Source: Acidobacteriota bacterium
GTDB lineage: Bacteria; Acidobacteriota; UBA6911; RPQK01; JAJDTT01
Length of the DNA: 64,000 bases
Assembly (NCBI GenBank): GCA_965263035.1
Contig: OZ253580.1
Coordinates: 320,001-384,000, forward strand
Reading direction: 5' to 3'
A model generated the notes under the pieces. That model did no database searches. It saw only the letters and a list, made by a program, of their open reading frames with translations, and was not told where the DNA came from. Each line of letters begins with the position of its first letter. Position 1 is the stretch's first letter. Positions 1 to 64,000 of the stretch are shown piece by piece. The position numbers and the translations under genes are program-made.

Positions 1-352
1 CCAGGGTCACCCCCTCGCGGCTCACCGTTTGCACGAATGGATAGAGGTTCACCACCACCAGTCCCAAGGGCTGGATCGCATGTCGGGTCAACACCTCACG
101 ATGATGGGGCAAGTCGTGCCGGGCCAGGATGCCGGCGTGGATCCGGGGGTGCAGCGTCTTGACGCGGCCGTCCAGGATCTCGGGAAATCCCGTGTAATCG
201 GATACCGGCGTCACCTCGACGCCCGACTCCCGCAAGGTCCGGGCCGTGCCCCCGGTGGACAGGCAGCGGATTCCCAGATCGTCGAGTCCCCGGGCCAGGT
301 CCGCCAAGCCATCCTTGTTCGACACACTGATGAGAGCCCATTCGATCTTCAT
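1..352 (-). CDS. purH: bifunctional AICAR transformylase/IMP cyclohydrolase, N-terminal part (runs off window)
   Basis: Manual translation from ATG at 352: [16 protein letters not shown]...LSTGGTA...[23 protein letters not shown]...VVVNLYPF, the canonical PurH MGS-like domain. Confidence 0.93.
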
Positions 353-448
353 CGCATCTCCATGTAGGAAGATCATGTTAACAGTCCGTGGTGATAGCGG
401 CATTCCCGTCTCCTCGTCAAATTCCGGTTTCTAATTCATAATGGCCGC

Positions 449-1849
449 GTGCCCACTGCCCACGAGACACTGCGCCGGATCCCTTCCGTGGACCTGATCC
501 TGCGCGGGTCCTGCGCGGAATCCCTCTTGGACGAATATCCCCGGAATCTGGTGGTCGAGGAGGTCCGGCACGCCCTGGACCGGCTGCGGGAGTCGATACG
601 CCGGAGCGACGACCCCGACCGGGCGCTGGAGTCGGGACTGGCAGCTCTGGAGCCGGAGTTGGGCGGGTCGCTCCGGAATCGCCTCCGCCCCTCCCTGCGT
701 CCCGTGGTCAACGCCACCGGCATCATTCTCCACACCAACCTGGGCCGCGCCCCCTTGAACGAAGAAACGGCTCAAGTCATGAAGAGTCTCTCCCAGGGGT
801 ACTCCAACCTGGAGTACGACCTCGATCGGGGAAAACGGGGGCACCGGGACCGGCACCTGGAGGAGCAGTTCCGGAGGCTGCTTCCCTGCGAAGCGGCCAC
901 CGCGGTGAACAACAATGCGGCCGCTCTCTTCCTGGTCCTCAGCACCCTGGCCCGGGGCAGGAAGGTGCTGGTTTCCCGGGGCGAGCTCGTGGAAATCGGC
1001 GGATCCTTCCGCGTCCCCTCCATCCTGGAGCAGAGTGGAGCCTCGTTGAAGGAGGTGGGAACCACCAACCGAACCCGGATCGAGGACTATCGTGATGCCC
1101 TGGACGGGGACACGGCTCTCATTCTCAGAGTGCACCCCAGCAATTTCCGGGTCGTGGGATTCAGCCGCCGTCCCGCCCTCTCCGAGCTCGCCGCTTTGTC
1201 TCGGGAGGCTGGTATTCCCTTGCTCAAGGACGCCGGCAGCGGCTACCTCTTCCGGACCTCCCACCCGTCTCTGCGGTCCGAGCCCACGGTCGAAGAGATC
1301 CTGAAGGCGGGCGTGGACCTGGTCTGCTTCAGTGGGGACAAGCTCCTGGGAGGACCTCAGGCCGGCATCGTCCTGGGGAAGCGCTCGCTGATGGAGGCGG
1401 TCCGCAAGAATCCGCTGGCTCGGGTCTGCCGTCTGGACAAAGCCACCTTCGCCGGACTGGAACAGACGCTCTCCCTCTATGAGCAGGGCGTGTACCTGGA
1501 GAGACTTCCCGTCTACCGGATGCTCGGGACCTCCAGCGCCTCTCTGGAAGGCCGGGCCCGGCAGATCCGGAGGGGTCTGGACCCGGGAGCGTACCGGAGC
1601 CGGATCCTGGACGGTTTCTCCCTGGCTGGCGGCGGATCGGCCCCTGAGGAAACCATTCCCACCATCTTGTTGGCGCTCCGCCCCACGGCCTTTTCCTGCA
1701 ACGAGCTGGCCAGACGCCTCCGCCGTGGGTCCCGACCCGTGGTGGCCCGAATCGAGGACGATCGGGTCATCCTGGATCTGCGGACGGTGTTGTCCGAGGA
1801 AGACGAGGTTCTGGTCCAATCCCTGTCCCAGGCGGCGTCGGAAGACTGA
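449..1849 (+). CDS. selA: L-seryl-tRNA(Sec) selenium transferase
   Basis: NATGIILHTNLGRAPL, VNNNAAA, SRGELVEIGGSFR, EVGTTNRT and FSGDKLLGGPQAG (PLP Lys) motifs. Confidence 0.96.
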   Translation: MPTAHETLRRIPSVDLILRGSCAESLLDEYPRNLVVEEVRHALDRLRESIRRSDDPDRALESGLAALEPELGGSLRNRLRPSLRPVVNATGIILHTNLGRAPLNEETAQVMKSLSQGYSNLEYDLDRGKRGHRDRHLEEQFRRLLPCEAATAVNNNAAALFLVLSTLARGRKVLVSRGELVEIGGSFRVPSILEQSGASLKEVGTTNRTRIEDYRDALDGDTALILRVHPSNFRVVGFSRRPALSELAALSREAGIPLLKDAGSGYLFRTSHPSLRSEPTVEEILKAGVDLVCFSGDKLLGGPQAGIVLGKRSLMEAVRKNPLARVCRLDKATFAGLEQTLSLYEQGVYLERLPVYRMLGTSSASLEGRARQIRRGLDPGAYRSRILDGFSLAGGGSAPEETIPTILLALRPTAFSCNELARRLRRGSRPVVARIEDDRVILDLRTVLSEEDEVLVQSLSQAASED

Positions 1850-1850
1850 C

Positions 1851-2678
1851 ATGGCCGAGAACCCCTTGGCTCCACCGCGGGACCGGCAGTTGCTGGAGTT
1901 TTTCTGCCGGCAGTACGGCCTGCGCCCCGGTGAGGATCGGCTCCACACCCTCGGGACCCTGGCCCGGAGCTTCTCCCAGCTGCCTTACGAGAACCTGACC
2001 AAGATCATCCGGAGCTCCCGGAACGGCAAAGGACCGGCCGCACGGCGCCTCCCCACCCAGGTCCTGACGGATCACCGGGATCTGGGAACCGGAGGGACCT
2101 GCTTTTCATTGACGGCGACCCTGCTCCATCTGGTCCGCAGCCTGGGTTTCAGGGCCCAACCGATCCTGGCGGACCGGCACTACGGATCGGACACCCATTC
2201 GGCACTCCTGGTCTGGATCCGGGGGCGCCCCCATCTGCTGGACCCCGGCTATCTGGTGGTCGAGCCGATTCCCTTGCAAGAGAGTCGCGAGGTGGAGGTC
2301 AAGACTCCTTTCAACCGTCTCCTCCTCTCCCCCGAGAGCCCGGAAAGAATGCGTCTCTACACCCGGCAACAGGGCGGGCGGAGTCATCGACTGACGTTCA
2401 AGACCTCGCCCGCCGATCCGGGGCAGTTCCTGAAGGCATGGGACGAATCCTTTTCCTGGGAAATGATGACCCATCCCCTGCTGACCCGGGTTCAAGCGGG
2501 GAAACAGATCTATCTCAACGGCCGGCGGTTGCAGACCCGATCCCACACCGAGGTCGTCCGGACAGAGTTGGACCTGGAGGAGCTCCATTTGCAGATCGCC
2601 GCGACCTTCGGAATCGCCGTGCCCGTGGTCCGCACGGCTCTTGCCATATTGGACGACGCCTCCCGTGGCTCGAATTGA
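1851..2678 (+). CDS. arylamine N-acetyltransferase family protein
   Basis: ATG 2 nt after the selA stop; PYENL, GGTCF (catalytic Cys), THSAL (His) and LLDPG (Asp) give the NAT triad pattern. Confidence 0.8.
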   Translation: MAENPLAPPRDRQLLEFFCRQYGLRPGEDRLHTLGTLARSFSQLPYENLTKIIRSSRNGKGPAARRLPTQVLTDHRDLGTGGTCFSLTATLLHLVRSLGFRAQPILADRHYGSDTHSALLVWIRGRPHLLDPGYLVVEPIPLQESREVEVKTPFNRLLLSPESPERMRLYTRQQGGRSHRLTFKTSPADPGQFLKAWDESFSWEMMTHPLLTRVQAGKQIYLNGRRLQTRSHTEVVRTELDLEELHLQIAATFGIAVPVVRTALAILDDASRGSN

Positions 2679-3201
2679 AGCGGTGGAGCCGGTCAAGCTC
2701 CTGGTGGCCCTCCTCTGGGCCGACGCCCGTTCCCGGGACCTGGCCTTGGAGCGTCTGGAGCTCCGGTGGGGCGCCATCGACTTCAGTGGAGCCGCCCGCC
2801 CGTTCGACGTCACCGACTACTACGAAAAAGAGATGGGACCGTCGCTGCGACGCCACCTCGTGAGCTTCTCCCGAATGATTCCGCCGGAATCCCTTCCGGA
2901 GGTGAAGCTGGCGTGCAACCGGATCGAGGAGCGGCTGGCCCGTCAGGGCCGGCGGAGGGTCAATCTGGACGCGGGTTACCTGGACCACAGCAAGGTGGTC
3001 CTGGCCAGCTTGAAGTTCGCCGGCCAGAAGATCCACCTGGGACAGGGCGTCTACGCCGACCTGATGAGCCGCTACCGGAAGGGCCGGTACCGGCCGCTGG
3101 AGTGGGCGTTCCCCGACTTTCGAGACGGGCGGTACGACGCGGACCTGGCACGGATCCGGGAACTGTACATGACCCGTCGCCGGACAAGGCGCTACGACTA
3201 G
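2665..3201 (+). CDS. DUF4416 family protein
   Basis: GTG start overlapping the NAT gene; TDYYEKEMG, RRVNLDAGY, IHLGQGVYADL and FPDFR pattern; its TAG stop is the IS630 insertion site. Confidence 0.72.
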   Translation: MARIEAVEPVKLLVALLWADARSRDLALERLELRWGAIDFSGAARPFDVTDYYEKEMGPSLRRHLVSFSRMIPPESLPEVKLACNRIEERLARQGRRRVNLDAGYLDHSKVVLASLKFAGQKIHLGQGVYADLMSRYRKGRYRPLEWAFPDFRDGRYDADLARIRELYMTRRRTRRYD

Positions 3202-4419
3202 TACCTATTAACACTTAAAGTTTCGGGTACAGGCTCTTCAGCTTGATCCGTGCATCCTCCGTCTTGAATTGCCAGTTGATCTCGGTTTGCCGTTGATTCC
3301 GATCGCCGACCCAAGCCTCGATCTCGCGTTGCATCTGGGCCAAGCTTGGAATGCGGCGGTCGAGGCATTGTCCGCACAGCGTGCTCAGTTCGATTTCCGC
3401 AATGTTGAGCCAGCTCCCGTGCTTCGGCGTGTAATGGATTTCGAGTCGTTCCGCCAGTTGGCGAGCGTGTCGGGGCTCGTAGGTCGCGTACAGCGATTCG
3501 ATTCCGTGCGTGTTCAGGTTGTCCATGACCAGGACCACCCGCTCGGCCTCCGGATATCGCCTCTCCAGCATGCCCTCAATCCAGCGGGCCCAATCCTGGC
3601 GCGTACGCCGCTCGCCCGCCTCCACATGGCTGCGGCCGGTCAGCGGCTCCACCTCCAGGAAGATCTGCGCGACCCCGTTGCGCACGTACTCGTGCTCGAT
3701 CCGCTCCGGCTGGCCCGGCTCCACGGGCAGCGGCTCCCGCACTTCGCCGATCAACTGCTTGTGGGTCTCATCCATGCAGACCACCGGCCGACGGGGATGG
3801 TAGGCACGGGCATAGACTTCCAAAACGTCCTCCATGCAGGCTACAAATGCGGCGCTGCCCCGCGGCGGGATCCGCCAATACTTCTTCCGATGAGGCTGCA
3901 GTTGGTTTTTTTTAGCGTCCGCTGCACCGTCATCACCGACACCCGCTCGACCCAGCCCAGTTCCACTACTTTCTCCGCCAGCAGGCGCAGGGTCCAGCGC
4001 TTCCGCCCCGGCGGGGCCTGGGAACAGGCCAAGGCGACCAAGCGAGCCTCGAACACACCGTCGAAGATGACTTCCCGCGGCGGCCGCACCCGCCGCTTGC
4101 GCTCCAAGGCGAACTCCAGACCCTGCTCCACAAACCGCCGTTTCAAGCGCTCGACCGTGCGGGTTGAGACGCCCAGCGCCTCGGCCACCCGGGCCACGGT
4201 CCATCCCGGCCCCTCCGACCCGCGGTCGCACAACAATAGAGCCCGTGCGTACAGGAACCGCTTGCCGGTGGTCTTGGTCGCGGCCCGGGTCAATGCCTTC
4301 AATTCCGAGCGCTCTTCCACAGTGAGCGTGACACGATAGCGTGGTGCCATGAGAACCCCTCCTTCCGAGTTCTCCAGCCTCCTACTATAGTATACGACCA
4401 ATTACATGTTATGGGGTAC
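3201..4419 (-). mobile_element. IS630 family insertion sequence
   Basis: Imperfect terminal IRs (GTACCTATTAACA / revcomp GTACCCCATAACA) flanked by duplicated TA (3199-3200 and 4420-4421) in CTAG context. Confidence 0.9.
3215..4350 (-). CDS. IS630 transposase (orfA HTH + orfB DDE joined by -1 frameshift)
   Basis: orfA MAPRYRVTL...RWTLRLLA; A8 slippery run at 3906-3913; orfB has CMDET, VMDNLNTH and SWLNIAEIE DDE motifs. Confidence 0.9.
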
Positions 4420-4421
4420 TA

Positions 4422-4575
4422 GGAGGGGCGACATCCTTGTCGCCCACTGGGAGTGGCGGCTTTCTTGTCGCCTGCTCCTCTGTGTTGCTATGCGATTCGG
4501 TGACCGGAAAGTGTAGAGTGGGGACTCCGTCCCCCCTGCCCCCCTGGTCGGCGACTGGAAAGTCGCCGCTCCCAG
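4422..4575. repeat. REP/BIME-like palindrome cluster (copy 1)
   Basis: GGAGGGGCGACATCCTTGTCGCCC, GGGAGTGGCGGCTTTCTTGTCGCC and inverted GGCGACTGGAAAGTCGCCGCTCCC; related clusters at 22977 and 27676. Confidence 0.7.
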
Positions 4576-4587
4576 CGCGAACGGTTT

Positions 4588-5439
4588 ATGATGTCGCCAA
4601 TGCAAGCAACCAAACGCAGGCTCTCGCTGGCCGCCGGCCTTGTGCTCGCCGTCCAGCTCGCCGCGTGCGTGGGTGCCCCGCCTGGCGAAACGCCGCAGCC
4701 GCCCGCACCGGAGGCCGTCGCCGGCTGGCGGATGGTCGACCTCAGCCACGCCTACGGCGGCGGCACGCTCTACTGGCCGACCGACACCACCGGCTTCAGG
4801 CTCGATACGCTGGCCGAGGGCCAGACGCCGGGCGGCTACTTCTACGCCGCCAAGCAGTTCGCCACCGCCGAGCATGGCGGTACGCACCTGGATGCGCCCT
4901 TCCATTTCGCGCAAGGGGGCGCCACCGCCGAGTCGATTCCCCTGGAGCGGCTCATCCTGCCGGGCATCGTGCTGGACGTCAGCCAGTCGGCAGAGGCCGA
5001 TCCGGACTACCTGGTCACTCCCGATGACGTTCTGGCATGGGAGGAAACCCACGACCGCGTGCCGGCGGGATCGGCAGTGCTGATCAGGACCGGTTGGGCC
5101 GCCCGTTGGCCCGACGCGCTCGCCTACCTCGGCGATGACACACCGGGCGAGACCGGAAACCTGCACTTCCCCGGGATCGGTGAAGCGGCGGCGCGCCTGC
5201 TCGTGGAAGAGCGCGGCGTGGGGCTCCTGGGCATCGACACCGCCAGCGTCGACTACGGTCAGTCGACCGACTTCATCGTCCACCGGATCGGGGCCGCAGC
5301 CGATGTGCCCAACCTGGAGAACGTCGCCGACCTGTCGGCATTGCCACCGACCGGCTTTCTGCTCGCGGCGCTGCCGATGAAGATCGAAGGCGGCACCGGC
5401 GCCCCGGTGCGCATTGTCGCACTGATCCCGCCGCGTTGA
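4588..5439 (+). CDS. cyclase/kynurenine formamidase family metal hydrolase, probable lipoprotein
   Basis: EHGGTHLDAP motif, LIRTGW, GIDTAS, LENV, PMKIEGGTGAPVR; N-terminal LAAC lipobox. Confidence 0.88.
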   Translation: MMSPMQATKRRLSLAAGLVLAVQLAACVGAPPGETPQPPAPEAVAGWRMVDLSHAYGGGTLYWPTDTTGFRLDTLAEGQTPGGYFYAAKQFATAEHGGTHLDAPFHFAQGGATAESIPLERLILPGIVLDVSQSAEADPDYLVTPDDVLAWEETHDRVPAGSAVLIRTGWAARWPDALAYLGDDTPGETGNLHFPGIGEAAARLLVEERGVGLLGIDTASVDYGQSTDFIVHRIGAAADVPNLENVADLSALPPTGFLLAALPMKIEGGTGAPVRIVALIPPR

Positions 5440-5519
5440 CTCGATGAGAGATGCGGGACAGACGCGGAGCCTCGCGGCAGGCTCAATAGACCATAATTCC
5501 CATGCAAAGGAGGACGCAC

Positions 5520-5903
5520 ATGAACGCACAACGCATCAATCCCCCGTCGTTGCCGACGCCGGCCGCCGCTTATTCTCAGGTGGTCCGGAAAGGATCGCTG
5601 GTCACCACGGCGGGAATGATCGCCTTCGACGCCGAGAGCAACCTGGTGGGAGAAGGCGACATCGGCGCCCAGACGCGGCAAACCCTCGACAACCTGCAGA
5701 CCGCCCTGGAAGCGGCCGACTCGTCGCTGGACGACGTGGTCAAGGTCACCGTCTTCCTGAGCGACATGGTCTACTACGAGGGCATGAACGCCGTCTTCAA
5801 CGAGTATTTTGACGGGCGCCCTCCCGCCCGCTCCACCGTCCAGTCGGGCCTGGTCCTTCCTTCGCTATTGGTTGAGATCGAGGCGATCGCCGTGGCGGAT
5901 TGA
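5520..5903 (+). CDS. RidA/YjgF family protein
   Basis: AAGGAGG RBS; YSQVVR, QTRQTLDNL, VVKVTVFL, PPARSTV, LVEIEAIA. Confidence 0.9.
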   Translation: MNAQRINPPSLPTPAAAYSQVVRKGSLVTTAGMIAFDAESNLVGEGDIGAQTRQTLDNLQTALEAADSSLDDVVKVTVFLSDMVYYEGMNAVFNEYFDGRPPARSTVQSGLVLPSLLVEIEAIAVAD

Positions 5904-6034
5904 GGTTGATTCGGTCGATCGGCCCCAACCTGAACTCATCCCCCCAGTCGTTCCACCGAGGCCGCCGACGTCTTGACATGCGCCATCGGGAACGGTAATA
6001 CCATAAATCCAGTCTGGTATTACCGGAGGATGCG

Positions 6035-6274
6035 ATGAATACCGTTTCGTTGAAGGTGCCTGATCCGCTCGCCGCTGAATTGGCCGCGACGGCGCGGCGG
6101 AAGGGCATGAGCAAGTCCGCCCTGATTCGCGAGGCTCTGACCGCGTACCTGAGCAGGTTGGAGACCGATCGACCCGGGTCGGCTCTGTCGCGCGTGGCCG
6201 ATCTCGAGGGCATACTTTGCGGGCCCGAAGACCTGTCGGCGAACCAGGACTACCTGGAAGAATTCGGCCGATGA
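6035..6274 (+). CDS. ribbon-helix-helix (CopG-type) antitoxin
   Basis: TVSLKVP...GMSKSALIREAL RHH pattern; ATGA overlap with a PIN toxin. Confidence 0.8.
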   Translation: MNTVSLKVPDPLAAELAATARRKGMSKSALIREALTAYLSRLETDRPGSALSRVADLEGILCGPEDLSANQDYLEEFGR

Positions 6275-6690
6275 GAAAAGGAGTCATCCTGGACACGGGT
6301 CCGCTGGTGGCATTGTTGAACCGGCGCGACCGGCACCATCGCTGGGCGAAGGACCAATGGGCTGAGATCGCCCCGCCCCTGCTCACTTGTGAATCCGTCC
6401 TGGCGGAAGCTTGCTTTCTGGTCCAACCCTTCGCGGGTGGACAGATGGCCGTGCTGGAAATGGTCCGGCGCAGTGTCTTGGACCTGTCATTTCGCCTGGC
6501 CGAAGAAACCGCCGCCGTCTCCCGGTTGCTGAAGAAGTACCAGGACGCGCCCATGTCCCTCGCGGACGGCTGCCTTGTCCGAATGGCCGAACAGCATCCG
6601 GAGAGTGTCGTCTTCACTCTCGACAACGACTTCAAGATCTACCGCAAGTTTCGGCGGCAACGAATACCGACTCTGTCTCCAACCATTTGA
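6271..6690 (+). CDS. PIN-domain (VapC-type) toxin
   Basis: VILDTGPLVA, VLAEA, SLADG and FTLDNDF carry the PIN acidic residues. Confidence 0.88.
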   Translation: MRKGVILDTGPLVALLNRRDRHHRWAKDQWAEIAPPLLTCESVLAEACFLVQPFAGGQMAVLEMVRRSVLDLSFRLAEETAAVSRLLKKYQDAPMSLADGCLVRMAEQHPESVVFTLDNDFKIYRKFRRQRIPTLSPTI

Positions 6691-6739
6691 GCACCATTCA
6701 CTGTCCTGAATTCGAGAGAATCCCCGGCGTTATCACGAC

Positions 6740-8293
6740 ATGAACCTGTTCGAGAGCAGCGGGGGGCTGGCGCCCATCGACTGGATCATCATCGTCCTCT
6801 ACGCCGCCGGTACCATCGCGTTGGGAAGCTACTACACCCGGCGGCAGACCAACCTGGAGGAGTACTTCACCGGTGGCGGCCGCATGAACCCCAAGCTGAT
6901 CGGGGTGTCTCTCATGGCCACCTCGCTCAGCACCATCGCCTATCTCGCCATTCCGGGTGAGGCCATCGCCAACGGACCGGTGGGGCTCGCCAACCAGCTC
7001 GCGCAGCCTTTCATCTTCCTGGTGGTCGGCTTCGTCTTCATTCCCTATTTCATGCGGAAACGGGTCATCAGCGCCTACGAGTTGCTGGAGGCTCGCCTGG
7101 GTCTGGGGATCCGGATGCTGGGCGCCGCCATGTTTCTCGTGTTCCGGTTGGTCTGGATGTCCCTCCTGATCTTTCTGGGCGCCAGGGCCCTGGCCATCAT
7201 GATGAGCCTGGACGCATCCTGGATTCCCTGGATCACCTTGATCACCGGAATGGTGGCCGTCACCTACACTTCCCTGGGAGGACTCCGAGCGGTGGTCATC
7301 ACCGACAGCTTTCAGACCGTCATGATGTTGGGAGGCGCGATCCTGGTCATCGGGCTGGTGACCTGGCGAGTGGGAGACTTCGGCTGGTTCCCCACCTCCT
7401 GGCAGCCTCACTGGGATGAGCAACCCCTGTTCAGCTTCGACCCTTCCGTCCGGTTGAGCATCCTGGGCACGGCGTTCTCCACCTTCGTCATGGCGACTTG
7501 CGGACTGGTGGGCGACCAGACCAAGATCCAACGCCTGATGGCCACCGTCGACGCCCGGGCCGCCCGGCAGGCCTACCTGGTCAACCAGATCGTGGGAGTG
7601 ACGGTGGTTCTGGTGCTCTGGGTGGTGGGGTTCTCGCTGATGGGCCTGCTCCAGAGCCATCCCGAACTCCTGCCCTCGGGGATCGACATGGTCCGCAACG
7701 GCGACAGCGTGTTCCCTTATTTCATCGCGCATCTGTTGCCGCCCGGGATCTCAGGACTGGTGGCCGCCGCCATGCTGGCCGCCGCCATGTCCAGCATCGA
7801 CTCGGGGGTCAACTCCATCACCGCCGTCGTCAACCGCGACTTTTTGGACCGGTTCGGCTGGCTCCCCTCCGATCCGCGGACCCAGGCACGCTGGGCCAAG
7901 ATCCTGGCCTTCGTCATCGGCGCCGTCGTGGTGGGGGGAAGCGCCTACATGGGGGCCGTCCCCGGCAACATCTTTGCGGTGAGCAAGAAGACCTCCGGAT
8001 TGCTGATGACCCCCTTGTTCGGACTCTTCTTCTTCGCTTTCTTCGTCCCCTTCGCCCGCCCCGCCGGCGTGGCCGCAGGCGCCGTCGCCGGCATGACCAC
8101 GGCGGTCCTCCTGGCCTACTCCGGACCCATCTTCGGCATGCACCCGGTGACGGGAGAGGACCCGGTGAGCTTTATCTGGATCGCCCCCGGGTCCCTGGTG
8201 GTGAACCTGGCCGTAGGACTCGCCGTCAGCTACCTTCTACACGTTCGCCAGATTCGGAGCCCGCGCCGGCCGGGCAATCGTTCCGGGCCGTGA
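6740..8293 (+). CDS. sodium:solute symporter (SSS family)
   Basis: Many TM helices; SAYELLEARLG, YTSLGGLRAVVITD, AAAMSSIDSGVNS. Confidence 0.92.
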   Translation: MNLFESSGGLAPIDWIIIVLYAAGTIALGSYYTRRQTNLEEYFTGGGRMNPKLIGVSLMATSLSTIAYLAIPGEAIANGPVGLANQLAQPFIFLVVGFVFIPYFMRKRVISAYELLEARLGLGIRMLGAAMFLVFRLVWMSLLIFLGARALAIMMSLDASWIPWITLITGMVAVTYTSLGGLRAVVITDSFQTVMMLGGAILVIGLVTWRVGDFGWFPTSWQPHWDEQPLFSFDPSVRLSILGTAFSTFVMATCGLVGDQTKIQRLMATVDARAARQAYLVNQIVGVTVVLVLWVVGFSLMGLLQSHPELLPSGIDMVRNGDSVFPYFIAHLLPPGISGLVAAAMLAAAMSSIDSGVNSITAVVNRDFLDRFGWLPSDPRTQARWAKILAFVIGAVVVGGSAYMGAVPGNIFAVSKKTSGLLMTPLFGLFFFAFFVPFARPAGVAAGAVAGMTTAVLLAYSGPIFGMHPVTGEDPVSFIWIAPGSLVVNLAVGLAVSYLLHVRQIRSPRRPGNRSGP

Positions 8294-8331
8294 ATTCGCT
8301 ACGGTGGCAGGCAGTGCCCCCGTGCGGGGGC

Positions 8332-9954
8332 TCAGCTTCCCAATCGGAAGGAATAGAGCTTCGCGTTCCTGAGCAGGAAGCGGATCTGGATCTTCCGTTC
8401 CTTCAACGAGTTCAGATCCGGTTGACCCTCCCAGCTCATGGTGTGCGACAAGGCGTCGCTTCGGAGCGGTTCGCAGCGGGCGGCCTCGAAGCCGGGCAAG
8501 ACCGAGCCGTTTTCGTCCAGCAACTCGACCCGGACTTCGCCCTGGCCCCCCGGATGTTTCTTCCAGCGGTTCACCTCCCGCCTCCAGACGGAAGGGTCGG
8601 AGGCGTCGGCGTTGACCACGAGACTCCCTCCCCGGCACCAGAGGGTCCGGGTCACGACCTCTCCAGTATCGGCGCCGGCGTCCAGGGAGACGAAGCCGTC
8701 GCGCCGGGCCACCGCCAAGCCGCCCGCGCCGCCGTGCAGAGTCCAGGGCTGGGGCATCACTCCGTACCACCAGGCGGCTCCCTTATAATCGGACAGCGCC
8801 TCTTCGGTCCCCGGAGGCAGCGCTGCAGGCCGGTGGGCCAGGACCGACAGGTCTCCCGGCGTCAGCGAATGGGCCTCGTCCTGCCCCTTGTAGTAGACCC
8901 GGATCTCCTCCTCCAGAACCACCGGCGGGCCGTAGACGTAGATGCCGTGGGAATCGAACCGGTCGGGCATGCCGTAAGTGAGGACGGGATGCCTCTTCCC
9001 CACCCGCTGCCACTCGATCCCGTCCCGGCTGAAGGCCAGTTGGATGTCCACCATGAGGGAATTGGCGTGGTAGACGCTCAGGAACGCAAAGTAGACGCCC
9101 CGATCCTTGAAGACGGAGGCCGTGTAGAACTGGGTGTCCAGCGGATCCTGCTCATCGGGCGCCAGGACGACCTGTTTCTGGGGCAGGTCCCAACTCAGGA
9201 AGTCGGGACTGGTGGACCGGCCGATGACCCGGATGGTGACGTTCCCCATGGCCGCGATGGGAGGGGACGGCAGAGGCCGCAGGAAACCCACGTATTGCTG
9301 GATCCGGTCGTCCCAGATCACCTTCCCGTTGCCGACCTTCTGGTCGATGACGGGGTTCCCCTCGTACGGAGTCCAATGGAGACCGTCGGGGGAGAAGGCC
9401 ACGCCCATGCCCCGGGAGCGGTCCCCGATGCCGATGACCGCCTTGTAGCGCCTCTGGGGATCGGGATCCCGGAGATCGTAGAGGGAGGGCTCATGAACGA
9501 CGGCGTTGTTCTTCAGTCCGTGACCGGGCACCCGGATCAGGCCCAGTTCCGGTTTCTCCCAGACGATTCCGTCTTGCGAAACGGCATAGGCCCGGCCGGC
9601 GCGGGACCGGTCGACGCGCAGGTACTTCTCCCCCGGCTTCTGGTCCCGATCGACGTAGACGTACCACATCTTGTAGAGACGGTCTTTCCGGTCGAAGACG
9701 ACGAAATTGGGCTGAGTGTACTGTCCCTCCCAGGGCCGGTCCGGTCTCACAATGGGGTTCGCGGGATGCTTTTTCAGTGGATTCAGGCGCCGGGTCACCT
9801 GGCGCATCTCCCGGACCACGTGATCGTCCACGAAGAGCTGGAACTGATCGGAGATTTCCAAAGCCTCTTCAGGGGGCGCCCCACCGCCGCACGCGCCCAG
9901 GAGGACGGTAAGGAGGATCCAGGCTTTCCACTTCCCTTCCCGAGTCGTTCTCAC
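8332..9954 (-). CDS. secreted five-bladed beta-propeller glycoside hydrolase-like lipoprotein
   Basis: LGAC lipobox; QLFVDD, repeated SxDGxxW motifs, RRDGFVSL and a C-terminal LYSF typical of GH32/43-like propeller proteins. Confidence 0.6.
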   Translation of the reverse strand: MRTTREGKWKAWILLTVLLGACGGGAPPEEALEISDQFQLFVDDHVVREMRQVTRRLNPLKKHPANPIVRPDRPWEGQYTQPNFVVFDRKDRLYKMWYVYVDRDQKPGEKYLRVDRSRAGRAYAVSQDGIVWEKPELGLIRVPGHGLKNNAVVHEPSLYDLRDPDPQRRYKAVIGIGDRSRGMGVAFSPDGLHWTPYEGNPVIDQKVGNGKVIWDDRIQQYVGFLRPLPSPPIAAMGNVTIRVIGRSTSPDFLSWDLPQKQVVLAPDEQDPLDTQFYTASVFKDRGVYFAFLSVYHANSLMVDIQLAFSRDGIEWQRVGKRHPVLTYGMPDRFDSHGIYVYGPPVVLEEEIRVYYKGQDEAHSLTPGDLSVLAHRPAALPPGTEEALSDYKGAAWWYGVMPQPWTLHGGAGGLAVARRDGFVSLDAGADTGEVVTRTLWCRGGSLVVNADASDPSVWRREVNRWKKHPGGQGEVRVELLDENGSVLPGFEAARCEPLRSDALSHTMSWEGQPDLNSLKERKIQIRFLLRNAKLYSFRLGS

Positions 9955-9984
9955 GGCAGCTCCTTGGAAACGACGCCCTGTGCG

Positions 9985-11478
9985 TCAGGCCAGTATGGGG
10001 CGAACCACCCGGGCGGGGTCGACTCCGGTCAGGCGATTATCCAACCCCTGGTAGCGAAAGGTGAAGCGGTCGTGGTCGATGCCGAAGAGCGAAAGGATGG
10101 TGGCCTGGAAGTCGCGCACATGGACCGGGTCGCGCACGATGTTGTACGCGAAGTCGTCGGTCTCGCCGTGGACGACGCCTCCCCGGATTCCGCCCCCGGC
10201 CATCCAGAGGCTGAAACAGCGGGGATGGTGATCCCGCCCGTAGGTCGTTTCGGTGAGCTTGCCCTGGCAGTAGGCGGTGCGGCCGAACTCTCCGCCCCAG
10301 ATCACCAGGGTGTCCTCCAGGAGCCCCCGCTGCTTCAAGTCCTGGACCAGCCCCCAGCAGCCCTGGTCCACGTCCTTGCACTGGCTGGGAAGGACTTGGG
10401 GCACCTCGCGGTGCACGTCCCATCCCCGATGGTAGATCTGGACGAAGCGGACGTTGCGCTCGGCCAGACGGCGGGCCATCAGGCAACTGTAGGCAAAGGT
10501 GCCGGGGACCTTGGCGTCTTCTCCGTAGAGGCGATAGGTGCTCTCCGGTTCCTTGGAAAGGTCGGTCAGCTCCGGGACCGAGCTCTGCATCCGGAACGCC
10601 ATCTCGTATTGCTCGATCCGGGACAGGGTCTCCGGATCACCGATCTGCTGGTGCTGCAGCCGGTTCATCTCGGCCAGAGAGTCCAGCATCCGGCGGCGAA
10701 TCCGGCTGGGCACGCCGTCAGGATTGTTCACGTACAGCACCGGGTCGCCGGTGGACCTCAGGGAGACCCCGGCGAACCTCGAGGAGAGGAAGCCGGAAGT
10801 CCAAAGCTTGGCCGAGATGGCCTGCACGTTGGCCTTGGGGTGGCTGTGGGAGGCGTTGAGGACCACGAAGGTGGGCAGGTCCCGATTCATGCTGCCCAGT
10901 CCGTAGGCCAGCCAGGAGCCGATGCAGGGCCGTCCCGCCACTTCGCGCCCCGTCTGGATGAAGGTGATGGCCGGCTCGTGATTGATGGCTTCCGTGTGCA
11001 TGGACCGGATGATGGCCAGATCGTCCGCCATGCTGGCCGTGTAAGGAAGAAGCTCCGAGATCCAAGCCCCGCTCTGACCGTGCTGCTGGAACTTGAAGGC
11101 CGACGGAACGATGGGAAACCGCTCCTGTCCCGAGGTCATGGTGGTCAACCGCTGCCCCTTTCGAATCGAGTCGGGCAGGTCCTTGTCCAGCCACTTCTCC
11201 AACTCCGGCTTGTAGTCGAAGGTCTCCATCTGGGGCGGGGCCCCCACCATGTGCAGGTAGATGGCCCGCTTGGCCTGGGGAGCGAAGTGGGGCAGATAGG
11301 GAAGTCCACCCGTCTGATCCAGGGCCGTGGCGCCGGCGGCCGTGGCGTCCTCCCCCAGCAGAGTGGCCAGGGCAGCCAGTCCGAGACCCCGGGCTCCTCG
11401 GGCGAAGAGTTGACGGCGGGTCTCGATTCGAACCGCTTCCTCGGAAAGAATGCCGGGAGGAGTCCAATAGCAGGTCAT
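9985..11478 (-). CDS. DUF1501 family protein
   Basis: TRRQLF Tat-like N-terminus; [35 protein letters not shown]. Confidence 0.9.
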
Positions 11479-14400
11479 TTGTTCAACACCTCGTCCAGAT
11501 TCATGAGCTGATTGGCCACCATGGTCCAAGCGGCGAACTCGGCCTTGGGCAGGCTCCCGTCGGCTTCGGAATCGCCGACCGAGAGAGCCTTCTCGGCCTG
11601 ATCGGGGTGGCTCCCGTAGTAGCTCAGGTAATCCCGGTAGGCCTTCCCGGCCACCTCTTGTTCCGGTCCATGGAGGGAACGCGCCAGGAGGTGGGAGGCC
11701 AGGAAATCGAGCCGCCGATCCGGACCCGGCGCCGCCTGCATGGCCCGCTGGGCCAAGTGGCGGGCGGCTTCGAAAAACTGGGTCCCGTTGAGCGTCAGCA
11801 GAGCCTGCAAGGGCGTGTTGGTGCGCTCGCGCCGAACCGTGCATTCCTCCCTTGTGGGAGCGTTGAAGACCATCAGTTGAGGCGGAGGCGCGGCCCGCTT
11901 CCAGAAGGTGTAGAGGCTCCTCCGGTAAATGTCAGATCCCGAGTCCTGCTTGTAAAAGCGGGTGTTGCTCCCATCCATGGCCACCGCTTCCCACAGTCCC
12001 TCCGGTTGATAGGTCTTGACGCTGGGTCCGCCGATTCGGCGTTCCAGCAGGCCGCTGGCAGCCAGGACATAGTCCCGCACCATCTCCCCGTCCAACCGAA
12101 AGCGGGGCCCCCGGGAGAAGAGGCGATTTCCCGGATCCTTCTTGATCTTCTCGTCGGTCGCCCGGGCCGACTGCCGGTAGGTGGCCGAATCCAGCATCAG
12201 GCGGAAGAGATGCTTCACGTCCCATCCCGAATCCCGAAACTCCACCGCCAGCCAGTCCAGAAGCTGCGGGTGCGTGGGCGCTTCCCCCTGGGACCCGAAA
12301 TCTTCCGAGGTCCGTACCAGGCCGATCCCGAAGACCTCCTGCCAGAAGCGGTTGACCATGACCCGGCTGGTGAGGGGGTTGTCGTCGTCCACCAGCCATT
12401 GGGCCAACCCCAGCCGATTCCGCGGCAGGTCAGGATCCATGGCGGGCAGGACGCCCGGGGTGGCCGGCCGCACCTCCTCGCCTCTCTGGTCGTACATCCC
12501 CCGGCGGAGAATGTGGGCCATGGGATCGCTGTCCGGGTTCTCCCGCATCACGTGAGTCAGACTGCTCCGGCGAAGGATCGCCCGGCGCTCGTCCTGAAGC
12601 GATTTCAAGTCCCGAGCCGCCTGCCCGAACGCGGCGTTCCGGCGAACCAGAAAATAGGCCCGTAGGGCCTCCCGGTCTCCGGAATCCAACTCCTCCCGAT
12701 CCCGTTTCCGAACGGCGGCCAGCGTATCCCAACGCGCCAACAGCCGGGCTTCCGACTCATCTACCGCCCGGTCCAGAATCTTGAACTGGCGGACCGAACC
12801 GTTCAGAAAGTCGTACTTGCCGGCGGACGGCCGGTCGCCGGCGCCGAGCACCAAAGGCTTGCTGTTCCGGATCGATCCCTCCAGGACCCGGATGGCCCGG
12901 CCGAAGCTCTGGGTGGGGACGACAGCACCGTCGAGGTAGAGGTTCATGCCTGTGCGCTGGCGCAGGCCGTCGTAGGTGACGATCAGGTTGTGCCACTGAT
13001 CCGGCGCCAACTTGTTCTCCTCGACGCCGCGGACCCCCATGTTGCGGCCATCCTTAACCTGCAGGTTCAGCAACGGCCGTTCGCCGACGATCTCAATACT
13101 CCAGCCGCGGTTGTCTTCGTCCGGATCGACCTGCCGGGCAAGGATCATTCGGGAGCCCCCCTTCCGAAACCGGAAGGTCACTGAAACGGTAAAGGGACGG
13201 TCCGCTTCGAGGCCCGGGGAATCCTGGATCTCCACGAAGGAGTCTTCGGGCAACTCCAGGGAGGGGATGGGACCGGACCGGTCGACCCGGGTGGATCCGG
13301 ACAACACCAGTTCTCGTTTCTCCGACCCGACGCGGAGGTGTGGTTCCTCTCCCAGTTCCAGGGAGAAGGTCTGGGAGTCGTCGAAATCATCCAGGTTCAG
13401 ACCGAGGCGCGAGTCCGAGTCCAACCAGAGGAGGAACTCGTTCTCCGCAGCCCGCTCGACCTCGTCCCGCCTGTCCCTGGCGGCCGGCTCCTCCTGCTTC
13501 AATTGATCCCATCGCAGAGTGTCGCTTATGGCCGGGACGATCATCACGGGAGGCGGGTCGAAGACATTTCCGTCCAGAGGTTTCTGGGTCGTATTGCGGA
13601 AGAAGGCGGCCAACGAATAGAAGTCCTTCTGGGTGATGGGATCGAACTTGTGGTCGTGGCAGGTGGCGCACCCGACCGTCAGACCCAGCCAGACCGTTCC
13701 CGTGGTGTCCACGCGGTCCTTGGCATACATGACCTCCACTTCGTCTTTGATGACGCCCCCTTCGTTGGTGGTGATGTTGCAACGATGGAAGCCGGTGGCG
13801 ACGAGTTGCTCCGGCGTCGGGTCGGGCAACAGGTCGCCGGCCAACTGGTCCACCGTGAACTGGTCGAAGGGCAGGTTCCGGTTGAAGGCCCGGATGACCC
13901 AATCCCGGTAGGCCCACATCTCACGGTAGTTGTCGATGTGCAGGCCGTGGGTGTCCCCGTAGCGGGCCGCATCGAGCCAATAGCGCCCCCGGTGCTCCCC
14001 GTAAGCCTGGGACCGCATCCGTCCCGAGATCCACTTGGCGTAGGCATCCGGAGAGGCATCCGCCACGAACTTCGCCACTTCCTCCGGATTGGGGGGCAAA
14101 CCGGTGAGATCCAGGGAAACCCTCCGGGCCAACGTGCGGCGGTCCGCCTCCGCCGCCGGCGTCAATCCCTCCTTCTTGAGACGGGCCAGGACGAAGCGGT
14201 CGATGGGATTGCGAACCCACTCCGGGGTCTGGACCTGGGGCGGACGGGGCCGGGTCAGGGGCGCGAAGGACCAGTGCTCCTCCCACGGCGCCCCCGCCTC
14301 GATCCAGCGCCGCACCACCTGGATCTGATCCTCCGTCAGCTCCTTGTGGGCGTATTTGGGCGGCATCCGCAGGGCGGCATCCGCATGGGTGATGCGTTGG

Positions 14401-14729
14401 TAGATGAGGCTCGACTCCGGGTCCCCCGGCGTGACCGGCGACCCGGTCGGCCGCTTGGAGAAGACTCCGTCTTCCAGGTCCAGCCTCAAATCCGCCAGCC
14501 GGGCCTTGGGGTCCGGGCCGTGGCACTCGAAACAGGCGTCGGAAAGGATGGGGCGCACCTGCGACTGAAAGTCCACGGCCGCCTCGTCCGCAGTCGAGCC
14601 CGCCACGGGGGGCGCGCTCAACACCGCAACACCGGTGAGAACCGCCACAATAACCGCTGGAATCCGTCTGAAACCCAAACCTACAGGCAAGATAGTGCCT
14701 ATTCTACACCGTTCCTCTACTTGTCTCAT
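11475..14729 (-). CDS. PSD1/planctomycete cytochrome c protein (DUF1549 + LamG-like + DUF1553)
   Basis: CFECH and CATCHDH heme motifs, [27 protein letters not shown]; the ORF-track start (14774) lies inside the IS4 IR, so ATG 14729 is preferred. Confidence 0.88.
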
Positions 14730-15677
14730 ATCCCTTGGTAGTGACCGCTGGCTAGGACTGCCCTTTACCCACATATTGCACAGGGCACATTAGCCTGGGT
14801 CTGGTTTCATTCATGTTTCTTCTCGTAGAGCGAAGCCCAGACACATGCCGTAGAGCGTGACGTAACCCTGCCACAGCAGTTGATGCCCGGGTGGGGAGTC
14901 GTGTTTACGAGCCAGATATCCTCCCAGGCGGGCCAGCACGAGCACGGCCGCCCCCAGGTCTTCCGGCGGTGGGTATCGTCGCGACGCGGCAAACGCCCCC
15001 AGGACCCGGATTTCCAGATCGGAAAACAACAATTGCGCCGGCAGGTCCGGGTCCTCTCGCCCCAGCAGCGTCATCAGCATGATCCGCCAGGCAATGACGG
15101 CGTGCATGGCGATGGCCCGTTTCAGACGTTCGGCGGTTTGGTGCTGGAGCTGTTGTACCCGGCATCCGGTCTTGAGCACCCGGAAATAATCCTCCACCCG
15201 CCAGCGCAGCGCATACCATCTCAGCAGTTGCTGCGCCGTCTCGACATCGGTCACCGGCAGGGTGGTGAGCAGGAACCATTCCAGGCGCTTCCCCTGCGCC
15301 GGCGGCGCGACCTCCCGCGCGTGCACCACCGACAGTCTCAGCGAAGGGATGCCGGTTGGGTTCCCGCGCGGCGCCGGAATCGTCAGGGTCTCGTAGCGCA
15401 GTTCCATCCGTGCCACCCGCGCCAGCCGCCGCGGGCGGGCCGCCTGCTTGCTGGCCTTGATCCGCGCACTCTGACGCTTCACCTCCAGCAGCATCCGGGC
15501 CCGCACCGGCGCCGATCGCAGGCGCCCGAACAGCTTCCGCTTCTGCTCCGGGTCCGGATCCGCGCTTTTCCCGGCCGCCTTCGCCCGGGTCTTCCGCTTC
15601 AGCACCCGATCCTGCTTCGCACGCACCAGCAACTCCACCTCCGGAGACGCTCGTTGCTCGGCGAACAGTGCGAAAAA

Positions 15678-17459
15678 TGAAGGTGTCCCGTTTTCGTGGA
15701 CGGTTTATTAGTGCGGTTTACGTTGGTCTAGGTTGTAATACTCCTTCTGTCGTTGGGGAGCAAGACTTCCTCCCGCTGAATGTCAATGGCCATAGAAAAT
15801 GTCAGGGTGTTGACCATTGACAGAGCGTTCTTTCTTCTGTGGGGGGACTGATGGAGGCGTCAGCAAAAGGGCTCACGTTGTGGGAAATCTCTGATTTTCC
15901 ACAATGGGATACCGCGTAACGAGGGGGCCTCGGCGCTCTCTTTCCAGGGATTTAAGAGTGGTGTGTATCTCTTTGCATCCGGGGGTCTCAGGGGGGCAGC
16001 GCCCCCCTGCCCTCTTCAATCGTGTCGCGCGCGACGCTTGGTGCGACGGTGATGGTGCTGGTTTCGTGGTCGAGCAGCGCGAAAACGAACCGGTTCGTGA
16101 GGCGGCGTCAGTCCTTCTGAGCCTCCCGGCCCGCAGGACCGGCATTGGAGGCAGGAAAGACGACCCCAGCAGGTCATCACTGCACTCGGCGAGAGCACGA
16201 ATCGGGGATCTCGTCGTCCGGATCGAGTTTCGACGACGGCGTGGGTCCTACGCTGCCTGCTGCTCGTAGCGGACCGGCGACTCGTAGCCCAGCGCCGAGT
16301 GTCGGCGCCGCCGGTTGTAGAATCCCTCAATGAAGTCGAAGACGGCCCGCCTCGCCTGATTCGGATTCCGGAACTGGTGACAGTCCAGCAACTCGCACTC
16401 TAGCGTCGCGAAGAAGCTCTCGCACATCGCGTTGTCGTAAGCGTCCCCCACCGAGCCCATCGACGGCCGCACCCCGGCCTCCCGGCATCTCTTCCCGAAG
16501 GCAGTCGAGGTGTACTGCGCCCCCTGGTCCGAGTGGTGGATCACCTGCTTCGGCTGCCGCCGTATCACCGCCATGGCGAGCGCCTTTTCGACCAGTTCGG
16601 AGCGCAGATGGGTCTCCATCGCCCAGCCCACAACCAAGCGGCTCCAGGCGTCCAGGACCACGGCCACGTACAACCAGCCCGCCTTCGTGCGGACATACGT
16701 CAGGTCCGCCACCCAGAGCTGATCCGGTCCCTCAGCCGCGAAGTTCCGGTTCACCAGGTCCGGCGCGGGACGGGCGTCCCGGTCCCTCCGGGTGAGCCCG
16801 GCCTTCCGGTGCCTCCGGCTCGCCCCCTGAATCCCGGCTTCCCGCATCAATCGACCGACACGCTTCGGGCTCGTCCGTTCCCCTCGAGCTCTCAGTTCGG
16901 CATGCAGACGAGGCCGACCGTAAACTCTCCGGTTCTCGTTCCAGATCTGCACGATCTTTTCCCGAAGCGCCTGGTCCTGGCGAGCTCGATTCGAGGGCAG
17001 ACGTTTCAACCAGGCGTAGTACCCACTGGGGGAAAGACCCAACACGCGGCACATCACCCGAATCGGAAACTGGGCCCGGTGCGCCTTTACGAACTCGAAT
17101 CCTTTCCGGGGATCGAGTCGCTCTCCCGGGCGAACCAAGCCGCGGCTTTTTTTAGGATGTCCCGCTCCATCCGCAGGCGCTTGATCTCCCGCCTCGCCTG
17201 GCGCAACTCCTGGCGCTCGAACGTCGTCAACCCGTCGCTCCGGTGCCCCTCGTCCAGATCGGCCTGCTTGACCCACTTCCGGATCGCCGAAGCCGAGGGC
17301 TCGAACTCCCGCGCCAGTGCCTCCGGCGATCGCCCCGAGCGCACCAGCCCTACGATCTCCCGCCGGAACTCCGGCGGATACCGTCTCTGCTTTCTTGCCA
17401 TCGTGGATCCCTCCTTACTCCCCTACTTTGGAAGTGTCCACGAAAGCGGGTCAACTCCA
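15678..17459 (-). mobile_element. IS3-family element (1782 bp) with a long 3' non-coding extension
   Basis: TG...CA ends; IRs TGAAGGTGTCCCGTTTTCGTGGAC and revcomp TGGAGTTGACCCGCTTTCGTGGAC; a 3-bp AAA duplication restores the IS4 frame. Confidence 0.88.
16248..17401 (-). CDS. IS3 transposase OrfAB (programmed -1 frameshift)
   Basis: OrfA MARKQRRYPPEFR (HTH); A AAA AAG slippery site at 17146-17153; OrfB has WVADLTY, HHSDQGAQY and DNAMCESFF. Confidence 0.92.
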
Positions 17460-19217
17460 AAAATCCGCCTCCCGGTCCACCACGCTGACCACCCGCACCC
17501 CGTCGAGGGACCGCGACACCTCGGCGCAGTCCCGAAGTCCCTCGATCCAGCGATACGTCTTCTTCTTTTTCCGCGTGGCCGCCGGTCCCGGCTTCGGCGC
17601 GTCCAGCTTCGCCCGCAACACCCCCAGCGGCAGCCCCGTCTCACTCACCACCAGCGTCGCGTGCAGATGCAGTCCCCGCGCCGTCGCTCCCGTCTGGTTG
17701 CGCCCGATCACCCCCAGTCCCTCACACCGGCCGTGCCGCGTGAAGTTCAGATCGCTCCCGTCCTGGATACACAGCACCGTCCGCTGCCCCTGCATCCGCT
17801 GCCGGGTCCGCTCCCGGTGCGGGGCCAGGATGTTGGACACCGTCACCGCCGAGGCTTCCGGCTGGTCGATCAGCCGGTAGTATCCCTTGACCGCCGCCGG
17901 ATCCCCCCGCGCCACTCCCGTGAACGCCCGCCCCGGCTCCTGCGCCTGTCGGTGCGCACTCTCCACCAGTCGCCGACTCAAGCGCCGGTCTCCCAGCGGC
18001 GCCTCACCCAACTCCTGCTGAGCCCAGCCCGCTCCCTCCAGTCCCTCGCCCTCCGACATCGGTTCCACTCCCCGCCTCGGCGCCGGTCCCACTCCCAACC
18101 GCCGACGCCAATCCCGGCACAACTCATACCCATAGATCGCCTTGCTCGTCTCCGCACCCCGGTGCGCCCGATCTTGCCGGCCTCGACCCTGCGTCTGCCC
18201 CAGAACCCTCCAGTTCGTGGCGCGCAAACTGGCCCCATCGTGGCGAGCCGTCTCCACGAAGGTCTCCACCAGCCAGGGACGGTAGCCGTAGCGCGCCTGG
18301 AACTCCGGACCCAGCCGCCGCAACACCTCCCCCAGCACCCGGGAGGCCAGATTACGACACCTCACTGACGGACGGATCAGAAACCGGCTCAGCCCCACCA
18401 CCCGGTGCAGGTGCGCCCGGCGTTGTTCCTCATCCCATCCGATCCAGCGGTCCCGGTCCCGCAACCGCAACGCCGCCGCCCCGAACCCCAAGCCCCCCAG
18501 CCAGCCGTGGGCCGAGCCCACCAGATAGCGTAGTTGAGCACCCACCAACGGCCCCGCGCCCCGTGGATGCTCTCGCGCCATCAACTCGTTCCAGAGCGCT
18601 CGTTGCGGACCCGTCTCCACCAGAATCAACTCCAGCTCCCGCACGCCGTCCACCGTCTCGGGCACCCCGACCGGCTCCGGCACCGCACGGCCCAGTCCTC
18701 GGGGCCCGCAATGTTTCACCCGCCGTCGCGGCGTCGGCAGACGAATCCGTCCGCGCGCCTCCAACTCCCGGAGCGCCTTCAGGCAGCCGCTCCGTTGCGC
18801 CCGCCCTCGGGCATCGTGAAATCCAAACTCCGAGCAGACCCGGTCCGCCAGCGCCGTCCGGTGGGCGAACTTCTCCCGCCTCATCACGGCGTGCAAACGA
18901 TCCAACTCTCGGCTCAAGGTGCGCTTGATCTGGTTCTGAACTACCATATCGTGAAGACTACGACAGGCATTCTTGTTTGTTCAGCACTATTTGTGGGTAT
19001 AGGGCAGGGCGAGCCCGCCGAGTGGTGACGCACTCGACAGGCTCTGAGCTAACTCGTCCTATGCCGGAGGAAGAGCCAGCCTAATATCTATTCTACCTTG
19101 AATGGCTCCCCTGGCTTCAGTCCGGCATAGGACCCCTTACCCAAGTCAGGATCTTCTGACTGTGGAGGATGACGTCCTGCACTTTGCACCAGCGACGCCG
19201 TTGGCTGGCAGAATGAC

Positions 19218-19255
19218 TGGAGTTGACCCGCTTTCGTGGACACATCCAAAGTAGG
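19218..19255 (+). mobile_element. solitary IS3 left-end fragment
   Basis: TGGAGTTGACCCGCTTTCGTGGACACATCCAAAGTAGG is nearly identical to the revcomp of 17422-17459, but no transposase follows. Confidence 0.75.
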
Positions 19256-19370
19256 ATGGTGAGGCGTCAGCACGATCTCTACGAGTGTTCCCTCAAGGTC
19301 CCGAGACTTTCTCTTGTATTCCACAACTTGACCAGTTTGTGAACTTTTTCTCGACCAAGGAACTATAGGT

Positions 19371-19450
19371 GTGCGCGGCGAGGCGTCGCCAGCGCCATCC
19401 TGACAGGGCTTACAACCGAGCGACGAGTACGACGTTCAACTGATGCGAGG
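19371..19450 (+). ncRNA. possible group II intron 5' end remnant
   Basis: Starts GTGCG, then GGCGTCGCCAGCGCCATCCTGACAGGGCTTACAACC...ACGACGTTCAACTG, which resembles a bacterial group II intron domain I start; truncated. Confidence 0.4.
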
Positions 19451-19484
19451 CTCGAGTCCGGGACCGTCGGTGCTGGCTGCTGTA

Positions 19485-20777
19485 TCAATCCACAACCAGG
19501 TCCCATCCGAAACCCGGCCGATCTGAGGGTCGCATGTAGATTCCCTCGGGGCCGCGGCTGATGTTGTTCTCTTCCTCGAATCGCTGGTAGACCTCATCAG
19601 GGCCACCGGGTGGGGGCAGGAACATCTCGCACCAGGGGCTGTTGGGCGTGGCCATGATGTAGTGGGGACCACCTCCACGCCAGCCACCGTGAGGAATAAC
19701 GGGAATGTCGTGGGTCGCAGCCAGGGCTCCGATTCGACGCAATTCGGTCAGCCCCCCACACCAGTTCATATCCGGCTGCCAGATGTCGGCCCCCTGGCAT
19801 TCCAGAAGCAATTGGAAGCCGTAGCGTGTGTACTCGTGTTCCCCGGTGGCCATCCGTGTCGAGCTGATTTGAGCATTGAGGCGTCCAAAGCCAGCGTAGT
19901 TGTCGGGTGGCAAGCACTCCTCCATCCAATACACACGGTAGGGCTCCAGGGCTTCGGCGAATTCGAGCGTGTAACGTTCGGTGAGGGCCATCCAGCAGTC
20001 GAGCATGATCTCGCCACTGGGTCCCAGGAGCTTGCGCGTCCGCTCTACCAACTCCACGTTCTTCTTCATTCCCTGAAGGCCGTCCGCCGGCCCGTAGGGG
20101 ACCGCGAGCTTGAGCTTGGTGTAACCAAACTCGATGTGCTGTTCCAGATCGTTACCGGTGCAATAACTCGGAATGCGTGACTTGGTTTCTCCTCCCAGGA
20201 GTTGGTACACGGGCATCTTCAGGGCGTTACCGACGAGGTCCCAAAGGGCGTTGTCTACCGCGCTGATGGCGTGCACCACCATTCCCTTGCGACCGTAGTA
20301 GAGCGTCGAGCGCCACATGATGTCCCAAAGTCGCTCCAGGTTGAACGGATCTTCGTCGATCAGTAGTTGAGCCAGGTGTTTCTCAATCACAAAACCCGCA
20401 CCTGGCCCCCCATAACCAATCCCTCGAACTCCCTTGTCCGTCGTGATTTCTACTGCCGACGGCCCCAGGTCTGGGGCCATGAACAATGATCGACGAGCCT
20501 TGTATTCAGGATAGATAGACATCGGATTCGCCACTTCGACGTTACCTGTCGACCAGGAGCCGGGAGTTGGTTTGTAGGTGGGCAGCGGTCGTCTTGGCCT
20601 GGGGTCAACCATACGGACACCGGTGATCTTCAGCTTGCTTCGTTCCTCGGAGAACGGCGGCGAAGGAGTAGTTGGCATGACGCCTTCCTTTTTCTGGGCC
20701 CAGAGCGCGGCAGTGCTGATCGAACTCATCAAGCCTGCCTGTAAGAAATTGCGGCGATCCATCAGGTGGCGATCCAT
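19485..20777 (-). CDS. enolase superfamily sugar-acid dehydratase (L-rhamnonate dehydratase-like), Tat signal
   Basis: DRRNFL Tat motif; ISAVDNALWDL, MLDCWM, WMEE, GEHEYT, QPD, IPH. Confidence 0.85.
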   Translation of the reverse strand: MDRHLMDRRNFLQAGLMSSISTAALWAQKKEGVMPTTPSPPFSEERSKLKITGVRMVDPRPRRPLPTYKPTPGSWSTGNVEVANPMSIYPEYKARRSLFMAPDLGPSAVEITTDKGVRGIGYGGPGAGFVIEKHLAQLLIDEDPFNLERLWDIMWRSTLYYGRKGMVVHAISAVDNALWDLVGNALKMPVYQLLGGETKSRIPSYCTGNDLEQHIEFGYTKLKLAVPYGPADGLQGMKKNVELVERTRKLLGPSGEIMLDCWMALTERYTLEFAEALEPYRVYWMEECLPPDNYAGFGRLNAQISSTRMATGEHEYTRYGFQLLLECQGADIWQPDMNWCGGLTELRRIGALAATHDIPVIPHGGWRGGGPHYIMATPNSPWCEMFLPPPGGPDEVYQRFEEENNISRGPEGIYMRPSDRPGFGWDLVVD

Positions 20778-20875
20778 CAGGTATAGAAACGGGAAATTGT
20801 CGTTTGCAGCTGGATGTTAAATGGCTATCGAGTCAGGAGTCAACGCGATCGGCGCTGTTGGGGATCGGGTCCGGC

Positions 20876-20953
20876 GACAGGGGTCGGGAAGTACGGTTAC
20901 CCGGCTCCCCTCCCTCCGAACCGCACGTGCGGTTCTCCCGCATACGGCTCTCC
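20876..20953 (-). ncRNA. group II intron domains V-VI remnant (no RT)
   Basis: Minus strand reads GAGAGCCGTATGCGGGAGAACCGCACGTGCGGTTCGGAGGGAGGGG...CTTCCCGACCCCTGT, a canonical D5 (AGC triad) plus D6. Confidence 0.85.
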
Positions 20954-21302
20954 AGTCAGTAGGTTCCTGTGGATTGGACGAAACGAAGATATGCCCACGC
21001 TCGACATAATTCTGCGCCAACCGGGGTTTGACCCTTCCTCACACACACAAGGTGACTGTCCCCTTCTCAAGCAAGGAAATCAGACTGGTCCGATAAGTAA
21101 TCTCATCGGGTCAGGAAATATGGGGAATTGCCGGAACTTTCGGACGACGGGCGCAACATTGAGACCAGGAGCGGATCTTTCGGAGAAGGGTGGAAAGTTC
21201 GGATGAGGGGCTAGTTGTCCGAAAGGGCCGCGTCCAGCCACAGCCAATGGGGGCATCTTCGACTATCACGGGAACGTGCGGTAGATTGGGAATTGTTGAA
21301 TC

Positions 21303-21557
21303 ATGATTGAATACCCCGTGTTGATGGATGGTAAGGCGGGGGCGTACGGGGTTTCGTTTCCAGATCTGCCGGGGATCGTCGCCATGGGAGTGACCAAGGA
21401 CGAGGCCCTGCTACAGGCAGAACGGGCGCTTAGAGACTGCGCGATCGAAACCGAACGAGCCTGCGAGGACAGGGAACCACCGAGTGCGCTCGAACAGATC
21501 GAAATCCCGCCCGGGCACACTCTCGTTTCCGTATTACTGCCATCAACAACACCGTAA
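21303..21557 (+). CDS. HicB family antitoxin (orphan)
   Basis: YPVL...YGVSFPDLPG...G.TKDEAL..A..AL HicB N-domain; no HicA seen nearby. Confidence 0.8.
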   Translation: MIEYPVLMDGKAGAYGVSFPDLPGIVAMGVTKDEALLQAERALRDCAIETERACEDREPPSALEQIEIPPGHTLVSVLLPSTTP

Positions 21558-21598
21558 GAGACGCTGCGATGGACCGTACCCGGCACGACGGTTGATCA

Positions 21599-22774
21599 GT
21601 GATGGAGGCAACGCGTTTGAACCCAACAAGGACCCTTATGGCGCTTTTCCAAAGGCGACTCTTGCCGGTTGCCGTACTGCTCGCCGCTGCCGGACTGATT
21701 TGGGCTCCTATGACCGGTGGCGCCGGTCATGCCATTCCCGACATCTCGGGAAAGATCCTGACGGTGAGGGGACCCGTCGATCCAGCCGAGGTGGGCCCCA
21801 CCATCATGCACGAGCACGTCCTGCTCGACTATCGCGGAAAACCCAAGGAGGGGCTCACTGCCACTGAAGCGGCGTACTACAAAGAACCGGTTTCCCTCCG
21901 GAATCTGAGCCGGCTCCGCTCCTGGATCTCGCCCAACGAAGACAACATGTTGCTGGGCGACGTGGACGTGGCCATCCGCGAAGTCCTGGAGTTCAAGCGC
22001 TGGGGGGGCAGCGGGATCGTGGACTGCACCAGCATCGGACTGGGGCGCGACCCTACGGGTCTGCTCCAGGTCTCCAACGCCACCGGACTCCACATCGTCA
22101 TGGGTGCCGGTTGGTACATCCACTCATTCCACCCAGCGGACATGGGTTCCCGGACGTTGGAGGAACTGACCGAGATCATCATCAAGGACATCACCGTCGG
22201 AGCCGAGGGCACGGCGGTCCGGTCCGGCATCATCGGTGAAGTGGGCGTGGGAACGGCACTCAATCCGAATGAGCTCAAGAGCACCCGTGCCGCCGCCCGC
22301 GCCAGCCGGGCCACCGGAGCCGCCATTTCCTTTCACCATGCCGGCCGCGGCGAGGGGAAATTCACCGTCCTGGACATGGTGGAGGCGGAGGGCGCCGATC
22401 TGAACCGGGTCATCATCGGACACTCCAACCACATCGCCACCCAGATCCCCTACATGAGACGGCTTCTGGAGCGGGGCGTCTACATCCAATTCGACCTTAT
22501 GGGCGAGGTAATTCCCCGGCTGGGCCGGGTCCACGACTACGACACGGTCCGGTCCATCGTCCAACTGATCCGGGATGGATACGCGGACCGGCTGCTCCTC
22601 TCGCAGGACGTCTGCACCAAGACCATGATGAAGACCTACGGCGGCATGGGGTTTTCCTTCGTGATGGAGTTCGTCCTGCCCGAGCTGAGGCGTCTGGGGG
22701 CTCCGGAGGAGGCCCTCCATCAGATCATGGTGGAGAACCCGCGCCGGGTTCTGACCTTCGCCAAGCCGGGATAG
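21599..22774 (+). CDS. phosphotriesterase-homology family protein, secreted
   Basis: TVRGP, HEH, IGEVG, IGHS and LLLSQD motifs; N-terminal hydrophobic signal; start uncertain. Confidence 0.88.
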   Translation: MMEATRLNPTRTLMALFQRRLLPVAVLLAAAGLIWAPMTGGAGHAIPDISGKILTVRGPVDPAEVGPTIMHEHVLLDYRGKPKEGLTATEAAYYKEPVSLRNLSRLRSWISPNEDNMLLGDVDVAIREVLEFKRWGGSGIVDCTSIGLGRDPTGLLQVSNATGLHIVMGAGWYIHSFHPADMGSRTLEELTEIIIKDITVGAEGTAVRSGIIGEVGVGTALNPNELKSTRAAARASRATGAAISFHHAGRGEGKFTVLDMVEAEGADLNRVIIGHSNHIATQIPYMRRLLERGVYIQFDLMGEVIPRLGRVHDYDTVRSIVQLIRDGYADRLLLSQDVCTKTMMKTYGGMGFSFVMEFVLPELRRLGAPEEALHQIMVENPRRVLTFAKPG

Positions 22775-22976
22775 TGTTCGTTCGACGCCGGCGTCGGCTT
22801 TCCCACCGTCGACAATCAATTCACCGGCGATGCCCCAGACCCGGCGCTCTCGAAGTAGGCCACTCTCAACCCTGAAACGAGCCACTATGCACTGAAGGCG
22901 GACCTGTCTATCGATAGGTCCCCTCTTGGAAGCTCTTCCACCGGTCGGGGCTCGGCGAAATCCCGGAAGAAATGGG

Positions 22977-23076
22977 ATGGGGGCGGCGGTTTCCAACCGC
23001 CGAACTCCGGACGGAGCATGGGGCAATGAACGTACGGAGAAACGGAGGAATGGGCGACTGGAAATCGCCCCTCCAA
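22977..23076. repeat. REP/BIME-like palindrome pair (copy 2)
   Basis: GGGGCGGCGGTTTCCAACCGCC and inverted GGGCGACTGGAAATCGCCCCTCC, between convergent genes. Confidence 0.6.
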
Positions 23077-23112
23077 GGCACCCCTACATTCTTCTCAGAA
23101 GCAGGTTTTCGG

Positions 23113-23955
23113 TCAGGGTGTGTGCGCATCAAGGAATGCACGGAGATGGTTCGTCAGGATCTCCGGCTGGTCGATTGGAATCAGGGTCCAGCTGTCGTCG
23201 ACCCACACCAACTGCGAGTTCTCGAAATGCTCGGACAGTCGTTGGGCGTGGGCGGGCGGCATCAGCTTGTCCTCACGTGCCCAGACGATGAGGACCGGCC
23301 CGCGGAACGAGCGCTGTTGCTCGGCCCACTCGAGGAGCACCCTTTTCTTCGGTACGTTTCGAAGGTACTTGTTCAGGTCACGACGAACCTTCCGGTTGTG
23401 GCGCGCAGGATGAATCCAGCCCATAAAGATGTCGTTGGGTACCCGCCTCTTCGACACGGTGCCGAAAGTCAGAGGAAGATGCCGGATCCAGCGAGGCCGC
23501 AATAATTGGACCGACATGAAGGTGCCGCCTGGCAGGAACGCGTTGAGGCAGAGCAGCCGGCCGGGGAGGCCGGGCGGGTAGTTATCGAAGGCTTCGCAGG
23601 AGACGAGGACCAGATTTGCGACACGATCGGACCCTCCGGGGCTGATGACGAGTTGCGCGCCGCCCCAGTCGTTGCAAACGAGTGTGACGTTGTATAGGTC
23701 GAGTTCCACGAGGAATTCGGCAATCATGGTCGCGATCGATTCGAGGGAAAGGTCAGAATCATCGGGCATCGGCGACTGGTGCGCGCCGAAAGGCAGCAGC
23801 GGGACGATGCAACGGTAGCGATCTCGTAGACCGTCGACCACCTCGTCCCACAAGCTTTGGTTCATGAGCACCCCATGCAGCAACACAACGACCGGTCCGT
23901 CGCCACCGGTGTCCGCGTACCTGAAGCCGGCCGTAGTTGGTCGGTCGATTTGCAT
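23113..23955 (-). CDS. alpha/beta hydrolase (epoxide hydrolase/dehalogenase-like)
   Basis: VVLLHG, CNDWGG nucleophile elbow (Asp), LIVWAREDK. Confidence 0.85.
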   Translation of the reverse strand: MQIDRPTTAGFRYADTGGDGPVVVLLHGVLMNQSLWDEVVDGLRDRYRCIVPLLPFGAHQSPMPDDSDLSLESIATMIAEFLVELDLYNVTLVCNDWGGAQLVISPGGSDRVANLVLVSCEAFDNYPPGLPGRLLCLNAFLPGGTFMSVQLLRPRWIRHLPLTFGTVSKRRVPNDIFMGWIHPARHNRKVRRDLNKYLRNVPKKRVLLEWAEQQRSFRGPVLIVWAREDKLMPPAHAQRLSEHFENSQLVWVDDSWTLIPIDQPEILTNHLRAFLDAHTP

Positions 23956-24058
23956 CTGGAGACCCCGTTTTCGGTGTGTGACGAGACAGGCTTCTTCTCG
24001 AAGCCGTGTCGGGTAGACCTCGGCATCCCATCTGGCGGAGCGTCACCGGGGACGGTCC

Positions 24059-25405
24059 TTACTGCTTGATGACGGTGCCGTCCCGTCTCCGAATCACCCC
24101 CCAGCCGCCGTTGTACTCCTTTCTCTCTCCCGACTCGAAGCTTCCGAAGGGGTACTTGCGCGCCGCCGCTTCGTCCACCTCGATGCCCCAGCCGGGTTTC
24201 TCGCTGGCGAACAGGTAGCCGTTGCGGTATTCGGGGCAGCCCTGGAACACCTCAAGTTCGCGCTCCGAGAACCCGGAGAACTCCTGGATGCCGAAGTTGT
24301 GACAGGCCAGATCCAGGGCGACGTTGGCGGCATGCCCGATCGGTGAGACGTCGCCGGGACCGTGCCAAGCGGTGCGCACGCCGAAGAGCTCTCCCAGGGC
24401 CGCGATCTTACGGCAGGGGGTCAGCCCGCCCGCTTGGGAGATGTGGATGCGGATGTAGTCGAAGAGCCTTTCCGAAATGAGGGGGATCCACTCGTGGGGG
24501 CTGTTGAAGAGCTCTCCCATGGCCATGGGGGTCGTCGAGTGGTTCCGGATCAAGCGGAAGTAGGCGATGTCCTCGGGAGAGAGGGGGTCCTCCAGAAAGA
24601 AGAGGCGAAACTGCTCCACGTCCTTGCAGAGTTGGAGCGCCTGGGTGGGGGTGATCCGCTCGTGCACGTCGTGGAGCAGTTCCACCTCGTCCCCCAGTTG
24701 TTTGCGGCACTCCTCGAACAGGGCCAGGATCCGGCGTATATACGGGGCCGGTTCGAAGACCGGATCCTGATGCAGCTTTTCCGCCGAGCGGCCTCCGCCG
24801 CCGCCTCCGTAGCCTGACATCCCCGGCACACCCACCTGCACCCGGACGTGGCGGACGCCATCCTCCATATAGGACCGGGCCATTTCGATGACCTGGCCGA
24901 TCTCGGCTCCGCTGGCATGCCGGTAACAGTCGGCTGCTTCCCGGCATTTCCCACCCAGAAGCTGATAGACCGGCAGCCCGGCCTGGCGCCCCTTGATGTC
25001 CCAGAGGGCCATGTCCACTCCACTGAGGGCATTGTTCAGGACCGGACCGTTCCGCCAGTAGGAGCTGTTGTAGCAGGCCTGCCACGTGTCATCGATCCGA
25101 TCGGCCGGCTTGCCCACCAGAAACGGCTTCAGGTAATTCTCCACCGCCGGAACCACCAGGTCGGCCCGCTGCGTGAAGGTGGCGCATCCGTAGCCGTAGA
25201 GGCCATCCTGATCGGTGAGGACCTTCACCACCACCAGACGCAGACCTCTCGGAGCGGTGGCGATGACCTGGATGTCCCGGATCCGGGGAGAAGGCATGCC
25301 CCGGGTCCTTTTCTCCACCAGCGCCCGGGCGCCGAGTTCCTTCGAGGACACGACGCCGGAGAGAGCGCCGGCAGCCAAGCCGCCCAGAAGTCCACGTCTG
25401 TGCAT
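24059..25405 (-). CDS. enolase superfamily D-mannonate dehydratase (RspA/ManD-like), Tat signal
   Basis: GGAGG RBS, HRRGLL; YWRNGP, DMALWDIKG, LLHDVHE, FLEDP, GELF, AWHGPGD. Confidence 0.85.
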   Translation of the reverse strand: MHRRGLLGGLAAGALSGVVSSKELGARALVEKRTRGMPSPRIRDIQVIATAPRGLRLVVVKVLTDQDGLYGYGCATFTQRADLVVPAVENYLKPFLVGKPADRIDDTWQACYNSSYWRNGPVLNNALSGVDMALWDIKGRQAGLPVYQLLGGKCREAADCYRHASGAEIGQVIEMARSYMEDGVRHVRVQVGVPGMSGYGGGGGGRSAEKLHQDPVFEPAPYIRRILALFEECRKQLGDEVELLHDVHERITPTQALQLCKDVEQFRLFFLEDPLSPEDIAYFRLIRNHSTTPMAMGELFNSPHEWIPLISERLFDYIRIHISQAGGLTPCRKIAALGELFGVRTAWHGPGDVSPIGHAANVALDLACHNFGIQEFSGFSERELEVFQGCPEYRNGYLFASEKPGWGIEVDEAAARKYPFGSFESGERKEYNGGWGVIRRRDGTVIKQ

Positions 25406-25506
25406 TTTTCTTCTCCTCCCCATCAAATTGAGAATCCTGCGCTCTGCCGGTTCACCCGCCATAGTAGACTGGGCCGGATCACCAGATAAGCCGAAGCGAG
25501 CGACGC

Positions 25507-26469
25507 ATGAATACTCTGACCCGACGCCGCTGGATGTCCGGCTTGGCCCTGGCCGCGGCCGTCGGACAAGGAGGCCGGGCCGCACCATCCGGACCCGCCA
25601 TCGTCGACGCCAATGCCCACGTCTGGTCCCCCGACTTCCAAAAGTATCCTCTGGCGCCGGGACTGACCAGAGAGGACCTCTGGTTTCCCAGCTTCACGGT
25701 CGAGGAACTGGTCCAGCGGGGAAGCCGAGCCGGGGTGACCCGCTACAACCTGATTCAGATGACCTGTTACGGCCTCGACCACAGCTACATCCTCGACGCC
25801 ATCGCCGACGCGCCTGACCGGTTCGTCGGCACCGGAATCGTTCCCGCCTTCAGCGACGTTTCCCTTCCCGGTCCCGACCGGACCATGACGGCCCTGGCCC
25901 GCGGCGGCATCTACGCGTTCCGGATCCGGGGACGGTCGACGCGTCCGGACCTGGGAAACAGGGAACGCTGGATGGATCACCCGGGCTTCGACCAGATGTT
26001 CGCCGCCGGAGCCCGGCACGACCTCTGCCTGAGCTTCCTCATGACTCCGGCGGACCTGCCCGAGTTGGACCGCATGTGCCGTCGCTTCCCCGAAACTCCT
26101 GTGATCATCGACCACTTTTGCCTGATCGGCAAGCAGTCCGAATCGGTGGAGAAGCAGACCCGGGCCCTGTGCCGCATGGCGCGACACCCCCGGGTGATGC
26201 TCAAGCTGGGCGCGTTCTACGCCCTGGGCAAGAAGAAACCGCCCTATCGGGACATGTTGCCGCTGATTCGCCGCCTGGTGGATGCGTTCGGCCCCGACCG
26301 GTGCATGTGGGAAAGCGACGCCCCGTTGCAGACCAGGAACGGCCACACTTTCGAGGCTGCCGTCGCCGTGATCCGGGATCATGCCGATTTCCTTTCCGCC
26401 TCGGACAAGCAGCAAATCCTGGCAGGAACGGCCGAGAAGCTGTTCTTCCGGCGCGGTCCGCCGGCGTGA
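25507..26469 (+). CDS. amidohydrolase_2 family protein (L-fuconolactonase-like), Tat signal
   Basis: TRRRW; VDANAHVW, IIDHF, FGPDRCMWESD. Confidence 0.82.
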   Translation: MNTLTRRRWMSGLALAAAVGQGGRAAPSGPAIVDANAHVWSPDFQKYPLAPGLTREDLWFPSFTVEELVQRGSRAGVTRYNLIQMTCYGLDHSYILDAIADAPDRFVGTGIVPAFSDVSLPGPDRTMTALARGGIYAFRIRGRSTRPDLGNRERWMDHPGFDQMFAAGARHDLCLSFLMTPADLPELDRMCRRFPETPVIIDHFCLIGKQSESVEKQTRALCRMARHPRVMLKLGAFYALGKKKPPYRDMLPLIRRLVDAFGPDRCMWESDAPLQTRNGHTFEAAVAVIRDHADFLSASDKQQILAGTAEKLFFRRGPPA

Positions 26470-26583
26470 ACCTGCGACCGGGAAAACTTGGGACCGGGGA
26501 TCACCGCTCTCCCCATCCAGGCCGACGGCAGTAGCAGTCGGCGACCGGGGGCTCTAGAATGAAGCCCCAAGAGGAGTACTTCC

Positions 26584-27669
26584 ATGGAACTGGGATTTTT
26601 CACCATGCCTCTGCATCCGCCGGGGTCGGACTTCACTGAGACCCTGGACAGCGATCTGGAGCAGATCGTCACCCTGGACCAGCTGGGTTTCCAGGAGGCT
26701 TGGCTCGGCGAGCACTTCACCAGCGTCTGGGAGAACATACCCGCTCCCGACCTGCTCCTGGCCAGCGCCATTCCCCAGACCGAGCAGATCATCCTGGGCA
26801 CCGGTGTTACCTGCATGCCCAACCACAACCCCTTCGTCATCGCCAGCCGCATCGCCCAGCTGGATCACATGTGCCGCGGCAGATTCCATTGGGGCGTCGG
26901 ATCGGGCGGTTTTCCCGGCGACTTCGAGGTCTTCGGTTTCGATCCCAAGACCGGAGAGCAGAGAGGAATGACCCGCGACGCGGTCGACCTGGTGCTCCAG
27001 CTCTGGGAAGATCCGCGCCCCGGCCTGTACGAACACAAGCACTGGCGTTTCACCGTGCCGGAGCCCCAATCGGACATCGGTCTCCGGTTCCACCTGCAGC
27101 CCTACCAAAAACCTCACCCGCCCATCGGAGTTGCCGGCGTGTCGGTCAAATCCGGAACTCTGGTGCGGGCCGGAGAGCGGGGTTGGATTCCCATGAGCAT
27201 CAACATCGTGCCGACCCGGATTCTCCAGAGTCACTGGGAAGCGGTTCTGGAAGGAGCCGCCCGGACCGGACGGACTCCTGACAGGACCCAGTGGCGCGTG
27301 GCCCGAAACGTGTTCGTTGCGGATACGACGCAGGAAGCCAGAAGGTGCGTCCTGGAAGGGACCATGGCCCGAGACTTCGAGGACTATTTCCTTCGCCTGC
27401 TGCCCAAGTGCAAGATGCTCGACCTGATGAAGACCGATCCCGAGATGCCCGATTCGGAGGTGACCCCGGAATATCTGCTGGACAATCTTTGGCTCGTGGG
27501 CAGCCCTGACGACGTCGCCGGGAAGCTCCAACGGCTTCAGGCCGACTTGGGCGGCTTCGGGGTCCTCCTGGTCCTGGGTCACGAATGGGACCCGAAGGAT
27601 CGTTGGGTCGAGTCCATGAGGCTCCTGAAGGAGGAGGTCTTGCCCCGGGTCAACGGAGTTGGGGGGTGA
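26584..27669 (+). CDS. luciferase-like flavin-dependent monooxygenase (LLM class)
   Basis: LGFFTMPLHP, AWLGEH, LDHMCRGRF, PYQKPHPP, VGSPDDV. Confidence 0.9.
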   Translation: MELGFFTMPLHPPGSDFTETLDSDLEQIVTLDQLGFQEAWLGEHFTSVWENIPAPDLLLASAIPQTEQIILGTGVTCMPNHNPFVIASRIAQLDHMCRGRFHWGVGSGGFPGDFEVFGFDPKTGEQRGMTRDAVDLVLQLWEDPRPGLYEHKHWRFTVPEPQSDIGLRFHLQPYQKPHPPIGVAGVSVKSGTLVRAGERGWIPMSINIVPTRILQSHWEAVLEGAARTGRTPDRTQWRVARNVFVADTTQEARRCVLEGTMARDFEDYFLRLLPKCKMLDLMKTDPEMPDSEVTPEYLLDNLWLVGSPDDVAGKLQRLQADLGGFGVLLVLGHEWDPKDRWVESMRLLKEEVLPRVNGVGG

Positions 27670-27675
27670 GAAATA

Positions 27676-27803
27676 GGAGCGGCGGCTTTCTTGCCGCCGA
27701 TTCAGGGGGGTTATGGGGGACGGTAAGTCCCCCCTCTTCAGTCGGCAGCAGGCGACAAGAAAGTCGCCCCTCCCAGCGGGCGACGAGAAAGTCGCTCCTC
27801 CCG
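27676..27803. repeat. REP/BIME-like palindrome cluster (copy 3)
   Basis: GGAGCGGCGGCTTTCTTGCCGCC, a GGGGGAC..GTCCCCC hairpin, then two inverted GGCGAC.AGAAAGTCGC.CCTCCC units; roughly the mirror arrangement of 4422-4575. Confidence 0.72.
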
Positions 27804-27845
27804 CGATGAGGTGAGCGGGTTGGAGGGTAGAGAGGAGTCAGGATC

Positions 27846-28103
27846 ATGGCAAGGTTCACGCTGAAAGATCTCGGGAAGCACGAAGAAGGCATCCTGGACT
27901 CCATCGACCTGCCGGAGCGGGACGCGCGGCGTTTCATGGAGCTGGGCTTCCTCCCTGGCTCCGTGGTTTCGGCCGCCGGACGTTCGCCGTTCGGCGACCC
28001 GCGGGTGTACCGGGTGGACGGCTCGGAAGTCGCCTTGCGCCGGGAGACGGCGGCCCGCCTGATTCTTCGCAAACCCGGTTCGCCCGGCCGGAAAGACTCA
28101 TGA
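27846..28103 (+). CDS. feoA: ferrous iron transport protein A
   Basis: RFMELGFLPG...SPFGDP...VALRRE SH3-like FeoA pattern; ATGA overlap with feoB. Confidence 0.92.
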   Translation: MARFTLKDLGKHEEGILDSIDLPERDARRFMELGFLPGSVVSAAGRSPFGDPRVYRVDGSEVALRRETAARLILRKPGSPGRKDS

Positions 28104-29989
28104 GCCACAGCCATGGGGCCGGCGCGGCCGTCCCCGTTTCGAAGGCCCGGCCTGGAGACTCCACCCGCTTGCGCACCGTCGCCGTCGTGGGCCCGCCCAA
28201 TACCGGGAAGTCGACTCTTTTCAACCGGTTGACCGGGCTCCGCCAGCGCGTGGCCAACTATCCCGGCGTCACGGTGGAGAAACGGATCGGGCGTGCCCGC
28301 CTCCCTGGAAAGACCGAAGTCCACCTGATCGATCTGCCCGGCATCTACAGCCTCGAGCCCCGGTCGGAAGACGAGCGAGTGGCCCGGGACGTCCTCACCG
28401 GACGAATGCCGGGCGTCTCCAGTCCGGACGCCGTCATTCTGATCCTCGACTCCACCAATCTGGGGCGCCATCTCGGATTTGCCGCTCCCATCCTCAGCCT
28501 GGGAATCCCGACCCTGGTGGTCCTGAACATGGCCGATTCCCTCCGGAGCCGCGGCGGAGGTCTCGACCTGGACACGGTGGCGCAACAGATCGGGGCGCCC
28601 GTCGCCTTGGTCAGTGCCCGGACCGGAGAGGGGACCGAGGCGATCCGGGAGTTCCTGGTGGGCGCCCTGGCCGTCCCTACCCCCTTGGAACTGCCGGTGA
28701 TTCAGGATGTTCGCCGTTGCCGGGAGTGGTCGGCGCAGATCGGCGATGCAGCGGAATACCGTCCCCCGGCTCCACCCCTCTGGACGCGGCGCCTCGACGC
28801 CGTGCTGCTCCATCCGGTGGCGGGTCTCCTCATCTTCGTAGCGGTGGTGGTCGCCGTCTTCCAGACGGTTTTCACCATTGCCATTCCCCTCATGGATGCC
28901 ACCGGCGCCATGGTCTCCACCTCGGGAGAGTGGGTCCACGCCTTGTTGCCCGACTCCTGGTTCCGCAGTCTCCTGATCGAAGGGGTCTGGGGAGGAGTGG
29001 GATCGGTGGTGATCTTTCTGCCCCAGATCCTGTTGCTGTTCCTCTTTATCGGCGTGCTGGAGGACTCGGGCTACATGGCTCGAGCGGCGCTCATCGCCGA
29101 CCGGACTATGGCCCGGGTGGGCCTCCAGGGGAAGTCCTTCATTCCCCTGCTCTCGGCCTACGCCTGTGCCGTCCCGGCCATCCTGGCCACCCGGACCATC
29201 GAGAACAAACGGGACCGGATCGCCACCATCATGATCGCGCCCTTCATGACCTGCTCGGCCCGGTTGCCGGTCTATACGCTGGTGATCGCCGCCTTCATTC
29301 CGGAACGCCCCGTCCTGGGCGGATTTCTGGGCACCCGGGCGGCGACCATGCTGGGATTGTACCTGCTCGGATTCCTGGCGGCTATCCTGACCGCGTGGGC
29401 GCTCAAGTCGTCGATCCTTCGGGGAACGGGAGCTCCCTTCTCCCTGGAGATGCCTCCTTACCGGCTTCCCGGCATCCAGTCGCTGTTGCTTCGCCTCGTG
29501 GACCGCGCCAAGATCTTCCTGCGGCGCGCCGGCACCATCATTCTGGCGACGACCATCGTCCTGTGGTTTCTAGCCAGTCTCCCGCGCCAGAATGGAGAAG
29601 CCCCCCCGATTTCCGAAAGCGTCATCGGGACCGTGGGGCGGACCATCGAACCGGTCATCGAGCCCCTTGGATTCGATTGGAAGATCGGCATCGGACTCAT
29701 CACCTCCCTGGCCGCCCGAGAAGTGATCGTGGGAACGCTGGGGACCATCTACGGGATGGAAGCGGACGAAGGCTCCCGGGATCTGCAACAGGCTCTCAGG
29801 GGCGACCTGGATCTGGGCGGCGCCGTGGCGCTTCTGGTCTTCTTCGCCTTCGCCATGCAGTGCATGTCCACGGTGGCGGTGGTGCGGAGGGAGACGGCCG
29901 GGTGGCGCTGGCCGGTGGCGCAGTTCGCCTACATGACGCTGCTGGCCTATGTCTCGGCCTATCTGGCCAACCAGATCATCGGGCCGTGA
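28100..29989 (+). CDS. feoB: ferrous iron transport protein B
   Basis: GPPNTGKS, ANYPGVTVE, DLPG and NMAD G-motifs; CSARLP gate; TM domain. Confidence 0.95.
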   Translation: MSHSHGAGAAVPVSKARPGDSTRLRTVAVVGPPNTGKSTLFNRLTGLRQRVANYPGVTVEKRIGRARLPGKTEVHLIDLPGIYSLEPRSEDERVARDVLTGRMPGVSSPDAVILILDSTNLGRHLGFAAPILSLGIPTLVVLNMADSLRSRGGGLDLDTVAQQIGAPVALVSARTGEGTEAIREFLVGALAVPTPLELPVIQDVRRCREWSAQIGDAAEYRPPAPPLWTRRLDAVLLHPVAGLLIFVAVVVAVFQTVFTIAIPLMDATGAMVSTSGEWVHALLPDSWFRSLLIEGVWGGVGSVVIFLPQILLLFLFIGVLEDSGYMARAALIADRTMARVGLQGKSFIPLLSAYACAVPAILATRTIENKRDRIATIMIAPFMTCSARLPVYTLVIAAFIPERPVLGGFLGTRAATMLGLYLLGFLAAILTAWALKSSILRGTGAPFSLEMPPYRLPGIQSLLLRLVDRAKIFLRRAGTIILATTIVLWFLASLPRQNGEAPPISESVIGTVGRTIEPVIEPLGFDWKIGIGLITSLAAREVIVGTLGTIYGMEADEGSRDLQQALRGDLDLGGAVALLVFFAFAMQCMSTVAVVRRETAGWRWPVAQFAYMTLLAYVSAYLANQIIGP

Positions 29990-30007
29990 GCTCCCGGAAC
30001 GGGTCGC

Positions 30008-31399
30008 TCATCCGATGGCGTCCTGAATCCCTCTCAAGGACGCATTGAAGGCGGGCACGCTGACGCTCAGGACGTCATATTCGGTGAGACGGGCCACCAC
30101 CAGATCTCGCGACGGAATCACCAGCGTGTTCTGGCCTCCGGCCCCGGCGGCATAGAAAGCATCGGCGGGGGCGTCCCAGACTCCGGTCGTATTGAGCCAC
30201 CACATGGCGCCATAACGCGATTCGCTCGGTTCCCCCTCCTCGTTGAACCACGCCGGCGCCGGGGTGCGGACGAACTCCACGAAATCTTCGGGCAGCAGCC
30301 GCTCCCCCTGCCAGACGCCCTCTTGCAGATACAGCAGCCCGATCCGGGCCCAGTCCCGGACCGTCCCGTACTCATAGCCGGAGAGGATGAAGTTGCCGTA
30401 GGGGTCCGTGTCCAGCACCATCCTGCGGATCCCGATCCGGTCGAAGAGGGATCGCTGCGGGAAGGTGTGGTATTGCTCTCCCCGTTGCTCCACAGCCCGG
30501 CGGACCAGGTAGCCCAGAGTCAGGGGATCGCAGTTGCGGTACCGTCCGACGGTGCCGGGAGGAAAGCGAAGCCGGCGCGAGACGGCGTACTGGAAGACGT
30601 CCAGAGCGCAGGGATAGACATAGTAGTGATCCGGGTAGGCCGTGGAGATCCGGTAGGTTCCCTGCGGTGTCTGCTCCATCACTTCGTAAAGCGTGAAATC
30701 GAGTCCGCTGGACATGCGAAACAGGTCCTCCATCCGGATCCGGCGCCGTGGATCGTCCGGCGTCTGCCACTCGGGCACCGGCGCCGGGCCGGTCATCTTC
30801 AGCCGCCCCTGCTGAATCAGGCGTCCCGCCAGCGTGCCGGTCAGGCTCTTGCCCATGGACCAACTCTCCAGCAGCGTGTCCTTGCGGATCTCCGGCGCAT
30901 AGCGCTCGGCGACGAGACGGCCCTTGTAGACCACCGCCATGGAGGTGGTCCGGGCCGGCGGTTGGAAGGCGAGTTCGACCGCCGCCCGCAGCCGCTCCTC
31001 ATCCACTTCGGGTGGGAGGGGATCCTCAGGGATGAGGTCCCCCATGGGCCAGGGCTGGGTATCGGCCGGGGGCAGAGCGGTCCGCACCGGAACCGGATCG
31101 AAGTAGATTCCGTCGTGGTCCCGGGGATGAACGATGCATCCCTGGTCGCCGTAGAAACCGGCGGTGCGCCGGTAGCCACCGGGGAGGGTCGCGTGAACCC
31201 GCTTTCGGTCATAGTCGATGACGTCGTCGAGGTGCTCCAGGTCCGACTCGGGCAGTTTCAGCAGGTCCACGGCCACGTTTCGGCTGTGCCTTCGCGCCGC
31301 TTCCTCCCCGGTTCCGGTGACGAACACGGCCGAGCAGAGGAGCTTCGCGTACCCGGCCAGACCGAGGTCGCTGGGGTCCTGATCCTTGGCTTCCTTCAT
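30008..31399 (-). CDS. serine hydrolase, beta-lactamase class C-like
   Basis: SWSMGKS (SxxK), MSSGL, YRNCD (YxN), AAGAGGQ. Confidence 0.88.
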   Translation of the reverse strand: MKEAKDQDPSDLGLAGYAKLLCSAVFVTGTGEEAARRHSRNVAVDLLKLPESDLEHLDDVIDYDRKRVHATLPGGYRRTAGFYGDQGCIVHPRDHDGIYFDPVPVRTALPPADTQPWPMGDLIPEDPLPPEVDEERLRAAVELAFQPPARTTSMAVVYKGRLVAERYAPEIRKDTLLESWSMGKSLTGTLAGRLIQQGRLKMTGPAPVPEWQTPDDPRRRIRMEDLFRMSSGLDFTLYEVMEQTPQGTYRISTAYPDHYYVYPCALDVFQYAVSRRLRFPPGTVGRYRNCDPLTLGYLVRRAVEQRGEQYHTFPQRSLFDRIGIRRMVLDTDPYGNFILSGYEYGTVRDWARIGLLYLQEGVWQGERLLPEDFVEFVRTPAPAWFNEEGEPSESRYGAMWWLNTTGVWDAPADAFYAAGAGGQNTLVIPSRDLVVARLTEYDVLSVSVPAFNASLRGIQDAIG

Positions 31400-31509
31400 G
31401 GGGGTACTATACGAGCCTGGGGCAAGAGCCGCCCCTGCCCTGCGACGAAATGCCGCCCGATGGAGGGAGGGCGCCCGGCCGCGATGCGCGACCGGGCGTG
31501 TCTTTCAGT

Positions 31510-31746
31510 TCACTTCAGGTCGGCGATGGAGGCGCCGAAATTGATGTGATACGGTTTGCCGTCCACGACGAACGCGGGGACCGACGCAACGCCGGCCGCT
31601 TCGGCCTCGGCGATGCGGTCGGGCGTTTCACCCAGGTGAACAACTTCCACAGAGTAGTCCTGAGGGTTGAGCGCCTGCGCGAACTGGGTCTCGGCATCGA
31701 CGCAGACCGGACAGCCGGCGTGGTAGAAGGTGGCCTGTCTTGACAT
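31510..31746 (-). CDS. small thioredoxin/glutaredoxin-like protein
   Basis: FYHAGCPVC (CxxC), SVPAFVVDG; GGAG RBS. Confidence 0.85.
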   Translation of the reverse strand: MSRQATFYHAGCPVCVDAETQFAQALNPQDYSVEVVHLGETPDRIAEAEAAGVASVPAFVVDGKPYHINFGASIADLK

Positions 31747-31785
31747 GGTTGAGTCTCCTTTCCGGTTGATGGTTGGTTCTCGGAA

Positions 31786-32463
31786 TCAGTTTTCGCTCGC
31801 CTCCTCGGGGTGAGTGGCCCGCTGCTCCAAGGGCTTCACCGCCAGGAATCGTTGCCAACGCTGCTTTCTCACCGACTCGTCGGCCGGTATGTGGTCGCCG
31901 CAGTCGACGCGCAGAGACACGGAACCGAACGGCGCGTCCACGAATTCACAGTGATGCGGCCGGACCGCATCCGAATGGACGTAGGGTCGGAAGAAGCGGC
32001 AGGTGCAACACATCCGTTGCGGTTCGATGGCTCCCGTCTCCTGCAGGTGCAGAATGATCTTGCTGAGAACGCGATGCAGGACGGTGCTCTCGATCGGATC
32101 GAGTCCGGCCAAGGCTGCCATCAGCGCTTCAGGGAATTCGGACTGCCGGGACAGGAGCCGGATACCGGTGGCCGTCAGCGAGATTCTGGTGGCACGGCCG
32201 TCGTCAGGATCGGCCCTCTTTTCCACGAGGCCCTTGCGTTCCAGCGTGGAGATGGCGCGGCTTGCAGTCGCCTCGGTGATACCGACGAGCTTGGCCAACG
32301 CCATGACTCGGTTGGGACCCCGCCGCTTGAGGAACCCCAGGATGCTGATCTGGGTGGACGTCAGACCCGATTTTTCCGCATTTCGCCATTGCTTCGATCT
32401 CAGGTAGAGGCCCAACTGGAAGAACCCCGCCGCAACCTGCTCGATGTCACCGGTGTTTTGCAT
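31786..32463 (-). CDS. MarR family regulator with Cys/His-rich C-terminal extension
   Basis: wHTH with LERKGLV..DDGRA..LT; C-terminal MCCTCRFF..HHC..DC.DH. Confidence 0.85.
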   Translation of the reverse strand: MQNTGDIEQVAAGFFQLGLYLRSKQWRNAEKSGLTSTQISILGFLKRRGPNRVMALAKLVGITEATASRAISTLERKGLVEKRADPDDGRATRISLTATGIRLLSRQSEFPEALMAALAGLDPIESTVLHRVLSKIILHLQETGAIEPQRMCCTCRFFRPYVHSDAVRPHHCEFVDAPFGSVSLRVDCGDHIPADESVRKQRWQRFLAVKPLEQRATHPEEASEN

Positions 32464-32605
32464 CGCCAAGTATATATAGCATAGCTAACTATATTTGCCT
32501 AGCATTGCTAAGTATTTTTCGTGTACCTCTTGGCTCGGGTCCCGCATAGGCCCAAGTCTTCCCTGTCCCGGGTCCGAACGACCACATCGTGGAGTAGAAT
32601 GAGGC

Positions 32606-33373
32606 ATGTTTTACGTGAGATTTTCCGCATTCCTTCTCGCCTTGGGCATCTTTGTCAGCTCAACGTGCGCCGCCATGAGCCAGGGGGGTGAAGAGCTTCT
32701 GAACCGCGCCGCGGAGGCGGCCAACCGGGGCCGGAGCTCCGAGTCCGTGGAACTGGCCACGGGTGCTCTGGCCGGGAACCCGGAGTTGGCCTATGCCTAC
32801 TACCTGCGGGGCCGGGAGCACTTTCGACTGGGCAAGATCACGGAATCCGTCGCCGACCTGGAGCAGTACGTCCGGCTCCGTCCCGATATGGAGCCGAGGC
32901 AGTGGGAGCTGGGTCTTTCCTACTACTACGCCGGTCGGTTCCGGAAGGGAGCGAGGCAGTTCGAGCTGTATCAGACCTACCACGACAACGACGTGGAGAA
33001 CTCGGTCTGGCGCTATCTGTGCATCGCCCGGACCGAGGGTACGGAGAAGGCCCGTTCCACCCTGATGCCGATTGACAACGACCCGCGGATTCCCATGATG
33101 GCCGTCTACGACATGTTCCGGGGAGAGGGGGCGCCGCAGAAGGTCCTGGATACCGCCCGTGCCGGCGAGCCCGGCCCGGCACAACTGGAGGGACGCCTCT
33201 TCTACGCGCACCTCTATGTCGGGCTCTTCCTGCTCGCCCAGGGTGACGAGGAGGGCGGAAAAACACACATCCTGGCTGCCGAGAAGAAGCGGATCGGCCA
33301 CTACATGTGGGATGTGGCCCGCTACCAGGCCAGCCTCCTGAAGGTTCCTCATCCGGCCTCGAAGACACGATGA
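32606..33373 (+). CDS. TPR protein (NlpI-like)
   Basis: Signal peptide; TPR repeats (AYYLRGREHF, LGLSYYYAG), NDVENSVW, FYAHLYVGL. Confidence 0.75.
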   Translation: MFYVRFSAFLLALGIFVSSTCAAMSQGGEELLNRAAEAANRGRSSESVELATGALAGNPELAYAYYLRGREHFRLGKITESVADLEQYVRLRPDMEPRQWELGLSYYYAGRFRKGARQFELYQTYHDNDVENSVWRYLCIARTEGTEKARSTLMPIDNDPRIPMMAVYDMFRGEGAPQKVLDTARAGEPGPAQLEGRLFYAHLYVGLFLLAQGDEEGGKTHILAAEKKRIGHYMWDVARYQASLLKVPHPASKTR

Positions 33374-34276
33374 TTGTTCCTGCGCGCTGGGATGTTCCGG
33401 AACCGATCGTGGAATTTGAGGTGCGTGCGACCGGTGGTTTTCCGATCAGCGTCCGGCGGCACGGCACCCCGGACGGGCCGCGGCTCGTTCTGAGCCACGG
33501 CAACGGGTTTTCGATCGATTCCCACTATCCCTATCTGGTCACGATTCACCGACCGTTTCGATCTCTTCATCTACGATCTCCGGAGCCACGGCTGGAACCC
33601 GGTCGGAGACCGACGTACGCACAATCTTCCAACCTTCGTCAGCGACAGCAAGTTCATTGTGCGGGATATTGACCGGCGCTTCGGGACGAAACCGATGATC
33701 GGCCTGTTTCATTCTCTTTCGTCGCTGATAGCACTCCGGCAGGCTGCGGCCGAAGACAGCTTCTCAGCCCTGGTCCTGTTCGATCCGCCCGTCTGTCCTC
33801 CTGGCGGCTTTCCCCACGACATGGAACACATAGGCCAACGGCTGGGAGAAATCGCTCGCAAGCGCCAGAACTGGTTCGAGACTCCGGAGCATTTCGCGGA
33901 GCAGCTCTCCAGCAAGAAAGTTTTCGCGCGCGTGTGCCCAGGTGGGGTGGATCTGTTTGCCCGGACGACGCTCCGCCGTTGTGCCGACGGGAGAGGTTAC
34001 GAACTTCGCTGCCCACGCGAATACGAAGCCCAGATCAACGAATATGTCTTTTGCTGGTCCATGACCGTGGACCTGGAGAGCGTTCATTGCCCCATAAAGG
34101 CCATCGGAGCCGATCCCACCGTTCCGCACTCGTACATGCCCAGCATGGACCTCAGGAAACTCCTACTCGTCGACTATGACTTCGTACCCGAGACGACCCA
34201 TTTTCTCCAGATCGAAGAGCCGGAGGTATGCGCCGCCCTGGCGGTCGAATTCCTCGAGGAGCACAGACTTGCTTAG
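33370..34276 (+). pseudogene. alpha/beta hydrolase with +1 frameshift near 33535
   Basis: SHGNG in frame 1; removing one base gives WSRFTDRFDLFIYDLRSHG, continuing to FHSLS (nucleophile) and THFLQIE. Confidence 0.78.
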
Positions 34277-34398
34277 CGGGGCCGATTCCCAAGCTGACGG
34301 TCAATCCGCGGCTGGCCGGCATCGACCGAGGGGTGAAGATTCTCTCCAGCTTTTTCGAACCGCTTTCGGATGCACTGCTGAACGAATTCGGATGATCG

Positions 34399-35625
34399 TC
34401 AGTCCCCCGTATCTTTCCCCTGGCTCAGCCAGTCGAGGCCGAATCGGGCCAGCGTGATGGTCTCATAGGGAGACTCATCCCCTCGTTCATACAGACACGC
34501 GATGGAACCGTCCGGCAGGACGGCCAGGCTCGAATAGGCGGACGGACCGGCGTGCAAGAGGCGCGACCCCGGCCAGGATTCCCCCTCGTCGTAGCTGAGG
34601 CGCACGGTCATCCGGACTCGCTCGGTGGCCGCGGGATTGGAGAAGAGGAGACGGCTGCGGCCTCCCGCCCCGGGCCAACTGTAGCGAAGCAGGCTCGCCT
34701 GGCAGACCGGCTCGGTCAGATGGGGATCGTCCTGCGACTCCGACCAGGTCATGCCGCCGTCGCTGCTCCAGGAGCGGCCCCGGAGGTTCCGGCCGAAGTA
34801 GGACCGGAAGTTCAGCAGAATCCGGCCGTCGGTCAACTCGGCGACCTGACACTCGTTGGCCTGAGGCTGGATGGCCCCACCGAGATGCCAGGTCTTGCCG
34901 TGGTCGTCGCTGTAGATGACGTGGGAGCCGAATCCGATCGGGGGGCCCTCGTATTGGTGAACCACCTCATCCGGATTCGATGTCGGATAGGAATAGTCGC
35001 ACGGGATCACCAGCCGGCCCGCATGGGGTCCCTGGCGAAGCTGGATCCCCACGCCGGGGCCGGTGGCATACCAGTCCCAGCCCGGTTTCTTGGTGGTCGC
35101 CGTGATCTCCCGAGGCGGCGCCCAGGTCTTCCCATCGTCCTCGCTGGAGGTGACCCACACCGTCCGGGTCCCTTGGGCTCCTGGCAACCGGATCTCCCTC
35201 AGGCCCTCGTCTCCCGGATTGTGGGTCAGCAACAACCAGATGGTGCCGGTCTCCTGGTCCACCACCGGGCAGGGGTTGCCGCAGGTGTTGCCGCCGTCGT
35301 CCCAGACCACCTGCTGGTGGCTCCAGGTCTCCCCCCCGTCGGTGGACCGTCTGATCAGGAGATCGATGTTTCCGTGGTCGCTCCGGCTGTCCTTGCGCCC
35401 TTCGCAGAAGGCCAGCAGAGTTCCCTTCCCCGTGGTCAGGAGCGCCGGGATCCGGTAGGTGTCATACCCGTCCTGCCCGCGCACGAAAAGCGGTTTCTGA
35501 TCCGGCTCGGCCGGGGTGGGAGTGGGGGTAACGGAGCAGGCTCCCCCCGGAAGCAGGATCGCGATCCACAAAACGTGGATCAGCGGGGCCGGACAACCCT
35601 CACGTCTGGAACACCAGTTCTTCAT
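34399..35625 (-). CDS. exo-alpha-sialidase (GH33)
   Basis: YRIP motif and several Asp-boxes ([40 protein letters not shown]); AYS. Confidence 0.92.
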
Positions 35626-35816
35626 GACGGGACCCTCCTGAAACTCTCCTGGCAAGGTTCGAAAAACCTTGAGCTGACTCCGAGGGTACGTCGCTGAGAA
35701 CCTCCGCCGCAATCAGGTCTGACCCGGTGCAGCAACTGGGAGCCCTCGGACTTCAGGCAAGTGGCTGGTGCCTCGTTTGGGAATCTTCGGGAGCCTATAG
35801 TAACCTTGCGGCCATT

Positions 35817-36923
35817 ATGAAACCGGCAAGAATCCTCCTCGCCATCTTCTTCCTCGGAACGGTCGCGGCGCAAAAAGACAGCCAAGCCCCCAAGCCACAA
35901 TATGAATGGGAGCAGATCTTGATCCCGCCCGCGTCGGCCCAGGAGCCGATCCGGGACCAGTTCTCTCCCAGCCGTGCCGTAGCCTACATGGAGGAGGGAG
36001 CGCTGGCCTGGACCCGGAAGCGGGAGTGCATCGCCTGTCACACCAACGGCACCTATTTCGTGACGCGTCCTGCCCTGACCGGAACCCTGGGTCAGCCCCC
36101 GTCGGAGCTTCGAAAGTTCATCATCGAGGAACTCGACGAACTGCGGGCCATGGAGTCCCGGAAGCTTCGTTCCAGCGTCTATCCAACCCAGGTGGCCTAT
36201 GCGGCCCAGGGTCTGGCCGAATGGGACGCACACGTCACTGGCGAGCTTTCCCCGGAGACCGGGGAGGCCTTGAACCTGATGCTCGATCTCCAGGACCCGG
36301 AGGGTGGCTGGAACAACGCCGACACCTGGCCGCCGTTCGAGTCCAGCAAGTATCAATCCGCCACCGTGGCGGCAACGGCCATGGCGGCGGCTCCCGGATG
36401 GTTGGCCGCCAACGGCGACCGGGAAACGGTGCGGAAGACGAGGGAATACGTGAGGACCCGGGCGCCCCATGACTACGGCCGCCTCCTCCTGCTCTGGGTC
36501 TCCACCCGATGGCCCGGACTTCTGGAGGATGAGAAGAAGCAGGAACTGGTCGAGATGGTCTGGCGGCATCAACGCGCGGACGGGGGCTGGTCCATCCGCA
36601 CTTTCGCCACTCCCGAGACCTGGGGCCGGGGAAACCGCGCCGAGAAGCTCCGAGCCGAAGACGATTTCGACAATCCGCCCAGCGACGGCCACCAGACCGG
36701 ACTCTGCGTCCTGGTCCTGAGGCGGGCCGGAGTCCCGGCCGACGATCCGCGAATTCAGCGCGCCATCGACTGGCTCCTGTCCAACCAGCGGGAGTCGGGC
36801 CGTTGGTGGACCCGATCCCTCAACACGGACAAGTTCCATTTCATCACCTACAGCGGCACCTGCTACCCGCTGCTGGCGTTGGAGAGCTGCGGCCGGCTGG
36901 CCCTGGAAACGACGGGTCCGTGA
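35817..36923 (+). CDS. secreted squalene-hopene cyclase-fold (prenyltransferase repeat) protein with CxxCH
   Basis: Signal peptide; CIACH; QW-type repeats (LQDPEGGW, HQRADGGW, NQRESGRW); no DXDD. Confidence 0.75.
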   Translation: MKPARILLAIFFLGTVAAQKDSQAPKPQYEWEQILIPPASAQEPIRDQFSPSRAVAYMEEGALAWTRKRECIACHTNGTYFVTRPALTGTLGQPPSELRKFIIEELDELRAMESRKLRSSVYPTQVAYAAQGLAEWDAHVTGELSPETGEALNLMLDLQDPEGGWNNADTWPPFESSKYQSATVAATAMAAAPGWLAANGDRETVRKTREYVRTRAPHDYGRLLLLWVSTRWPGLLEDEKKQELVEMVWRHQRADGGWSIRTFATPETWGRGNRAEKLRAEDDFDNPPSDGHQTGLCVLVLRRAGVPADDPRIQRAIDWLLSNQRESGRWWTRSLNTDKFHFITYSGTCYPLLALESCGRLALETTGP

Positions 36924-37020
36924 TCCCAGTGCGCAATCCCAACAATCCCAGGATGAAAAAGCCCCGATCCGCGCTCATCCGCCGGAATGCTCCTGATTCT
37001 TCCAACTCCCAGGTTTCATC

Positions 37021-38700
37021 GTGAGTGACTCCAAGTGGACGCGCAGGCAGGCGCTCACCTCCCTCTCGGGAAGCGGCGTTATTCTGGCTTCCTGCCGGGA
37101 GGAGACTCCCGTGGACACGGAGATGAGAATCACCGCGGAAATTCTGCAAGCGGCCCAACAGGTCATCGGCCTGGATTTCACGCTCCCGGAACGGGAGCAG
37201 ATGCTCAAGCGGGCCAATCAGAGCCTGGAATTCTTCGGAAACCTCCGGGAGTTTTCCCTGGACAATTCGGTGCCTCCCGCCATCCAGTTCGATCCCGTTC
37301 CGCGCGGGAGCGTGCCGGAACCGCCCGCCGGGAAGCCGGCCAAACTCTCGTCTCCGATCCCTGACGTTCCCGGCCGTCTGGAGGATCTGGCCTATTGGCC
37401 TCTCTCCCGTCTGGCGCCGGCAGTCAAGGCCCGGAAAGTGAGCTCCGTGGACCTGACCCGCCTCTATCTGGAGCGCCTCAGGAAATACGACGAAAAGCTC
37501 GAATGCGTCATCTCCTACACCGAGAAGTTGGCCCTGGAACAGGCGCGCCGCGCCGACCGGGAGCTGGCTCGTGGACGCTACCGGGGGCCGCTCCACGGAA
37601 TCCCCTGGGGAGCCAAGGATCTGTTGGCGGTCCGGGGATATCGAACCACCTGGGGGGCCACCTCCCATCGCGACCAGACCCTGGAATTGGACGCCACGGT
37701 GGTCCGCATGCTGGAGGACGCGGGCGCGGTGCTGATCGCCAAGCTCAGCCTGGGGGCTCTGGCCGCAGTCGACGTCTGGTACGGCGGGAAGACCCGCAAC
37801 CCCTGGAAGCTGGACGAAGGCTCGAAGGGGTCCTCGGCCGGTTCGGCCGCGGCGACTGCCACCGGCCTGGTGGGCTTCTCCATCGGATCCGAGACCATGG
37901 GGTCCATCGTCTATCCTTCCGCCACCTGCGGAGTCACGGGCCTGAGACCGACTTTCGGGCGGGTCAGCCGTCACGGCGCCATGACCCTGAGCTGGAGCCT
38001 GGACAAGCTCGGTCCCATCTGCCGCAGCGCCGAAGACTGCGCCCTGGTGTTCGCCGCCATCCACGGACTCGATCCCCACGACCGGACCACCTGCGACCGG
38101 CCCTTCGTGTGGCCCGTCGGGGACAACCTGGAGGGGCTCCGGGTGGGCGTCGCCGAGAGTCTCTTTCAGGAACAGGAGGAGGAAGCCGCCAAGGAGAACG
38201 ACGCCCGGAGCCTGGAGGTCTTCCGATCCCTGGGAGTCGACCTGGTCCCCATCGAGCTGCCGAAGCGGCCTCTTGCGCCGGAGCTGATTCTCTACACCGA
38301 GGCGGCGGCCGCCTTCGACAAGTTCACGCGGAACAACCAGGACGACCTGTTGAGGGAACAGGAGGAGAACAACTGGCCCAACATGTTCCGTCAGGCCCGG
38401 TTCGTTCCGGCCGTCGAGTACATTCAGGCCAACCGGCTGCGCTCCCTGCTCATGGAGGACATGGCCCGCCTCATGTCCGGGGTCGACGCCTACCTGGCCC
38501 CCAGCTTCAGCCAGAACGTGCGGCTCACCAACCTGACGGGGCTCCCCAGCCTCTGCCTGCCCAATGGGTTCGACCCCGAGGGCCGGCCCACCAGCATCAC
38601 CTTGACCGGACGCCTCTTCGACGAGTCCCGGATCCTGGCCCTGGGCCACGCCTACCAGCAGGTCACCGACCATCACTCCCGGCGACCTCCGGGGTTTTGA
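37021..38700 (+). CDS. amidase signature family protein (Tat lipoprotein)
   Basis: TRRQAL..LASC; GPLHGIPWGAKD, GSSAGS, GSETMGSI, GLRPTFGRVS. Confidence 0.9.
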   Translation: MSDSKWTRRQALTSLSGSGVILASCREETPVDTEMRITAEILQAAQQVIGLDFTLPEREQMLKRANQSLEFFGNLREFSLDNSVPPAIQFDPVPRGSVPEPPAGKPAKLSSPIPDVPGRLEDLAYWPLSRLAPAVKARKVSSVDLTRLYLERLRKYDEKLECVISYTEKLALEQARRADRELARGRYRGPLHGIPWGAKDLLAVRGYRTTWGATSHRDQTLELDATVVRMLEDAGAVLIAKLSLGALAAVDVWYGGKTRNPWKLDEGSKGSSAGSAAATATGLVGFSIGSETMGSIVYPSATCGVTGLRPTFGRVSRHGAMTLSWSLDKLGPICRSAEDCALVFAAIHGLDPHDRTTCDRPFVWPVGDNLEGLRVGVAESLFQEQEEEAAKENDARSLEVFRSLGVDLVPIELPKRPLAPELILYTEAAAAFDKFTRNNQDDLLREQEENNWPNMFRQARFVPAVEYIQANRLRSLLMEDMARLMSGVDAYLAPSFSQNVRLTNLTGLPSLCLPNGFDPEGRPTSITLTGRLFDESRILALGHAYQQVTDHHSRRPPGF

Positions 38701-38736
38701 TTTGAAGGTCCGGCCCGTTTCAACAACATCTGTGGA

Positions 38737-39735
38737 ATGAGAGAGATGCCCTATCCAGCTGACGAGAGACTCCAAAATATCGCAAACAGGATGAAAGCCG
38801 AACGGGATAGCGGGGCTATGCCTGTTGCGGAACCCACGACGGTCCGCGAGCTTCTGGGTTGGTTCAATTACGCGCGCCGAAGCGACAGGCTTATCAGACG
38901 GATCAGGACCAAATTCGCGGAACTGAATCTACGCACGGTCCCCGATTTCGAGCGCGAGCATATCGACGGCGACATCTCGATCGAGCTGGACATGGAGGCG
39001 ACGGGCGTCCGGAAAGAGTCGGTCGATCCGACCGTGCGTATCCGCGTACTTCCGACAGCCCGCTGCACACTGACCAGCGTGCAGCCGAACAACCCGCTCG
39101 CCAAGGCGACGACGACCATGCTGATCGAGGATTTCTCACAGCTCCCCGTGATGGTAAACGAACGCGAGGTTAAGGGTGTGGTCAGTTGGAGGTCGATCGG
39201 AACGGCGTTCACGCTAGGATGCCAGAGCGACGAGGTCCGCCACTGGATGGAGCGCCATCGGGAAATAGCCATCAACGCTCCCTTGTTCGATGCAATCAAG
39301 GACATCTGGGAACATGGATACGTTCTCGTTCGAGATGTCGACCGGACCATCTCAGGAATCGTGACGGCAAGCGATTTCGCCAGACAGTTCGCGCAGCTTG
39401 CCCAACCGTTCCTGATCATAGGCGAGATCGAGCTCCATCTGCGTAACCTCGTGAGCAAATTCACTCTCGAAGAGATGGCGGAGGCGTCCGATGATCCAAG
39501 CACATCGATCGAGGGCTCCTGGGACCTTAACTTCGGCACCTATTGCCGACTCCTTGAAAACCCGGATCGATGGGACAGGTTGGGATTGCGAGTGGACCGC
39601 GCCACCTTCATGCACAACTTGGGCCAAGTGAGGGAGATGCGAAACGAGGTGATGCATTTTGCGCCTGACGGCCTGGACCCAAACGAGGTCGAAAAGCTCG
39701 AACGCGTTGCGATGTTCCTCCGCATGTTGACCTGA
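38737..39735 (+). CDS. CBS-pair protein with C-terminal HEPN-like domain
   Basis: DFSQLPV..GVVSWRSI and GYVLV..GIVTASD CBS repeats; IE..LR and MRNEVMH (RxxxxH) at the C-terminus. Confidence 0.7.
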   Translation: MREMPYPADERLQNIANRMKAERDSGAMPVAEPTTVRELLGWFNYARRSDRLIRRIRTKFAELNLRTVPDFEREHIDGDISIELDMEATGVRKESVDPTVRIRVLPTARCTLTSVQPNNPLAKATTTMLIEDFSQLPVMVNEREVKGVVSWRSIGTAFTLGCQSDEVRHWMERHREIAINAPLFDAIKDIWEHGYVLVRDVDRTISGIVTASDFARQFAQLAQPFLIIGEIELHLRNLVSKFTLEEMAEASDDPSTSIEGSWDLNFGTYCRLLENPDRWDRLGLRVDRATFMHNLGQVREMRNEVMHFAPDGLDPNEVEKLERVAMFLRMLT

Positions 39736-40082
39736 AGTCCCGACGTCCCTGCCCTGTGAAACCTGTACCGGCAGGTGATTTCCCAACAGCAAAAGCACTT
39801 TCGCCAATCTCACCCACTACCCCGGAAAACAATCGAACGGCTAAAATGGAGAGCGTCTGCCAAGCTCGTCTCGGCGTCGACACAGACGGAAAGGCCGGCG
39901 TGGCAGACGGATGCGAGTCATGTGAGTGTGGGGTCCGCAAGGACCGGCAGACAAACGGATCAGGAATACTCGTAATGTTCGAAGACGCTTTTTCACCGGC
40001 CCGCGACTGGCCAGGTAATAGCAAGCCTCGCGGACATCCCGCCATCTGGCAAATGACGATCGAATGAGGAAGGAAGTAACGA

Positions 40083-40698
40083 ATGGATGCTGATCTCGGG
40101 CCGGTCCTCCCCAAACTGAGGGAGCCAACGGATAGGTTCTACGTAGAATCCGGATTCCAAGGCGCTACTCTCGGCGACTACTGGCGCTGGTCGAGTTCGA
40201 GCGTACTCGACAACACGGAGCGCGGCATTCTGGCCGAGTTTCTCGTGGCGAACGCACTGGGTCTGACTGACAAGCCGCGTGTCGAGTGGGGTTCGTACGA
40301 CCTCAAGATGCCCGACTGTACCAAGATCGAGGTCAAGAGTTCAGCGTACCTGCAGTCCTGGCGTCAAAAAAAGTATTCTACGATAGAATTCGGTATCGCC
40401 CGAACTAAGGAGGCGTGGGACGCCCACACGGGAAAGAGCCAGACGCACGACCCGCCGAAACGCATCGCCGACATCTACGTTTTCTGCCTGCTGACAACAC
40501 AGGGACAAAGCCACGGTCGACCCTCTCAATACGGAGCAGTGGGAGTTCTACGTGGTTCCAACATTTCGAATCAACGAGGAGAAACCATGTGGCCGGACAA
40601 TCGGGCTGGGGCCGCTTAAGGACTTGGCAGGCCGCCCTACCCCATACAGCGACCTCGCAGCCACGGTCACCAGGGTTGCCGCGTCAATTCCGTCGTGA
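40083..40698 (+). pseudogene. PD-(D/E)XK nuclease-like protein, frameshifted near 40495
   Basis: RGILAEF, YDL, IEVKSS, ADIYVF; an alternative frame continues DPLNTEQWEFYVVPT to TGA at 40698. Confidence 0.62.
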
Positions 40699-40947
40699 CC
40701 CGCGCGAACCCTCGTCGGCGGTCGCCCAACGCCGCTCCGATGCCGCCCGACGCAATCAACTCCCGAGCACCAGGTCGGGCCTCCATAAAACCGGCCCGAG
40801 ATCCTGTCTCAGCACGGCCAATTGCGGGGCTGTCGCCCGGGTTCTAGACGGCGGCGCCCTCGATCGCAGTTCGTTGATGCGACCCGTTCATGGACTCAAG
40901 AGGCCCTACATCCAATCCTGTGTATTCTTGAAGGATAGGAGGTTGCC

Positions 40948-41166
40948 ATGCTGACAATCCGACTTCCGGCCGAGATTGATGCCCGTCTCGAGCGTCTCGC
41001 AGAAGAGGCAGGCAAGACCAAGAACGACTACGCCCGTGAAGCCATCCTGGAGAAGATTGAGGAGATGGAAGACTTGCAACTGGCCGGGCAGGTTTTGGAA
41101 CGAGTTCGCAAGGGGGAAGACAGAGTCTTGAGTTCCGAACAGATGTGGCGTGAGTTGGAAGATTGA
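40948..41166 (+). CDS. RelB-like RHH antitoxin
   Basis: AGGAGG RBS; MLTIRLP...RLERLA...GKTK..YAREAI..IEEMED. Confidence 0.82.
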   Translation: MLTIRLPAEIDARLERLAEEAGKTKNDYAREAILEKIEEMEDLQLAGQVLERVRKGEDRVLSSEQMWRELED

Positions 41167-41243
41167 GTATGCTGAGAGTGTCCAGAAGCCTGTTGGAAAG
41201 CAGAATCGGCAAACTCAACAGCGTCTTCGGGATTACTTGGAAT
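41150..41243 (+). pseudogene. truncated RelE/ParE toxin (first ~30 codons only)
   Basis: MSWKIEY...QRLRDYLE overlaps the antitoxin, then similarity is lost. Confidence 0.65.
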
Positions 41244-41299
41244 TTCCAATGAAACGTGGAGGAAGAGTGGGGGACAAGAATGTCCCCTGCTATGAGCCG

Positions 41300-42016
41300 T
41301 CATTCAGCGGTGGCTGGATGGACCGTCGTGGCCGGGGCCTTCCCCAGCAGGGAACCTTTTTCCAGATGATGGTTGATCCGGGCGAAAGCCGCGGCGCGGG
41401 GATCGTGTGTGACCATGACAATGGTTTTGCCGAAGTCCCGGTTCAGGGCCTCCAGCACGTTGAGGATGTCTCCAGCCGAGTCGGCGTCCAGGTCACCGGT
41501 CGGTTCGTCGGCCAGGATGAAGGTGGGATCGGTGACGATTGCCCGGGCGATCGCTACCCGCTGTTCCTCGCCTCCGCTGAGCTGGCGCGGATAGTGGCGT
41601 ATTCGGTCCGACAGGTTCACCAGTCTCAGGGCGGTCTCCACATGCTCTCGCCGTTCCTGTCGGGAGAGTGAGGTCAGCAGCAAGGGGAGTTCGACGTTCT
41701 CGAAGGCGGTCAGGACAGGGATCAGGTTGAAGTGCTGAAACACGAATCCCACGTGTTCATTGCGCCAGACAGCCAGTTCGTCTTCGCTGAGTGCAGTCAG
41801 ATCTTCTCCCAGGACCTGGAGTTGGCCGCCGGTCGGCCGGTCAATCCCGGCAATCAGGTTGAGCAGCGTGCTCTTTCCGGAGCCGGACGGTCCCATCAGG
41901 CTGATGAAGTCCTGATCGCGGATATCCAAGGTGATGTCCTTCAGAGCGACGACCTGGACCGTATCACGCTGGAACACGCGGCTCAGATTGCGCATTTCGA
42001 TCAATACCTTCGTCAT
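41300..42016 (-). CDS. ABC transporter ATP-binding protein (MacB/LolD type)
   Basis: [29 protein letters not shown]. Confidence 0.95.
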
Positions 42017-42267
42017 CCCGTGTCCTCAGCGGTAGTGTCTTCAGCCCCGGAATCGGTCCGCTTGCGAAAGAAAGTGACCTGAACATCCATCTCCGGCCGA
42101 AGGTACTCATCCGGTTCCAGAATCTGGACCTTCACCTGGATCGTGGCTCGCTGCCGGTTGGCCTCGGGTGCAATCTCTTCCAACTCACATTCGTATTCCC
42201 GCGCGGGATAGGCGATGGGAGACATCCTGCACCCGTTTTCGGGCGAGATGTTGTGAAAATCGGATTG
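42013..42267 (-). pseudogene. C-terminal part of efflux membrane-fusion (MacA/HlyD-like) gene split by the integrated element
   Basis: QSDFHNISP...IAPEANRQRATIQVKVQI..LRPEM; joins in frame with 52813-53726 across the att core. Confidence 0.88.
42257..42267. repeat. att core, left copy (AAATCGGATTG)
   Basis: 11-bp direct repeat identical to 52813-52823, located exactly at the break in the MFP reading frame. Confidence 0.9.
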
Positions 42268-42302
42268 AGGGTCGCGAAGTATAATAAGGGGGAGGACACA
42301 AC

Positions 42303-42479
42303 ATGACGACGAGGACAGCGCACGAGATTCTGATGGAGGTCCGACGGGACCCGAACGCGACGAGGGAAGATCGGGACTTCGCCTATCGAAAGTACCTGCG
42401 GGCACTCACGGTCCAGTTCAAGCCGGCCTGGAAGACGGCCATTCGGACGGTCGGGACCCGACGGGAAAGTGCCAGATGA
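42303..42479 (+). CDS. 58-aa hypothetical protein coupled to the integrase
   Basis: TATAAT (42280-42285), GGGAGG RBS, ATG 42303; its TGA overlaps the integrase ATG (ATGA); below the ORF-track cutoff. Confidence 0.6.
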   Translation: MTTRTAHEILMEVRRDPNATREDRDFAYRKYLRALTVQFKPAWKTAIRTVGTRRESAR

Positions 42480-43504
42480 GCGGACGGGCCAACGGAAACG
42501 TTCTCCGATTCCCCGGCAGGCGGGGCTGCCTGTTCTCGGACGAGCAGATGCGGGAGATGAGGGCCGCCGACCCGGCCAAGGTCCTCCAGACGCCAGCCGC
42601 GTTGCGGCGGTCCACGTTGGAGCGCAGCTTCCTGTCGGTCAGCAACTCCACCTCCAAGACCTACAAGGCCGCGTTGCGCGGGCTCGACAAATGGCTCGAC
42701 GACCGGGACCTCGACGACGGGCTCTTGGCCGACTACGCGTTGAGCCTCCACCGGGACGGGAAGGCCCCGAGCACGATCTCGACCGTGCTGGCGGCCGCGA
42801 GGTTCCGGGCCAAGGCCCTGAGGCAGCCGAACCCCGTCGGACCGGAGACGGAAGCCGTGAGGCGTCACGTCCGGCGGGAGGGCGCCGGACGCGGCAAGGG
42901 ACAGGCCAACCCCCTGACCCGGGACGAGGTGGAGCGGGTGATCTCGACGGCGGAGCGGGACGGCTCGGTCTGGGCGATCCGGGACGCGGCGCTGGTCGCC
43001 GCCGCGTTCTACTGCGGGCTCAGGTCCGCCGAGGTCACGGCCGTCAAGGTTCGGGACCTGGAGTTCCGGGACGACGGGACCGGGCTCCTCTCGATCCGGC
43101 AGTCCAAGAGCGACCAGTTCGGGCGCGGCAAGACGGTCCCCATCCCGAGGCCGGCAGCCCGTCGGATCTCGGCGTGGCTCCGCCTCGCCGGCATCGAAGC
43201 GGGACCGGTGTTCCCGGCAATCCAGACGAACGGGATCGGCGGGGCGCCGCCGAAGGTCCTGGACAGGGCGATGCACAAGGTCCACACGGGTAGGATCATC
43301 CGGGACCGGGCCAAGGCCGCCGGGTTTCCCGGGATCAGCTCCCACTCGATGCGAAGGTCCTTCGCCCAGCACCTGAGCCGGGAGGGATACGAGACCCACG
43401 TCATCGCGGAGGCCGGTCGGTGGTCCGACCTGAGCATGGTCCTGCGGTACACGCAGGGGACCCGGGCCGCCCGGTCCGCCGTCCTCTCGGCGTTCGACGA
43501 GTAG
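42476..43504 (+). CDS. tyrosine recombinase (Cre-like)
   Basis: RDAAL..GLRSAE (R), SKSDQ (K), SHSMRR (HxxR), AGRW (W as in Cre), LRY (Y). Confidence 0.92.
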   Translation: MSGRANGNVLRFPGRRGCLFSDEQMREMRAADPAKVLQTPAALRRSTLERSFLSVSNSTSKTYKAALRGLDKWLDDRDLDDGLLADYALSLHRDGKAPSTISTVLAAARFRAKALRQPNPVGPETEAVRRHVRREGAGRGKGQANPLTRDEVERVISTAERDGSVWAIRDAALVAAAFYCGLRSAEVTAVKVRDLEFRDDGTGLLSIRQSKSDQFGRGKTVPIPRPAARRISAWLRLAGIEAGPVFPAIQTNGIGGAPPKVLDRAMHKVHTGRIIRDRAKAAGFPGISSHSMRRSFAQHLSREGYETHVIAEAGRWSDLSMVLRYTQGTRAARSAVLSAFDE

Positions 43505-43649
43505 ACCCCCCGGCGGGCTGTCACCGCAACACGATATGATTGTTCGCGTGGCCGATTTTCTCCTTTTCTGGCCACAAGCTGCCTCTCGGTTGGGGAGGGA
43601 ATTTGATAGCCTCCCTCCCCGATCCGCCGGGAGGGAGTATAATAGGCTA

Positions 43650-44095
43650 TGCGGGTCGCCACCCTTCCCCCGGCGATCCGTTTCGTGGCCCCGGGAACTC
43701 GCCGATTTCATTGCACAATCTTGGTTCCCTCCCGGGGCCTTTCCCCCTTCTGTCGTGCCGTTGGGGTAAAGTGGTTTCGCAATGAAATTGGCGAGACGCT
43801 TACCGGTCGGCAACGGCCACTTGCACCCAGCGCCAATCGAGCACGCCGTTACTGGGGGGGAGATCCCGCAGCGGCAGCCCAAGATCCACGGACGGAAGCG
43901 GGCTAGGGGAGATCGTCAGGTCTCAGAGAAATCCGTCTAGTCGCGGCTGCTGACGCAGTGAAACGCGGCCCCACGACGGCCCCTGCATATCAGGGTCCGG
44001 GCAAGGATCTGCACCTCGCAAGTCTTGGAACCTTCGGGTTTCGGGCGGGGAGGGGTAGATCCTCGCCCACTCAAACCCCGCATATTCGGATTATG
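43650..44095 (+). ncRNA. putative large structured non-coding RNA or structured origin
   Basis: TATAAT at 43638; 17-bp stem 43698-43714/43779-43795 with a G-U pair, nested stems, GCAA and cUUCGg tetraloop hairpins; no credible long ORF. Confidence 0.5.
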
Positions 44096-44341
44096 GGGAT
44101 TAAGGGGGAATGGGGAACGAGAGAGAGAAAGAGTATGTCGCCCGTCGAATCACCGTCTGGGTCAAGACCACCGAGCTAAGGGGGAAGGAGGGAGGTCGAA
44201 CATGATGGACTTGTTCAGGCCGTCGTGCCGAATCCCGGGATTTACGGCCAAATCCCTCAGTGGTATCAGCCGAGGGCAAGGGGACCCCTATGAATTCTCC
44301 CCGGAAAGCAGGGGGCGGTCGTGTGGGGGGTCTTCGCACAC

Positions 44342-45805
44342 ATGAGCCGCCGCCGGGTCGAGTGGCCCCCCTCGATAGACCTCAGGCCGTTCCAACGCCG
44401 GTTCCTGTCCAATCTGCTAAGGCCAAGCACCAGAACCGCCGTCCTCTCGATGCCGAGGGGGAACGGGAAGTCGACCTTGCTCGCCCACGTTTGCCGGAGG
44501 GTCATGGACCCCGGAGACAAGCTGTTCGCCGACGGCGAGGACGTCTACCTCGTCGCCAACAGCCTCCAGCAGGCCGTCAGGACGACGTTCGGGATCTTCC
44601 GGTCGATGATGCCGGACGACCCGTTGGCGTACCGCTTCACCGAGAACACACAGGCCGCCCAATGCCTTCACGTCCGCTCGCGGACCAAGTTGACGGTCCT
44701 CCCCGCCAGCGGCAAATCGGCCTCCGGGATCGTACGGGCCCGGCTGGTCGTCTGCGACGAGCCGGCCGCCTGGCACGCCGCCGCCGGCCTGACGATGTTC
44801 GAGTCGATCCAGGGGGCAATCGGCAAGCCGGGGTCCCGGCTGAAGGTCGTCTACATCGGCACCCGAAGTATCGGCGGCGCCGCCCCCCCGGACCCCGAGA
44901 GCTGGTGGCCGACCTTGATCCGGGAGGGGTCCCGGGGGTTGACCTACGTCCAATTTCACCAGGGGGACCCCGACCGGTGGGACCAGTGGCAGAACATCCG
45001 CCGGGCGAATCCCCTCATGAGCCTCTTCGCCGAGTCGAGGGCCGTCCTGTTGGAGGAGCGGGACAAGGCCCGGACCGATCCCCGGCTCCGTGCGGCGTTC
45101 CTCTCGGATCGGCTGAACGTCCCCCGTGGGGACTCCTCCGCGGTGCTCTTGACGGTGGACGACTGGCGGCGGGTGCTCGACCGGCCCGTGGCGCCGAGCT
45201 CGGGCCGCCCCGTCTGCGGGGTGGATTTGGGCGGCGGACGGGCCTGGTCGAGTGCCGTGGCCGTCTGGCCGGGCGGCAGGACGGAGGCGGTCGCGCTGGC
45301 CCCCGGGATACCGGACCTCGAACGGCAGGAGAAACGGGACGGGGTGACCCCGGGCACCTATCGGCGGCTGGCCGACATCGGCGCCCTCGTCGTGGCCGAA
45401 GGCCTCAGGGTGCCGCCCGTCTCCCTGCTGGTGGCTCACGTGCGGGAATGGGGACCCGCCGCCATCGTCTGCGACCGGTTCAGGTACTCCGAGTTGCAGG
45501 ACTCGAACCCCGGATGCCCGATCGTCCCACGGATCAACAGGTGGTCGAACAGCACGGAGGACATAAGGTGCCTCCGTCGCGGGTGCCTCGACGGACCGCT
45601 CTCGGTGGCCGCTGGCTCCCGGGCCCTGGTCGAGGCGAGCCTGAGGGTCGCGACCGTCGTCAACGACGATTCGGGGAACTCCCGGCTGCGGAAGTCGAGC
45701 AACAACAAGGCCCGGGACGACGTGGCCCAGAGTTGGCTGCTGGCCGCCGGCGCCAACGCCCGCAGGAGGCCCGCCAGGACGCCCAGGATCTCCTTGGTGG
45801 GCTAA
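44342..45805 (+). CDS. phage terminase large subunit
   Basis: RPFQ (Q motif), MPRGNGKS Walker A, VVCDE Walker B, CGVDLG and RDD nuclease acidic residues. Confidence 0.88.
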   Translation: MSRRRVEWPPSIDLRPFQRRFLSNLLRPSTRTAVLSMPRGNGKSTLLAHVCRRVMDPGDKLFADGEDVYLVANSLQQAVRTTFGIFRSMMPDDPLAYRFTENTQAAQCLHVRSRTKLTVLPASGKSASGIVRARLVVCDEPAAWHAAAGLTMFESIQGAIGKPGSRLKVVYIGTRSIGGAAPPDPESWWPTLIREGSRGLTYVQFHQGDPDRWDQWQNIRRANPLMSLFAESRAVLLEERDKARTDPRLRAAFLSDRLNVPRGDSSAVLLTVDDWRRVLDRPVAPSSGRPVCGVDLGGGRAWSSAVAVWPGGRTEAVALAPGIPDLERQEKRDGVTPGTYRRLADIGALVVAEGLRVPPVSLLVAHVREWGPAAIVCDRFRYSELQDSNPGCPIVPRINRWSNSTEDIRCLRRGCLDGPLSVAAGSRALVEASLRVATVVNDDSGNSRLRKSSNNKARDDVAQSWLLAAGANARRRPARTPRISLVG

Positions 45806-45920
45806 CCCGGAGAATTCATGGCATAATGACTTGAGCTTGACAATTTGAACCGCATGTGAGAGCCCGCCGCCGCTGATTGGCTGCCACCTCTTTAGCCGTG
45901 ACCACCCGGGAGGGGGAGCC

Positions 45921-46187
45921 TTGACCCGCAAAGAAGCCAACGATCGAATCTACTCGTCGCGACGGTGGCGACGCCTCCGCCTGTCGGTCCTCGACCGTGC
46001 CGGCTGGCGCTGCCGTAAGTGCGGGCGGGCCGGACGCTTGGAGGTCCACCACAAGCACCCTGTTCGCGAGGGCGGCGAAGCCTGGTGCGAATCCAACCTC
46101 CAGCCCCTCTGCCGTACCTGCCACTTCCGCACCCATGTTCCCCTGCCGGCTGACGTGGCCGAGTGGAGGGCCTTCGCCGGTGCCTAA
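45921..46187 (+). CDS. HNH endonuclease (HK97 gp74-like terminase cofactor)
   Basis: RWRRLR..L.R...CRKC...EVHH...NLQPLCRTCH. Confidence 0.9.
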   Translation: MTRKEANDRIYSSRRWRRLRLSVLDRAGWRCRKCGRAGRLEVHHKHPVREGGEAWCESNLQPLCRTCHFRTHVPLPADVAEWRAFAGA

Positions 46188-46950
46188 CTTGAGTAGGATA
46201 TGGCGGCTCCACCCATTGACCGGCGGGCAGCCCAGCAGCCACTCGCTCTCGATTTGGGTCGAGACGCTGGGGTTGCGGGGGGAGCCGTACGGGGACCGTC
46301 TGCAAAGCGCGGACCCGCCCAGTTTCATCTCCCCCGCCAGCGGCTCCGAAGAGGCGCCGTCCCCCCGGACGAAACGGGTCTACACCCTGTCCCGCATGGG
46401 CGACCCCGTGCTCGTGGACGTGGGGGACCCGATCGGCTTCGAGACGCTTCGCATACGCCACCGGGACCTGTCCACCCACTCGATCTTCAGCGACGAGGAC
46501 GGCCGGGAGTGGCATGTCGAGAAGTTCGCCGACCCCGACGGGCGGCGGCGCTGGACGCAGGTCGAGCTTGTCGCCTACCGGATCGCCCCACCAGACGAGG
46601 TCCCCTCGTTCACGGCCCCGACGGGCTGGACGCTGGAGGAGGGCGGGGACCCGGTCCAATTGCTGACCGTGTCGGCCCGTGTGCGGACCCAGGACGCCTA
46701 CCACGAATTCGTCGGGCTCCGGTTCGGCCACGTGAACGCGTGGACTGCTACCGGCTTCGTCGTCGGGGAGTACCCCGTCGAACGGCCTGACGGCCTTGAG
46801 GGGACATTGATGTTCACCCAGGGGGCCGACCCCCAGGAAGGTCTCGGGGCGGGGGAGGACTGGCCCGGAGACGGAGCCTGCCTCATCGACGGAATACTAG
46901 CGTCCCGGGCCCTGGAGCTCGGGGCCGTCATTCGAATCAAGGGAACCTAA
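46180..46950 (+). CDS. putative head-closure/head-tail adaptor protein with C-terminal extension
   Basis: GGAGGG RBS with GTG 46180; LRIRHR...WHVEKFADPDGRRRWTQVEL resembles SPP1 gp16/HK97 gp7-type stoppers; about 120 extra C-terminal residues. Confidence 0.5.
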   Translation: MPNLSRIWRLHPLTGGQPSSHSLSIWVETLGLRGEPYGDRLQSADPPSFISPASGSEEAPSPRTKRVYTLSRMGDPVLVDVGDPIGFETLRIRHRDLSTHSIFSDEDGREWHVEKFADPDGRRRWTQVELVAYRIAPPDEVPSFTAPTGWTLEEGGDPVQLLTVSARVRTQDAYHEFVGLRFGHVNAWTATGFVVGEYPVERPDGLEGTLMFTQGADPQEGLGAGEDWPGDGACLIDGILASRALELGAVIRIKGT

Positions 46951-46963
46951 ATGGAGGAGTGAC

Positions 46964-48190
46964 ATGACCAAAGAAACACGCGAGGCGCTGCTGAAAGCCA
47001 GCGAGATTCGCACCAAGATCAACATGGAGCAGGCCAAGTCCGAGCCGAATTCCGAGACCCTGGAGACCCTGCGAAAGCAGTCCCTGGACGCGGAGGGGGA
47101 ACTCCGGGAGGCCCTGGCCAAGGACGAGGACGACGAGTCCATCGCCAAGACCCCGGACCGCGAGGAGCGGGACCGCCTGGAGCTGCGGTCCAAGTCCCGG
47201 TTCCATCGGTTCGTCAGGGCGGCGGTTCTCGGCAGGGAGGTTGACGGCGCGGAGGCCGAGTATGCCGACTCCCTGGGCTGCCCCGGACTGGTCCCGCTGG
47301 ACCTGTTCGAGACCCGGAGCCGGGAGCAGCGAGCGGTCACTCCGGGCCCGGCCGACGGCGACGTGAACAAGACCACGGCTCGGATCGTTCCGGCCCTCTT
47401 CGACCGGTCGGTTGCGCCGTGGCTGGGAATCGCCATGCCCACGGTCGGAACGGGCATCCAGTCCTTCCCGGTGCTGAGCACCAGCCTGACCGGCGGACCC
47501 AAGGCCGAGGACGCGGCAGCCGCGGAGACGGCGGGCGCGTTCACCGTCACCGACGCCGACCCTCGGCGGCTCACCGGCTCGTTCAAGATCCGCAAGGAGG
47601 ACATCGCCAAGATGTCGGGCCTCGAGGAGTCCCTCCGGTCCAACCTGTCCAGCGTCCTGAGCGACGAACTGGACAAGCAGGTCGTCAACGGCACCGCACC
47701 GCACCTGAACGGCATCCTTGAGCAGCTCACCAACCCCACGGCCCCGGCTGCTTCGGCGGAGAGCTTTGTCCGATACGTCACTGCCTTCGCCTCGCACATC
47801 GACGGGTTGCACGCTGTCCAGGAAACGGACGTGCGCGGTCTCGTCGGTCGGCAAACGCTCCGGCACATGGCTGCCACTTTCGGTGGCGCGGCAGTCCGTG
47901 GGGACCGCTCGGCAGCCGAGTACCTGCGCACGTCGTTCGGCGGGGTGCGGGCCACGAGGCGGATCGCGGACCCGGCGAGCAACGTCCAGCAGGTCATCAT
48001 CCGTCGGTCCAACCCGGCAGGCGACCGGGTGGCCGTGGCTCCCGTCTGGAGCGGCTTGGAGTTGATCCGCGACCCGTACACCGAGGCTGGCAAGGGCCAG
48101 ATCGTCGTGACCGGGATCGTCCTGGTCGGCGGGGTCGTCCTGCTTCGGTCCGGCGCATTCGTGCAGGACTCGTTCAGACTGGCCGCGTGA
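46964..48190 (+). CDS. major capsid protein (HK97 fold)
   Basis: GGAGG RBS; N-terminal charged coiled coil (delta domain); LVP, ELDKQVVNG..LNGIL, LIRDPYTEA.KGQI, C-terminal AF. Confidence 0.85.
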   Translation: MTKETREALLKASEIRTKINMEQAKSEPNSETLETLRKQSLDAEGELREALAKDEDDESIAKTPDREERDRLELRSKSRFHRFVRAAVLGREVDGAEAEYADSLGCPGLVPLDLFETRSREQRAVTPGPADGDVNKTTARIVPALFDRSVAPWLGIAMPTVGTGIQSFPVLSTSLTGGPKAEDAAAAETAGAFTVTDADPRRLTGSFKIRKEDIAKMSGLEESLRSNLSSVLSDELDKQVVNGTAPHLNGILEQLTNPTAPAASAESFVRYVTAFASHIDGLHAVQETDVRGLVGRQTLRHMAATFGGAAVRGDRSAAEYLRTSFGGVRATRRIADPASNVQQVIIRRSNPAGDRVAVAPVWSGLELIRDPYTEAGKGQIVVTGIVLVGGVVLLRSGAFVQDSFRLAA

Positions 48191-48738
48191 TGCCAATCAG
48201 CATCCTGAGGGGTCCCGCCGGCGCGGGCAAGTCGCAGTGGTTAAGGCGGAACGTTGGGGATGGCGAGATCATCCTCGACACCACGCCGATTTGGGCTGCG
48301 TTGACCAACGTCGAGCGGGACCCAGAGGGCCGTTACCGGGTTCGCCTCTTGGGAGAACCCGGATTGCGGGCGGCCCAATTCGCCAAGTGGAGCACCTTGG
48401 CCTTCGCAGCCAGGGAGAACCTGCCGGCTTGGTTCACCATCGCCAACTCCTCACCGGAGGCCATCACCCGCGTCCAGCAGGTCGTGGAGCGTGCCGGCGG
48501 GAGGATCGGGCGGATACGGACCGAGGACCCCGGCTTGGATACGGCCCTGGATCGGCTGGTCATCCCCAAGGCGTCCGTACCGGACGGCTGGGAGATCGTC
48601 GAGGACGGGGACGGCCGGAAGTACCTGCTCGACGAGTGCGACAACGCCCTCGCCAAGTGGTACGCCCGGAGCCCGGTTGCGGCGCGGATCGTCGCGAAGA
48701 AATACGGGCTGGCGTCCCGGCGCTCCGGGAGGAGGTAG
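48187..48738 (+). CDS. small P-loop NTPase/kinase-like protein
   Basis: ILRGPAGAGKS Walker A, IILD; overlaps the capsid stop. Confidence 0.65.
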   Translation: MMPISILRGPAGAGKSQWLRRNVGDGEIILDTTPIWAALTNVERDPEGRYRVRLLGEPGLRAAQFAKWSTLAFAARENLPAWFTIANSSPEAITRVQQVVERAGGRIGRIRTEDPGLDTALDRLVIPKASVPDGWEIVEDGDGRKYLLDECDNALAKWYARSPVAARIVAKKYGLASRRSGRR

Positions 48739-48740
48739 AC

Positions 48741-49193
48741 ATGGTGGAGAAGATTCATCGAAACGTCGAGATGGAACTGAGGGAAGGCCGCAACGGGCCC
48801 ATGCTCCACGGGACGATCGTCCAAGAGGGACGGGCCGCCACCGGTGGCCGGGCCGAGTTGTTCGCCCCCGGGAGCGTCACCTGGCCGGAGAACGGCATCG
48901 GGATCAAGGTCGGCCACGACGGGACGGAGGAGAGCCGGACCTACCCCGTGAGGTCCCCGAACGGAGAGATCAGGATCGCGGCCAAGGCCACCGAGCGGAT
49001 GGTCCGGGCCGTCCGGGAGGGCAAGACGGGGATGAGCGTCGAGTTCATCGCCTTGAGTGAGAACCGGACCAAGGGCGGGGTCAGGGAGCTCACCCGTGCC
49101 CTGGTGGACGCGGCGGCCATGACGGCGACCCCCGAGTACCAGCAGGGGCGGGCCGAGCTCCGGGCCAAGCGGGGGTACCAGATATGGCTGTGA
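48741..49193 (+). CDS. HK97-type prohead protease
   Basis: GGAGG RBS; ELFAPGSV, VGHD (His), GMSVEF (Ser), TPEY. Confidence 0.82.
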   Translation: MVEKIHRNVEMELREGRNGPMLHGTIVQEGRAATGGRAELFAPGSVTWPENGIGIKVGHDGTEESRTYPVRSPNGEIRIAAKATERMVRAVREGKTGMSVEFIALSENRTKGGVRELTRALVDAAAMTATPEYQQGRAELRAKRGYQIWL

Positions 49194-49498
49194 ATGCCTC
49201 CCAGTTGGCCCTGGCCCTACGCATCGTCGCCGACGAGGGGGATAGCCTGCCATCGGGCCAGACGGCCGTCCTGACGCGAATCCTGGCCGTTTCCGTCGCC
49301 TTGGTCGAGAAGCACGTCGGCGAGGGCGACCTCGACACGGACGTGGAGGACGAGGCCGTGATTCGCCTGTCCGCGTACTTGTTCGACACCGACCCGGTAC
49401 GGTCCAGGGGGAACGCGATGGTCAACAGCGGGTGCGCCCATCTGATCGACCAGTTCCGAACCCGGCGATCCGCCGTGGTCGAGGAGGACGACGAATGA
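49184..49498 (+). CDS. head-tail connector (HK97 gp6-like)
   Basis: 104-aa helical protein, LALALRI..ALVEKH..DEAVIRLSAYLFD..LIDQFR. Confidence 0.7.
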   Translation: MAVNASQLALALRIVADEGDSLPSGQTAVLTRILAVSVALVEKHVGEGDLDTDVEDEAVIRLSAYLFDTDPVRSRGNAMVNSGCAHLIDQFRTRRSAVVEEDDE

Positions 49499-50493
49499 GG
49501 TTCCAAGGCCGGGAGGTCCGGCTACCGTGGGAGCAGCGCTCCACAAGCTACTCGGAACTGATCGTGGCCGGTCTCCAGGCCCGGGCCGGGGGGGATGCCA
49601 ACGCGGACCTGCTGGCCACCGTCGAGGCGGCCTGCGGGATCTGGGAGAGGTCCCTGGCTGCTGGACGGTCATCGGTCCTCAGTCCGGCGCAACTGGCGAT
49701 GATCGGGCGCTCCCTGCTGCTCACCGGCGAGTCGGTCTGGTGGAAGTCCATGGGGTCCGGCCTGATGCCGGTCTCCCAGTGGGACCTGTCGGGCAAGTCG
49801 GCGGCCCAGAGCCGGTGGACCTACAAGCTCACCCTCTCGGTGCCGGATGGGACGATCCTCAAGGACGCCCATTCCAAACGGGTCCTCCACGTGCGGATCG
49901 GCAGCACCCCGGACCGGCCATGGGAGGGCACGAGCCCCCTGGCCCGCTCCGCGGCCACCAGGGACGCGCTGAGGGCGATCGAGGCGTCACTCCGCAAGAG
50001 CCACCAGGGACCGATCGGGGACATTTTGCCCGTGCCGGACCCCACCGACGAGAACCTGAATTCGGCGCTGCTCGGACTCAACGGCAAGACGCTGCTGGTG
50101 GAGCACTCGGAACTCGGCCTGCCGGGAGAGGGTCAGTCCGGCCGGACGACCTGGAACCCGAGACGGATCGGGCCGGCACCCTCGGAGGGAACGGTAGCGG
50201 CCCGGGAACCACTGCGACGTGACCTGCTGGAGGCTGCCGGCCTTCCCCCGAGCATGGTGGCACCGTCCACGGCCAACAGCGCCAGGGAGGGCCTGCGCCA
50301 GTTCCTCTGGACCACCGTCTCCCCGGTCGTCGGGTTGATCTCGGCGGAGTTGGAGCGGGTCGGGCTCGACCCCGAGATCGACATGAGCGGCCTGAACGCC
50401 AGCGACCTGGCGGGCCGCGCCCGGGCACTGGGCCAGATGGTCAAGGCCGGGGTTCCGCTCGACGAGGCCCGGAGGCTCACCGGCATGGAATGA
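49495..50493 (+). CDS. phage portal protein (short, 332 aa)
   Basis: GAGGAGG RBS; ATVEAAC, LLLTGE, VLHVR..WEGTSPL, AAGLPP, LDEARRL pattern of HK97-type portals. Confidence 0.75.
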   Translation: MRFQGREVRLPWEQRSTSYSELIVAGLQARAGGDANADLLATVEAACGIWERSLAAGRSSVLSPAQLAMIGRSLLLTGESVWWKSMGSGLMPVSQWDLSGKSAAQSRWTYKLTLSVPDGTILKDAHSKRVLHVRIGSTPDRPWEGTSPLARSAATRDALRAIEASLRKSHQGPIGDILPVPDPTDENLNSALLGLNGKTLLVEHSELGLPGEGQSGRTTWNPRRIGPAPSEGTVAAREPLRRDLLEAAGLPPSMVAPSTANSAREGLRQFLWTTVSPVVGLISAELERVGLDPEIDMSGLNASDLAGRARALGQMVKAGVPLDEARRLTGME

Positions 50494-50623
50494 GGAATGA
50501 GGCTTGCGGCCACTCGCCGCCGGAGGCATGGGAAAGGTGCTCCGTCAACAAGAACCTACCCACAGCATTCTCCTTTTTCGGTTGGGGAGGGGGGCGACCC
50601 CCTCCCCGTTTTCCCCCGACCTG

Positions 50624-50995
50624 ATGGCGAAGAACCCCGAGACCGCGGAGCGGATGCGGAGGCTGTGGGCCGACCCGGAGTTCCGGGCCAAGCGGTCCGC
50701 CGCCATCAAGCGGGCCCACTCGAAACCCGACCTCCGGGCCAAGCGCCGGAGGATCACCACGAAACTCTGGCGGGACCCGGCCTACCGGGAAAGGGCCAGC
50801 GCCGCTTTGAGGGAGGCCCAGAACCGGCCGGAGGTCCGGCAGAGGAAGTCGGAGTCCATCCGGCGGGCCCTGGCCGCTCCCGAGCAGCGGGAGCGCCTGG
50901 GGAGGCCGCGCAGGCGGAAGGTCAGCGACTTCGCGGCCGCGTGGTTCGGGCTGGACGAGCCCTATGTCCCGGAGGGGGGTAGTGTCCTAATTTGA
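50624..50995 (+). CDS. basic helical-repeat (NUMOD3-like) DNA-binding protein
   Basis: Repeats LWADPEFRAKRS / AHSKPDLRAKRR / LWRDPAYRERAS / AQNRPEVRQRKS / ALAAPEQRERL; no nuclease domain; start uncertain. Confidence 0.55.
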   Translation: MAKNPETAERMRRLWADPEFRAKRSAAIKRAHSKPDLRAKRRRITTKLWRDPAYRERASAALREAQNRPEVRQRKSESIRRALAAPEQRERLGRPRRRKVSDFAAAWFGLDEPYVPEGGSVLI

Positions 50996-51176
50996 ATCTG
51001 GCGCAGAAACTCTCCGGGCTCGGCCCTGGAGGAAGGGACCAACGGACACTCAGAGCAGCGGCGGATCAGGATCGCTTCCCGACAGCGTGATTCGGCTGGA
51101 GTCCGGTTTGACCATTACAATCCCGGCGCATAGAATCAGCGGAAATTGACCGTTCTACCATGGGAGGAGGGTAGTT

Positions 51177-51560
51177 TTGAAGAAACAAAGAAGAACGATC
51201 AACGGTTCCGGTTCAAAATTGAAGCCACCCGAAAAGATACCTATTCAGTGGGTTCACGCAAAGGAATCTCGTTTGGTACCATATCACGGAGTGTTCGGGG
51301 GCCTCATACCCAGGGGGGATCTTCACGTCTCGATTTATGCTGAACAGATGCCCGACCCCGAGCCTGGACAGAATTTTCTCCAGCAGATTGAGGGTCAGAC
51401 AGGTCGGTACAAGGAAGAAAACAAACCCCGGAAGGCATCTCCGATCATCCGTGAGGTCCAGGTTCGATTTGTTATTCCACGCAGTCTGGTGCGCGATGTT
51501 GCGGACTGGTTCGCGCAGAAAGCGAACGAGATTGATCAATTCCCTTCTACCCCAGTGTAA
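51177..51560 (+). CDS. cargo gene A, hypothetical (DUF3467-like, possible chaperone)
   Basis: GGGAGGAGG RBS with TTG start; HGVFGGLIPRG..Y.E..P and IIREVQVRF...VADWF pattern. Confidence 0.7.
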   Translation: MKKQRRTINGSGSKLKPPEKIPIQWVHAKESRLVPYHGVFGGLIPRGDLHVSIYAEQMPDPEPGQNFLQQIEGQTGRYKEENKPRKASPIIREVQVRFVIPRSLVRDVADWFAQKANEIDQFPSTPV

Positions 51561-51585
51561 GCAGCCGGACAGAAAAGGAGGTCCG

Positions 51586-52170
51586 ATGACCAAAGAATAC
51601 AAGATGCCCAAATCTACGGCGGATGCTTCCTCCCTTCCGACAGTATTCTTGCTAGTGGGGTCGTTCGTGGCCGTGTGTCCGCTCTACGGAAATCATATAT
51701 CACATAGGGTGGACGGGTCGGGTCCGGAATCACTGACCGCCCCGGAAGTGATTATGAAGTCAGCGACCGATTACCCCAAGGAGCCGAGAGACCCGATTGA
51801 GGGCCCACCTAACGAAGGGGCTCTTCGGATGGTCGAGGAGATTTCAGAGGACTGCGCCATGGATGATTGGGACGGTGAAGGCGCAGACCGGGTCCCCTCG
51901 GAATCGGTCGTGATTGCTCGTAATCTCGTGGCGAATCTGCCCCCCCATGCTCTTACGACCGGACTTGACATCGATGCTACCCCGTTCGGCTCTATCGACT
52001 TCGAGTGGGTGCTGGAGACGGAAGCCATGTTGAACATCCTGATTCTCCCTTCAGGAGAGCTTGGTTTTGCTTATTCCGTTCGTGAGGACGTGGGTGAAGG
52101 CAAAGTGAGATGGGAAGGCTCGATTCCGACTCCTATTGCGGCGGCACTCAACAGAGTATTTGAGCAGTGA
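51586..52170 (+). CDS. cargo gene B, hypothetical (probable antitoxin)
   Basis: AAGGAGG RBS; probably disordered N-terminal ~75 aa, then an acidic domain with DDWDGEGA and PFGSIDFEW motifs. Confidence 0.7.
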   Translation: MTKEYKMPKSTADASSLPTVFLLVGSFVAVCPLYGNHISHRVDGSGPESLTAPEVIMKSATDYPKEPRDPIEGPPNEGALRMVEEISEDCAMDDWDGEGADRVPSESVVIARNLVANLPPHALTTGLDIDATPFGSIDFEWVLETEAMLNILILPSGELGFAYSVREDVGEGKVRWEGSIPTPIAAALNRVFEQ

Positions 52171-52565
52171 GTGGACGGGATTCAGCCCTTGCTCGATTTG
52201 CAGTATTCAGAAAGCAGATAACGCCGAGCCGAACGTTGCCGAAGCTATTCCGGCCAGATAAGCATAGGAAGGTTTCTGTCTTTCGGATTCAGGACAAGAC
52301 TTGCAAAGAGGTCGTATCGGTAGGGGTCGGAGTCGCAAGATCACATCGTGACTCTAGGAACTTATACGGTTGGGCGGAATTGACCTACCGACAGATTCAG
52401 AACATTGGACTATCCGTTGACGATGATGAGATTCCGAAGGACCACTCGCACATCGTGGGATGGCCTGACGATGAGGAGAGGTCTCTACGGTATCGACAGA
52501 GTCTTGCCAAACAGGCTGCGCGAATATTGCTTCCAAAACCTATTCCTGTACGGAACAGCATATAA
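52167..52565 (+). CDS. cargo gene C, putative ADP-ribosyltransferase-fold toxin
   Basis: GTGA overlap with B; basic 132 aa; LARF (R), F.P..VSVFR (S), G.A.L and HSHIVGW pattern of small ART-like toxins. Confidence 0.55.
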   Translation: MSGRDSALARFAVFRKQITPSRTLPKLFRPDKHRKVSVFRIQDKTCKEVVSVGVGVARSHRDSRNLYGWAELTYRQIQNIGLSVDDDEIPKDHSHIVGWPDDEERSLRYRQSLAKQAARILLPKPIPVRNSI

Positions 52566-52812
52566 TTGGTGCGAGTCAGCCCTTTCCCTTTGCGGCCATC
52601 GGCAAGAGTTGGTCCACTGACCCCGCCAGACCCGCCTCCAGAATACCATCGGGTGGGCGATGAGAGAAGGGAGAACCCGGCACAGTTGAAACCCATTCCC
52701 TAGTAAGATCTAGTCGGGGTCGGCTATTAACACCCGGCCCCTCTCCCACCCCCTCGAAATTCCCGTTTTACAAGGTCGGACGGATGTTGTATAATTCCCT
52801 TGGTTGTCGTAT

Positions 52813-52823
52813 AAATCGGATTG
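52813..52823. repeat. att core, right copy (AAATCGGATTG)
   Basis: Identical to 42257-42267. Confidence 0.9.
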
Positions 52824-53726
52824 GCTGATATCCAGCTCCGCCTGCAGATCCCGCAGATCCGCCAACGCCACCAGGACGGCTCCCCCCATAAAGTAGGCCG
52901 AGACCATTTCACCGACTTCAACGACTCGTTCCAGAATGGTGCCGCTGACGGGTGCCCGGATCTCCGTCTCCTGCAGTTGGGTTTGCCAGTACCGGATGGC
53001 CGCCTGGCTTCGCTCGAGCTCGGCACGGGCAGCCTGGATCCGCTCGGTTCGGGGGCCGATCTCCAGGAGCCGGTGGTTTTTCTCGGCGACGGCAACGGCG
53101 GCCTTGGCCATGTCGCGGCGAGACCGGGCATTGTCGACCCGTTGTTGAGCGATGACACCACTTTCGATGAGTTGGCTGAAGCGACGATACTCGAGATCGG
53201 CGATGTCGAATTCGGCACGGCTTCTTTCCAGCTCCGCCTGTGCGATCTCAATCTCTTCCGGCCGTGACCCGGTTTCCAGTTCGGTGAGGCGGGCCCGTGC
53301 CGAGTGAGAATCGGCTTCTGCCTGCTGGAGTTGGGCTCGGAATTCGGCGTCCTCCAGCCGGACCAGCAATTGGCCCTTTTCGACTCGATCCGATTTATCG
53401 ACTCCGACCCAGGCGACCTTCCCCATAATTCGGGAACTGACTTCGATCCGGTGATGAGGGACGATGTAGCCCGAGACGATCAGCAACGGCCCTTCCCGAT
53501 CCGACGCCCCATCGGCCGCAGCACCGGCAGGGGCAACCGTGGCCGGGTCCGCCCGGACCTCGGCCCGCGCCGCATCGGGCGTCTGCCGGGAAAGGTTGTG
53601 GAAAAGCAGCGCAGTCAGGACGGCGCCCGCCAGGAAGGCCGCCAGTCCGATCAGCCACAAGTTGGGGGACGGCCTGGAACGCCGGCGGTTGCGGTCGATG
53701 CGCAACGCTTTCAAATCTTTTTCCAT
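52813..53726 (-). pseudogene. N-terminal part of efflux membrane-fusion (MacA/HlyD-like) gene
   Basis: MEKDLKALRIDR, TM anchor, SGYIVP, VSSRIMGKV, IRAPVSGTILER, ending ..ELDISQSD at the att core. Confidence 0.9.
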
Positions 53727-54892
53727 CAGTCTCGCATCACATCGATCAAGCGCACCCGGGCGGCTCGTGCCGCCGGGAGCAAGCCACCGGCAATCCCCAC
53801 CAGGCTGACGAATAGAATCGCTTTGAAGAGAATTTCGGGAGTGATTCGAAAATGGAACAAGACTTCGCTGAAACTGGCGAAATTCGTGGTCCCCGTGGTA
53901 ATGCCGTGGACCGGCAGGGCCATGACACAACCCACGACTCCTCCCAGCAACGCCAGAAAAACGGACTCCGCCAGGAAGGATGCCAGGATGCTCCGTCTGC
54001 GAAATCCCAGTGCCCGCAAGGTCCCAATCTCTTTGAACCGGGCCATGACGGTACCGTACATCATGTTCATGGCGGCAAAGCAGGAACCGATTCCCATGAC
54101 CACCGCGATGAAGATGCCCAACGCCTTGAGTCCCACGGAGGATATCGTCTGTCCCTCGTAATATTCGGTTTGGGGAATGGCTTGCAGTTCGATGTTCCGA
54201 TCCTCCTCGATCCGTTTCGCCAGAGCCGCTCGAGCCTGTGCATTATTGGCGCGCACCAGGAAAGAGGTGTAGATCGGTCGATTCCAGGCTAACGCAATCT
54301 CGTCGTAGTCCCCCCAGATTTCGGAATCGTAGGCCGTGCCACCAGCATCGAAAATACCCACCACGGACCATTCAGTCTGCGCGATGGCCAAGGTATCGCC
54401 CAGCTTCATGTTCTTGAAGCGACGCGACAGTGAACGGCTCACGATCAGTTCCCGCACGCCTTTTGCATGGCGCCGTCCCTCGACGATCCGGACTTCCGGC
54501 CGCATTTCGAAGCCCCGGTTGCCGGTGCCGCGCACGACAATGTTCGAAGTCTCGTTTGCTCCCGCAATGCGCTCATGATTGATGACGACGATGAGCTCGC
54601 CGGAAGCCCACGGCTCATCGTCTTCGTCGCGAGCCACCTCCGGCAGAAAGCGGACCTTCGGAAAGAGGTTCCGGTCCAGATAGCTGTTGGTCTCGTTCTG
54701 GGAACCTTGCCGAATGACCACCAGGTCATTGGGGTTTCCGGTGTTGACGAAGGTCGAGTCGAGGCCTTCGATGAGGGCCATCATCGCGACCAGAATGGCC
54801 ACTGTGAACCCAATTCCCAATGCGGTCATCAGGGTGCCGACTCGCCTTACCCAGAGACTCCGCAGGTTGTATCGAATGGGGATCTTCATCAC
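53726..54892 (-). CDS. ABC transporter permease (MacB/FtsX family)
   Basis: YNLRSL..RTLMTALGI, periplasmic domain, EIGTLRALGF, LLPAARAAR. Confidence 0.92.
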   Translation of the reverse strand: MMKIPIRYNLRSLWVRRVGTLMTALGIGFTVAILVAMMALIEGLDSTFVNTGNPNDLVVIRQGSQNETNSYLDRNLFPKVRFLPEVARDEDDEPWASGELIVVINHERIAGANETSNIVVRGTGNRGFEMRPEVRIVEGRRHAKGVRELIVSRSLSRRFKNMKLGDTLAIAQTEWSVVGIFDAGGTAYDSEIWGDYDEIALAWNRPIYTSFLVRANNAQARAALAKRIEEDRNIELQAIPQTEYYEGQTISSVGLKALGIFIAVVMGIGSCFAAMNMMYGTVMARFKEIGTLRALGFRRRSILASFLAESVFLALLGGVVGCVMALPVHGITTGTTNFASFSEVLFHFRITPEILFKAILFVSLVGIAGGLLPAARAARVRLIDVMRD

Positions 54893-54966
54893 GCTCTATC
54901 CGCGCCGGTTACGAACCGTGTTCCAACCGCCGTCTTGGTGCTGCGTCCGTCCTTCACCACGAACCG

Positions 54967-56118
54967 CTAGCCCACACTTTGCAATGCTGCGAGAGTCGGA
55001 CGCCGGGCCGCCTGCCAAGCGGGCAGGCCGGCGGCGAGTAGTCCGATCACGGCTCCAATCAAAATGCAGACCGCGATCGTGGAGAATTGGACTTCGAAAT
55101 TCTGGATGAACCCGTTGCTGATGGCCTGCATCGGCACGTACTGGAAAATCAGGCGAGCGCTCAGCGCGCCGAAGCCTGCTCCGCTCATTGCCAAGAAAAG
55201 CGACTCACTCAACAACAAACCCAAAACCTGCGCCTTCCGGAAACCCAGGGTCTTGAGAATCCCAATCTCCCGTACGCGCTCGCGGATGGACATGGCCATG
55301 GTGTTCGCCGCTACCAGACTGACGGCAAAGATCACGGCCAGACAGATGCTGCTGATCAGAAACTGGACGTTCCCCAGCATGGAGACAAACCCCATGATGA
55401 AGGCTTTCTCAGTTTCAGTCTTGGTGGGAGCCATCGAGTTCTTGAAGAGGCCGTCCACGTCCTCGGCGATGGCCGACAACATCTCGGCTGAAGAGGCCCG
55501 GATCGTGAAGGTCCCGGTAACGCCTCTGTCGTCCAACGTTTCATTGAAGTAATCCCAATGGAAATAGATGCTGCCGCCCTCATCGCCCCCGCCCTGGTAG
55601 ATGGCGCGGATCTTCAACTCCATTTCGGTCGGGAAGAGATTGCTGCCGGTATGAATCGTCTGCCCCAGCTGCCAGCCGAACCGGTCGGCCACGACTTTGC
55701 CCACCAGCGCACCGGAACGATCCTGCAGAAAGGCTTCTTTCTGCTCGTCGGGAACGATGATATCGGGATAGACCCGAAAGAAATCGTCAGTATCGGAGGC
55801 AAACTGCGCCAAGCTGACCTCAGTGCCGTTATGGTTAAAGAGGCCGCCAAACCACATCGATCCGATCACGGCTTCCACACCGTCGACGGCGGCGATTTTT
55901 TCCCGATAGGAGGTGGGCAGCGTGTTGAACAGGGAGATCTTGTGCCGGACGATGAGCCGCAAGGCCGAGTCCGGGGTCTCGGGTGGACTGCTCAACTCGT
56001 CGAGCACCGTCATCAGAGTGGCCACCAGGAAAATCGATGCTCCGATGCTACTCGTCGTCAACAGAGTCCTGAGCTTGTTTCGGAACAGATTCCTGGCGAG
56101 CAGTCTGAAGAACTTCAT
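54967..56118 (-). CDS. ABC transporter permease (MacB/FtsX family)
   Basis: RNLFRNKLRTLLT, RERVREIGILKTLGF, LPAWQAAR. Confidence 0.92.
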   Translation of the reverse strand: MKFFRLLARNLFRNKLRTLLTTSSIGASIFLVATLMTVLDELSSPPETPDSALRLIVRHKISLFNTLPTSYREKIAAVDGVEAVIGSMWFGGLFNHNGTEVSLAQFASDTDDFFRVYPDIIVPDEQKEAFLQDRSGALVGKVVADRFGWQLGQTIHTGSNLFPTEMELKIRAIYQGGGDEGGSIYFHWDYFNETLDDRGVTGTFTIRASSAEMLSAIAEDVDGLFKNSMAPTKTETEKAFIMGFVSMLGNVQFLISSICLAVIFAVSLVAANTMAMSIRERVREIGILKTLGFRKAQVLGLLLSESLFLAMSGAGFGALSARLIFQYVPMQAISNGFIQNFEVQFSTIAVCILIGAVIGLLAAGLPAWQAARRPTLAALQSVG

Positions 56119-56411
56119 GTTCGTACTCGGCACCCCGGTCCAGGAGCCTGCGCCGCAGAAATTGAGCTACTGCGAAAGCGGTAGAATCGGTCCATATTTC
56201 CTCGATTTCTCGGCGAATAGAACAACTATGCACCTCCAAATCGAGAAAATCTGGCCTCGATTCCCCACTTTCTCGCTACGATCATTTCTACCGCACAGAC
56301 TCCTAGCCCGAAGTTCTCAACCGGCCGCTGAGTATGTGCCGAAAATGATTTTATCTTGAGTCGACGACCGGCGTTCAATTGGAGTCTCGCCAGCCGTGAC
56401 CGAGTCGGGGG

Positions 56412-57671
56412 TCATGGCTCCTTCGGGTTCGTCACTTCCCTGTAATTCGCCGGCAGCCCCGTCACCTGGGGCAGCGCCTCCAGTTGTTGGCGGAGCCGTT
56501 TCTGGACCTCGGGAGCGGCACCGGCCCGTCCCACCGACGGGTGCTCATGGGACCGGTAGAAGTTGCCCGGCTCCACGTACAGCTTGACCCCGTATTTCTG
56601 GCAGAGAGGACCGTAGTCCCTGCGAATGGCGTGCACCAACTGGGGCAGCCCGAGGCCGGTCTCCTGATTCTGCAGGTACCCCCAGGTGCGCTGGATGCGT
56701 TCCGGATAGCGCGAACGGACCCGGGTGATGTGGCCCAGGACCAGGTCGTCGATGATTCCCTCCTGGATCCACCGCCGCCATTGGATCCTCATGTTTCCGA
56801 AGGGAGGCCCGATGTGCTCACCCTGCTGGACGCCGATGGAGAGCTTCTGTCCCTTCGTCTTCAGGTGAGCCTTCAACTCCCGGAGAAAGAGGGTGAGGTA
56901 CTCGCCCCGGAGCTCGCGCCACTTTTCCACGTCGAAGTCCTGCCGCATGATGTCCCGGCCGTAACGGCGCTTGTACTCCTCCACGATGGGCTCGTTGAAA
57001 CCGTATTGATCCGCGTGGTCCGGCGGCAGGCCGTGGGACCGGATGCTCAGAAAGACCCCGTCGAAATCGAACCCGTCCGAAAAGGTCCGGATGATCTTGT
57101 TGATCATGTAGTCGCGCACCTCGGGGTAGGCGTACTCCATGACGTGCCACTGGTACTTGCGGCCGTTGGTGGTCAGGCTCCGGTCGTGGACCAGGAACCG
57201 CGGGTTCGCCTTGGTGAACTTGGAGTGCCACGGCCAGAAGGCCCGCCCGGTGGGACCGAAGTCGAACACGTTCACGTCCGGAGGCCGCCCCTCGTCGGTG
57301 GGTGCGATCCACATGAAGACCTCGATTCCCGCGGCCTTCAGCGCATCCACGGCGGTCTTGACGAGCCCCTCCTTCCAGGCCCGCCGGGTGATCTTGATCC
57401 ACTCCCGCAGGTACTCGTTCTTTCCGTCCACGGTGATGTCGGCATACAGAACCACCCGGAAGTCGTCGACGCGGAACAGGACCTTGTCGATGCCGTTCCG
57501 CTTCCAGTTCCGGGTCGCCTCCAACACCTTCTCGGGGGTGTCCAGCTTGGCCACCCCTGTCGCCATGTGGATCACATCGCCCCAACTGATGGTGAGAAAC
57601 TTCTCCTTTTCCTGGCCCCAGGCGGTTCCGGCCAAACTGAGTCCCATCAGAAGCAAAGTCCAAGCTCTCAT
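56412..57671 (-). CDS. secreted GHL10/DUF187-like glycoside hydrolase-like protein
   Basis: Signal peptide; YAYPEVRDY, FDGVFL, YGFNEP, WRELR..LT.F.RE, WRRWIQEG pattern. Confidence 0.6.
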   Translation of the reverse strand: MRAWTLLLMGLSLAGTAWGQEKEKFLTISWGDVIHMATGVAKLDTPEKVLEATRNWKRNGIDKVLFRVDDFRVVLYADITVDGKNEYLREWIKITRRAWKEGLVKTAVDALKAAGIEVFMWIAPTDEGRPPDVNVFDFGPTGRAFWPWHSKFTKANPRFLVHDRSLTTNGRKYQWHVMEYAYPEVRDYMINKIIRTFSDGFDFDGVFLSIRSHGLPPDHADQYGFNEPIVEEYKRRYGRDIMRQDFDVEKWRELRGEYLTLFLRELKAHLKTKGQKLSIGVQQGEHIGPPFGNMRIQWRRWIQEGIIDDLVLGHITRVRSRYPERIQRTWGYLQNQETGLGLPQLVHAIRRDYGPLCQKYGVKLYVEPGNFYRSHEHPSVGRAGAAPEVQKRLRQQLEALPQVTGLPANYREVTNPKEP

Positions 57672-57715
57672 GATTGATTCCTCCTACACCCAATCGGGGT
57701 GCAATCCGACTTTCG

Positions 57716-58141
57716 TCACTGAGGTTCGTAAACGCGGACGGTCTCCCGGTCGGAATCGACTTCCACCCAGTCCCCGTCTGCGATCCAGCTCAGGTCCGCG
57801 GGTTCGACCTGAATCACGGGGATCCCGGCGATGACGCACCCAAGCACCGAAGGCGGGTCCGCCTCCAGGTTGATGAGGGCGGCCGGGGCCGTTCCCTCCA
57901 TGCCGGCGACCCGGACGTGCATGGTGTTGCCCGACGAGCCGGTGCCCGAGGGCATGACCAGCACCCTTCCCGACAGGTTCCGGTCGTAGAGCGGATGCTC
58001 AACGTCGATCACCTTGCCGCTGGCCGGATCGAATTCCGACCGGAAACAGAGAGGCGTGTCGCTCACCATGGCCCGGCCCGTGGCCTGTCCCGGTACGATC
58101 CTCTTCCCGCGGATGACCTGTTTCTCTTTCAGACGAGCCAC
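57716..58141 (-). CDS. aconitase X small (swivel, DUF126) subunit
   Basis: G.A.G..MVS..PL.F...DP.SG.VID..HPL, GTGSSG (Ser), APAALI. Confidence 0.85.
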   Translation of the reverse strand: MARLKEKQVIRGKRIVPGQATGRAMVSDTPLCFRSEFDPASGKVIDVEHPLYDRNLSGRVLVMPSGTGSSGNTMHVRVAGMEGTAPAALINLEADPPSVLGCVIAGIPVIQVEPADLSWIADGDWVEVDSDRETVRVYEPQ

Positions 58142-59370
58142 CTTCCCGTGACGGCCGCATCGATGCAGCCCTCAAGGGGCAGGACCCCGGTGCGCGAGGC
58201 CAACGCGCTGCGGCCGTAGAACGCCTGCTTGAAGGAGTTGGAGACGTAATTGCGCGGACGCGCATGCCCCAGGGCGCCGGGACAGATATCCGAGAGGATG
58301 TGCCCTCCCGACTCCTCGATCACCCCGGCGTAGCCCAGCCGTTGGGCGTCGACCAGCGTGTCCCGGGAGGTGCAGACGATCAGCTTCACTCCCGGAGCCA
58401 CCCGCTGGCGGGCCAACACCCGGGAGATCTCCCGGAGCTCGTCCAGGGAACTGAAGGGACAACCCAGAGCCACCGTGTCGATGGGCTCTCCCTTCTCCAT
58501 CCGGTTCATCTTCCGGTACGTGGTCCGGAGATCGACCCGGTCGAAGGTCAGCGATTCGACGGGCTGGTGCGGGTCCAGGGCTTCATCCACCGTGGGGGCC
58601 TCGGGAGTCAAGCCGGCGATATGGAACATGGTGGTGCCGCGGCCGGCGTAAGGCAACGAGGCGGAGAGTTGCTTCGCCTCGGCGGGCGCGATCTCCTCGA
58701 TCCCCTCGAACACCGGAATTCGCGAGCCGGCTTTCTCCCCCACGTAGTAGCCGAGGGCGCCCCAGTCGCTGACCGAATTCATCTCCACCTGGAGCTCCAC
58801 CCGCACTGCCGCCTTGCGATATTGGTCCAGGAGGACGCCGAACTCGGGAACCCAACCCAGGAAAGCCGCGGCCAGCGAGCTCTCCATGCCGTTGCGGTTG
58901 GTACGGGCTCCCATCATGGCGTTAGAGTAGACCACCGCCGAAGACTCAGTCCAGGCGCAGATCTCGCCGAACTTGGGAACCGCTCCCACTTGGTACGGAG
59001 CACAGGACCAGGTGGTCCGCACCCCGGCGCGAGCGGCCATGGCATGCAGCTCCTGCTGGAAGCTCAACTCTTTTTCCGTCAGGCCCTTCTCCCGCAGGGC
59101 GGCCAGGTCGGTGCAGTTGGCGTGGGTCATGGTGATGCACTTGACCCGGTGGCTGCAGAGCTCTCGAAACTCGTCCAGGTAGGTGTCCAGCGTCCGCTCC
59201 GAAATTCCCTTCAGGCAAGGCGTGCGCAGGATGCAGTGGACGTTGGTGACGGGCACGAGCCGAGTGGCGCCCAACGCCTCTCCCCAAAGGATCGACCATT
59301 CGAGATATCTGGCCAGAAGGTCTCCACGCTCACCTCCCAGGACGGCCTTCTGTTCCTCCGTCAACCTCAT
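58129..59370 (-). CDS. aconitase X large (catalytic, DUF521) subunit
   Basis: M.LT.E...L.G, TWSCAPY, AWTESSAV.YSN..GARTN, MFHIAGLTPEA, LGCP, SDIC, NSFK. Confidence 0.88.
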   Translation of the reverse strand: MRLTEEQKAVLGGERGDLLARYLEWSILWGEALGATRLVPVTNVHCILRTPCLKGISERTLDTYLDEFRELCSHRVKCITMTHANCTDLAALREKGLTEKELSFQQELHAMAARAGVRTTWSCAPYQVGAVPKFGEICAWTESSAVVYSNAMMGARTNRNGMESSLAAAFLGWVPEFGVLLDQYRKAAVRVELQVEMNSVSDWGALGYYVGEKAGSRIPVFEGIEEIAPAEAKQLSASLPYAGRGTTMFHIAGLTPEAPTVDEALDPHQPVESLTFDRVDLRTTYRKMNRMEKGEPIDTVALGCPFSSLDELREISRVLARQRVAPGVKLIVCTSRDTLVDAQRLGYAGVIEESGGHILSDICPGALGHARPRNYVSNSFKQAFYGRSALASRTGVLPLEGCIDAAVTGRWLV

Positions 59371-59407
59371 TCGGGCTAGCTCTCGATATGACCGTTCCCT
59401 GTCCTCA

Positions 59408-60364
59408 TCAAAATCCCCTCGCCTTGTCGCAGACGAACCGCAGCGGTTCTCCGGCCAGGTAGCGCTTCAGGTTCTCCTTGAAGATCTCCCGGCGGCGCTC
59501 CCACATCTGGGGGGAGTCGGCCGAGACGTGGGGCGAGATGATCACGTTGGGCAGATCCCAGAGCGGACTCTCCGGGACCGGCGGCTCGGGGTCGGTGGCG
59601 TCCAACGCGGCGCCGCCCAGGTGTCCGGAGCAAATCGCCTCGGCCAGGGCGTCCTCGTCGACGATCCCCCCACGCGAAACCACGATCAGGCGGGCACCCC
59701 GCTTCAGACGATCCAGGCGGCCGGCGTCGATCAGCCCACGCGTGGATTCGACCAGCGGCGCCGTCACCACGAACCAGTCGCTGAGGGCCAGCATGTCGTC
59801 CAGGCGGTCGAGGCCCCACACCTCCCGCACGCCGGGCGGGGGCTCCATCTGCACGACGTCCACGCCGTAGACTTCCATGTCGAATCCGGCGGCCCGCTGG
59901 GCCACGGCCTTTCCGATGTCGCCCATGGCCAGGATCCCCAGGGTGGTGCCGGCCAGCTCGGTCATGGCGCCGAAATATTTGTTGGTGTCCCAGCGGCACA
60001 CCCGTTGGTCTTCCACCAGGTCGGGGACGCGGTGGGCGAAGGCCAGAACCATGGCCAGTGCGTGGTCCGCCATTGCGATGACGTGGGTCTCCCGGGCGTT
60101 GGTCATCACCACGTCGCTTTCGACAAGCCCTGGGGCACTGCTGAGAACATGGTCAAAGCCGATCCCCACGAAGTGAAACCAACGGAGCTTGCGAGCGGCC
60201 TCAAGGGCTTCCCCCGTGATCACACCGAACTGGACTTCGGCATCGGGGGCCTCCCGCAGCTGTTCTTCCGGTGTGTAGGCGGTTCGAAATTCGACCTGCG
60301 GGAAGTTCTTCCTCAAGTCTTCGACAAAATCGGGTCCGATTCTGTGAGCGATGACGACTTTCAT
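59408..60364 (-). CDS. D-2-hydroxyacid dehydrogenase
   Basis: MGDIGKAVA, PLVESTRGLI, VSRGGIVDE, DATDPEP, SPHVS. Confidence 0.9.
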   Translation of the reverse strand: MKVVIAHRIGPDFVEDLRKNFPQVEFRTAYTPEEQLREAPDAEVQFGVITGEALEAARKLRWFHFVGIGFDHVLSSAPGLVESDVVMTNARETHVIAMADHALAMVLAFAHRVPDLVEDQRVCRWDTNKYFGAMTELAGTTLGILAMGDIGKAVAQRAAGFDMEVYGVDVVQMEPPPGVREVWGLDRLDDMLALSDWFVVTAPLVESTRGLIDAGRLDRLKRGARLIVVSRGGIVDEDALAEAICSGHLGGAALDATDPEPPVPESPLWDLPNVIISPHVSADSPQMWERRREIFKENLKRYLAGEPLRFVCDKARGF

Positions 60365-60402
60365 GAAATGAATGACTCCATCTACAGCGCGAGCCGTGTG
60401 GG

Positions 60403-61536
60403 TCAACCCGAAGCTCCGGCCGCGCCCGGGTCCGACGCGAAGACGATCACTCCCCTCGCCACTCGGCCCGTCTCCATGTCCTCGAAGGCCTGGGGCAACT
60501 GCTCCAGGGTATAACGCCGGGTAATCAACTCGTCCAGTTGGAGCCGTCCCGCCCGGTACAGTTCGATCAACCTGGGCAGATCCAGGCGCGGCCGGACCGA
60601 GCCCACGAAGGAGCCCAGGAGCCGCTTGTTCTGCAAGACCAGGGTGGCGGAAGAAATGGGGACCTCCTCCTTGAAGCCGTACAACCCGACGATAGTGGCA
60701 GTGCCTCCCGGACGGGCAGCCTCCAGGGCCTGGGGAACGGTCCGCGGCGAGCCGACGCTGTCGAACACGTACTCGGCCCCGCCTCCGGTGATCTGGCGCA
60801 GGCGCTCCAGGGCGTCCTCACTTCCCGCGTCGATGGTGTGGGTGGCGCCCATTTGGCGGGCGAACTGCAGCTTGCGGTCCACCAGGTCCAGGGCCACGAT
60901 AGGGTTGCACCCGGCCAGACGGCAACCCTGGACGATGCACAGGCCCACGCCGCCGCAGCCGATGACAGCCGCCGGCAGGCCGGGCCGGGCCCGGGCCGTG
61001 TTGATGACGGCACCGACTCCGGTGGCCGCCGCGCACCCGGCCACCGCCGCCGCCTCGAAAGGGACGTCGTCGGGAAAGGGAACGGCGCTGGCCTCGTCGA
61101 TGACGGCATATTCCGACATGGTGGCCGCTCCCACCATGTGCTTGAGCATGGTCCCATCCAGCGTGCTCAGGCGGGACGTCCCATCCAGCATCATGGCCTT
61201 GAAGGTGGTCTCAGGCAGACGTTCGCACAGATTGTGGCGGCCGCTCAGACAGGTGGGACACCTCTCACAGGCCGGCAGCCAGTTCACCATGACCCGGTCG
61301 CCCGCCCGAACCGACTGGACCCGGCTGCCCACCGCCTCCACCACTCCGGCTCCCTCGTGTCCGATGACCAGGGGAGGAGTGGCCCGGAGTTCCCCCTTGT
61401 AGGTGTGGAGGTCGGAGTGGCAGACCCCCGCGGCCCGCATCCGGATCAGGACCTCGGTGGGCTGCGGCGGCGCCAGCTCCACTTCCCCGATCTCCAGGCG
61501 GCCCGCCTGAAGCGAATACGCGGCCTTGGTCCTCAT
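60403..61536 (-). CDS. Zn-dependent alcohol dehydrogenase
   Basis: GVCHSD, GHEGAG, C..C..C...C structural Zn site, GCGGVG; ATGA overlap with the peptidase stop. Confidence 0.92.
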   Translation of the reverse strand: MRTKAAYSLQAGRLEIGEVELAPPQPTEVLIRMRAAGVCHSDLHTYKGELRATPPLVIGHEGAGVVEAVGSRVQSVRAGDRVMVNWLPACERCPTCLSGRHNLCERLPETTFKAMMLDGTSRLSTLDGTMLKHMVGAATMSEYAVIDEASAVPFPDDVPFEAAAVAGCAAATGVGAVINTARARPGLPAAVIGCGGVGLCIVQGCRLAGCNPIVALDLVDRKLQFARQMGATHTIDAGSEDALERLRQITGGGAEYVFDSVGSPRTVPQALEAARPGGTATIVGLYGFKEEVPISSATLVLQNKRLLGSFVGSVRPRLDLPRLIELYRAGRLQLDELITRRYTLEQLPQAFEDMETGRVARGVIVFASDPGAAGASG

Positions 61537-63608
61537 GGGCGGCTTCCTCCCCCAGCCTCTCCGGCGCCGGCGCGATACTTCTCGAACCAGGCCAGGATAT
61601 AGCTGACCTTGGCGACCATATGGCTGGGACGCTGGGCGATGCCGTGGGACGCCCCGGGAATCCGCACCATGGCCGTGTCCACCTTCCGCAGCTTGAGGGC
61701 CTGATAGTACTGTTCCGTCTCCGAGATGGGTGTCCGCAGGTCCGACTCTCCGGTGAGCAGCATGGTGGGCGTCGTGACGTTTCCCACCAGGGAGAGCGGC
61801 GAATACTTCCAATAGGTTTCGAATCCCTCCCACACCGGAGCCGGCATCCAATACTTGCTGAAGGTGACATAGATGTCGCTGGTTCCGCTGATGCTGATCC
61901 AGTTGATGACCGGTTTGGAGGCCACCGCCGCCCGGAAACGGCCGGTTTTACCCACGATCCAGGCGGTGAGCACGCCTCCTCCCGATCCGCCGGTGACGAA
62001 CAGGTTGTTCGGATCGACGTAGCCCTTCTCCAGCACGAAGTCCACGCCCGCAATCAGATCGTCGTAGTCCTGGCTCGGATAGTTCTGGTGGATGAGGTTG
62101 GCGAACTGGGCGCCGTAACCGGTGCTGCCGCGGGGATTCGTATAGAGCACGACGTACCCTGCCGAGGCCATCAGCTGGAGCTCGGCACTGAAGTAGGGCC
62201 CGTAGTAGGCGTAGGGACCTCCATGGATCTCCAGGATCAGAGGATACTTCCGAGACGGGTCGAAGTCGGGCGGCCTGATGATCCAGCCATCGATGCGACG
62301 GCCATCCGCCGAGGACGAATAGGTGACCTGTTCCACCGGGCCAAGCGCCTTGTGGACCAGCAGGTCTTCGTTCAAACGGGTCAGGCGGCGGGCTCGACCC
62401 GTGGCTGGGGCGAAACCCACGTCCGGTGGTCTCTGGGTCGATGCGGCCGTGTAGACAATCCCCTCCTTTCCGGCGCGAAAGGCTCCTGCTCCATAGGGCC
62501 GCCCCAGGGAGAGGCCGCCCAGGTTCGTGACCACCGTCTCGATCTCGCCGTCGAGGCTGACCAGCGCCACCCGAGTCGAGCCCTGGTGGCCGTATTGGAC
62601 ATAGATGCTCTTGCCGTCGGGATGCCACTGGGGACTGGAGACGGAACGGTCCAGGTCCCGAGTCAGTGCCCGCGGCCGTCCGCCATCCCGGTCCATGACG
62701 TAGAGGACGCTGTTGGCGTAGCTCAATCCCTGGTCGTCATACCCGGTGTAGGCGATGATCTTGCCATCCGGCGAAACGGCCGGGTCCGAGTCGGGTCCCT
62801 TTCTCCGGGTCAAGGTCCGGATCTGACCCGTGACGGACACTTCATGGATCTCCGACTCCCGAGGCTCATACTCCCAATTCGGGGAGCGATTGGAGCTGAT
62901 CAGGATGCCGGTGCTCTCGGGCAGCCAGACCGGTGGACCCGAATTGTATTCCCCTCGCGTGAGCTGCCGGGGTGTGCCTCCGTCCTCATTCAGGAGAAAG
63001 AGCTGGACATTCCCCTCCTCCACCAGGCCTTGGCCGTCCCGGCGGTATTGCACACTTTGGATTTCCCGGGGCAGAGGGGCCCATTTGGCGCCCTCCGGCG
63101 GGGACGGCAGCTGCACCATGGGTTGCCGTTTACCGGGAACGAATTGGGTGAACGCGATCCACTTCCCATCCGGGGACCAGGCCGGGTTCGAAGGCGCCCG
63201 CGTCAGATGGGTGAGCCGGGAGGTCTGCCGCGTGTCCATCCACATCACGTAGAGTTGCGGACTCCCTTCGGCATCGGAGATGTAGAGAAGCCGCCGCCCG
63301 TCCGACGAGAGGCGGGGAGAGGAATATCGGGCCCCTCCGGCGAGAAGCGGGCGATGACCGCTTCCGTCCAGATCGATGGTCCAGACGCTGCTCCGGCGCC
63401 GGTCCGTCATCAGGTCCATGGAGTTGCGCATGTAGATCACGCGACCACCGTCCGGCGTGAAACGCGGATCGGAAGCCCATTCCAACTCGAAGACGTCCTG
63501 GGGCTCGAATCGCTCCAGTTCCCGGGCCAGGAGCCGCACCTGGAGGGACGAGGCAAACCAGACCGTCAGGGTGGCAATAAGAAATAAGAAGGATCGACGC
63601 ATCACCAT
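61533..63608 (-). CDS. S9 family (acylaminoacyl/prolyl oligo) peptidase
   Basis: Signal peptide, PD40 propeller repeats, IHGGP, NPRGS, GGSGGG nucleophile, GESDLR, ASHG. Confidence 0.92.
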   Translation of the reverse strand: MVMRRSFLFLIATLTVWFASSLQVRLLARELERFEPQDVFELEWASDPRFTPDGGRVIYMRNSMDLMTDRRRSSVWTIDLDGSGHRPLLAGGARYSSPRLSSDGRRLLYISDAEGSPQLYVMWMDTRQTSRLTHLTRAPSNPAWSPDGKWIAFTQFVPGKRQPMVQLPSPPEGAKWAPLPREIQSVQYRRDGQGLVEEGNVQLFLLNEDGGTPRQLTRGEYNSGPPVWLPESTGILISSNRSPNWEYEPRESEIHEVSVTGQIRTLTRRKGPDSDPAVSPDGKIIAYTGYDDQGLSYANSVLYVMDRDGGRPRALTRDLDRSVSSPQWHPDGKSIYVQYGHQGSTRVALVSLDGEIETVVTNLGGLSLGRPYGAGAFRAGKEGIVYTAASTQRPPDVGFAPATGRARRLTRLNEDLLVHKALGPVEQVTYSSSADGRRIDGWIIRPPDFDPSRKYPLILEIHGGPYAYYGPYFSAELQLMASAGYVVLYTNPRGSTGYGAQFANLIHQNYPSQDYDDLIAGVDFVLEKGYVDPNNLFVTGGSGGGVLTAWIVGKTGRFRAAVASKPVINWISISGTSDIYVTFSKYWMPAPVWEGFETYWKYSPLSLVGNVTTPTMLLTGESDLRTPISETEQYYQALKLRKVDTAMVRIPGASHGIAQRPSHMVAKVSYILAWFEKYRAGAGEAGGGSRP

Positions 63609-63689
63609 GACCCCATCCACATCGGCGCTACTCGGCACCTCTCGATGAACCGCTAACATTCTGCGCTTCGACTTCGGACTCCACAAGAG

Positions 63690-63890
63690 CCGGAGAGGAA
63701 AGAGAAACGAGGAGAGAGGACAGAGATAAGAAGCCGGTGTTGGTCGACTACGGGGCAGGTCGGTCGGTTTTGAAGTATGTGGCTCGGGCGTCCCTGACAA
63801 GCTACGTTGTTGGTTCTCTCCACCACCGTACAATCGCCACCTTCTTCACTCTTTTTCCTCTTTCCCCTTTCCTCTTTCCTGCTTTCCCTC
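63690..63890. repeat. inverted purine/pyrimidine ~7-mer tracts in a divergent intergenic region
   Basis: GAGAGGAAAGAGAAACGAGGAGAGAGGACAGAG (63692-63725) faces CTCTTTTTCCTCTTTCCCCTTTCCTCTTTCC (63849-63879). Confidence 0.5.
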
Positions 63891-63927
63891 CGTTGCCGGC
63901 TTCCGGGGCTTGGTGTAACTTGTGCCC

Positions 63928-64000
63928 ATGATTCGTACAATCGAATGGACCGACGAGGGCGTGGTCATGATCGACCAGCGCCTGCTTCCGACCCAGGAGA
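63928..64000 (+). CDS. mtnA: S-methyl-5-thioribose-1-phosphate isomerase, N-terminus (runs off window)
   Basis: MIRTIEWTDEGVVMIDQRLLPTQE matches the MtnA N-terminal I.W......DQR.LP motif. Confidence 0.8.
   Translation, partial: MIRTIEWTDEGVVMIDQRLLPTQE

Follow-up and report, generated by a model that had tools for sequence, protein, structure and literature searches.

The segment at 42,257 to 52,823 of the 64-kb window (the whole stretch of DNA analysed) is probably an intact integrative element from a previously undescribed family of head-only, helper-dependent phage satellites. Its head and packaging set is complete (MCP, S78 protease, portal, gp6-type adaptor, TerL and HNH), all element genes lie on the plus strand, and Pfam, PHROG and further profile searches gave no tail, holin/lysin, Rep or TerS match within it. 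The family is widespread and apparently undescribed, and the rest of its life cycle is most likely borrowed from helper phages. The features of the element and its target are as follows.

42013..42267, minus: HlyD/MacA-type membrane-fusion gene, 3' fragment (PF16576 HlyD_D23, profile positions 152-212 of 214)
42257..42267, no strand: attL core, 11-bp direct repeat, exact copy; in congeners the flanks overlap by these 11 nt
42303..42479, plus: sORF58, 58-aa basic ORF, translationally coupled to int (4-nt overlap with its start)
42476..43504, plus: Cre-like tyrosine recombinase (integrase; PF00589, 3.3e-18; phrog_1, 8.3e-31)
43505..44320, no strand: ORF-poor region of 816 bp with hairpins (inverted repeats, e.g. 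17-nt arms at 43698-43714 and 43779-43795)
44280..44289, plus: GGGGACCCCT motif, candidate cos/terminase recognition element, 30 nt before the TerL GTG
44321..45805, plus: TerL, large terminase (phrog_9, 3.7e-35, residues 18-478)
45921..46187, plus: HNH endonuclease, packaging-associated type (PF01844, 5.9e-9; phrog_589, 6.7e-20)
46387..46950, plus: orphan protein X, start possibly as far upstream as 46183
46964..48190, plus: HK97-type MCP (PF05065, 1.9e-9)
48187..48738, plus: small P-loop kinase-like protein, polynucleotide-kinase fold (AF2 pLDDT 80.8; Foldseek; Atlas)
48735..49193, plus: prohead serine protease, S78 family (hhalign 98.6%, E 8.8e-16)
49184..49498, plus: connector, gp6/gp15-type head-to-tail adaptor (AF2 pLDDT 83.7; VIA-align)
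49495..50493, plus: portal (PF04860, 6.8e-11; phrog_12, 1.2e-8)
50504..50995, plus: basic stand-alone array of NUMOD3-like DNA-binding repeats (1811 matches at E up to 1e-3)
51108..51136, plus: promoter-like site upstream of cargo (TTGACC-17-TAGAAT, 10/12, consensus match only)
51177..51560, 51586..52170 and 52167..52565, plus: three cargo ORFs of lower GC
52767..52795, plus: strong promoter-like site directed outward across attR (TTTACA-17-TATAAT, 11/12)
52813..52823, no strand: attR core, 11-bp direct repeat, second exact copy
52813..53930, minus: HlyD/MacA-type membrane-fusion gene, 5' part (PF16576 and PF13437)

The perfect 11-bp repeat described in the earlier note was confirmed: AAATCGGATTG occurs exactly twice in the window, 10,556 bp apart from start to start, and none of 100 shuffles had two or more matches. 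Empty attB sites were also found, the target being uninterrupted in all eight congeners, with flanks that abut with an overlap of exactly 11 nt and a single copy of the core at the intact gene. This target, part of an ABC-efflux operon, is a MacA/HlyD-type adaptor gene whose orthologs in the congeners (79-93% identity, intact in 8/8) have the 3' and 5' parts contiguous. In the window the gene is split, its 3' end is not restored by the element, and the ATPase gene is separated from the rest of the operon. Contigs from two other public runs (X6 and X7) join position 42256 to 52813, skipping 10,556 bp and sharing 11 letters; these empty-site joints have depths of 94 and 40, with a shorter side of only 22 letters, and the element itself has a depth of about 1-12 in those runs. 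A precise, site-specific insertion is supported. Among the joints listed for the run contigs, none corresponds to an attP junction, and nothing else there points to excision or packaging of the window copy.

Among solved structures, the closest relative of the integrase by sequence match is Cre (E 1.1e-15, residues 84-336). The small coupled ORF in front of it, sORF58, has no family match in Pfam, PHROG, NCBIfam or PADLOC and is a possible excision or regulatory factor. Between int and TerL lies the 816-bp gap, which matches nothing in Rfam at E up to 1 and contains no remnants of the small genes of relatives. The earlier note had called this region structured, which holds in part: its RNA fold has a z of -2.8 and none of 20 shuffles was as stable, but the gain in stability is only modest. 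The clearest feature of the gap is the conserved motif beside TerL. GGGGACCCCT is present in a single copy in the window and in nine exact copies in 19 family loci, eight of them within -300 to +30 of TerL against 0.009 expected there, a statistic that counts related and hence non-independent loci. Three linear viral contigs among the relatives (L022, L023 and L027) have 3' ends 18-19 nt past GGGGACCCCT and start about 50-75 nt ahead of TerL. From this sequence evidence, the motif is a candidate marker of the cos site.

Regarding the packaging and head genes, TerL paralogs match PF20441 and PF03354, and the Cys/His/Asn motif columns of the HNH protein are invariant across 11 family members. 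The MCP has 293 homologs and a long charged N-terminal extension that is probably delta/scaffold-like. The protease has no direct Pfam match; its assignment comes from the alignment of a profile of the protease and five paralogs with a profile of seven PF04586-positive paralogs, and His61 and Ser101 are conserved in all six sequences of its own alignment. For the adaptor, the VIA-align Z scores were 11.1 with phage 7-7-1 neck 1, 9.6 with HK97 gp6, 9.5 with the phiXacJX1 connector and 7.3 with both SPP1 gp15 and YqbG, the next row having 4.7. The portal start was placed by alignment to the N-termini of paralogs, and from MCP to portal the ORF coordinates give junctions with overlaps of 4-10 nt or a 13-nt spacing. 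Only one head-completion protein was recognised. The "stopper-like" label given to protein X (46387-46950) in the earlier note is unsupported, as no match was found in Pfam, PHROG, NCBIfam or PADLOC and Atlas gave no lead (best score 0.79). Only two homologs of this protein were found (232 and 256 aa, 86-92% identity), and it is missing from the paralogous elements.

The AF2 model of the P-loop protein matches the kinase domain of T4 Pnk (E 4e-5) and C. thermocellum Pnkp in Foldseek, and Atlas places it near AAA_33/zeta clusters at 0.89. Together with three of the four paralogs tested, it also matches positions 123-256 of phrog_4581, a family labelled "terminase small subunit" in PHROGs; the window protein itself aligns at positions 124-166, and the paralogs reach positions 123-256 at E 3.7e-12. 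Positions 45-116 of the same family match HNH proteins, that of the element at 45-108. Both parts form one polypeptide in phrog_4581, whereas the element encodes them in two genes located on either side of MCP. The classical TerS fold combines an HTH with an oligomerisation region. Because the P-loop fold is kinase-like, the TerS label is doubtful: phrog_4581 looks like an HNH and kinase fusion rather than a classical TerS.

The claim that the element has no replication gene and no TerS stands for the window copy, which has no Rep/primase, AlpA or canonical TerS profile match, but does not extend to the whole family. A PF03090 Replicase adjoins TerL in a copy from a congener (L035), AlpA is present in two copies from another family of the phylum (L039 and L040), and distant relatives on viral contigs have replication-initiator-like wHTH ORFs. 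A new replication initiator, a lysis protein or a neck component could also be concealed among the four to six ORFs that received no functional assignment (protein X, sORF58 and the three cargo ORFs). Four tail Pfam profiles and Terminase_6C were found nowhere in the 97%-complete genome, and no helper phage was identified. In a collection of 50,697 phage genomes, the MCP gave no match at E up to 1e-5, and identity to TerL does not exceed 25%.

The same genome has six more loci with all or most of TerL, HNH, MCP, P-loop protein, protease, adaptor, portal and Int, arranged just as compactly and in the same order, with 25-53% identity over long alignments (up to 57% on short TerL fragments). Among these, E1 (genome 17.4-22.7 kb) is damaged: its MCP frame contains a stop codon, its TerL is truncated and an IS lies close by. 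Two others are precise insertions missing from all eight congeners: E7 (9.9 kb) interrupts the gene of a sodium:solute symporter, and E4 (9.3 kb) is located at the end of a gene or beyond it. The module is present in four of the eight other genomes of the genus and, at E up to 1e-30, in three of 400 other sampled genomes of the phylum (one congener and two from other families). Overall, the minimal set and its order were found in at least 12 loci from at least seven genomes, with 25-57% identity and open frames, and at no locus examined in the phylum was there an adjacent tail module. Among the 119 closest of the MCP homologs (the best 120 minus the window's own protein), 32 are on contigs of 9-12.1 kb, five on contigs of 12.1-15.2 kb and none on contigs of 15.2-18.3 kb; clusters at 90% MCP identity span both Mb-sized and 9-12-kb contigs. 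The search of related genomes for the same gene order thus returned a compact head and packaging module that recurs without tail genes, which argues that the window element is not a random deletion remnant; with the precise insertion, it bears out the view that this is not a randomly decayed prophage.

Comparison with known satellites shows both likeness and distance. In the cf-PICI account, where the prototype EcCIEDL933 measures 15.4 kb (bioRxiv 10.1101/2022.09.08.507074), cf-PICIs share with the element an integrase and their own MCP, prohead protease, portal, head-tail adaptor, TerL and HNH. Both are integrated islands without tail or holin genes, and small unit-length DNA and HNH-dependent cos-type packaging are implied for both. 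The window element differs in having no AlpA-type regulator, primase/replicase or TerS, in its single recognised head-completion protein in place of adaptor plus connector, in its order (TerL-HNH-(X)-MCP-kinase-protease-adaptor-portal, with int directly upstream), in its smaller size (10.6 kb, and 9.3-9.9 kb for two paralogs) and in its insertion into protein-coding genes. According to the SatelliteFinder description, nine of 11 core components are required for the weakest type (PMC10085698), and the element has about seven of the 11, below that threshold. The Streptomyces satellite phages MulchRoom (14.8 kb, with a tyrosine integrase like the element) and MiniFlayer (17.4 kb) also have TerL, portal, MCP, head-to-tail adaptor and HNH and no key replication genes; unlike the element, they are described with TerS and a scaffolding protein, and they have long direct terminal repeats and jumbo phages as helpers (PMC10690885). 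Because these two encode capsids and have no key replication genes, the distinct satellite class proposed in the earlier note keeps its own gene order but is less unprecedented than claimed (PMC10690885). No sequence kinship with them emerged from the MCP search of the phage collection, where their presence is unconfirmed. A limited literature survey found no satellites described in the host's phylum.

Kala et al. in 2014, whose work the cf-PICI preprint cites, reportedly dealt with HK97-like cos siphophages with an HNH-dependent terminase. The element has in common with such phages an HK97-fold MCP with an N-terminal extension, the S78 protease, the gp6-type adaptor and the TerL and HNH packaging logic; their genomes, at about 40 kb, additionally encode TerS, a stopper and modules for tail, lysis and replication, none of which was recognised in the element.

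Other origins can be proposed. Seven viral contigs (L022-L028; 10-11.7 kb, L028 with a 99-bp terminal overlap) have TerL, HNH, MCP, protease, adaptor and portal in the order of the element and encode a giant fibre-like ORF (700-1200 aa) with repeated short His-containing motifs. In four of the seven (L022, L023, L027 and L028) GGGGACCCCT lies beside TerL, and L027 and L028 encode replication-initiator-like wHTH proteins (phrog_1032 and phrog_270, E down to 6.7e-13). Given the fibre-like ORF and the replication-type genes of L035, L027 and L028, the window copy is possibly a reduced derivative of a more autonomous form. An unlikely extension of this idea makes it a reduced, possibly defective descendant of autonomous viruses of very small size (about 10-12 kb) with the same head genes, a descendant that has lost both the fibre-like host-recognition protein and the replication initiator and would be mobilised only occasionally or never. 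However, MCP identity between the element and these contigs is only about 30%, at least 12 loci of the host's phylum have intact, coupled frames and no giant ORF, and three recent precise insertions (9.3-10.6 kb) in one genome argue for ongoing mobility of the reduced form. In the viral contigs themselves, moreover, no gene for a tail tube, tape measure or lysis could be recognised. Alternatively, the element could make tail-less, DNA-filled capsids independently of any helper, as a selfish GTA-like or vesicle-like particle released and taken up by host routes. The absence of tailed prophage markers from the genome (none of the four tail profiles), the MCP and TerL results in the phage collection and the high copy number within one genome are in line with this quite unlikely scenario. 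Against it, the gp6-type adaptor, whose established role in phages is to join the head to neck and tail, has been kept, and divergent phages of the phylum may simply escape the Pfam tail profiles. GTAs are inherited vertically and package host DNA; the integrase, att sites, polymorphic insertions and specific cos-like motif are unlike them.

It is very improbable that the segment is what remains of an ordinary tailed prophage in decay, its tail, lysis and replication modules having been lost by deletion. The gene content is indeed a subset of a siphovirus head module and E1 is clearly broken, but the recurrence of the same minimal set and order with open frames, the two intact att sites with a precise insertion, the clustering of unit length at 9-12 kb and the lack of an adjacent tail module at the loci examined in the phylum speak against this. 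The split efflux-adaptor gene raises the prospect of active lysogeny, in which a mobile element doubles as a regulatory intervening element and its reversible excision toggles that gene and the downstream ABC ATPase, cut off from its operon; E7 also splits a coding gene. We consider such a role highly improbable, since E4 is located at the end of a gene or beyond it, the source run has no evidence of excision, and the insert is missing from every congener and is therefore no conserved developmental switch.

The best reading of the combined analysis remains that of a new capsid-forming lineage of helper-dependent satellites, which would work like cf-PICIs or MulchRoom and yet be non-homologous to them. 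Upon induction, the recombinase, possibly aided by the coupled 58-aa protein, would excise the element, and in the circle the strong promoter-like site at the right end (52767-52795) would face sORF58 and int. TerL and HNH would then cut at the cos site marked by GGGGACCCCT, directly upstream of terL, and the polynucleotide-kinase-like P-loop protein may assist, given that some phages have it joined to HNH in a single protein. Small self-made capsids would be filled with unit-length DNA of about 10.5 kb, with the adaptor sealing the portal and offering a docking surface to neck and tail parts. For tails, lysis and possibly replication the element would depend on a helper phage, like cf-PICIs and satellites of the MulchRoom type.

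Downstream of the portal, seven of the best 30 of the 1811 matches to the basic repeat protein have GIY-YIG domains, and the other matches scanned have HNH, TnsA-like, Vsr/DUF559, endonuclease I or NUMOD domains. The cargo ORFs, with a GC of 0.54-0.55 against 0.68-0.70 in the head genes, have no Pfam, PHROG, NCBIfam or PADLOC match; their paralogs are found at genome position 2,907.4-2,908.8 kb, amid transposases.

Two exact copies of the 11-mer AAATCGGATTG, and no more, are present in the 64-kb window; they lie at 42257-42267 and 52813-52823, 10,556 bp apart. None of 100 dinucleotide-preserving shuffles reached two copies. The flanks have a G+C content of ~0.58-0.60 and the interior of the element 0.68-0.71, with the last 1.5 kb going down to 0.54-0.55. 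The flanking minus-strand operon encodes two MacB-type FtsX permeases, an HlyD/MacA-type membrane-fusion protein and an ABC ATPase.

Genes of the flanking efflux operon
54967-56133, minus strand, MacB-type FtsX permease 1
53726-54892, minus strand, MacB-type FtsX permease 2
41300-42016, minus strand, ABC ATPase of the efflux operon

The insert interrupts the membrane-fusion gene, whose 5' part stops at the right repeat and whose last ~80 codons restart at the left one, the two pieces matching positions 21-157 and 152-212 of the PF16576 profile. The insertion truncates the gene and provides no substitute 3' end. An ortholog with 79-93% identity is present in all eight other genomes of the genus (hereafter congeners), where the two 300-nt stretches that flank the insert in the window lie directly side by side, overlapping by exactly 11 nt. 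The element is therefore a precise, site-specific insertion at the 11-bp core, so that both the shuffles and the empty attB in eight of eight congeners bear out the insertion between repeats described in the earlier note. A tRNA-targeting island was ruled out by a tRNA scan of the window, which returned none. Public sequencing runs (Logan contigs) have joints with only 22 letters on the shorter side, used here as supporting evidence only: in two runs (X6 and X7) a contig joins 42256 to 52813 with 11 shared letters, skipping the 10,556 bp, at depths of 94 and 40, respectively. Element-like sequence is found in these two runs at a depth of ~1-12, and in a third run (X5) the two junctions match those of the window. 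Among the public runs listed as holding the sequence there was no RNA run, and no attP (circle) joint was found among the joints listed from the public-run contigs. Because the insertion cuts the ABC ATPase gene off from the upstream permease and adaptor genes, expression of the ATPase is probably altered.

The head and packaging block of the element has the order TerL, HNH, an orphan protein X, MCP, P-loop protein, protease, adaptor and portal. Several of these genes were assigned directly from profile matches.

Features of the element
42476-43504, plus strand, integrase (PF00589, 3.3e-18; best solved relative by sequence Cre, E 1.1e-15)
43505-44320, ORF-poor gap of 816 bp with no credible ORFs
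TerL (phrog_9, 3.7e-35)
HNH (PF01844; metal and catalytic columns all invariant across 11 family members)
MCP (PF05065)
Portal (PF04860)

With Cre as the top solved sequence relative of the integrase, its previous label, "Cre-like", is a fair one. A 58-aa basic ORF overlaps the integrase start by 4 nt. The gap downstream had been called structured; it is more stable than its shuffles (z -2.8, with 0 of 20 as stable), but only modestly so. A search of the element against Rfam with E up to 1 came back empty, and the gap holds no remnants of the small accessory genes of relatives. The protease has no direct Pfam match. However, PF04586 is matched by six of the family proteases scanned, and the profile of the window-type proteases aligns with that of the PF04586-positive ones with an hhalign probability of 98.6% (E 8.8e-16); in the window-type alignment, His61 and Ser101 do not vary. 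Profiles of the adaptor and of the P-loop protein retrieved nothing significant among PDB sequences, so that a fold search was needed. The adaptor (104 aa, formerly "connector"), whose homolog search returned only itself, was modelled from an alignment of 13 family sequences (pLDDT 83.7). Its five top structural matches are all head-to-tail adaptors, namely phage 7-7-1 neck 1 (Z 11.1), HK97 gp6 (9.6), phiXacJX1 (9.5), SPP1 gp15 (7.3) and YqbG (7.3), and the next row has a Z of 4.7. The predicted fold of the P-loop protein (pLDDT 80.8) is that of a polynucleotide-kinase kinase domain (T4 Pnk, E 4e-5; also C. thermocellum Pnkp), in agreement with an Atlas lead to AAA_33/zeta clusters (0.89).

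The basic protein is a stand-alone array of repeats that adjoin nuclease domains in 1811 other proteins; among the best 30 of these scanned, GIY-YIG was found in seven, HNH, TnsA-like, Vsr/DUF559 and endonuclease I domains also occur, and NUMOD3 or NUMOD-like domains appear in two. From these domain associations, we read it as a putative NUMOD3-like DNA-binding module. The name "stopper-like" given to X (46387-46950) is unsupported, as the protein has two homologs only (86-92% identical), no family match and no Atlas lead. Pfam, PHROGs, NCBIfam and PADLOC gave no match for the three cargo ORFs, and PADLOC returned nothing on the orphan ORFs either. Paralogs of the cargo ORFs (22-41% identity) lie elsewhere in the source genome (2,907.4-2,908.8 kb; L016:8420-9764), among IS transposases and a HIRAN-domain gene, with no head module around them; the three cargo genes thus travel independently as a unit. 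Tail, holin/lysin, replication and classical TerS families have no match anywhere in the element, tail and holin genes being absent from the Pfam, PHROG and NCBIfam matches of its 14 ORFs. It is possible that a novel replication initiator is hidden among the orphan ORFs. A promoter-like site (TTTACA-17-TATAAT, 52767-52795), near-consensus and identified by consensus match only, reads outward over attR, and once the element is circular it would point towards the 58-aa ORF and int. Upstream of the cargo is another promoter-like site, likewise a consensus match only.

The earlier statement that this copy has no TerS is upheld, since the only TerS-labelled match in the element, phrog_4581, falls on the P-loop protein, which was rejected as a classical TerS by its predicted polynucleotide-kinase-like fold. 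Positions 45-108 of phrog_4581 are matched by the HNH protein of the element (3.6e-11) and positions 124-166 by its P-loop protein (7.8e-4), while three of the four P-loop paralogs tested match positions 123-256, down to 3.7e-12. As the HNH and P-loop proteins match separate segments, phrog_4581 is a fusion of an HNH and a kinase-like protein, of which the two genes here are the halves, and by Rosetta-stone logic the fusion links the kinase-like protein to HNH-dependent packaging. The role of DNA recognition could go to the HNH/kinase-like pair or to the NUMOD-like protein.

A candidate for the site of packaging was also identified. The 10-nt motif GGGGACCCCT lies at 44280-44289, 30 nt before the TerL start, and is the sole copy in the 64-kb window. 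In three IMG/VR viral contigs from distant relatives (L022, L023 and L027), the contig starts ~50-75 nt before TerL and ends 18-19 nt past GGGGACCCCT, the intervening letters being different. The motif is also present at or upstream of TerL in four further loci (L028, L036, L039 and L040). E7, another copy of the family in the source genome, has it there with a single mismatch. Across 19 family loci (727 kb, both strands counted), eight of the nine exact copies are on the TerL strand between -300 and +30 of TerL, where 0.009 would be expected, a contrast whose P value is overstated by the relatedness of the loci. Because its position is kept across ~30% protein identity and its distance to the contig ends is constant, the motif is the strongest contender for the cos (packaging) site, with cleavage predicted near 44,305-44,310 and the ends of packaged DNA predicted near 44,290-44,310.

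The element is not alone in its host. Elsewhere in the 6.2-Mb source genome, six more loci encode these proteins, equally compactly arranged as TerL-HNH-MCP-(P-loop)-protease-(adaptor)-portal, and an integrase whose place varies. Identities are 25-53% over long alignments, rising to 57% on short TerL fragments; E1, one of the six, is broken and IS-ridden. The module was found in four of the eight congeners and in none of the 32 related genomes from other genera. In a sample of the phylum (401 genomes including the source genome, E up to 1e-30), it was found in the source genome, one congener and two genomes of other families, and the gene order is the same throughout the fetched loci. The search for syntenic elements and empty attB sites in related genomes, proposed earlier, thus yielded both. 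Two other copies are recent insertions. E7 is a 9.9-kb insertion with a TTGAAG-type core within a sodium:solute symporter gene, and E4, of 9.3 kb, is inserted at the end of a gene; none of the eight congeners has either copy, and the E4 flanks abut in seven of them, the eighth (G007) having 179 extra nt there. The symporter halves around E7 (L014:2462-2770 and 12662-14290; ~5,348.5 and 5,358.7 kb of the source genome) read through as one protein in the order of the congeners. The MCP has 293 database homologs. Among the contigs of the best 119 of these (self excluded), 19 measure 6-9 kb, 32 measure 9-12.1 kb, five 12.1-15.2 kb and none 15.2-18.3 kb. MCP clusters at 90% identity span both Mb-scale and 9-12-kb contigs, and MCP relatives of 50-90% identity reside in ENA assemblies; homologs with at least 50% identity are found on roughly 120 contigs. 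Searches of metagenome contigs (MCP alignment; P0055) gave no confirmed relative, and a scan of genome contigs returned a single contig, identical to the viral contig L027. The recurring minimal content, the intact frames, the unit length of ~10 kb and the recent precise insertions argue for a mobile family under selection and not a remnant.

What kind of element this family represents was considered against known systems. A complete temperate tailed phage (a Caudoviricetes prophage) was rejected, as tail, lysis and replication modules were not found in the 10.6 kb or in the paralogous loci scanned. A gene transfer agent, a vertically inherited and immobile locus with neither integrase nor att sites, does not fit the integrase and att repeats, the empty site in eight of eight congeners and the multiple diverged copies. 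The functionally closest known system is the cf-PICIs (bioRxiv 10.1101/2022.09.08.507074). They take nothing but tails from the helper and have their own genes for capsid, protease, portal, connectors, HNH, TerS and TerL; the cf-PICI EcCIEDL933 measures 15.4 kb, and three independent origins are inferred by the authors. The cf-PICI model of SatelliteFinder, as set out in PMC10085698, has 11 core components, of which at least nine are required. The integrase, TerL, HNH, portal, head maturation protease and MCP are present. No element ORF matches an AlpA/MerR/Stl-type regulator near int; no primase-replicase is matched in Pfam, PHROG or NCBIfam, its place being taken by the ORF-poor gap; and no second head-completion protein or connector was recognised beside the one gp6-type adaptor found by fold. 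With the regulator, the primase-replicase and TerS lacking and the second connector not found, the count is about seven of 11, which places the element outside the cf-PICIs by that definition. The Streptomyces satellites MulchRoom and MiniFlayer, as described in PMC10690885, likewise have encapsidation genes and lack key replication genes, a resemblance that is functional only. The earlier note had proposed a distinct satellite class. Its observation is confirmed and its interpretation right in outline, but it is most fittingly classed among the capsid-forming, tail-less satellites, as a new lineage and variant of these and not as a categorically new kind. Among the papers listed in literature searches on Planctomycetes prophages, capsids and terminases and on phage satellites, none described such elements.

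We infer that this satellite depends on a helper, is excised and is packaged. Its particles are predicted to have heads that are small and isometric, with no tail or with a foreign one. In the 97%-complete genome, neither Terminase_6C nor any of the Pfam profiles for tape measure, sheath, baseplate J and Sipho_tail, four tail profiles in all, has a match, and the sole PF05065 match is a copy of the family. Weak portal-like tblastn matches at 167 kb, 2,070 kb and 2,899 kb were rejected as prophages, as they lie among housekeeping genes. Against 50,697 phage records, the MCP had no match at E up to 1e-5, and the TerL matches are to phages other than MulchRoom and MiniFlayer, at only 21-25% identity. 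Should there be a helper, it is exogenous or has diverged beyond the reach of the profiles used.

Phage satellites are known chiefly from Proteobacteria, Firmicutes and a few Actinobacteria, and to our knowledge the phages of the host phylum are almost unknown. A concrete, multi-copy and evidently active satellite family in this phylum therefore points to helper phages still to be found. Its most original aspects are the minimal gene set, the intragenic targets and the multi-copy diversity within one genome, together with the conserved motif beside terL and the pairing of HNH and kinase where a recognisable TerS would be. TerL, HNH, MCP, protease, adaptor and portal, plus the integrase, form a near-minimal set for making and filling a head; GGGGACCCCT offers a testable cis-site, and the kinase-like P-loop protein, fused to HNH in some phages, is a candidate TerS replacement. 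As copies land inside transporter genes, the elements shape the host phenotype. A fuller reading, which we hold to be conceivable but rather doubtful, is that these are a further, independent origin of capsid-forming satellites, the first in the host phylum, of ~7-10.6 kb, inserting into protein-coding genes and having neither TerS nor any replication protein, in which TerL, HNH and a polynucleotide-kinase-like partner would recognise and cut cos at the motif, that is, TerS-independent initiation of packaging.

The accessory genes of the relatives vary. Two loci (L039 and L040) have AlpA, seen only in these relatives, after the portal and HTH_17 upstream; L036 has an HTH_23 protein and L037 a NikA-like RHH protein. 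In L035, whose TerL is the closest to that of the window (53%), a PF03090 Replicase adjoins TerL, and L034 has a weak Neck1/tail-completion match (phrog_5 at 1.2e-4). The claim that no replication gene is carried stands for the window copy, where none was recognised, and does not extend to the family, given the L035 Replicase and the replication-initiator-like wHTH ORFs of L027 and L028. Recognisable regulator, replication and TerS genes are missing from the window copy, but the family as a whole is not defined by that absence. In L039 (G389:C1:1,453,000-1,473,000), TerL-HNH has a capsid-family gene on either side, and AlpA is directly followed by a gene with a SIR2_2 domain that may be defence cargo.

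Other observations concern the surroundings of the copies. Three 470-aa ORFs of equal length and codon-position GC (22,789-24,201; 1,791,088-1,792,500; 5,145,448-5,146,860 of the source genome) lie in or beside elements E1, E3 and E6. Of these, only that of E3 (L010) was scanned, giving a DDE_Tnp_1_4 transposase, and the three are presumably copies of one IS. The region at 5,643-5,662 kb (L015) has a cluster of five integrase paralogs and a portal fragment, and resembles a place where related elements gather or decay. A ~60-nt sequence (L014:14361-14420, ~5,360.4 kb) recurs in dozens of places at 91-98% identity in every genome of the genus and looks like a REP/MITE-like dispersed repeat. A congener flank encodes PSCyt2/PSD1 domains, which are typical of planctomycetes, and on this sign the host phylum was read as probably Planctomycetota. 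The seven IMG/VR contigs (L022-L028) have 7.5-11.7 kb, with MCPs ~30% identical to that of the window and TerL, HNH, protease, adaptor and portal in the order of the window element. Between adaptor and portal they carry an ORF of 700-1200 aa with a hydrophobic N-terminus and many short-motif repeats ending DHVHP, and L028 has a 99-bp terminal overlap consistent with circular assembly. Viruses of very small size and greater autonomy may be represented by these contigs, one of which was binned with a Chloroflexi MAG.

Follow-up and report, generated by a model that had tools for sequence, protein, structure and literature searches.

What occupies the long interval between the integrase and large terminase genes of a small integrated element in an Acidobacteriota genome, and at which level, RNA or DNA, might it act? 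The interval lies within a 64,000-nt stretch of DNA, here called the window. Six public sequencing runs from three studies are listed as containing the sequence, none of them on record as RNA. The original prediction had read positions 43638-44095 as a highly structured non-coding region of about 450 nt, a candidate packaging or regulatory RNA. The spacer is most likely an internal control region of a small, satellite-like head and packaging element without tail genes. Its parts would be terminator hairpins of the integrase gene, a second promoter and a structured leader acting in cis on the packaging operon; this combination is our leading reading, which we hold tentatively.

The host element

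The spacer is carried by an integrative element of 10,556 bp (42268-52823), in which all ORFs were called on the plus strand. The element splits a HlyD-family membrane-fusion gene, the C-terminal piece of which (HlyD_D23 positions 152-212) lies at 42013-42405 and the N-terminal piece (positions 21-157) at 52710-53930, both on the minus strand. It is bordered by two copies of an 11-bp direct repeat, the att core (Table 1). The empty site is present in sequencing run X6, in which a contig joins 42267 directly to the letters of 52824-52841; in the same run, the host locus has about 40 times the depth of the element.

The 58-aa ORF that precedes the integrase gene has no family match. The terminase gene (terL) follows the spacer, and alignments of its product with the paralogues start at residues 9-14. 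Beyond terL, the order is a second spacer, a 184-aa ORF, an HK97-type capsid gene, a 183-aa Walker-A protein, a 155-aa ORF, a 104-aa ORF, the portal gene, a hairpin, a 123-aa ORF and two low-GC cargo ORFs. The 155-aa ORF is conserved in the element family and has no family match; by its position, it is probably the prohead protease. The 183-aa protein (48187-48738, Walker-A motif GPAGAGKS), encoded between the capsid and putative protease genes, is conserved in the related elements E6, E7 and E4 with 27-41% identity; it matches AAA_33 weakly and, at its Walker-A end, phrog_4581, annotated as 'TerS', also weakly (E 7.8e-4). The very basic 123-aa protein (50624-50995), encoded last in the head operon, contains PE.RAKRS.A.. 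repeats and may bind DNA; it belongs to no family and has a weak match to phrog_22215, of unknown function (E 5.5e-4). The cargo pair (277 and 132 aa, 51337-52565, GC 0.54) comes last, at the right-hand border; no family was found for it, and a paralogous pair with 41% identity is present at G000:C1:2907419-2908143 of the same genome.

Searches of the element ORFs with Pfam, PHROGs and NCBIfam found no tail, holin/lysis, replication/Rep, primase or repressor families, and recognised no small terminase subunit (TerS), AlpA-type regulator, primase-replicase, head-tail adaptor or connector. The premise that a TerS is missing, from which the original prediction started, holds to the extent that none is recognisable with these three collections. 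Since no tail or holin genes were found, the element likely borrows its tails from a helper, by analogy with known satellites.

Capsid-forming PICIs (cfPICI) are satellites that contain an integrase, an HK97-type capsid, a portal and a TerL of their own, without tail or holin genes; their core includes TerS, an AlpA-type regulator, a primase-replicase, a head-tail adaptor and a connector, and their hosts are Proteobacteria and Firmicutes (PMC10085698). The element studied here is like a cfPICI in having an integrase, TerL, capsid and portal and in that no tail or holin genes were found, and unlike one in that no TerS, AlpA-type regulator, primase-replicase, adaptor or connector was recognised and in that the host belongs to the Acidobacteriota. 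A literature search for phage satellites in Acidobacteriota found no relevant paper.

Table 1. Coordinates of features in the element, its spacer and related loci (window positions unless another sequence is named)
Feature	Position	Strand	Remarks
11-bp direct repeat AAATCGGATTG, left copy	42257-42267	.	att core, attL side
AGTATAATA, copy 1	42278-42286	+	ahead of int operon with its 58-aa ORF; putative -10 element
58-aa ORF, GGAGG Shine-Dalgarno	42303-42479	+	stop overlaps int ATG (ATGA); codon score +0.185
Tyrosine integrase (int)	42476-43504	+	Pfam Phage_integrase 3.3e-18, phrog_1 8.3e-31
Hairpin H2 (GTGGCC...GGCCAC)	43548-43575	+	behind int stop; dG -11.9, z -2.45
Hairpin H3 (GGGGAGGGA/TCCCTCCCC plus lower stem)	43578-43638	+	dG -40.2, z -5.42, 0/200 shuffles
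AGTATAATA, copy 2, with TATAAT 43638-43643	43636-43644	+	putative terL-operon promoter
Hairpin H4, 16 bp, 11-nt loop, four G.U	43645-43690	+	dG -25.5, z -3.96
Domain A: closing stem, 17-bp stem, two inner hairpins	43685-43820	+	z -2.93 (+), -1.67 (-)
GUCG-GCAA-CGGC hairpin	43806-43817	+	alternative to domain A closing stem
Hairpin B, 70-nt imperfect palindrome, cUUCGg cap 44033-44036	about 43999-44068	+	dG -44.8, z -5.56
Purine-rich unstructured tract, repeated TAAGGGGGAA words	44085-44200	+	z +1.3 to +1.5
100-nt stretch absent from one X6 contig	44164-44263	.	joint 44163 to 44264
Large terminase subunit (terL)	44342-45805	+	phrog_9 3.7e-35
Second non-coding spacer, ~590 nt	45806-46395	.	between terL and 184-aa ORF; not unusually structured
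Hairpin behind portal (GGGGAGGGGG...CCCCCTCCCC, then GTTTTCC)	50578-50609	+	dG -28.2, z -1.9; second 14-mer copy
11-bp direct repeat AAATCGGATTG, right copy	52813-52823	.	attR side
Sister elements	G000:C1 ~17.4-22.7 kb, 1.786-1.794, 4.880-4.887 Mb		own genome
Sister elements	G000:C1 ~5.099-5.106, 5.137-5.144, 5.352-5.358 Mb		own genome
Further members of the element family	loci L019-L023		
Small ORF upstream of terL, E5	G000:C1 ~5102.5-5102.9 kb	-
Small ORF upstream of terL, G004	L020 5431-5922

A non-coding, single-copy spacer

The spacer (43505-44341, 837 nt, GC 0.61) separates the tyrosine integrase and large terminase genes and is described here on the plus strand, which is that of all genes of the element. 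It is non-coding by GC3, by codon log-odds and by homology searches. GC3 is about 0.9 in the flanking genes, a value that no frame of the spacer reaches. A codon log-odds score trained on 601 long ORFs from this genome is negative for each of the ten spacer ORFs (-0.12 to -0.44 per codon), compared with +0.16 to +0.46 for nine high-GC ORFs of the element; three low-GC ORFs from its right end are likewise negative (-0.14 to -0.44). None of the ten spacer ORFs is present in a collection of 15 billion proteins. The region had been predicted to be non-coding, which these results bear out; because they apply across 43505-44341, the true spacer of 837 nt exceeds the interval first proposed.

The frame at 43782-43940, which had been named as an example of where a conserved protein might be hidden, contains a 52-aa ORF with no homologue and a negative codon score, the least negative among the spacer ORFs; a residual coding-like periodicity is seen there. 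Further downstream, a 47-aa ORF (44202-44345) overlaps the start of terL with its 3' end (ATGA). An 85-aa ORF at 43649-43906 was considered as a protein and discarded: its five matches are all to proteins of 499-5869 aa, in 5-12 stretches each, and were read as repetitive and spurious.

A search of the genome with the spacer returns only the spacer itself, and the idea that it might be a MITE or other repeat was dropped because it is single-copy. A search for tRNA and tmRNA genes found none.

Local folding with a plus-strand bias

Inspection of the sequence at 43200-44600 located every motif on which the original prediction was built, at the coordinates given for it. On the plus strand, the interval 43638-44095 folds with a z-score of -2.93 (1 of 100 shuffles as stable), and on the minus strand with one of -0.93 (17 of 100). 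Values for 43505-43830 are -5.19 as plus-strand RNA, with none of 100 shuffles as stable, and -2.24 as minus-strand RNA. When scanned locally in 140-nt sliding windows on both strands, the zone 43500-43790 reaches z-scores down to -4.6 (plus) and -3.6 (minus) and the zone 43950-44140 one of -3.1 on the plus strand; structure is absent from about 43800-43950 and about 44050-44340 (-0.5 to +1.5), and the coding flanks mostly stay at |z| < 2. The strongest zone, 43505-43640, follows the int stop directly and lies outside the start coordinate originally given. Folded in its entirety, the putative leader (43644-44341, plus-strand RNA) has a z-score of -1.49, no better than chance. As a background, 29 non-coding-like windows of 326 nt from the genome were folded; one has z <= -5 and four have z <= -3.

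The structure of the spacer is real but local and patchy. Of the claim that some 450 nt are highly structured, the above-shuffle stability of the plus strand stands, while 43820-43950 is without structure. The strand bias that had also been claimed is present in 43505-43830 and in H4, whose four G.U pairs would read C.A on the opposite strand; hairpin B does not share it, being of near-equal stability on both strands. A non-coding region with above-chance folding biased to the plus strand fits a role at the RNA level, probably a regulatory one.

The 9-bp hairpin noticed originally pairs 43652-43660 with 43672-43680, including one G.U pair, and is lengthened in the MFE structure to the 16-bp H4. 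Domain A is closed by GTGGCC (43685-43690) and GGCCAC (43815-43820) and contains a 17-bp stem (43698-43714 with 43779-43795) that is 94% complementary, the sole exception being a G.T on the plus strand, as well as an inner stem, CTTTCCCC/GGGGTAAAG. The GNRA hairpin overlaps the GTGGCC/GGCCAC closure in its bases, so that the two are mutually exclusive. Downstream of domain A are CCCTG/CAGGG at 43981-43995 and GGAACC-TTCG-GGTTTC at 44027-44042; the GCGGGG/CCCCGC pairing does not form part of the MFE structure. The spacer also contains a tandem duplication, D1, GGGAGGG/CCCTCCC boxes, and complementary G-boxes and C-boxes at 43592, 43612, 43627 and 43726.

Palindromes such as the 17-bp arms and the 70-bp hairpin B, together with the AGATCC words, might instead form a site that is read as DNA, either a pac or cos site or an origin, which we consider distinctly unlikely. 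In phages and satellites, cos and pac sites are commonly found just upstream of the terminase gene, and the spacer lies directly upstream of one; hairpin B is strand-symmetric, 43505-43830 folded as plus single-stranded DNA still has a z-score of -4.11, and three AGATCC words occur within 221 nt. However, the folds of H4 and domain A prefer one strand, contrary to what is expected of a duplex site, no Rep, primase or TerS was found to read such sites, and related elements do not have a similar site upstream of terL. The GATC density, moreover, equals the genome mean (8.4 per kb in the spacer versus 7.9 per kb), which, with no Rep gene found, leaves the suggestion of origin iterons without a basis. 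The five GATC and three AGATCC within 221 nt are a cluster picked after the fact and count as weak; the excess of direct repeats next to a Rep gene that marks an iteron-type origin was not found.

Hairpins behind the integrase gene

Hairpin H3 and the hairpin behind the portal gene have a 14-mer in common, TCGGTTGGGGAGGG, which the genome contains at these two sites only. The T-run behind the portal hairpin consists of GTTTT only. The stems of H2, H3, H4 and hairpin B are not followed by a T-run, and a scan of 43300-44500 for intrinsic terminators (a GC-rich stem with a U-run) gave no sites. The closest integrase genes, those of E3 and G003 (products 42-43% identical), have structured zones with perfect terminator-type hairpins directly behind them. 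H3 is probably a terminator or stabiliser for int. At least 120 metagenome and at least 30 viral stretches match the hairpin pattern GGTTGGGGAGGG-N(3-15)-CCCTCCCC; none of them contains the spacer or genes of the element, the exceptions being a look-alike hairpin of 56 nt that follows an unrelated gene and a single remote integrase. A pattern this widespread makes the hairpin type generic.

In phage lambda, sib is a very stable retroregulation hairpin downstream of int, and in the prophage it is cut off from int because att lies between the two. The hairpins described here are like sib in being very stable, downstream of the integrase gene and on the int strand. They are unlike it in that the att core is located upstream of int, so that integration does not part int from the hairpins at 43548-43690.

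A candidate promoter in front of a putative leader

The TATAAT at 43638-43643 corresponds to a sigma-70 -10 hexamer. A -35 hexamer is absent 16-18 nt upstream, where the bases 17 nt upstream read CTCCCC, and a scan for sigma-70-like promoters returned no sites because TATAAT is not accompanied by a -35. Genomic TATAAT sites show no -35 signal upstream either. The 9-mer in which the hexamer is embedded, AGTATAATA, occurs four times in the 6.2-Mb genome, counting both strands, and two of these copies are in the element, both on the plus strand. Within the element, TATAAT itself is found four times on the plus strand and is absent from the minus strand, compared with about 0.26 per strand expected from the 306 genome sites. 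The rare twin of the 9-mer and the strand skew of TATAAT favour a putative second element promoter at 43636-43644. Copies of GTATAA(T/A) are also found around the att core (42279, 52789 and 52809); given this clustering, the word could be a binding site for the recombinase or a regulator rather than a promoter. The genome as a whole has fewer TATAAT sites than its base composition predicts (306 versus about 574, counting both strands).

A promoter at 43638 could also give rise to a free-standing RNA acting in trans, as a switch of immunity or induction or as a packaging cofactor. Stable, plus-biased folds are located directly downstream of TATAAT, the element is without a recognisable repressor, TerS or replication gene, and the G-boxes and C-boxes could pair alternatively. 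Nevertheless, we regard such an RNA as very unlikely: no terminator-like end is found 3' of domain A or hairpin B, there is no Rfam match on either strand, no homologue was found and the sister elements lack it. A specific form of the proposal appears more improbable still: H4, domain A and hairpin B would together make up a structured transcript of some 430 nt, started at the TATAAT of the element, that would either switch immunity or induction in trans, as P4 CI RNA does, or serve as a cofactor marking the DNA of the element for TerL. What stands of the original non-coding RNA is, therefore, the non-coding character and the above-chance fold of the plus strand; its free-standing nature is not supported.

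The Rfam check that had been proposed gave no family for the spacer on either strand. Using Rfam 15 on the whole window, no spacer match reached the gathering score; the only match is a group II intron catalytic domain in a lower-GC stretch at 20877-20952 on the minus strand (52 bits, E 2.5e-07). When 43400-44400 was searched with E up to 10, the best matches scored 14-20 bits, compared with gathering scores of 33-112, at E >= 0.18, and phi29 pRNA, C4/P4 CI RNA and bridge/omega-type guide RNAs are not among the matches listed. In the related loci, Rfam found nothing besides tRNAs. The P4 CI/C4 antisense RNA and the phi29 pRNA are small structured RNAs of phages and satellites with roles in immunity or packaging. 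The spacer differs from them in having no Rfam match at gathering score and no predicted discrete RNA ends. With no Rfam family, and no related element sharing a structured spacer upstream of terL, the suggestions that an RNA substitutes for TerS or Rep or guides recombination are left without support.

Comparison with related elements

The genome contains about seven diverged elements of like make-up, the TerL proteins of which are 25-53% identical to the one studied here. The elements measure about 8-10 kb and contain int, terL, HK97 capsid and portal genes, with gene order and orientation shuffled. TerL of elements in sister species is 54% (G004) and 48% (G001) identical, and that of an element in a Dehalococcoidia MAG, the only locus from the TerL-guided search of genome contigs, 51%. 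The TerL-guided search found no close relatives in viral contigs or in metagenome contigs, and tblastn of TerL against 50,697 phage records gave no match at E <= 1e-10.

Searches with the spacer itself were negative. Its DNA was found in 0 of 40 relatives and in none of the phage records; blastn matches did not exceed 21 nt, whether in the regions preceding terL in seven paralogues or in the genome as a whole, and tblastx against 11 related elements aligned nothing but short segments of low complexity that are out of synteny (best E 0.001). Covariance models built from the single sequences of domain A and hairpin B (R1 and R2, with E-values that are rough) returned self-matches only at E < 0.07 in 41 genomes; in seven related loci, their best E-values were 0.076 and 0.25, at places that are not equivalent. 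Upstream of terL, the related elements have no strong structure, the lowest 140-nt z-score being -3.0.

In E5, G004, E1 and E3, a conserved small ORF of 128-164 aa is located directly upstream of terL (E5 versus G004, blastp 3.8e-11; no PHROG match), which may encode a regulator or the small terminase of these elements. The element studied here has no such ORF, and neither tblastn nor tblastx revealed a trace of this family in the spacer. The absence leads to another explanation, according to which the spacer is largely functionless: ordinary int terminators would be followed by the decayed remnant of genes once upstream of terL, and the stems would stem from local inverted and direct duplications and from the low complexity of G-runs and C-runs. 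Apart from the small ORF, this explanation would account for a spacer unique to the studied element, for the presence of a second one of about 590 nt after terL, for duplication D1 and the GGGAGGG/CCCTCCC boxes, and for the coding-like periodicity at 43782-43940. We consider it somewhat unlikely, because tblastn and tblastx gave no trace of the lost ORF family and because z-scores of -4 to -5.6 with a plus-strand bias are unexpected under neutral decay.

The variant of the element in run X6 bears on the same question from both sides. Compared with the spacer, it differs in 9 of 620 letters (1.5%, within 43544-44163); the corresponding figures are 21 of 1608 (1.3%) for terL and 40 of 839 (4.8%) for int. 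The divergence of the spacer is thus close to that of terL and below that of int, and a value as low as terL's argues against a functionless spacer. At the same time, one X6 contig lacks 100 nt of the spacer, including the Shine-Dalgarno sequence and ATG of the 47-aa ORF, making this stretch dispensable in a natural variant, as a functionless spacer would allow.

A proposed control region of the packaging operon

Control of the packaging operon in cis, our leading though tentative reading, draws on the position of the spacer, the strand bias of its folding, the twin 9-mer ahead of the int operon and the small divergence of X6. Counted against it are the missing -35, the missing canonical terminator, the z-score of the whole leader, the strand symmetry of hairpin B and the related elements, which have neither the sequence nor a comparable structure. 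In the mechanism that we propose, H2 and H3 (43548-43638) would end or stabilise the int transcript, by analogy with the terminator-type hairpins of E3 and G003. The AGTATAATA at 43636 would be the second promoter of the element, twin of the copy before the int operon. Transcripts from about 43650 would then reach terL through a leader of about 690 nt, composed of H4, domain A, hairpin B and the purine-rich tract. The folded parts of this leader may act in cis, as pause or attenuation sites or as processing or stability elements; alternatively, they may be targets of an activator from a helper phage or the element. The leader would in this manner gate the expression of the packaging and head genes.

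SaPI and PICI have a control region upstream of their packaging operons. The spacer is like the late-operon leader of a satellite or small prophage in being non-coding, directly upstream of the terminase gene and on the operon strand, with a promoter-like element and folded RNA. It is unlike satellite leaders in that it contains no known activator or repressor site and has no homology, and that its putative leader of about 690 nt is unusually long and only patchily structured.

Should the leader reading be true, the spacer is of an ordinary kind: it controls a packaging operon, within a host element that is unusual. In that case, it would offer a handle on how head genes are switched in a satellite-like island of a little-studied soil phylum. 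It would be far more important only if a discrete trans-acting RNA exists. The element family is possibly worth more than the spacer: these are islands of about 10 kb with int, terL, capsid and portal genes, several per genome, with a terminase that has no match among deposited phages and copies in sister species and a Dehalococcoidia MAG.

Two further observations concern other non-coding regions of these elements. In the sister element E1, an imperfect hairpin of about 170 nt, with no Rfam match, is located some 300 nt upstream of the integrase gene (G000:C1:16966-17135, L024 ~2967-3136), where 326-nt windows have z-scores of -7.3 and -9.3. In the X6 variant, the second spacer (45806-46395) contains deletions of 109 nt and 66 nt.
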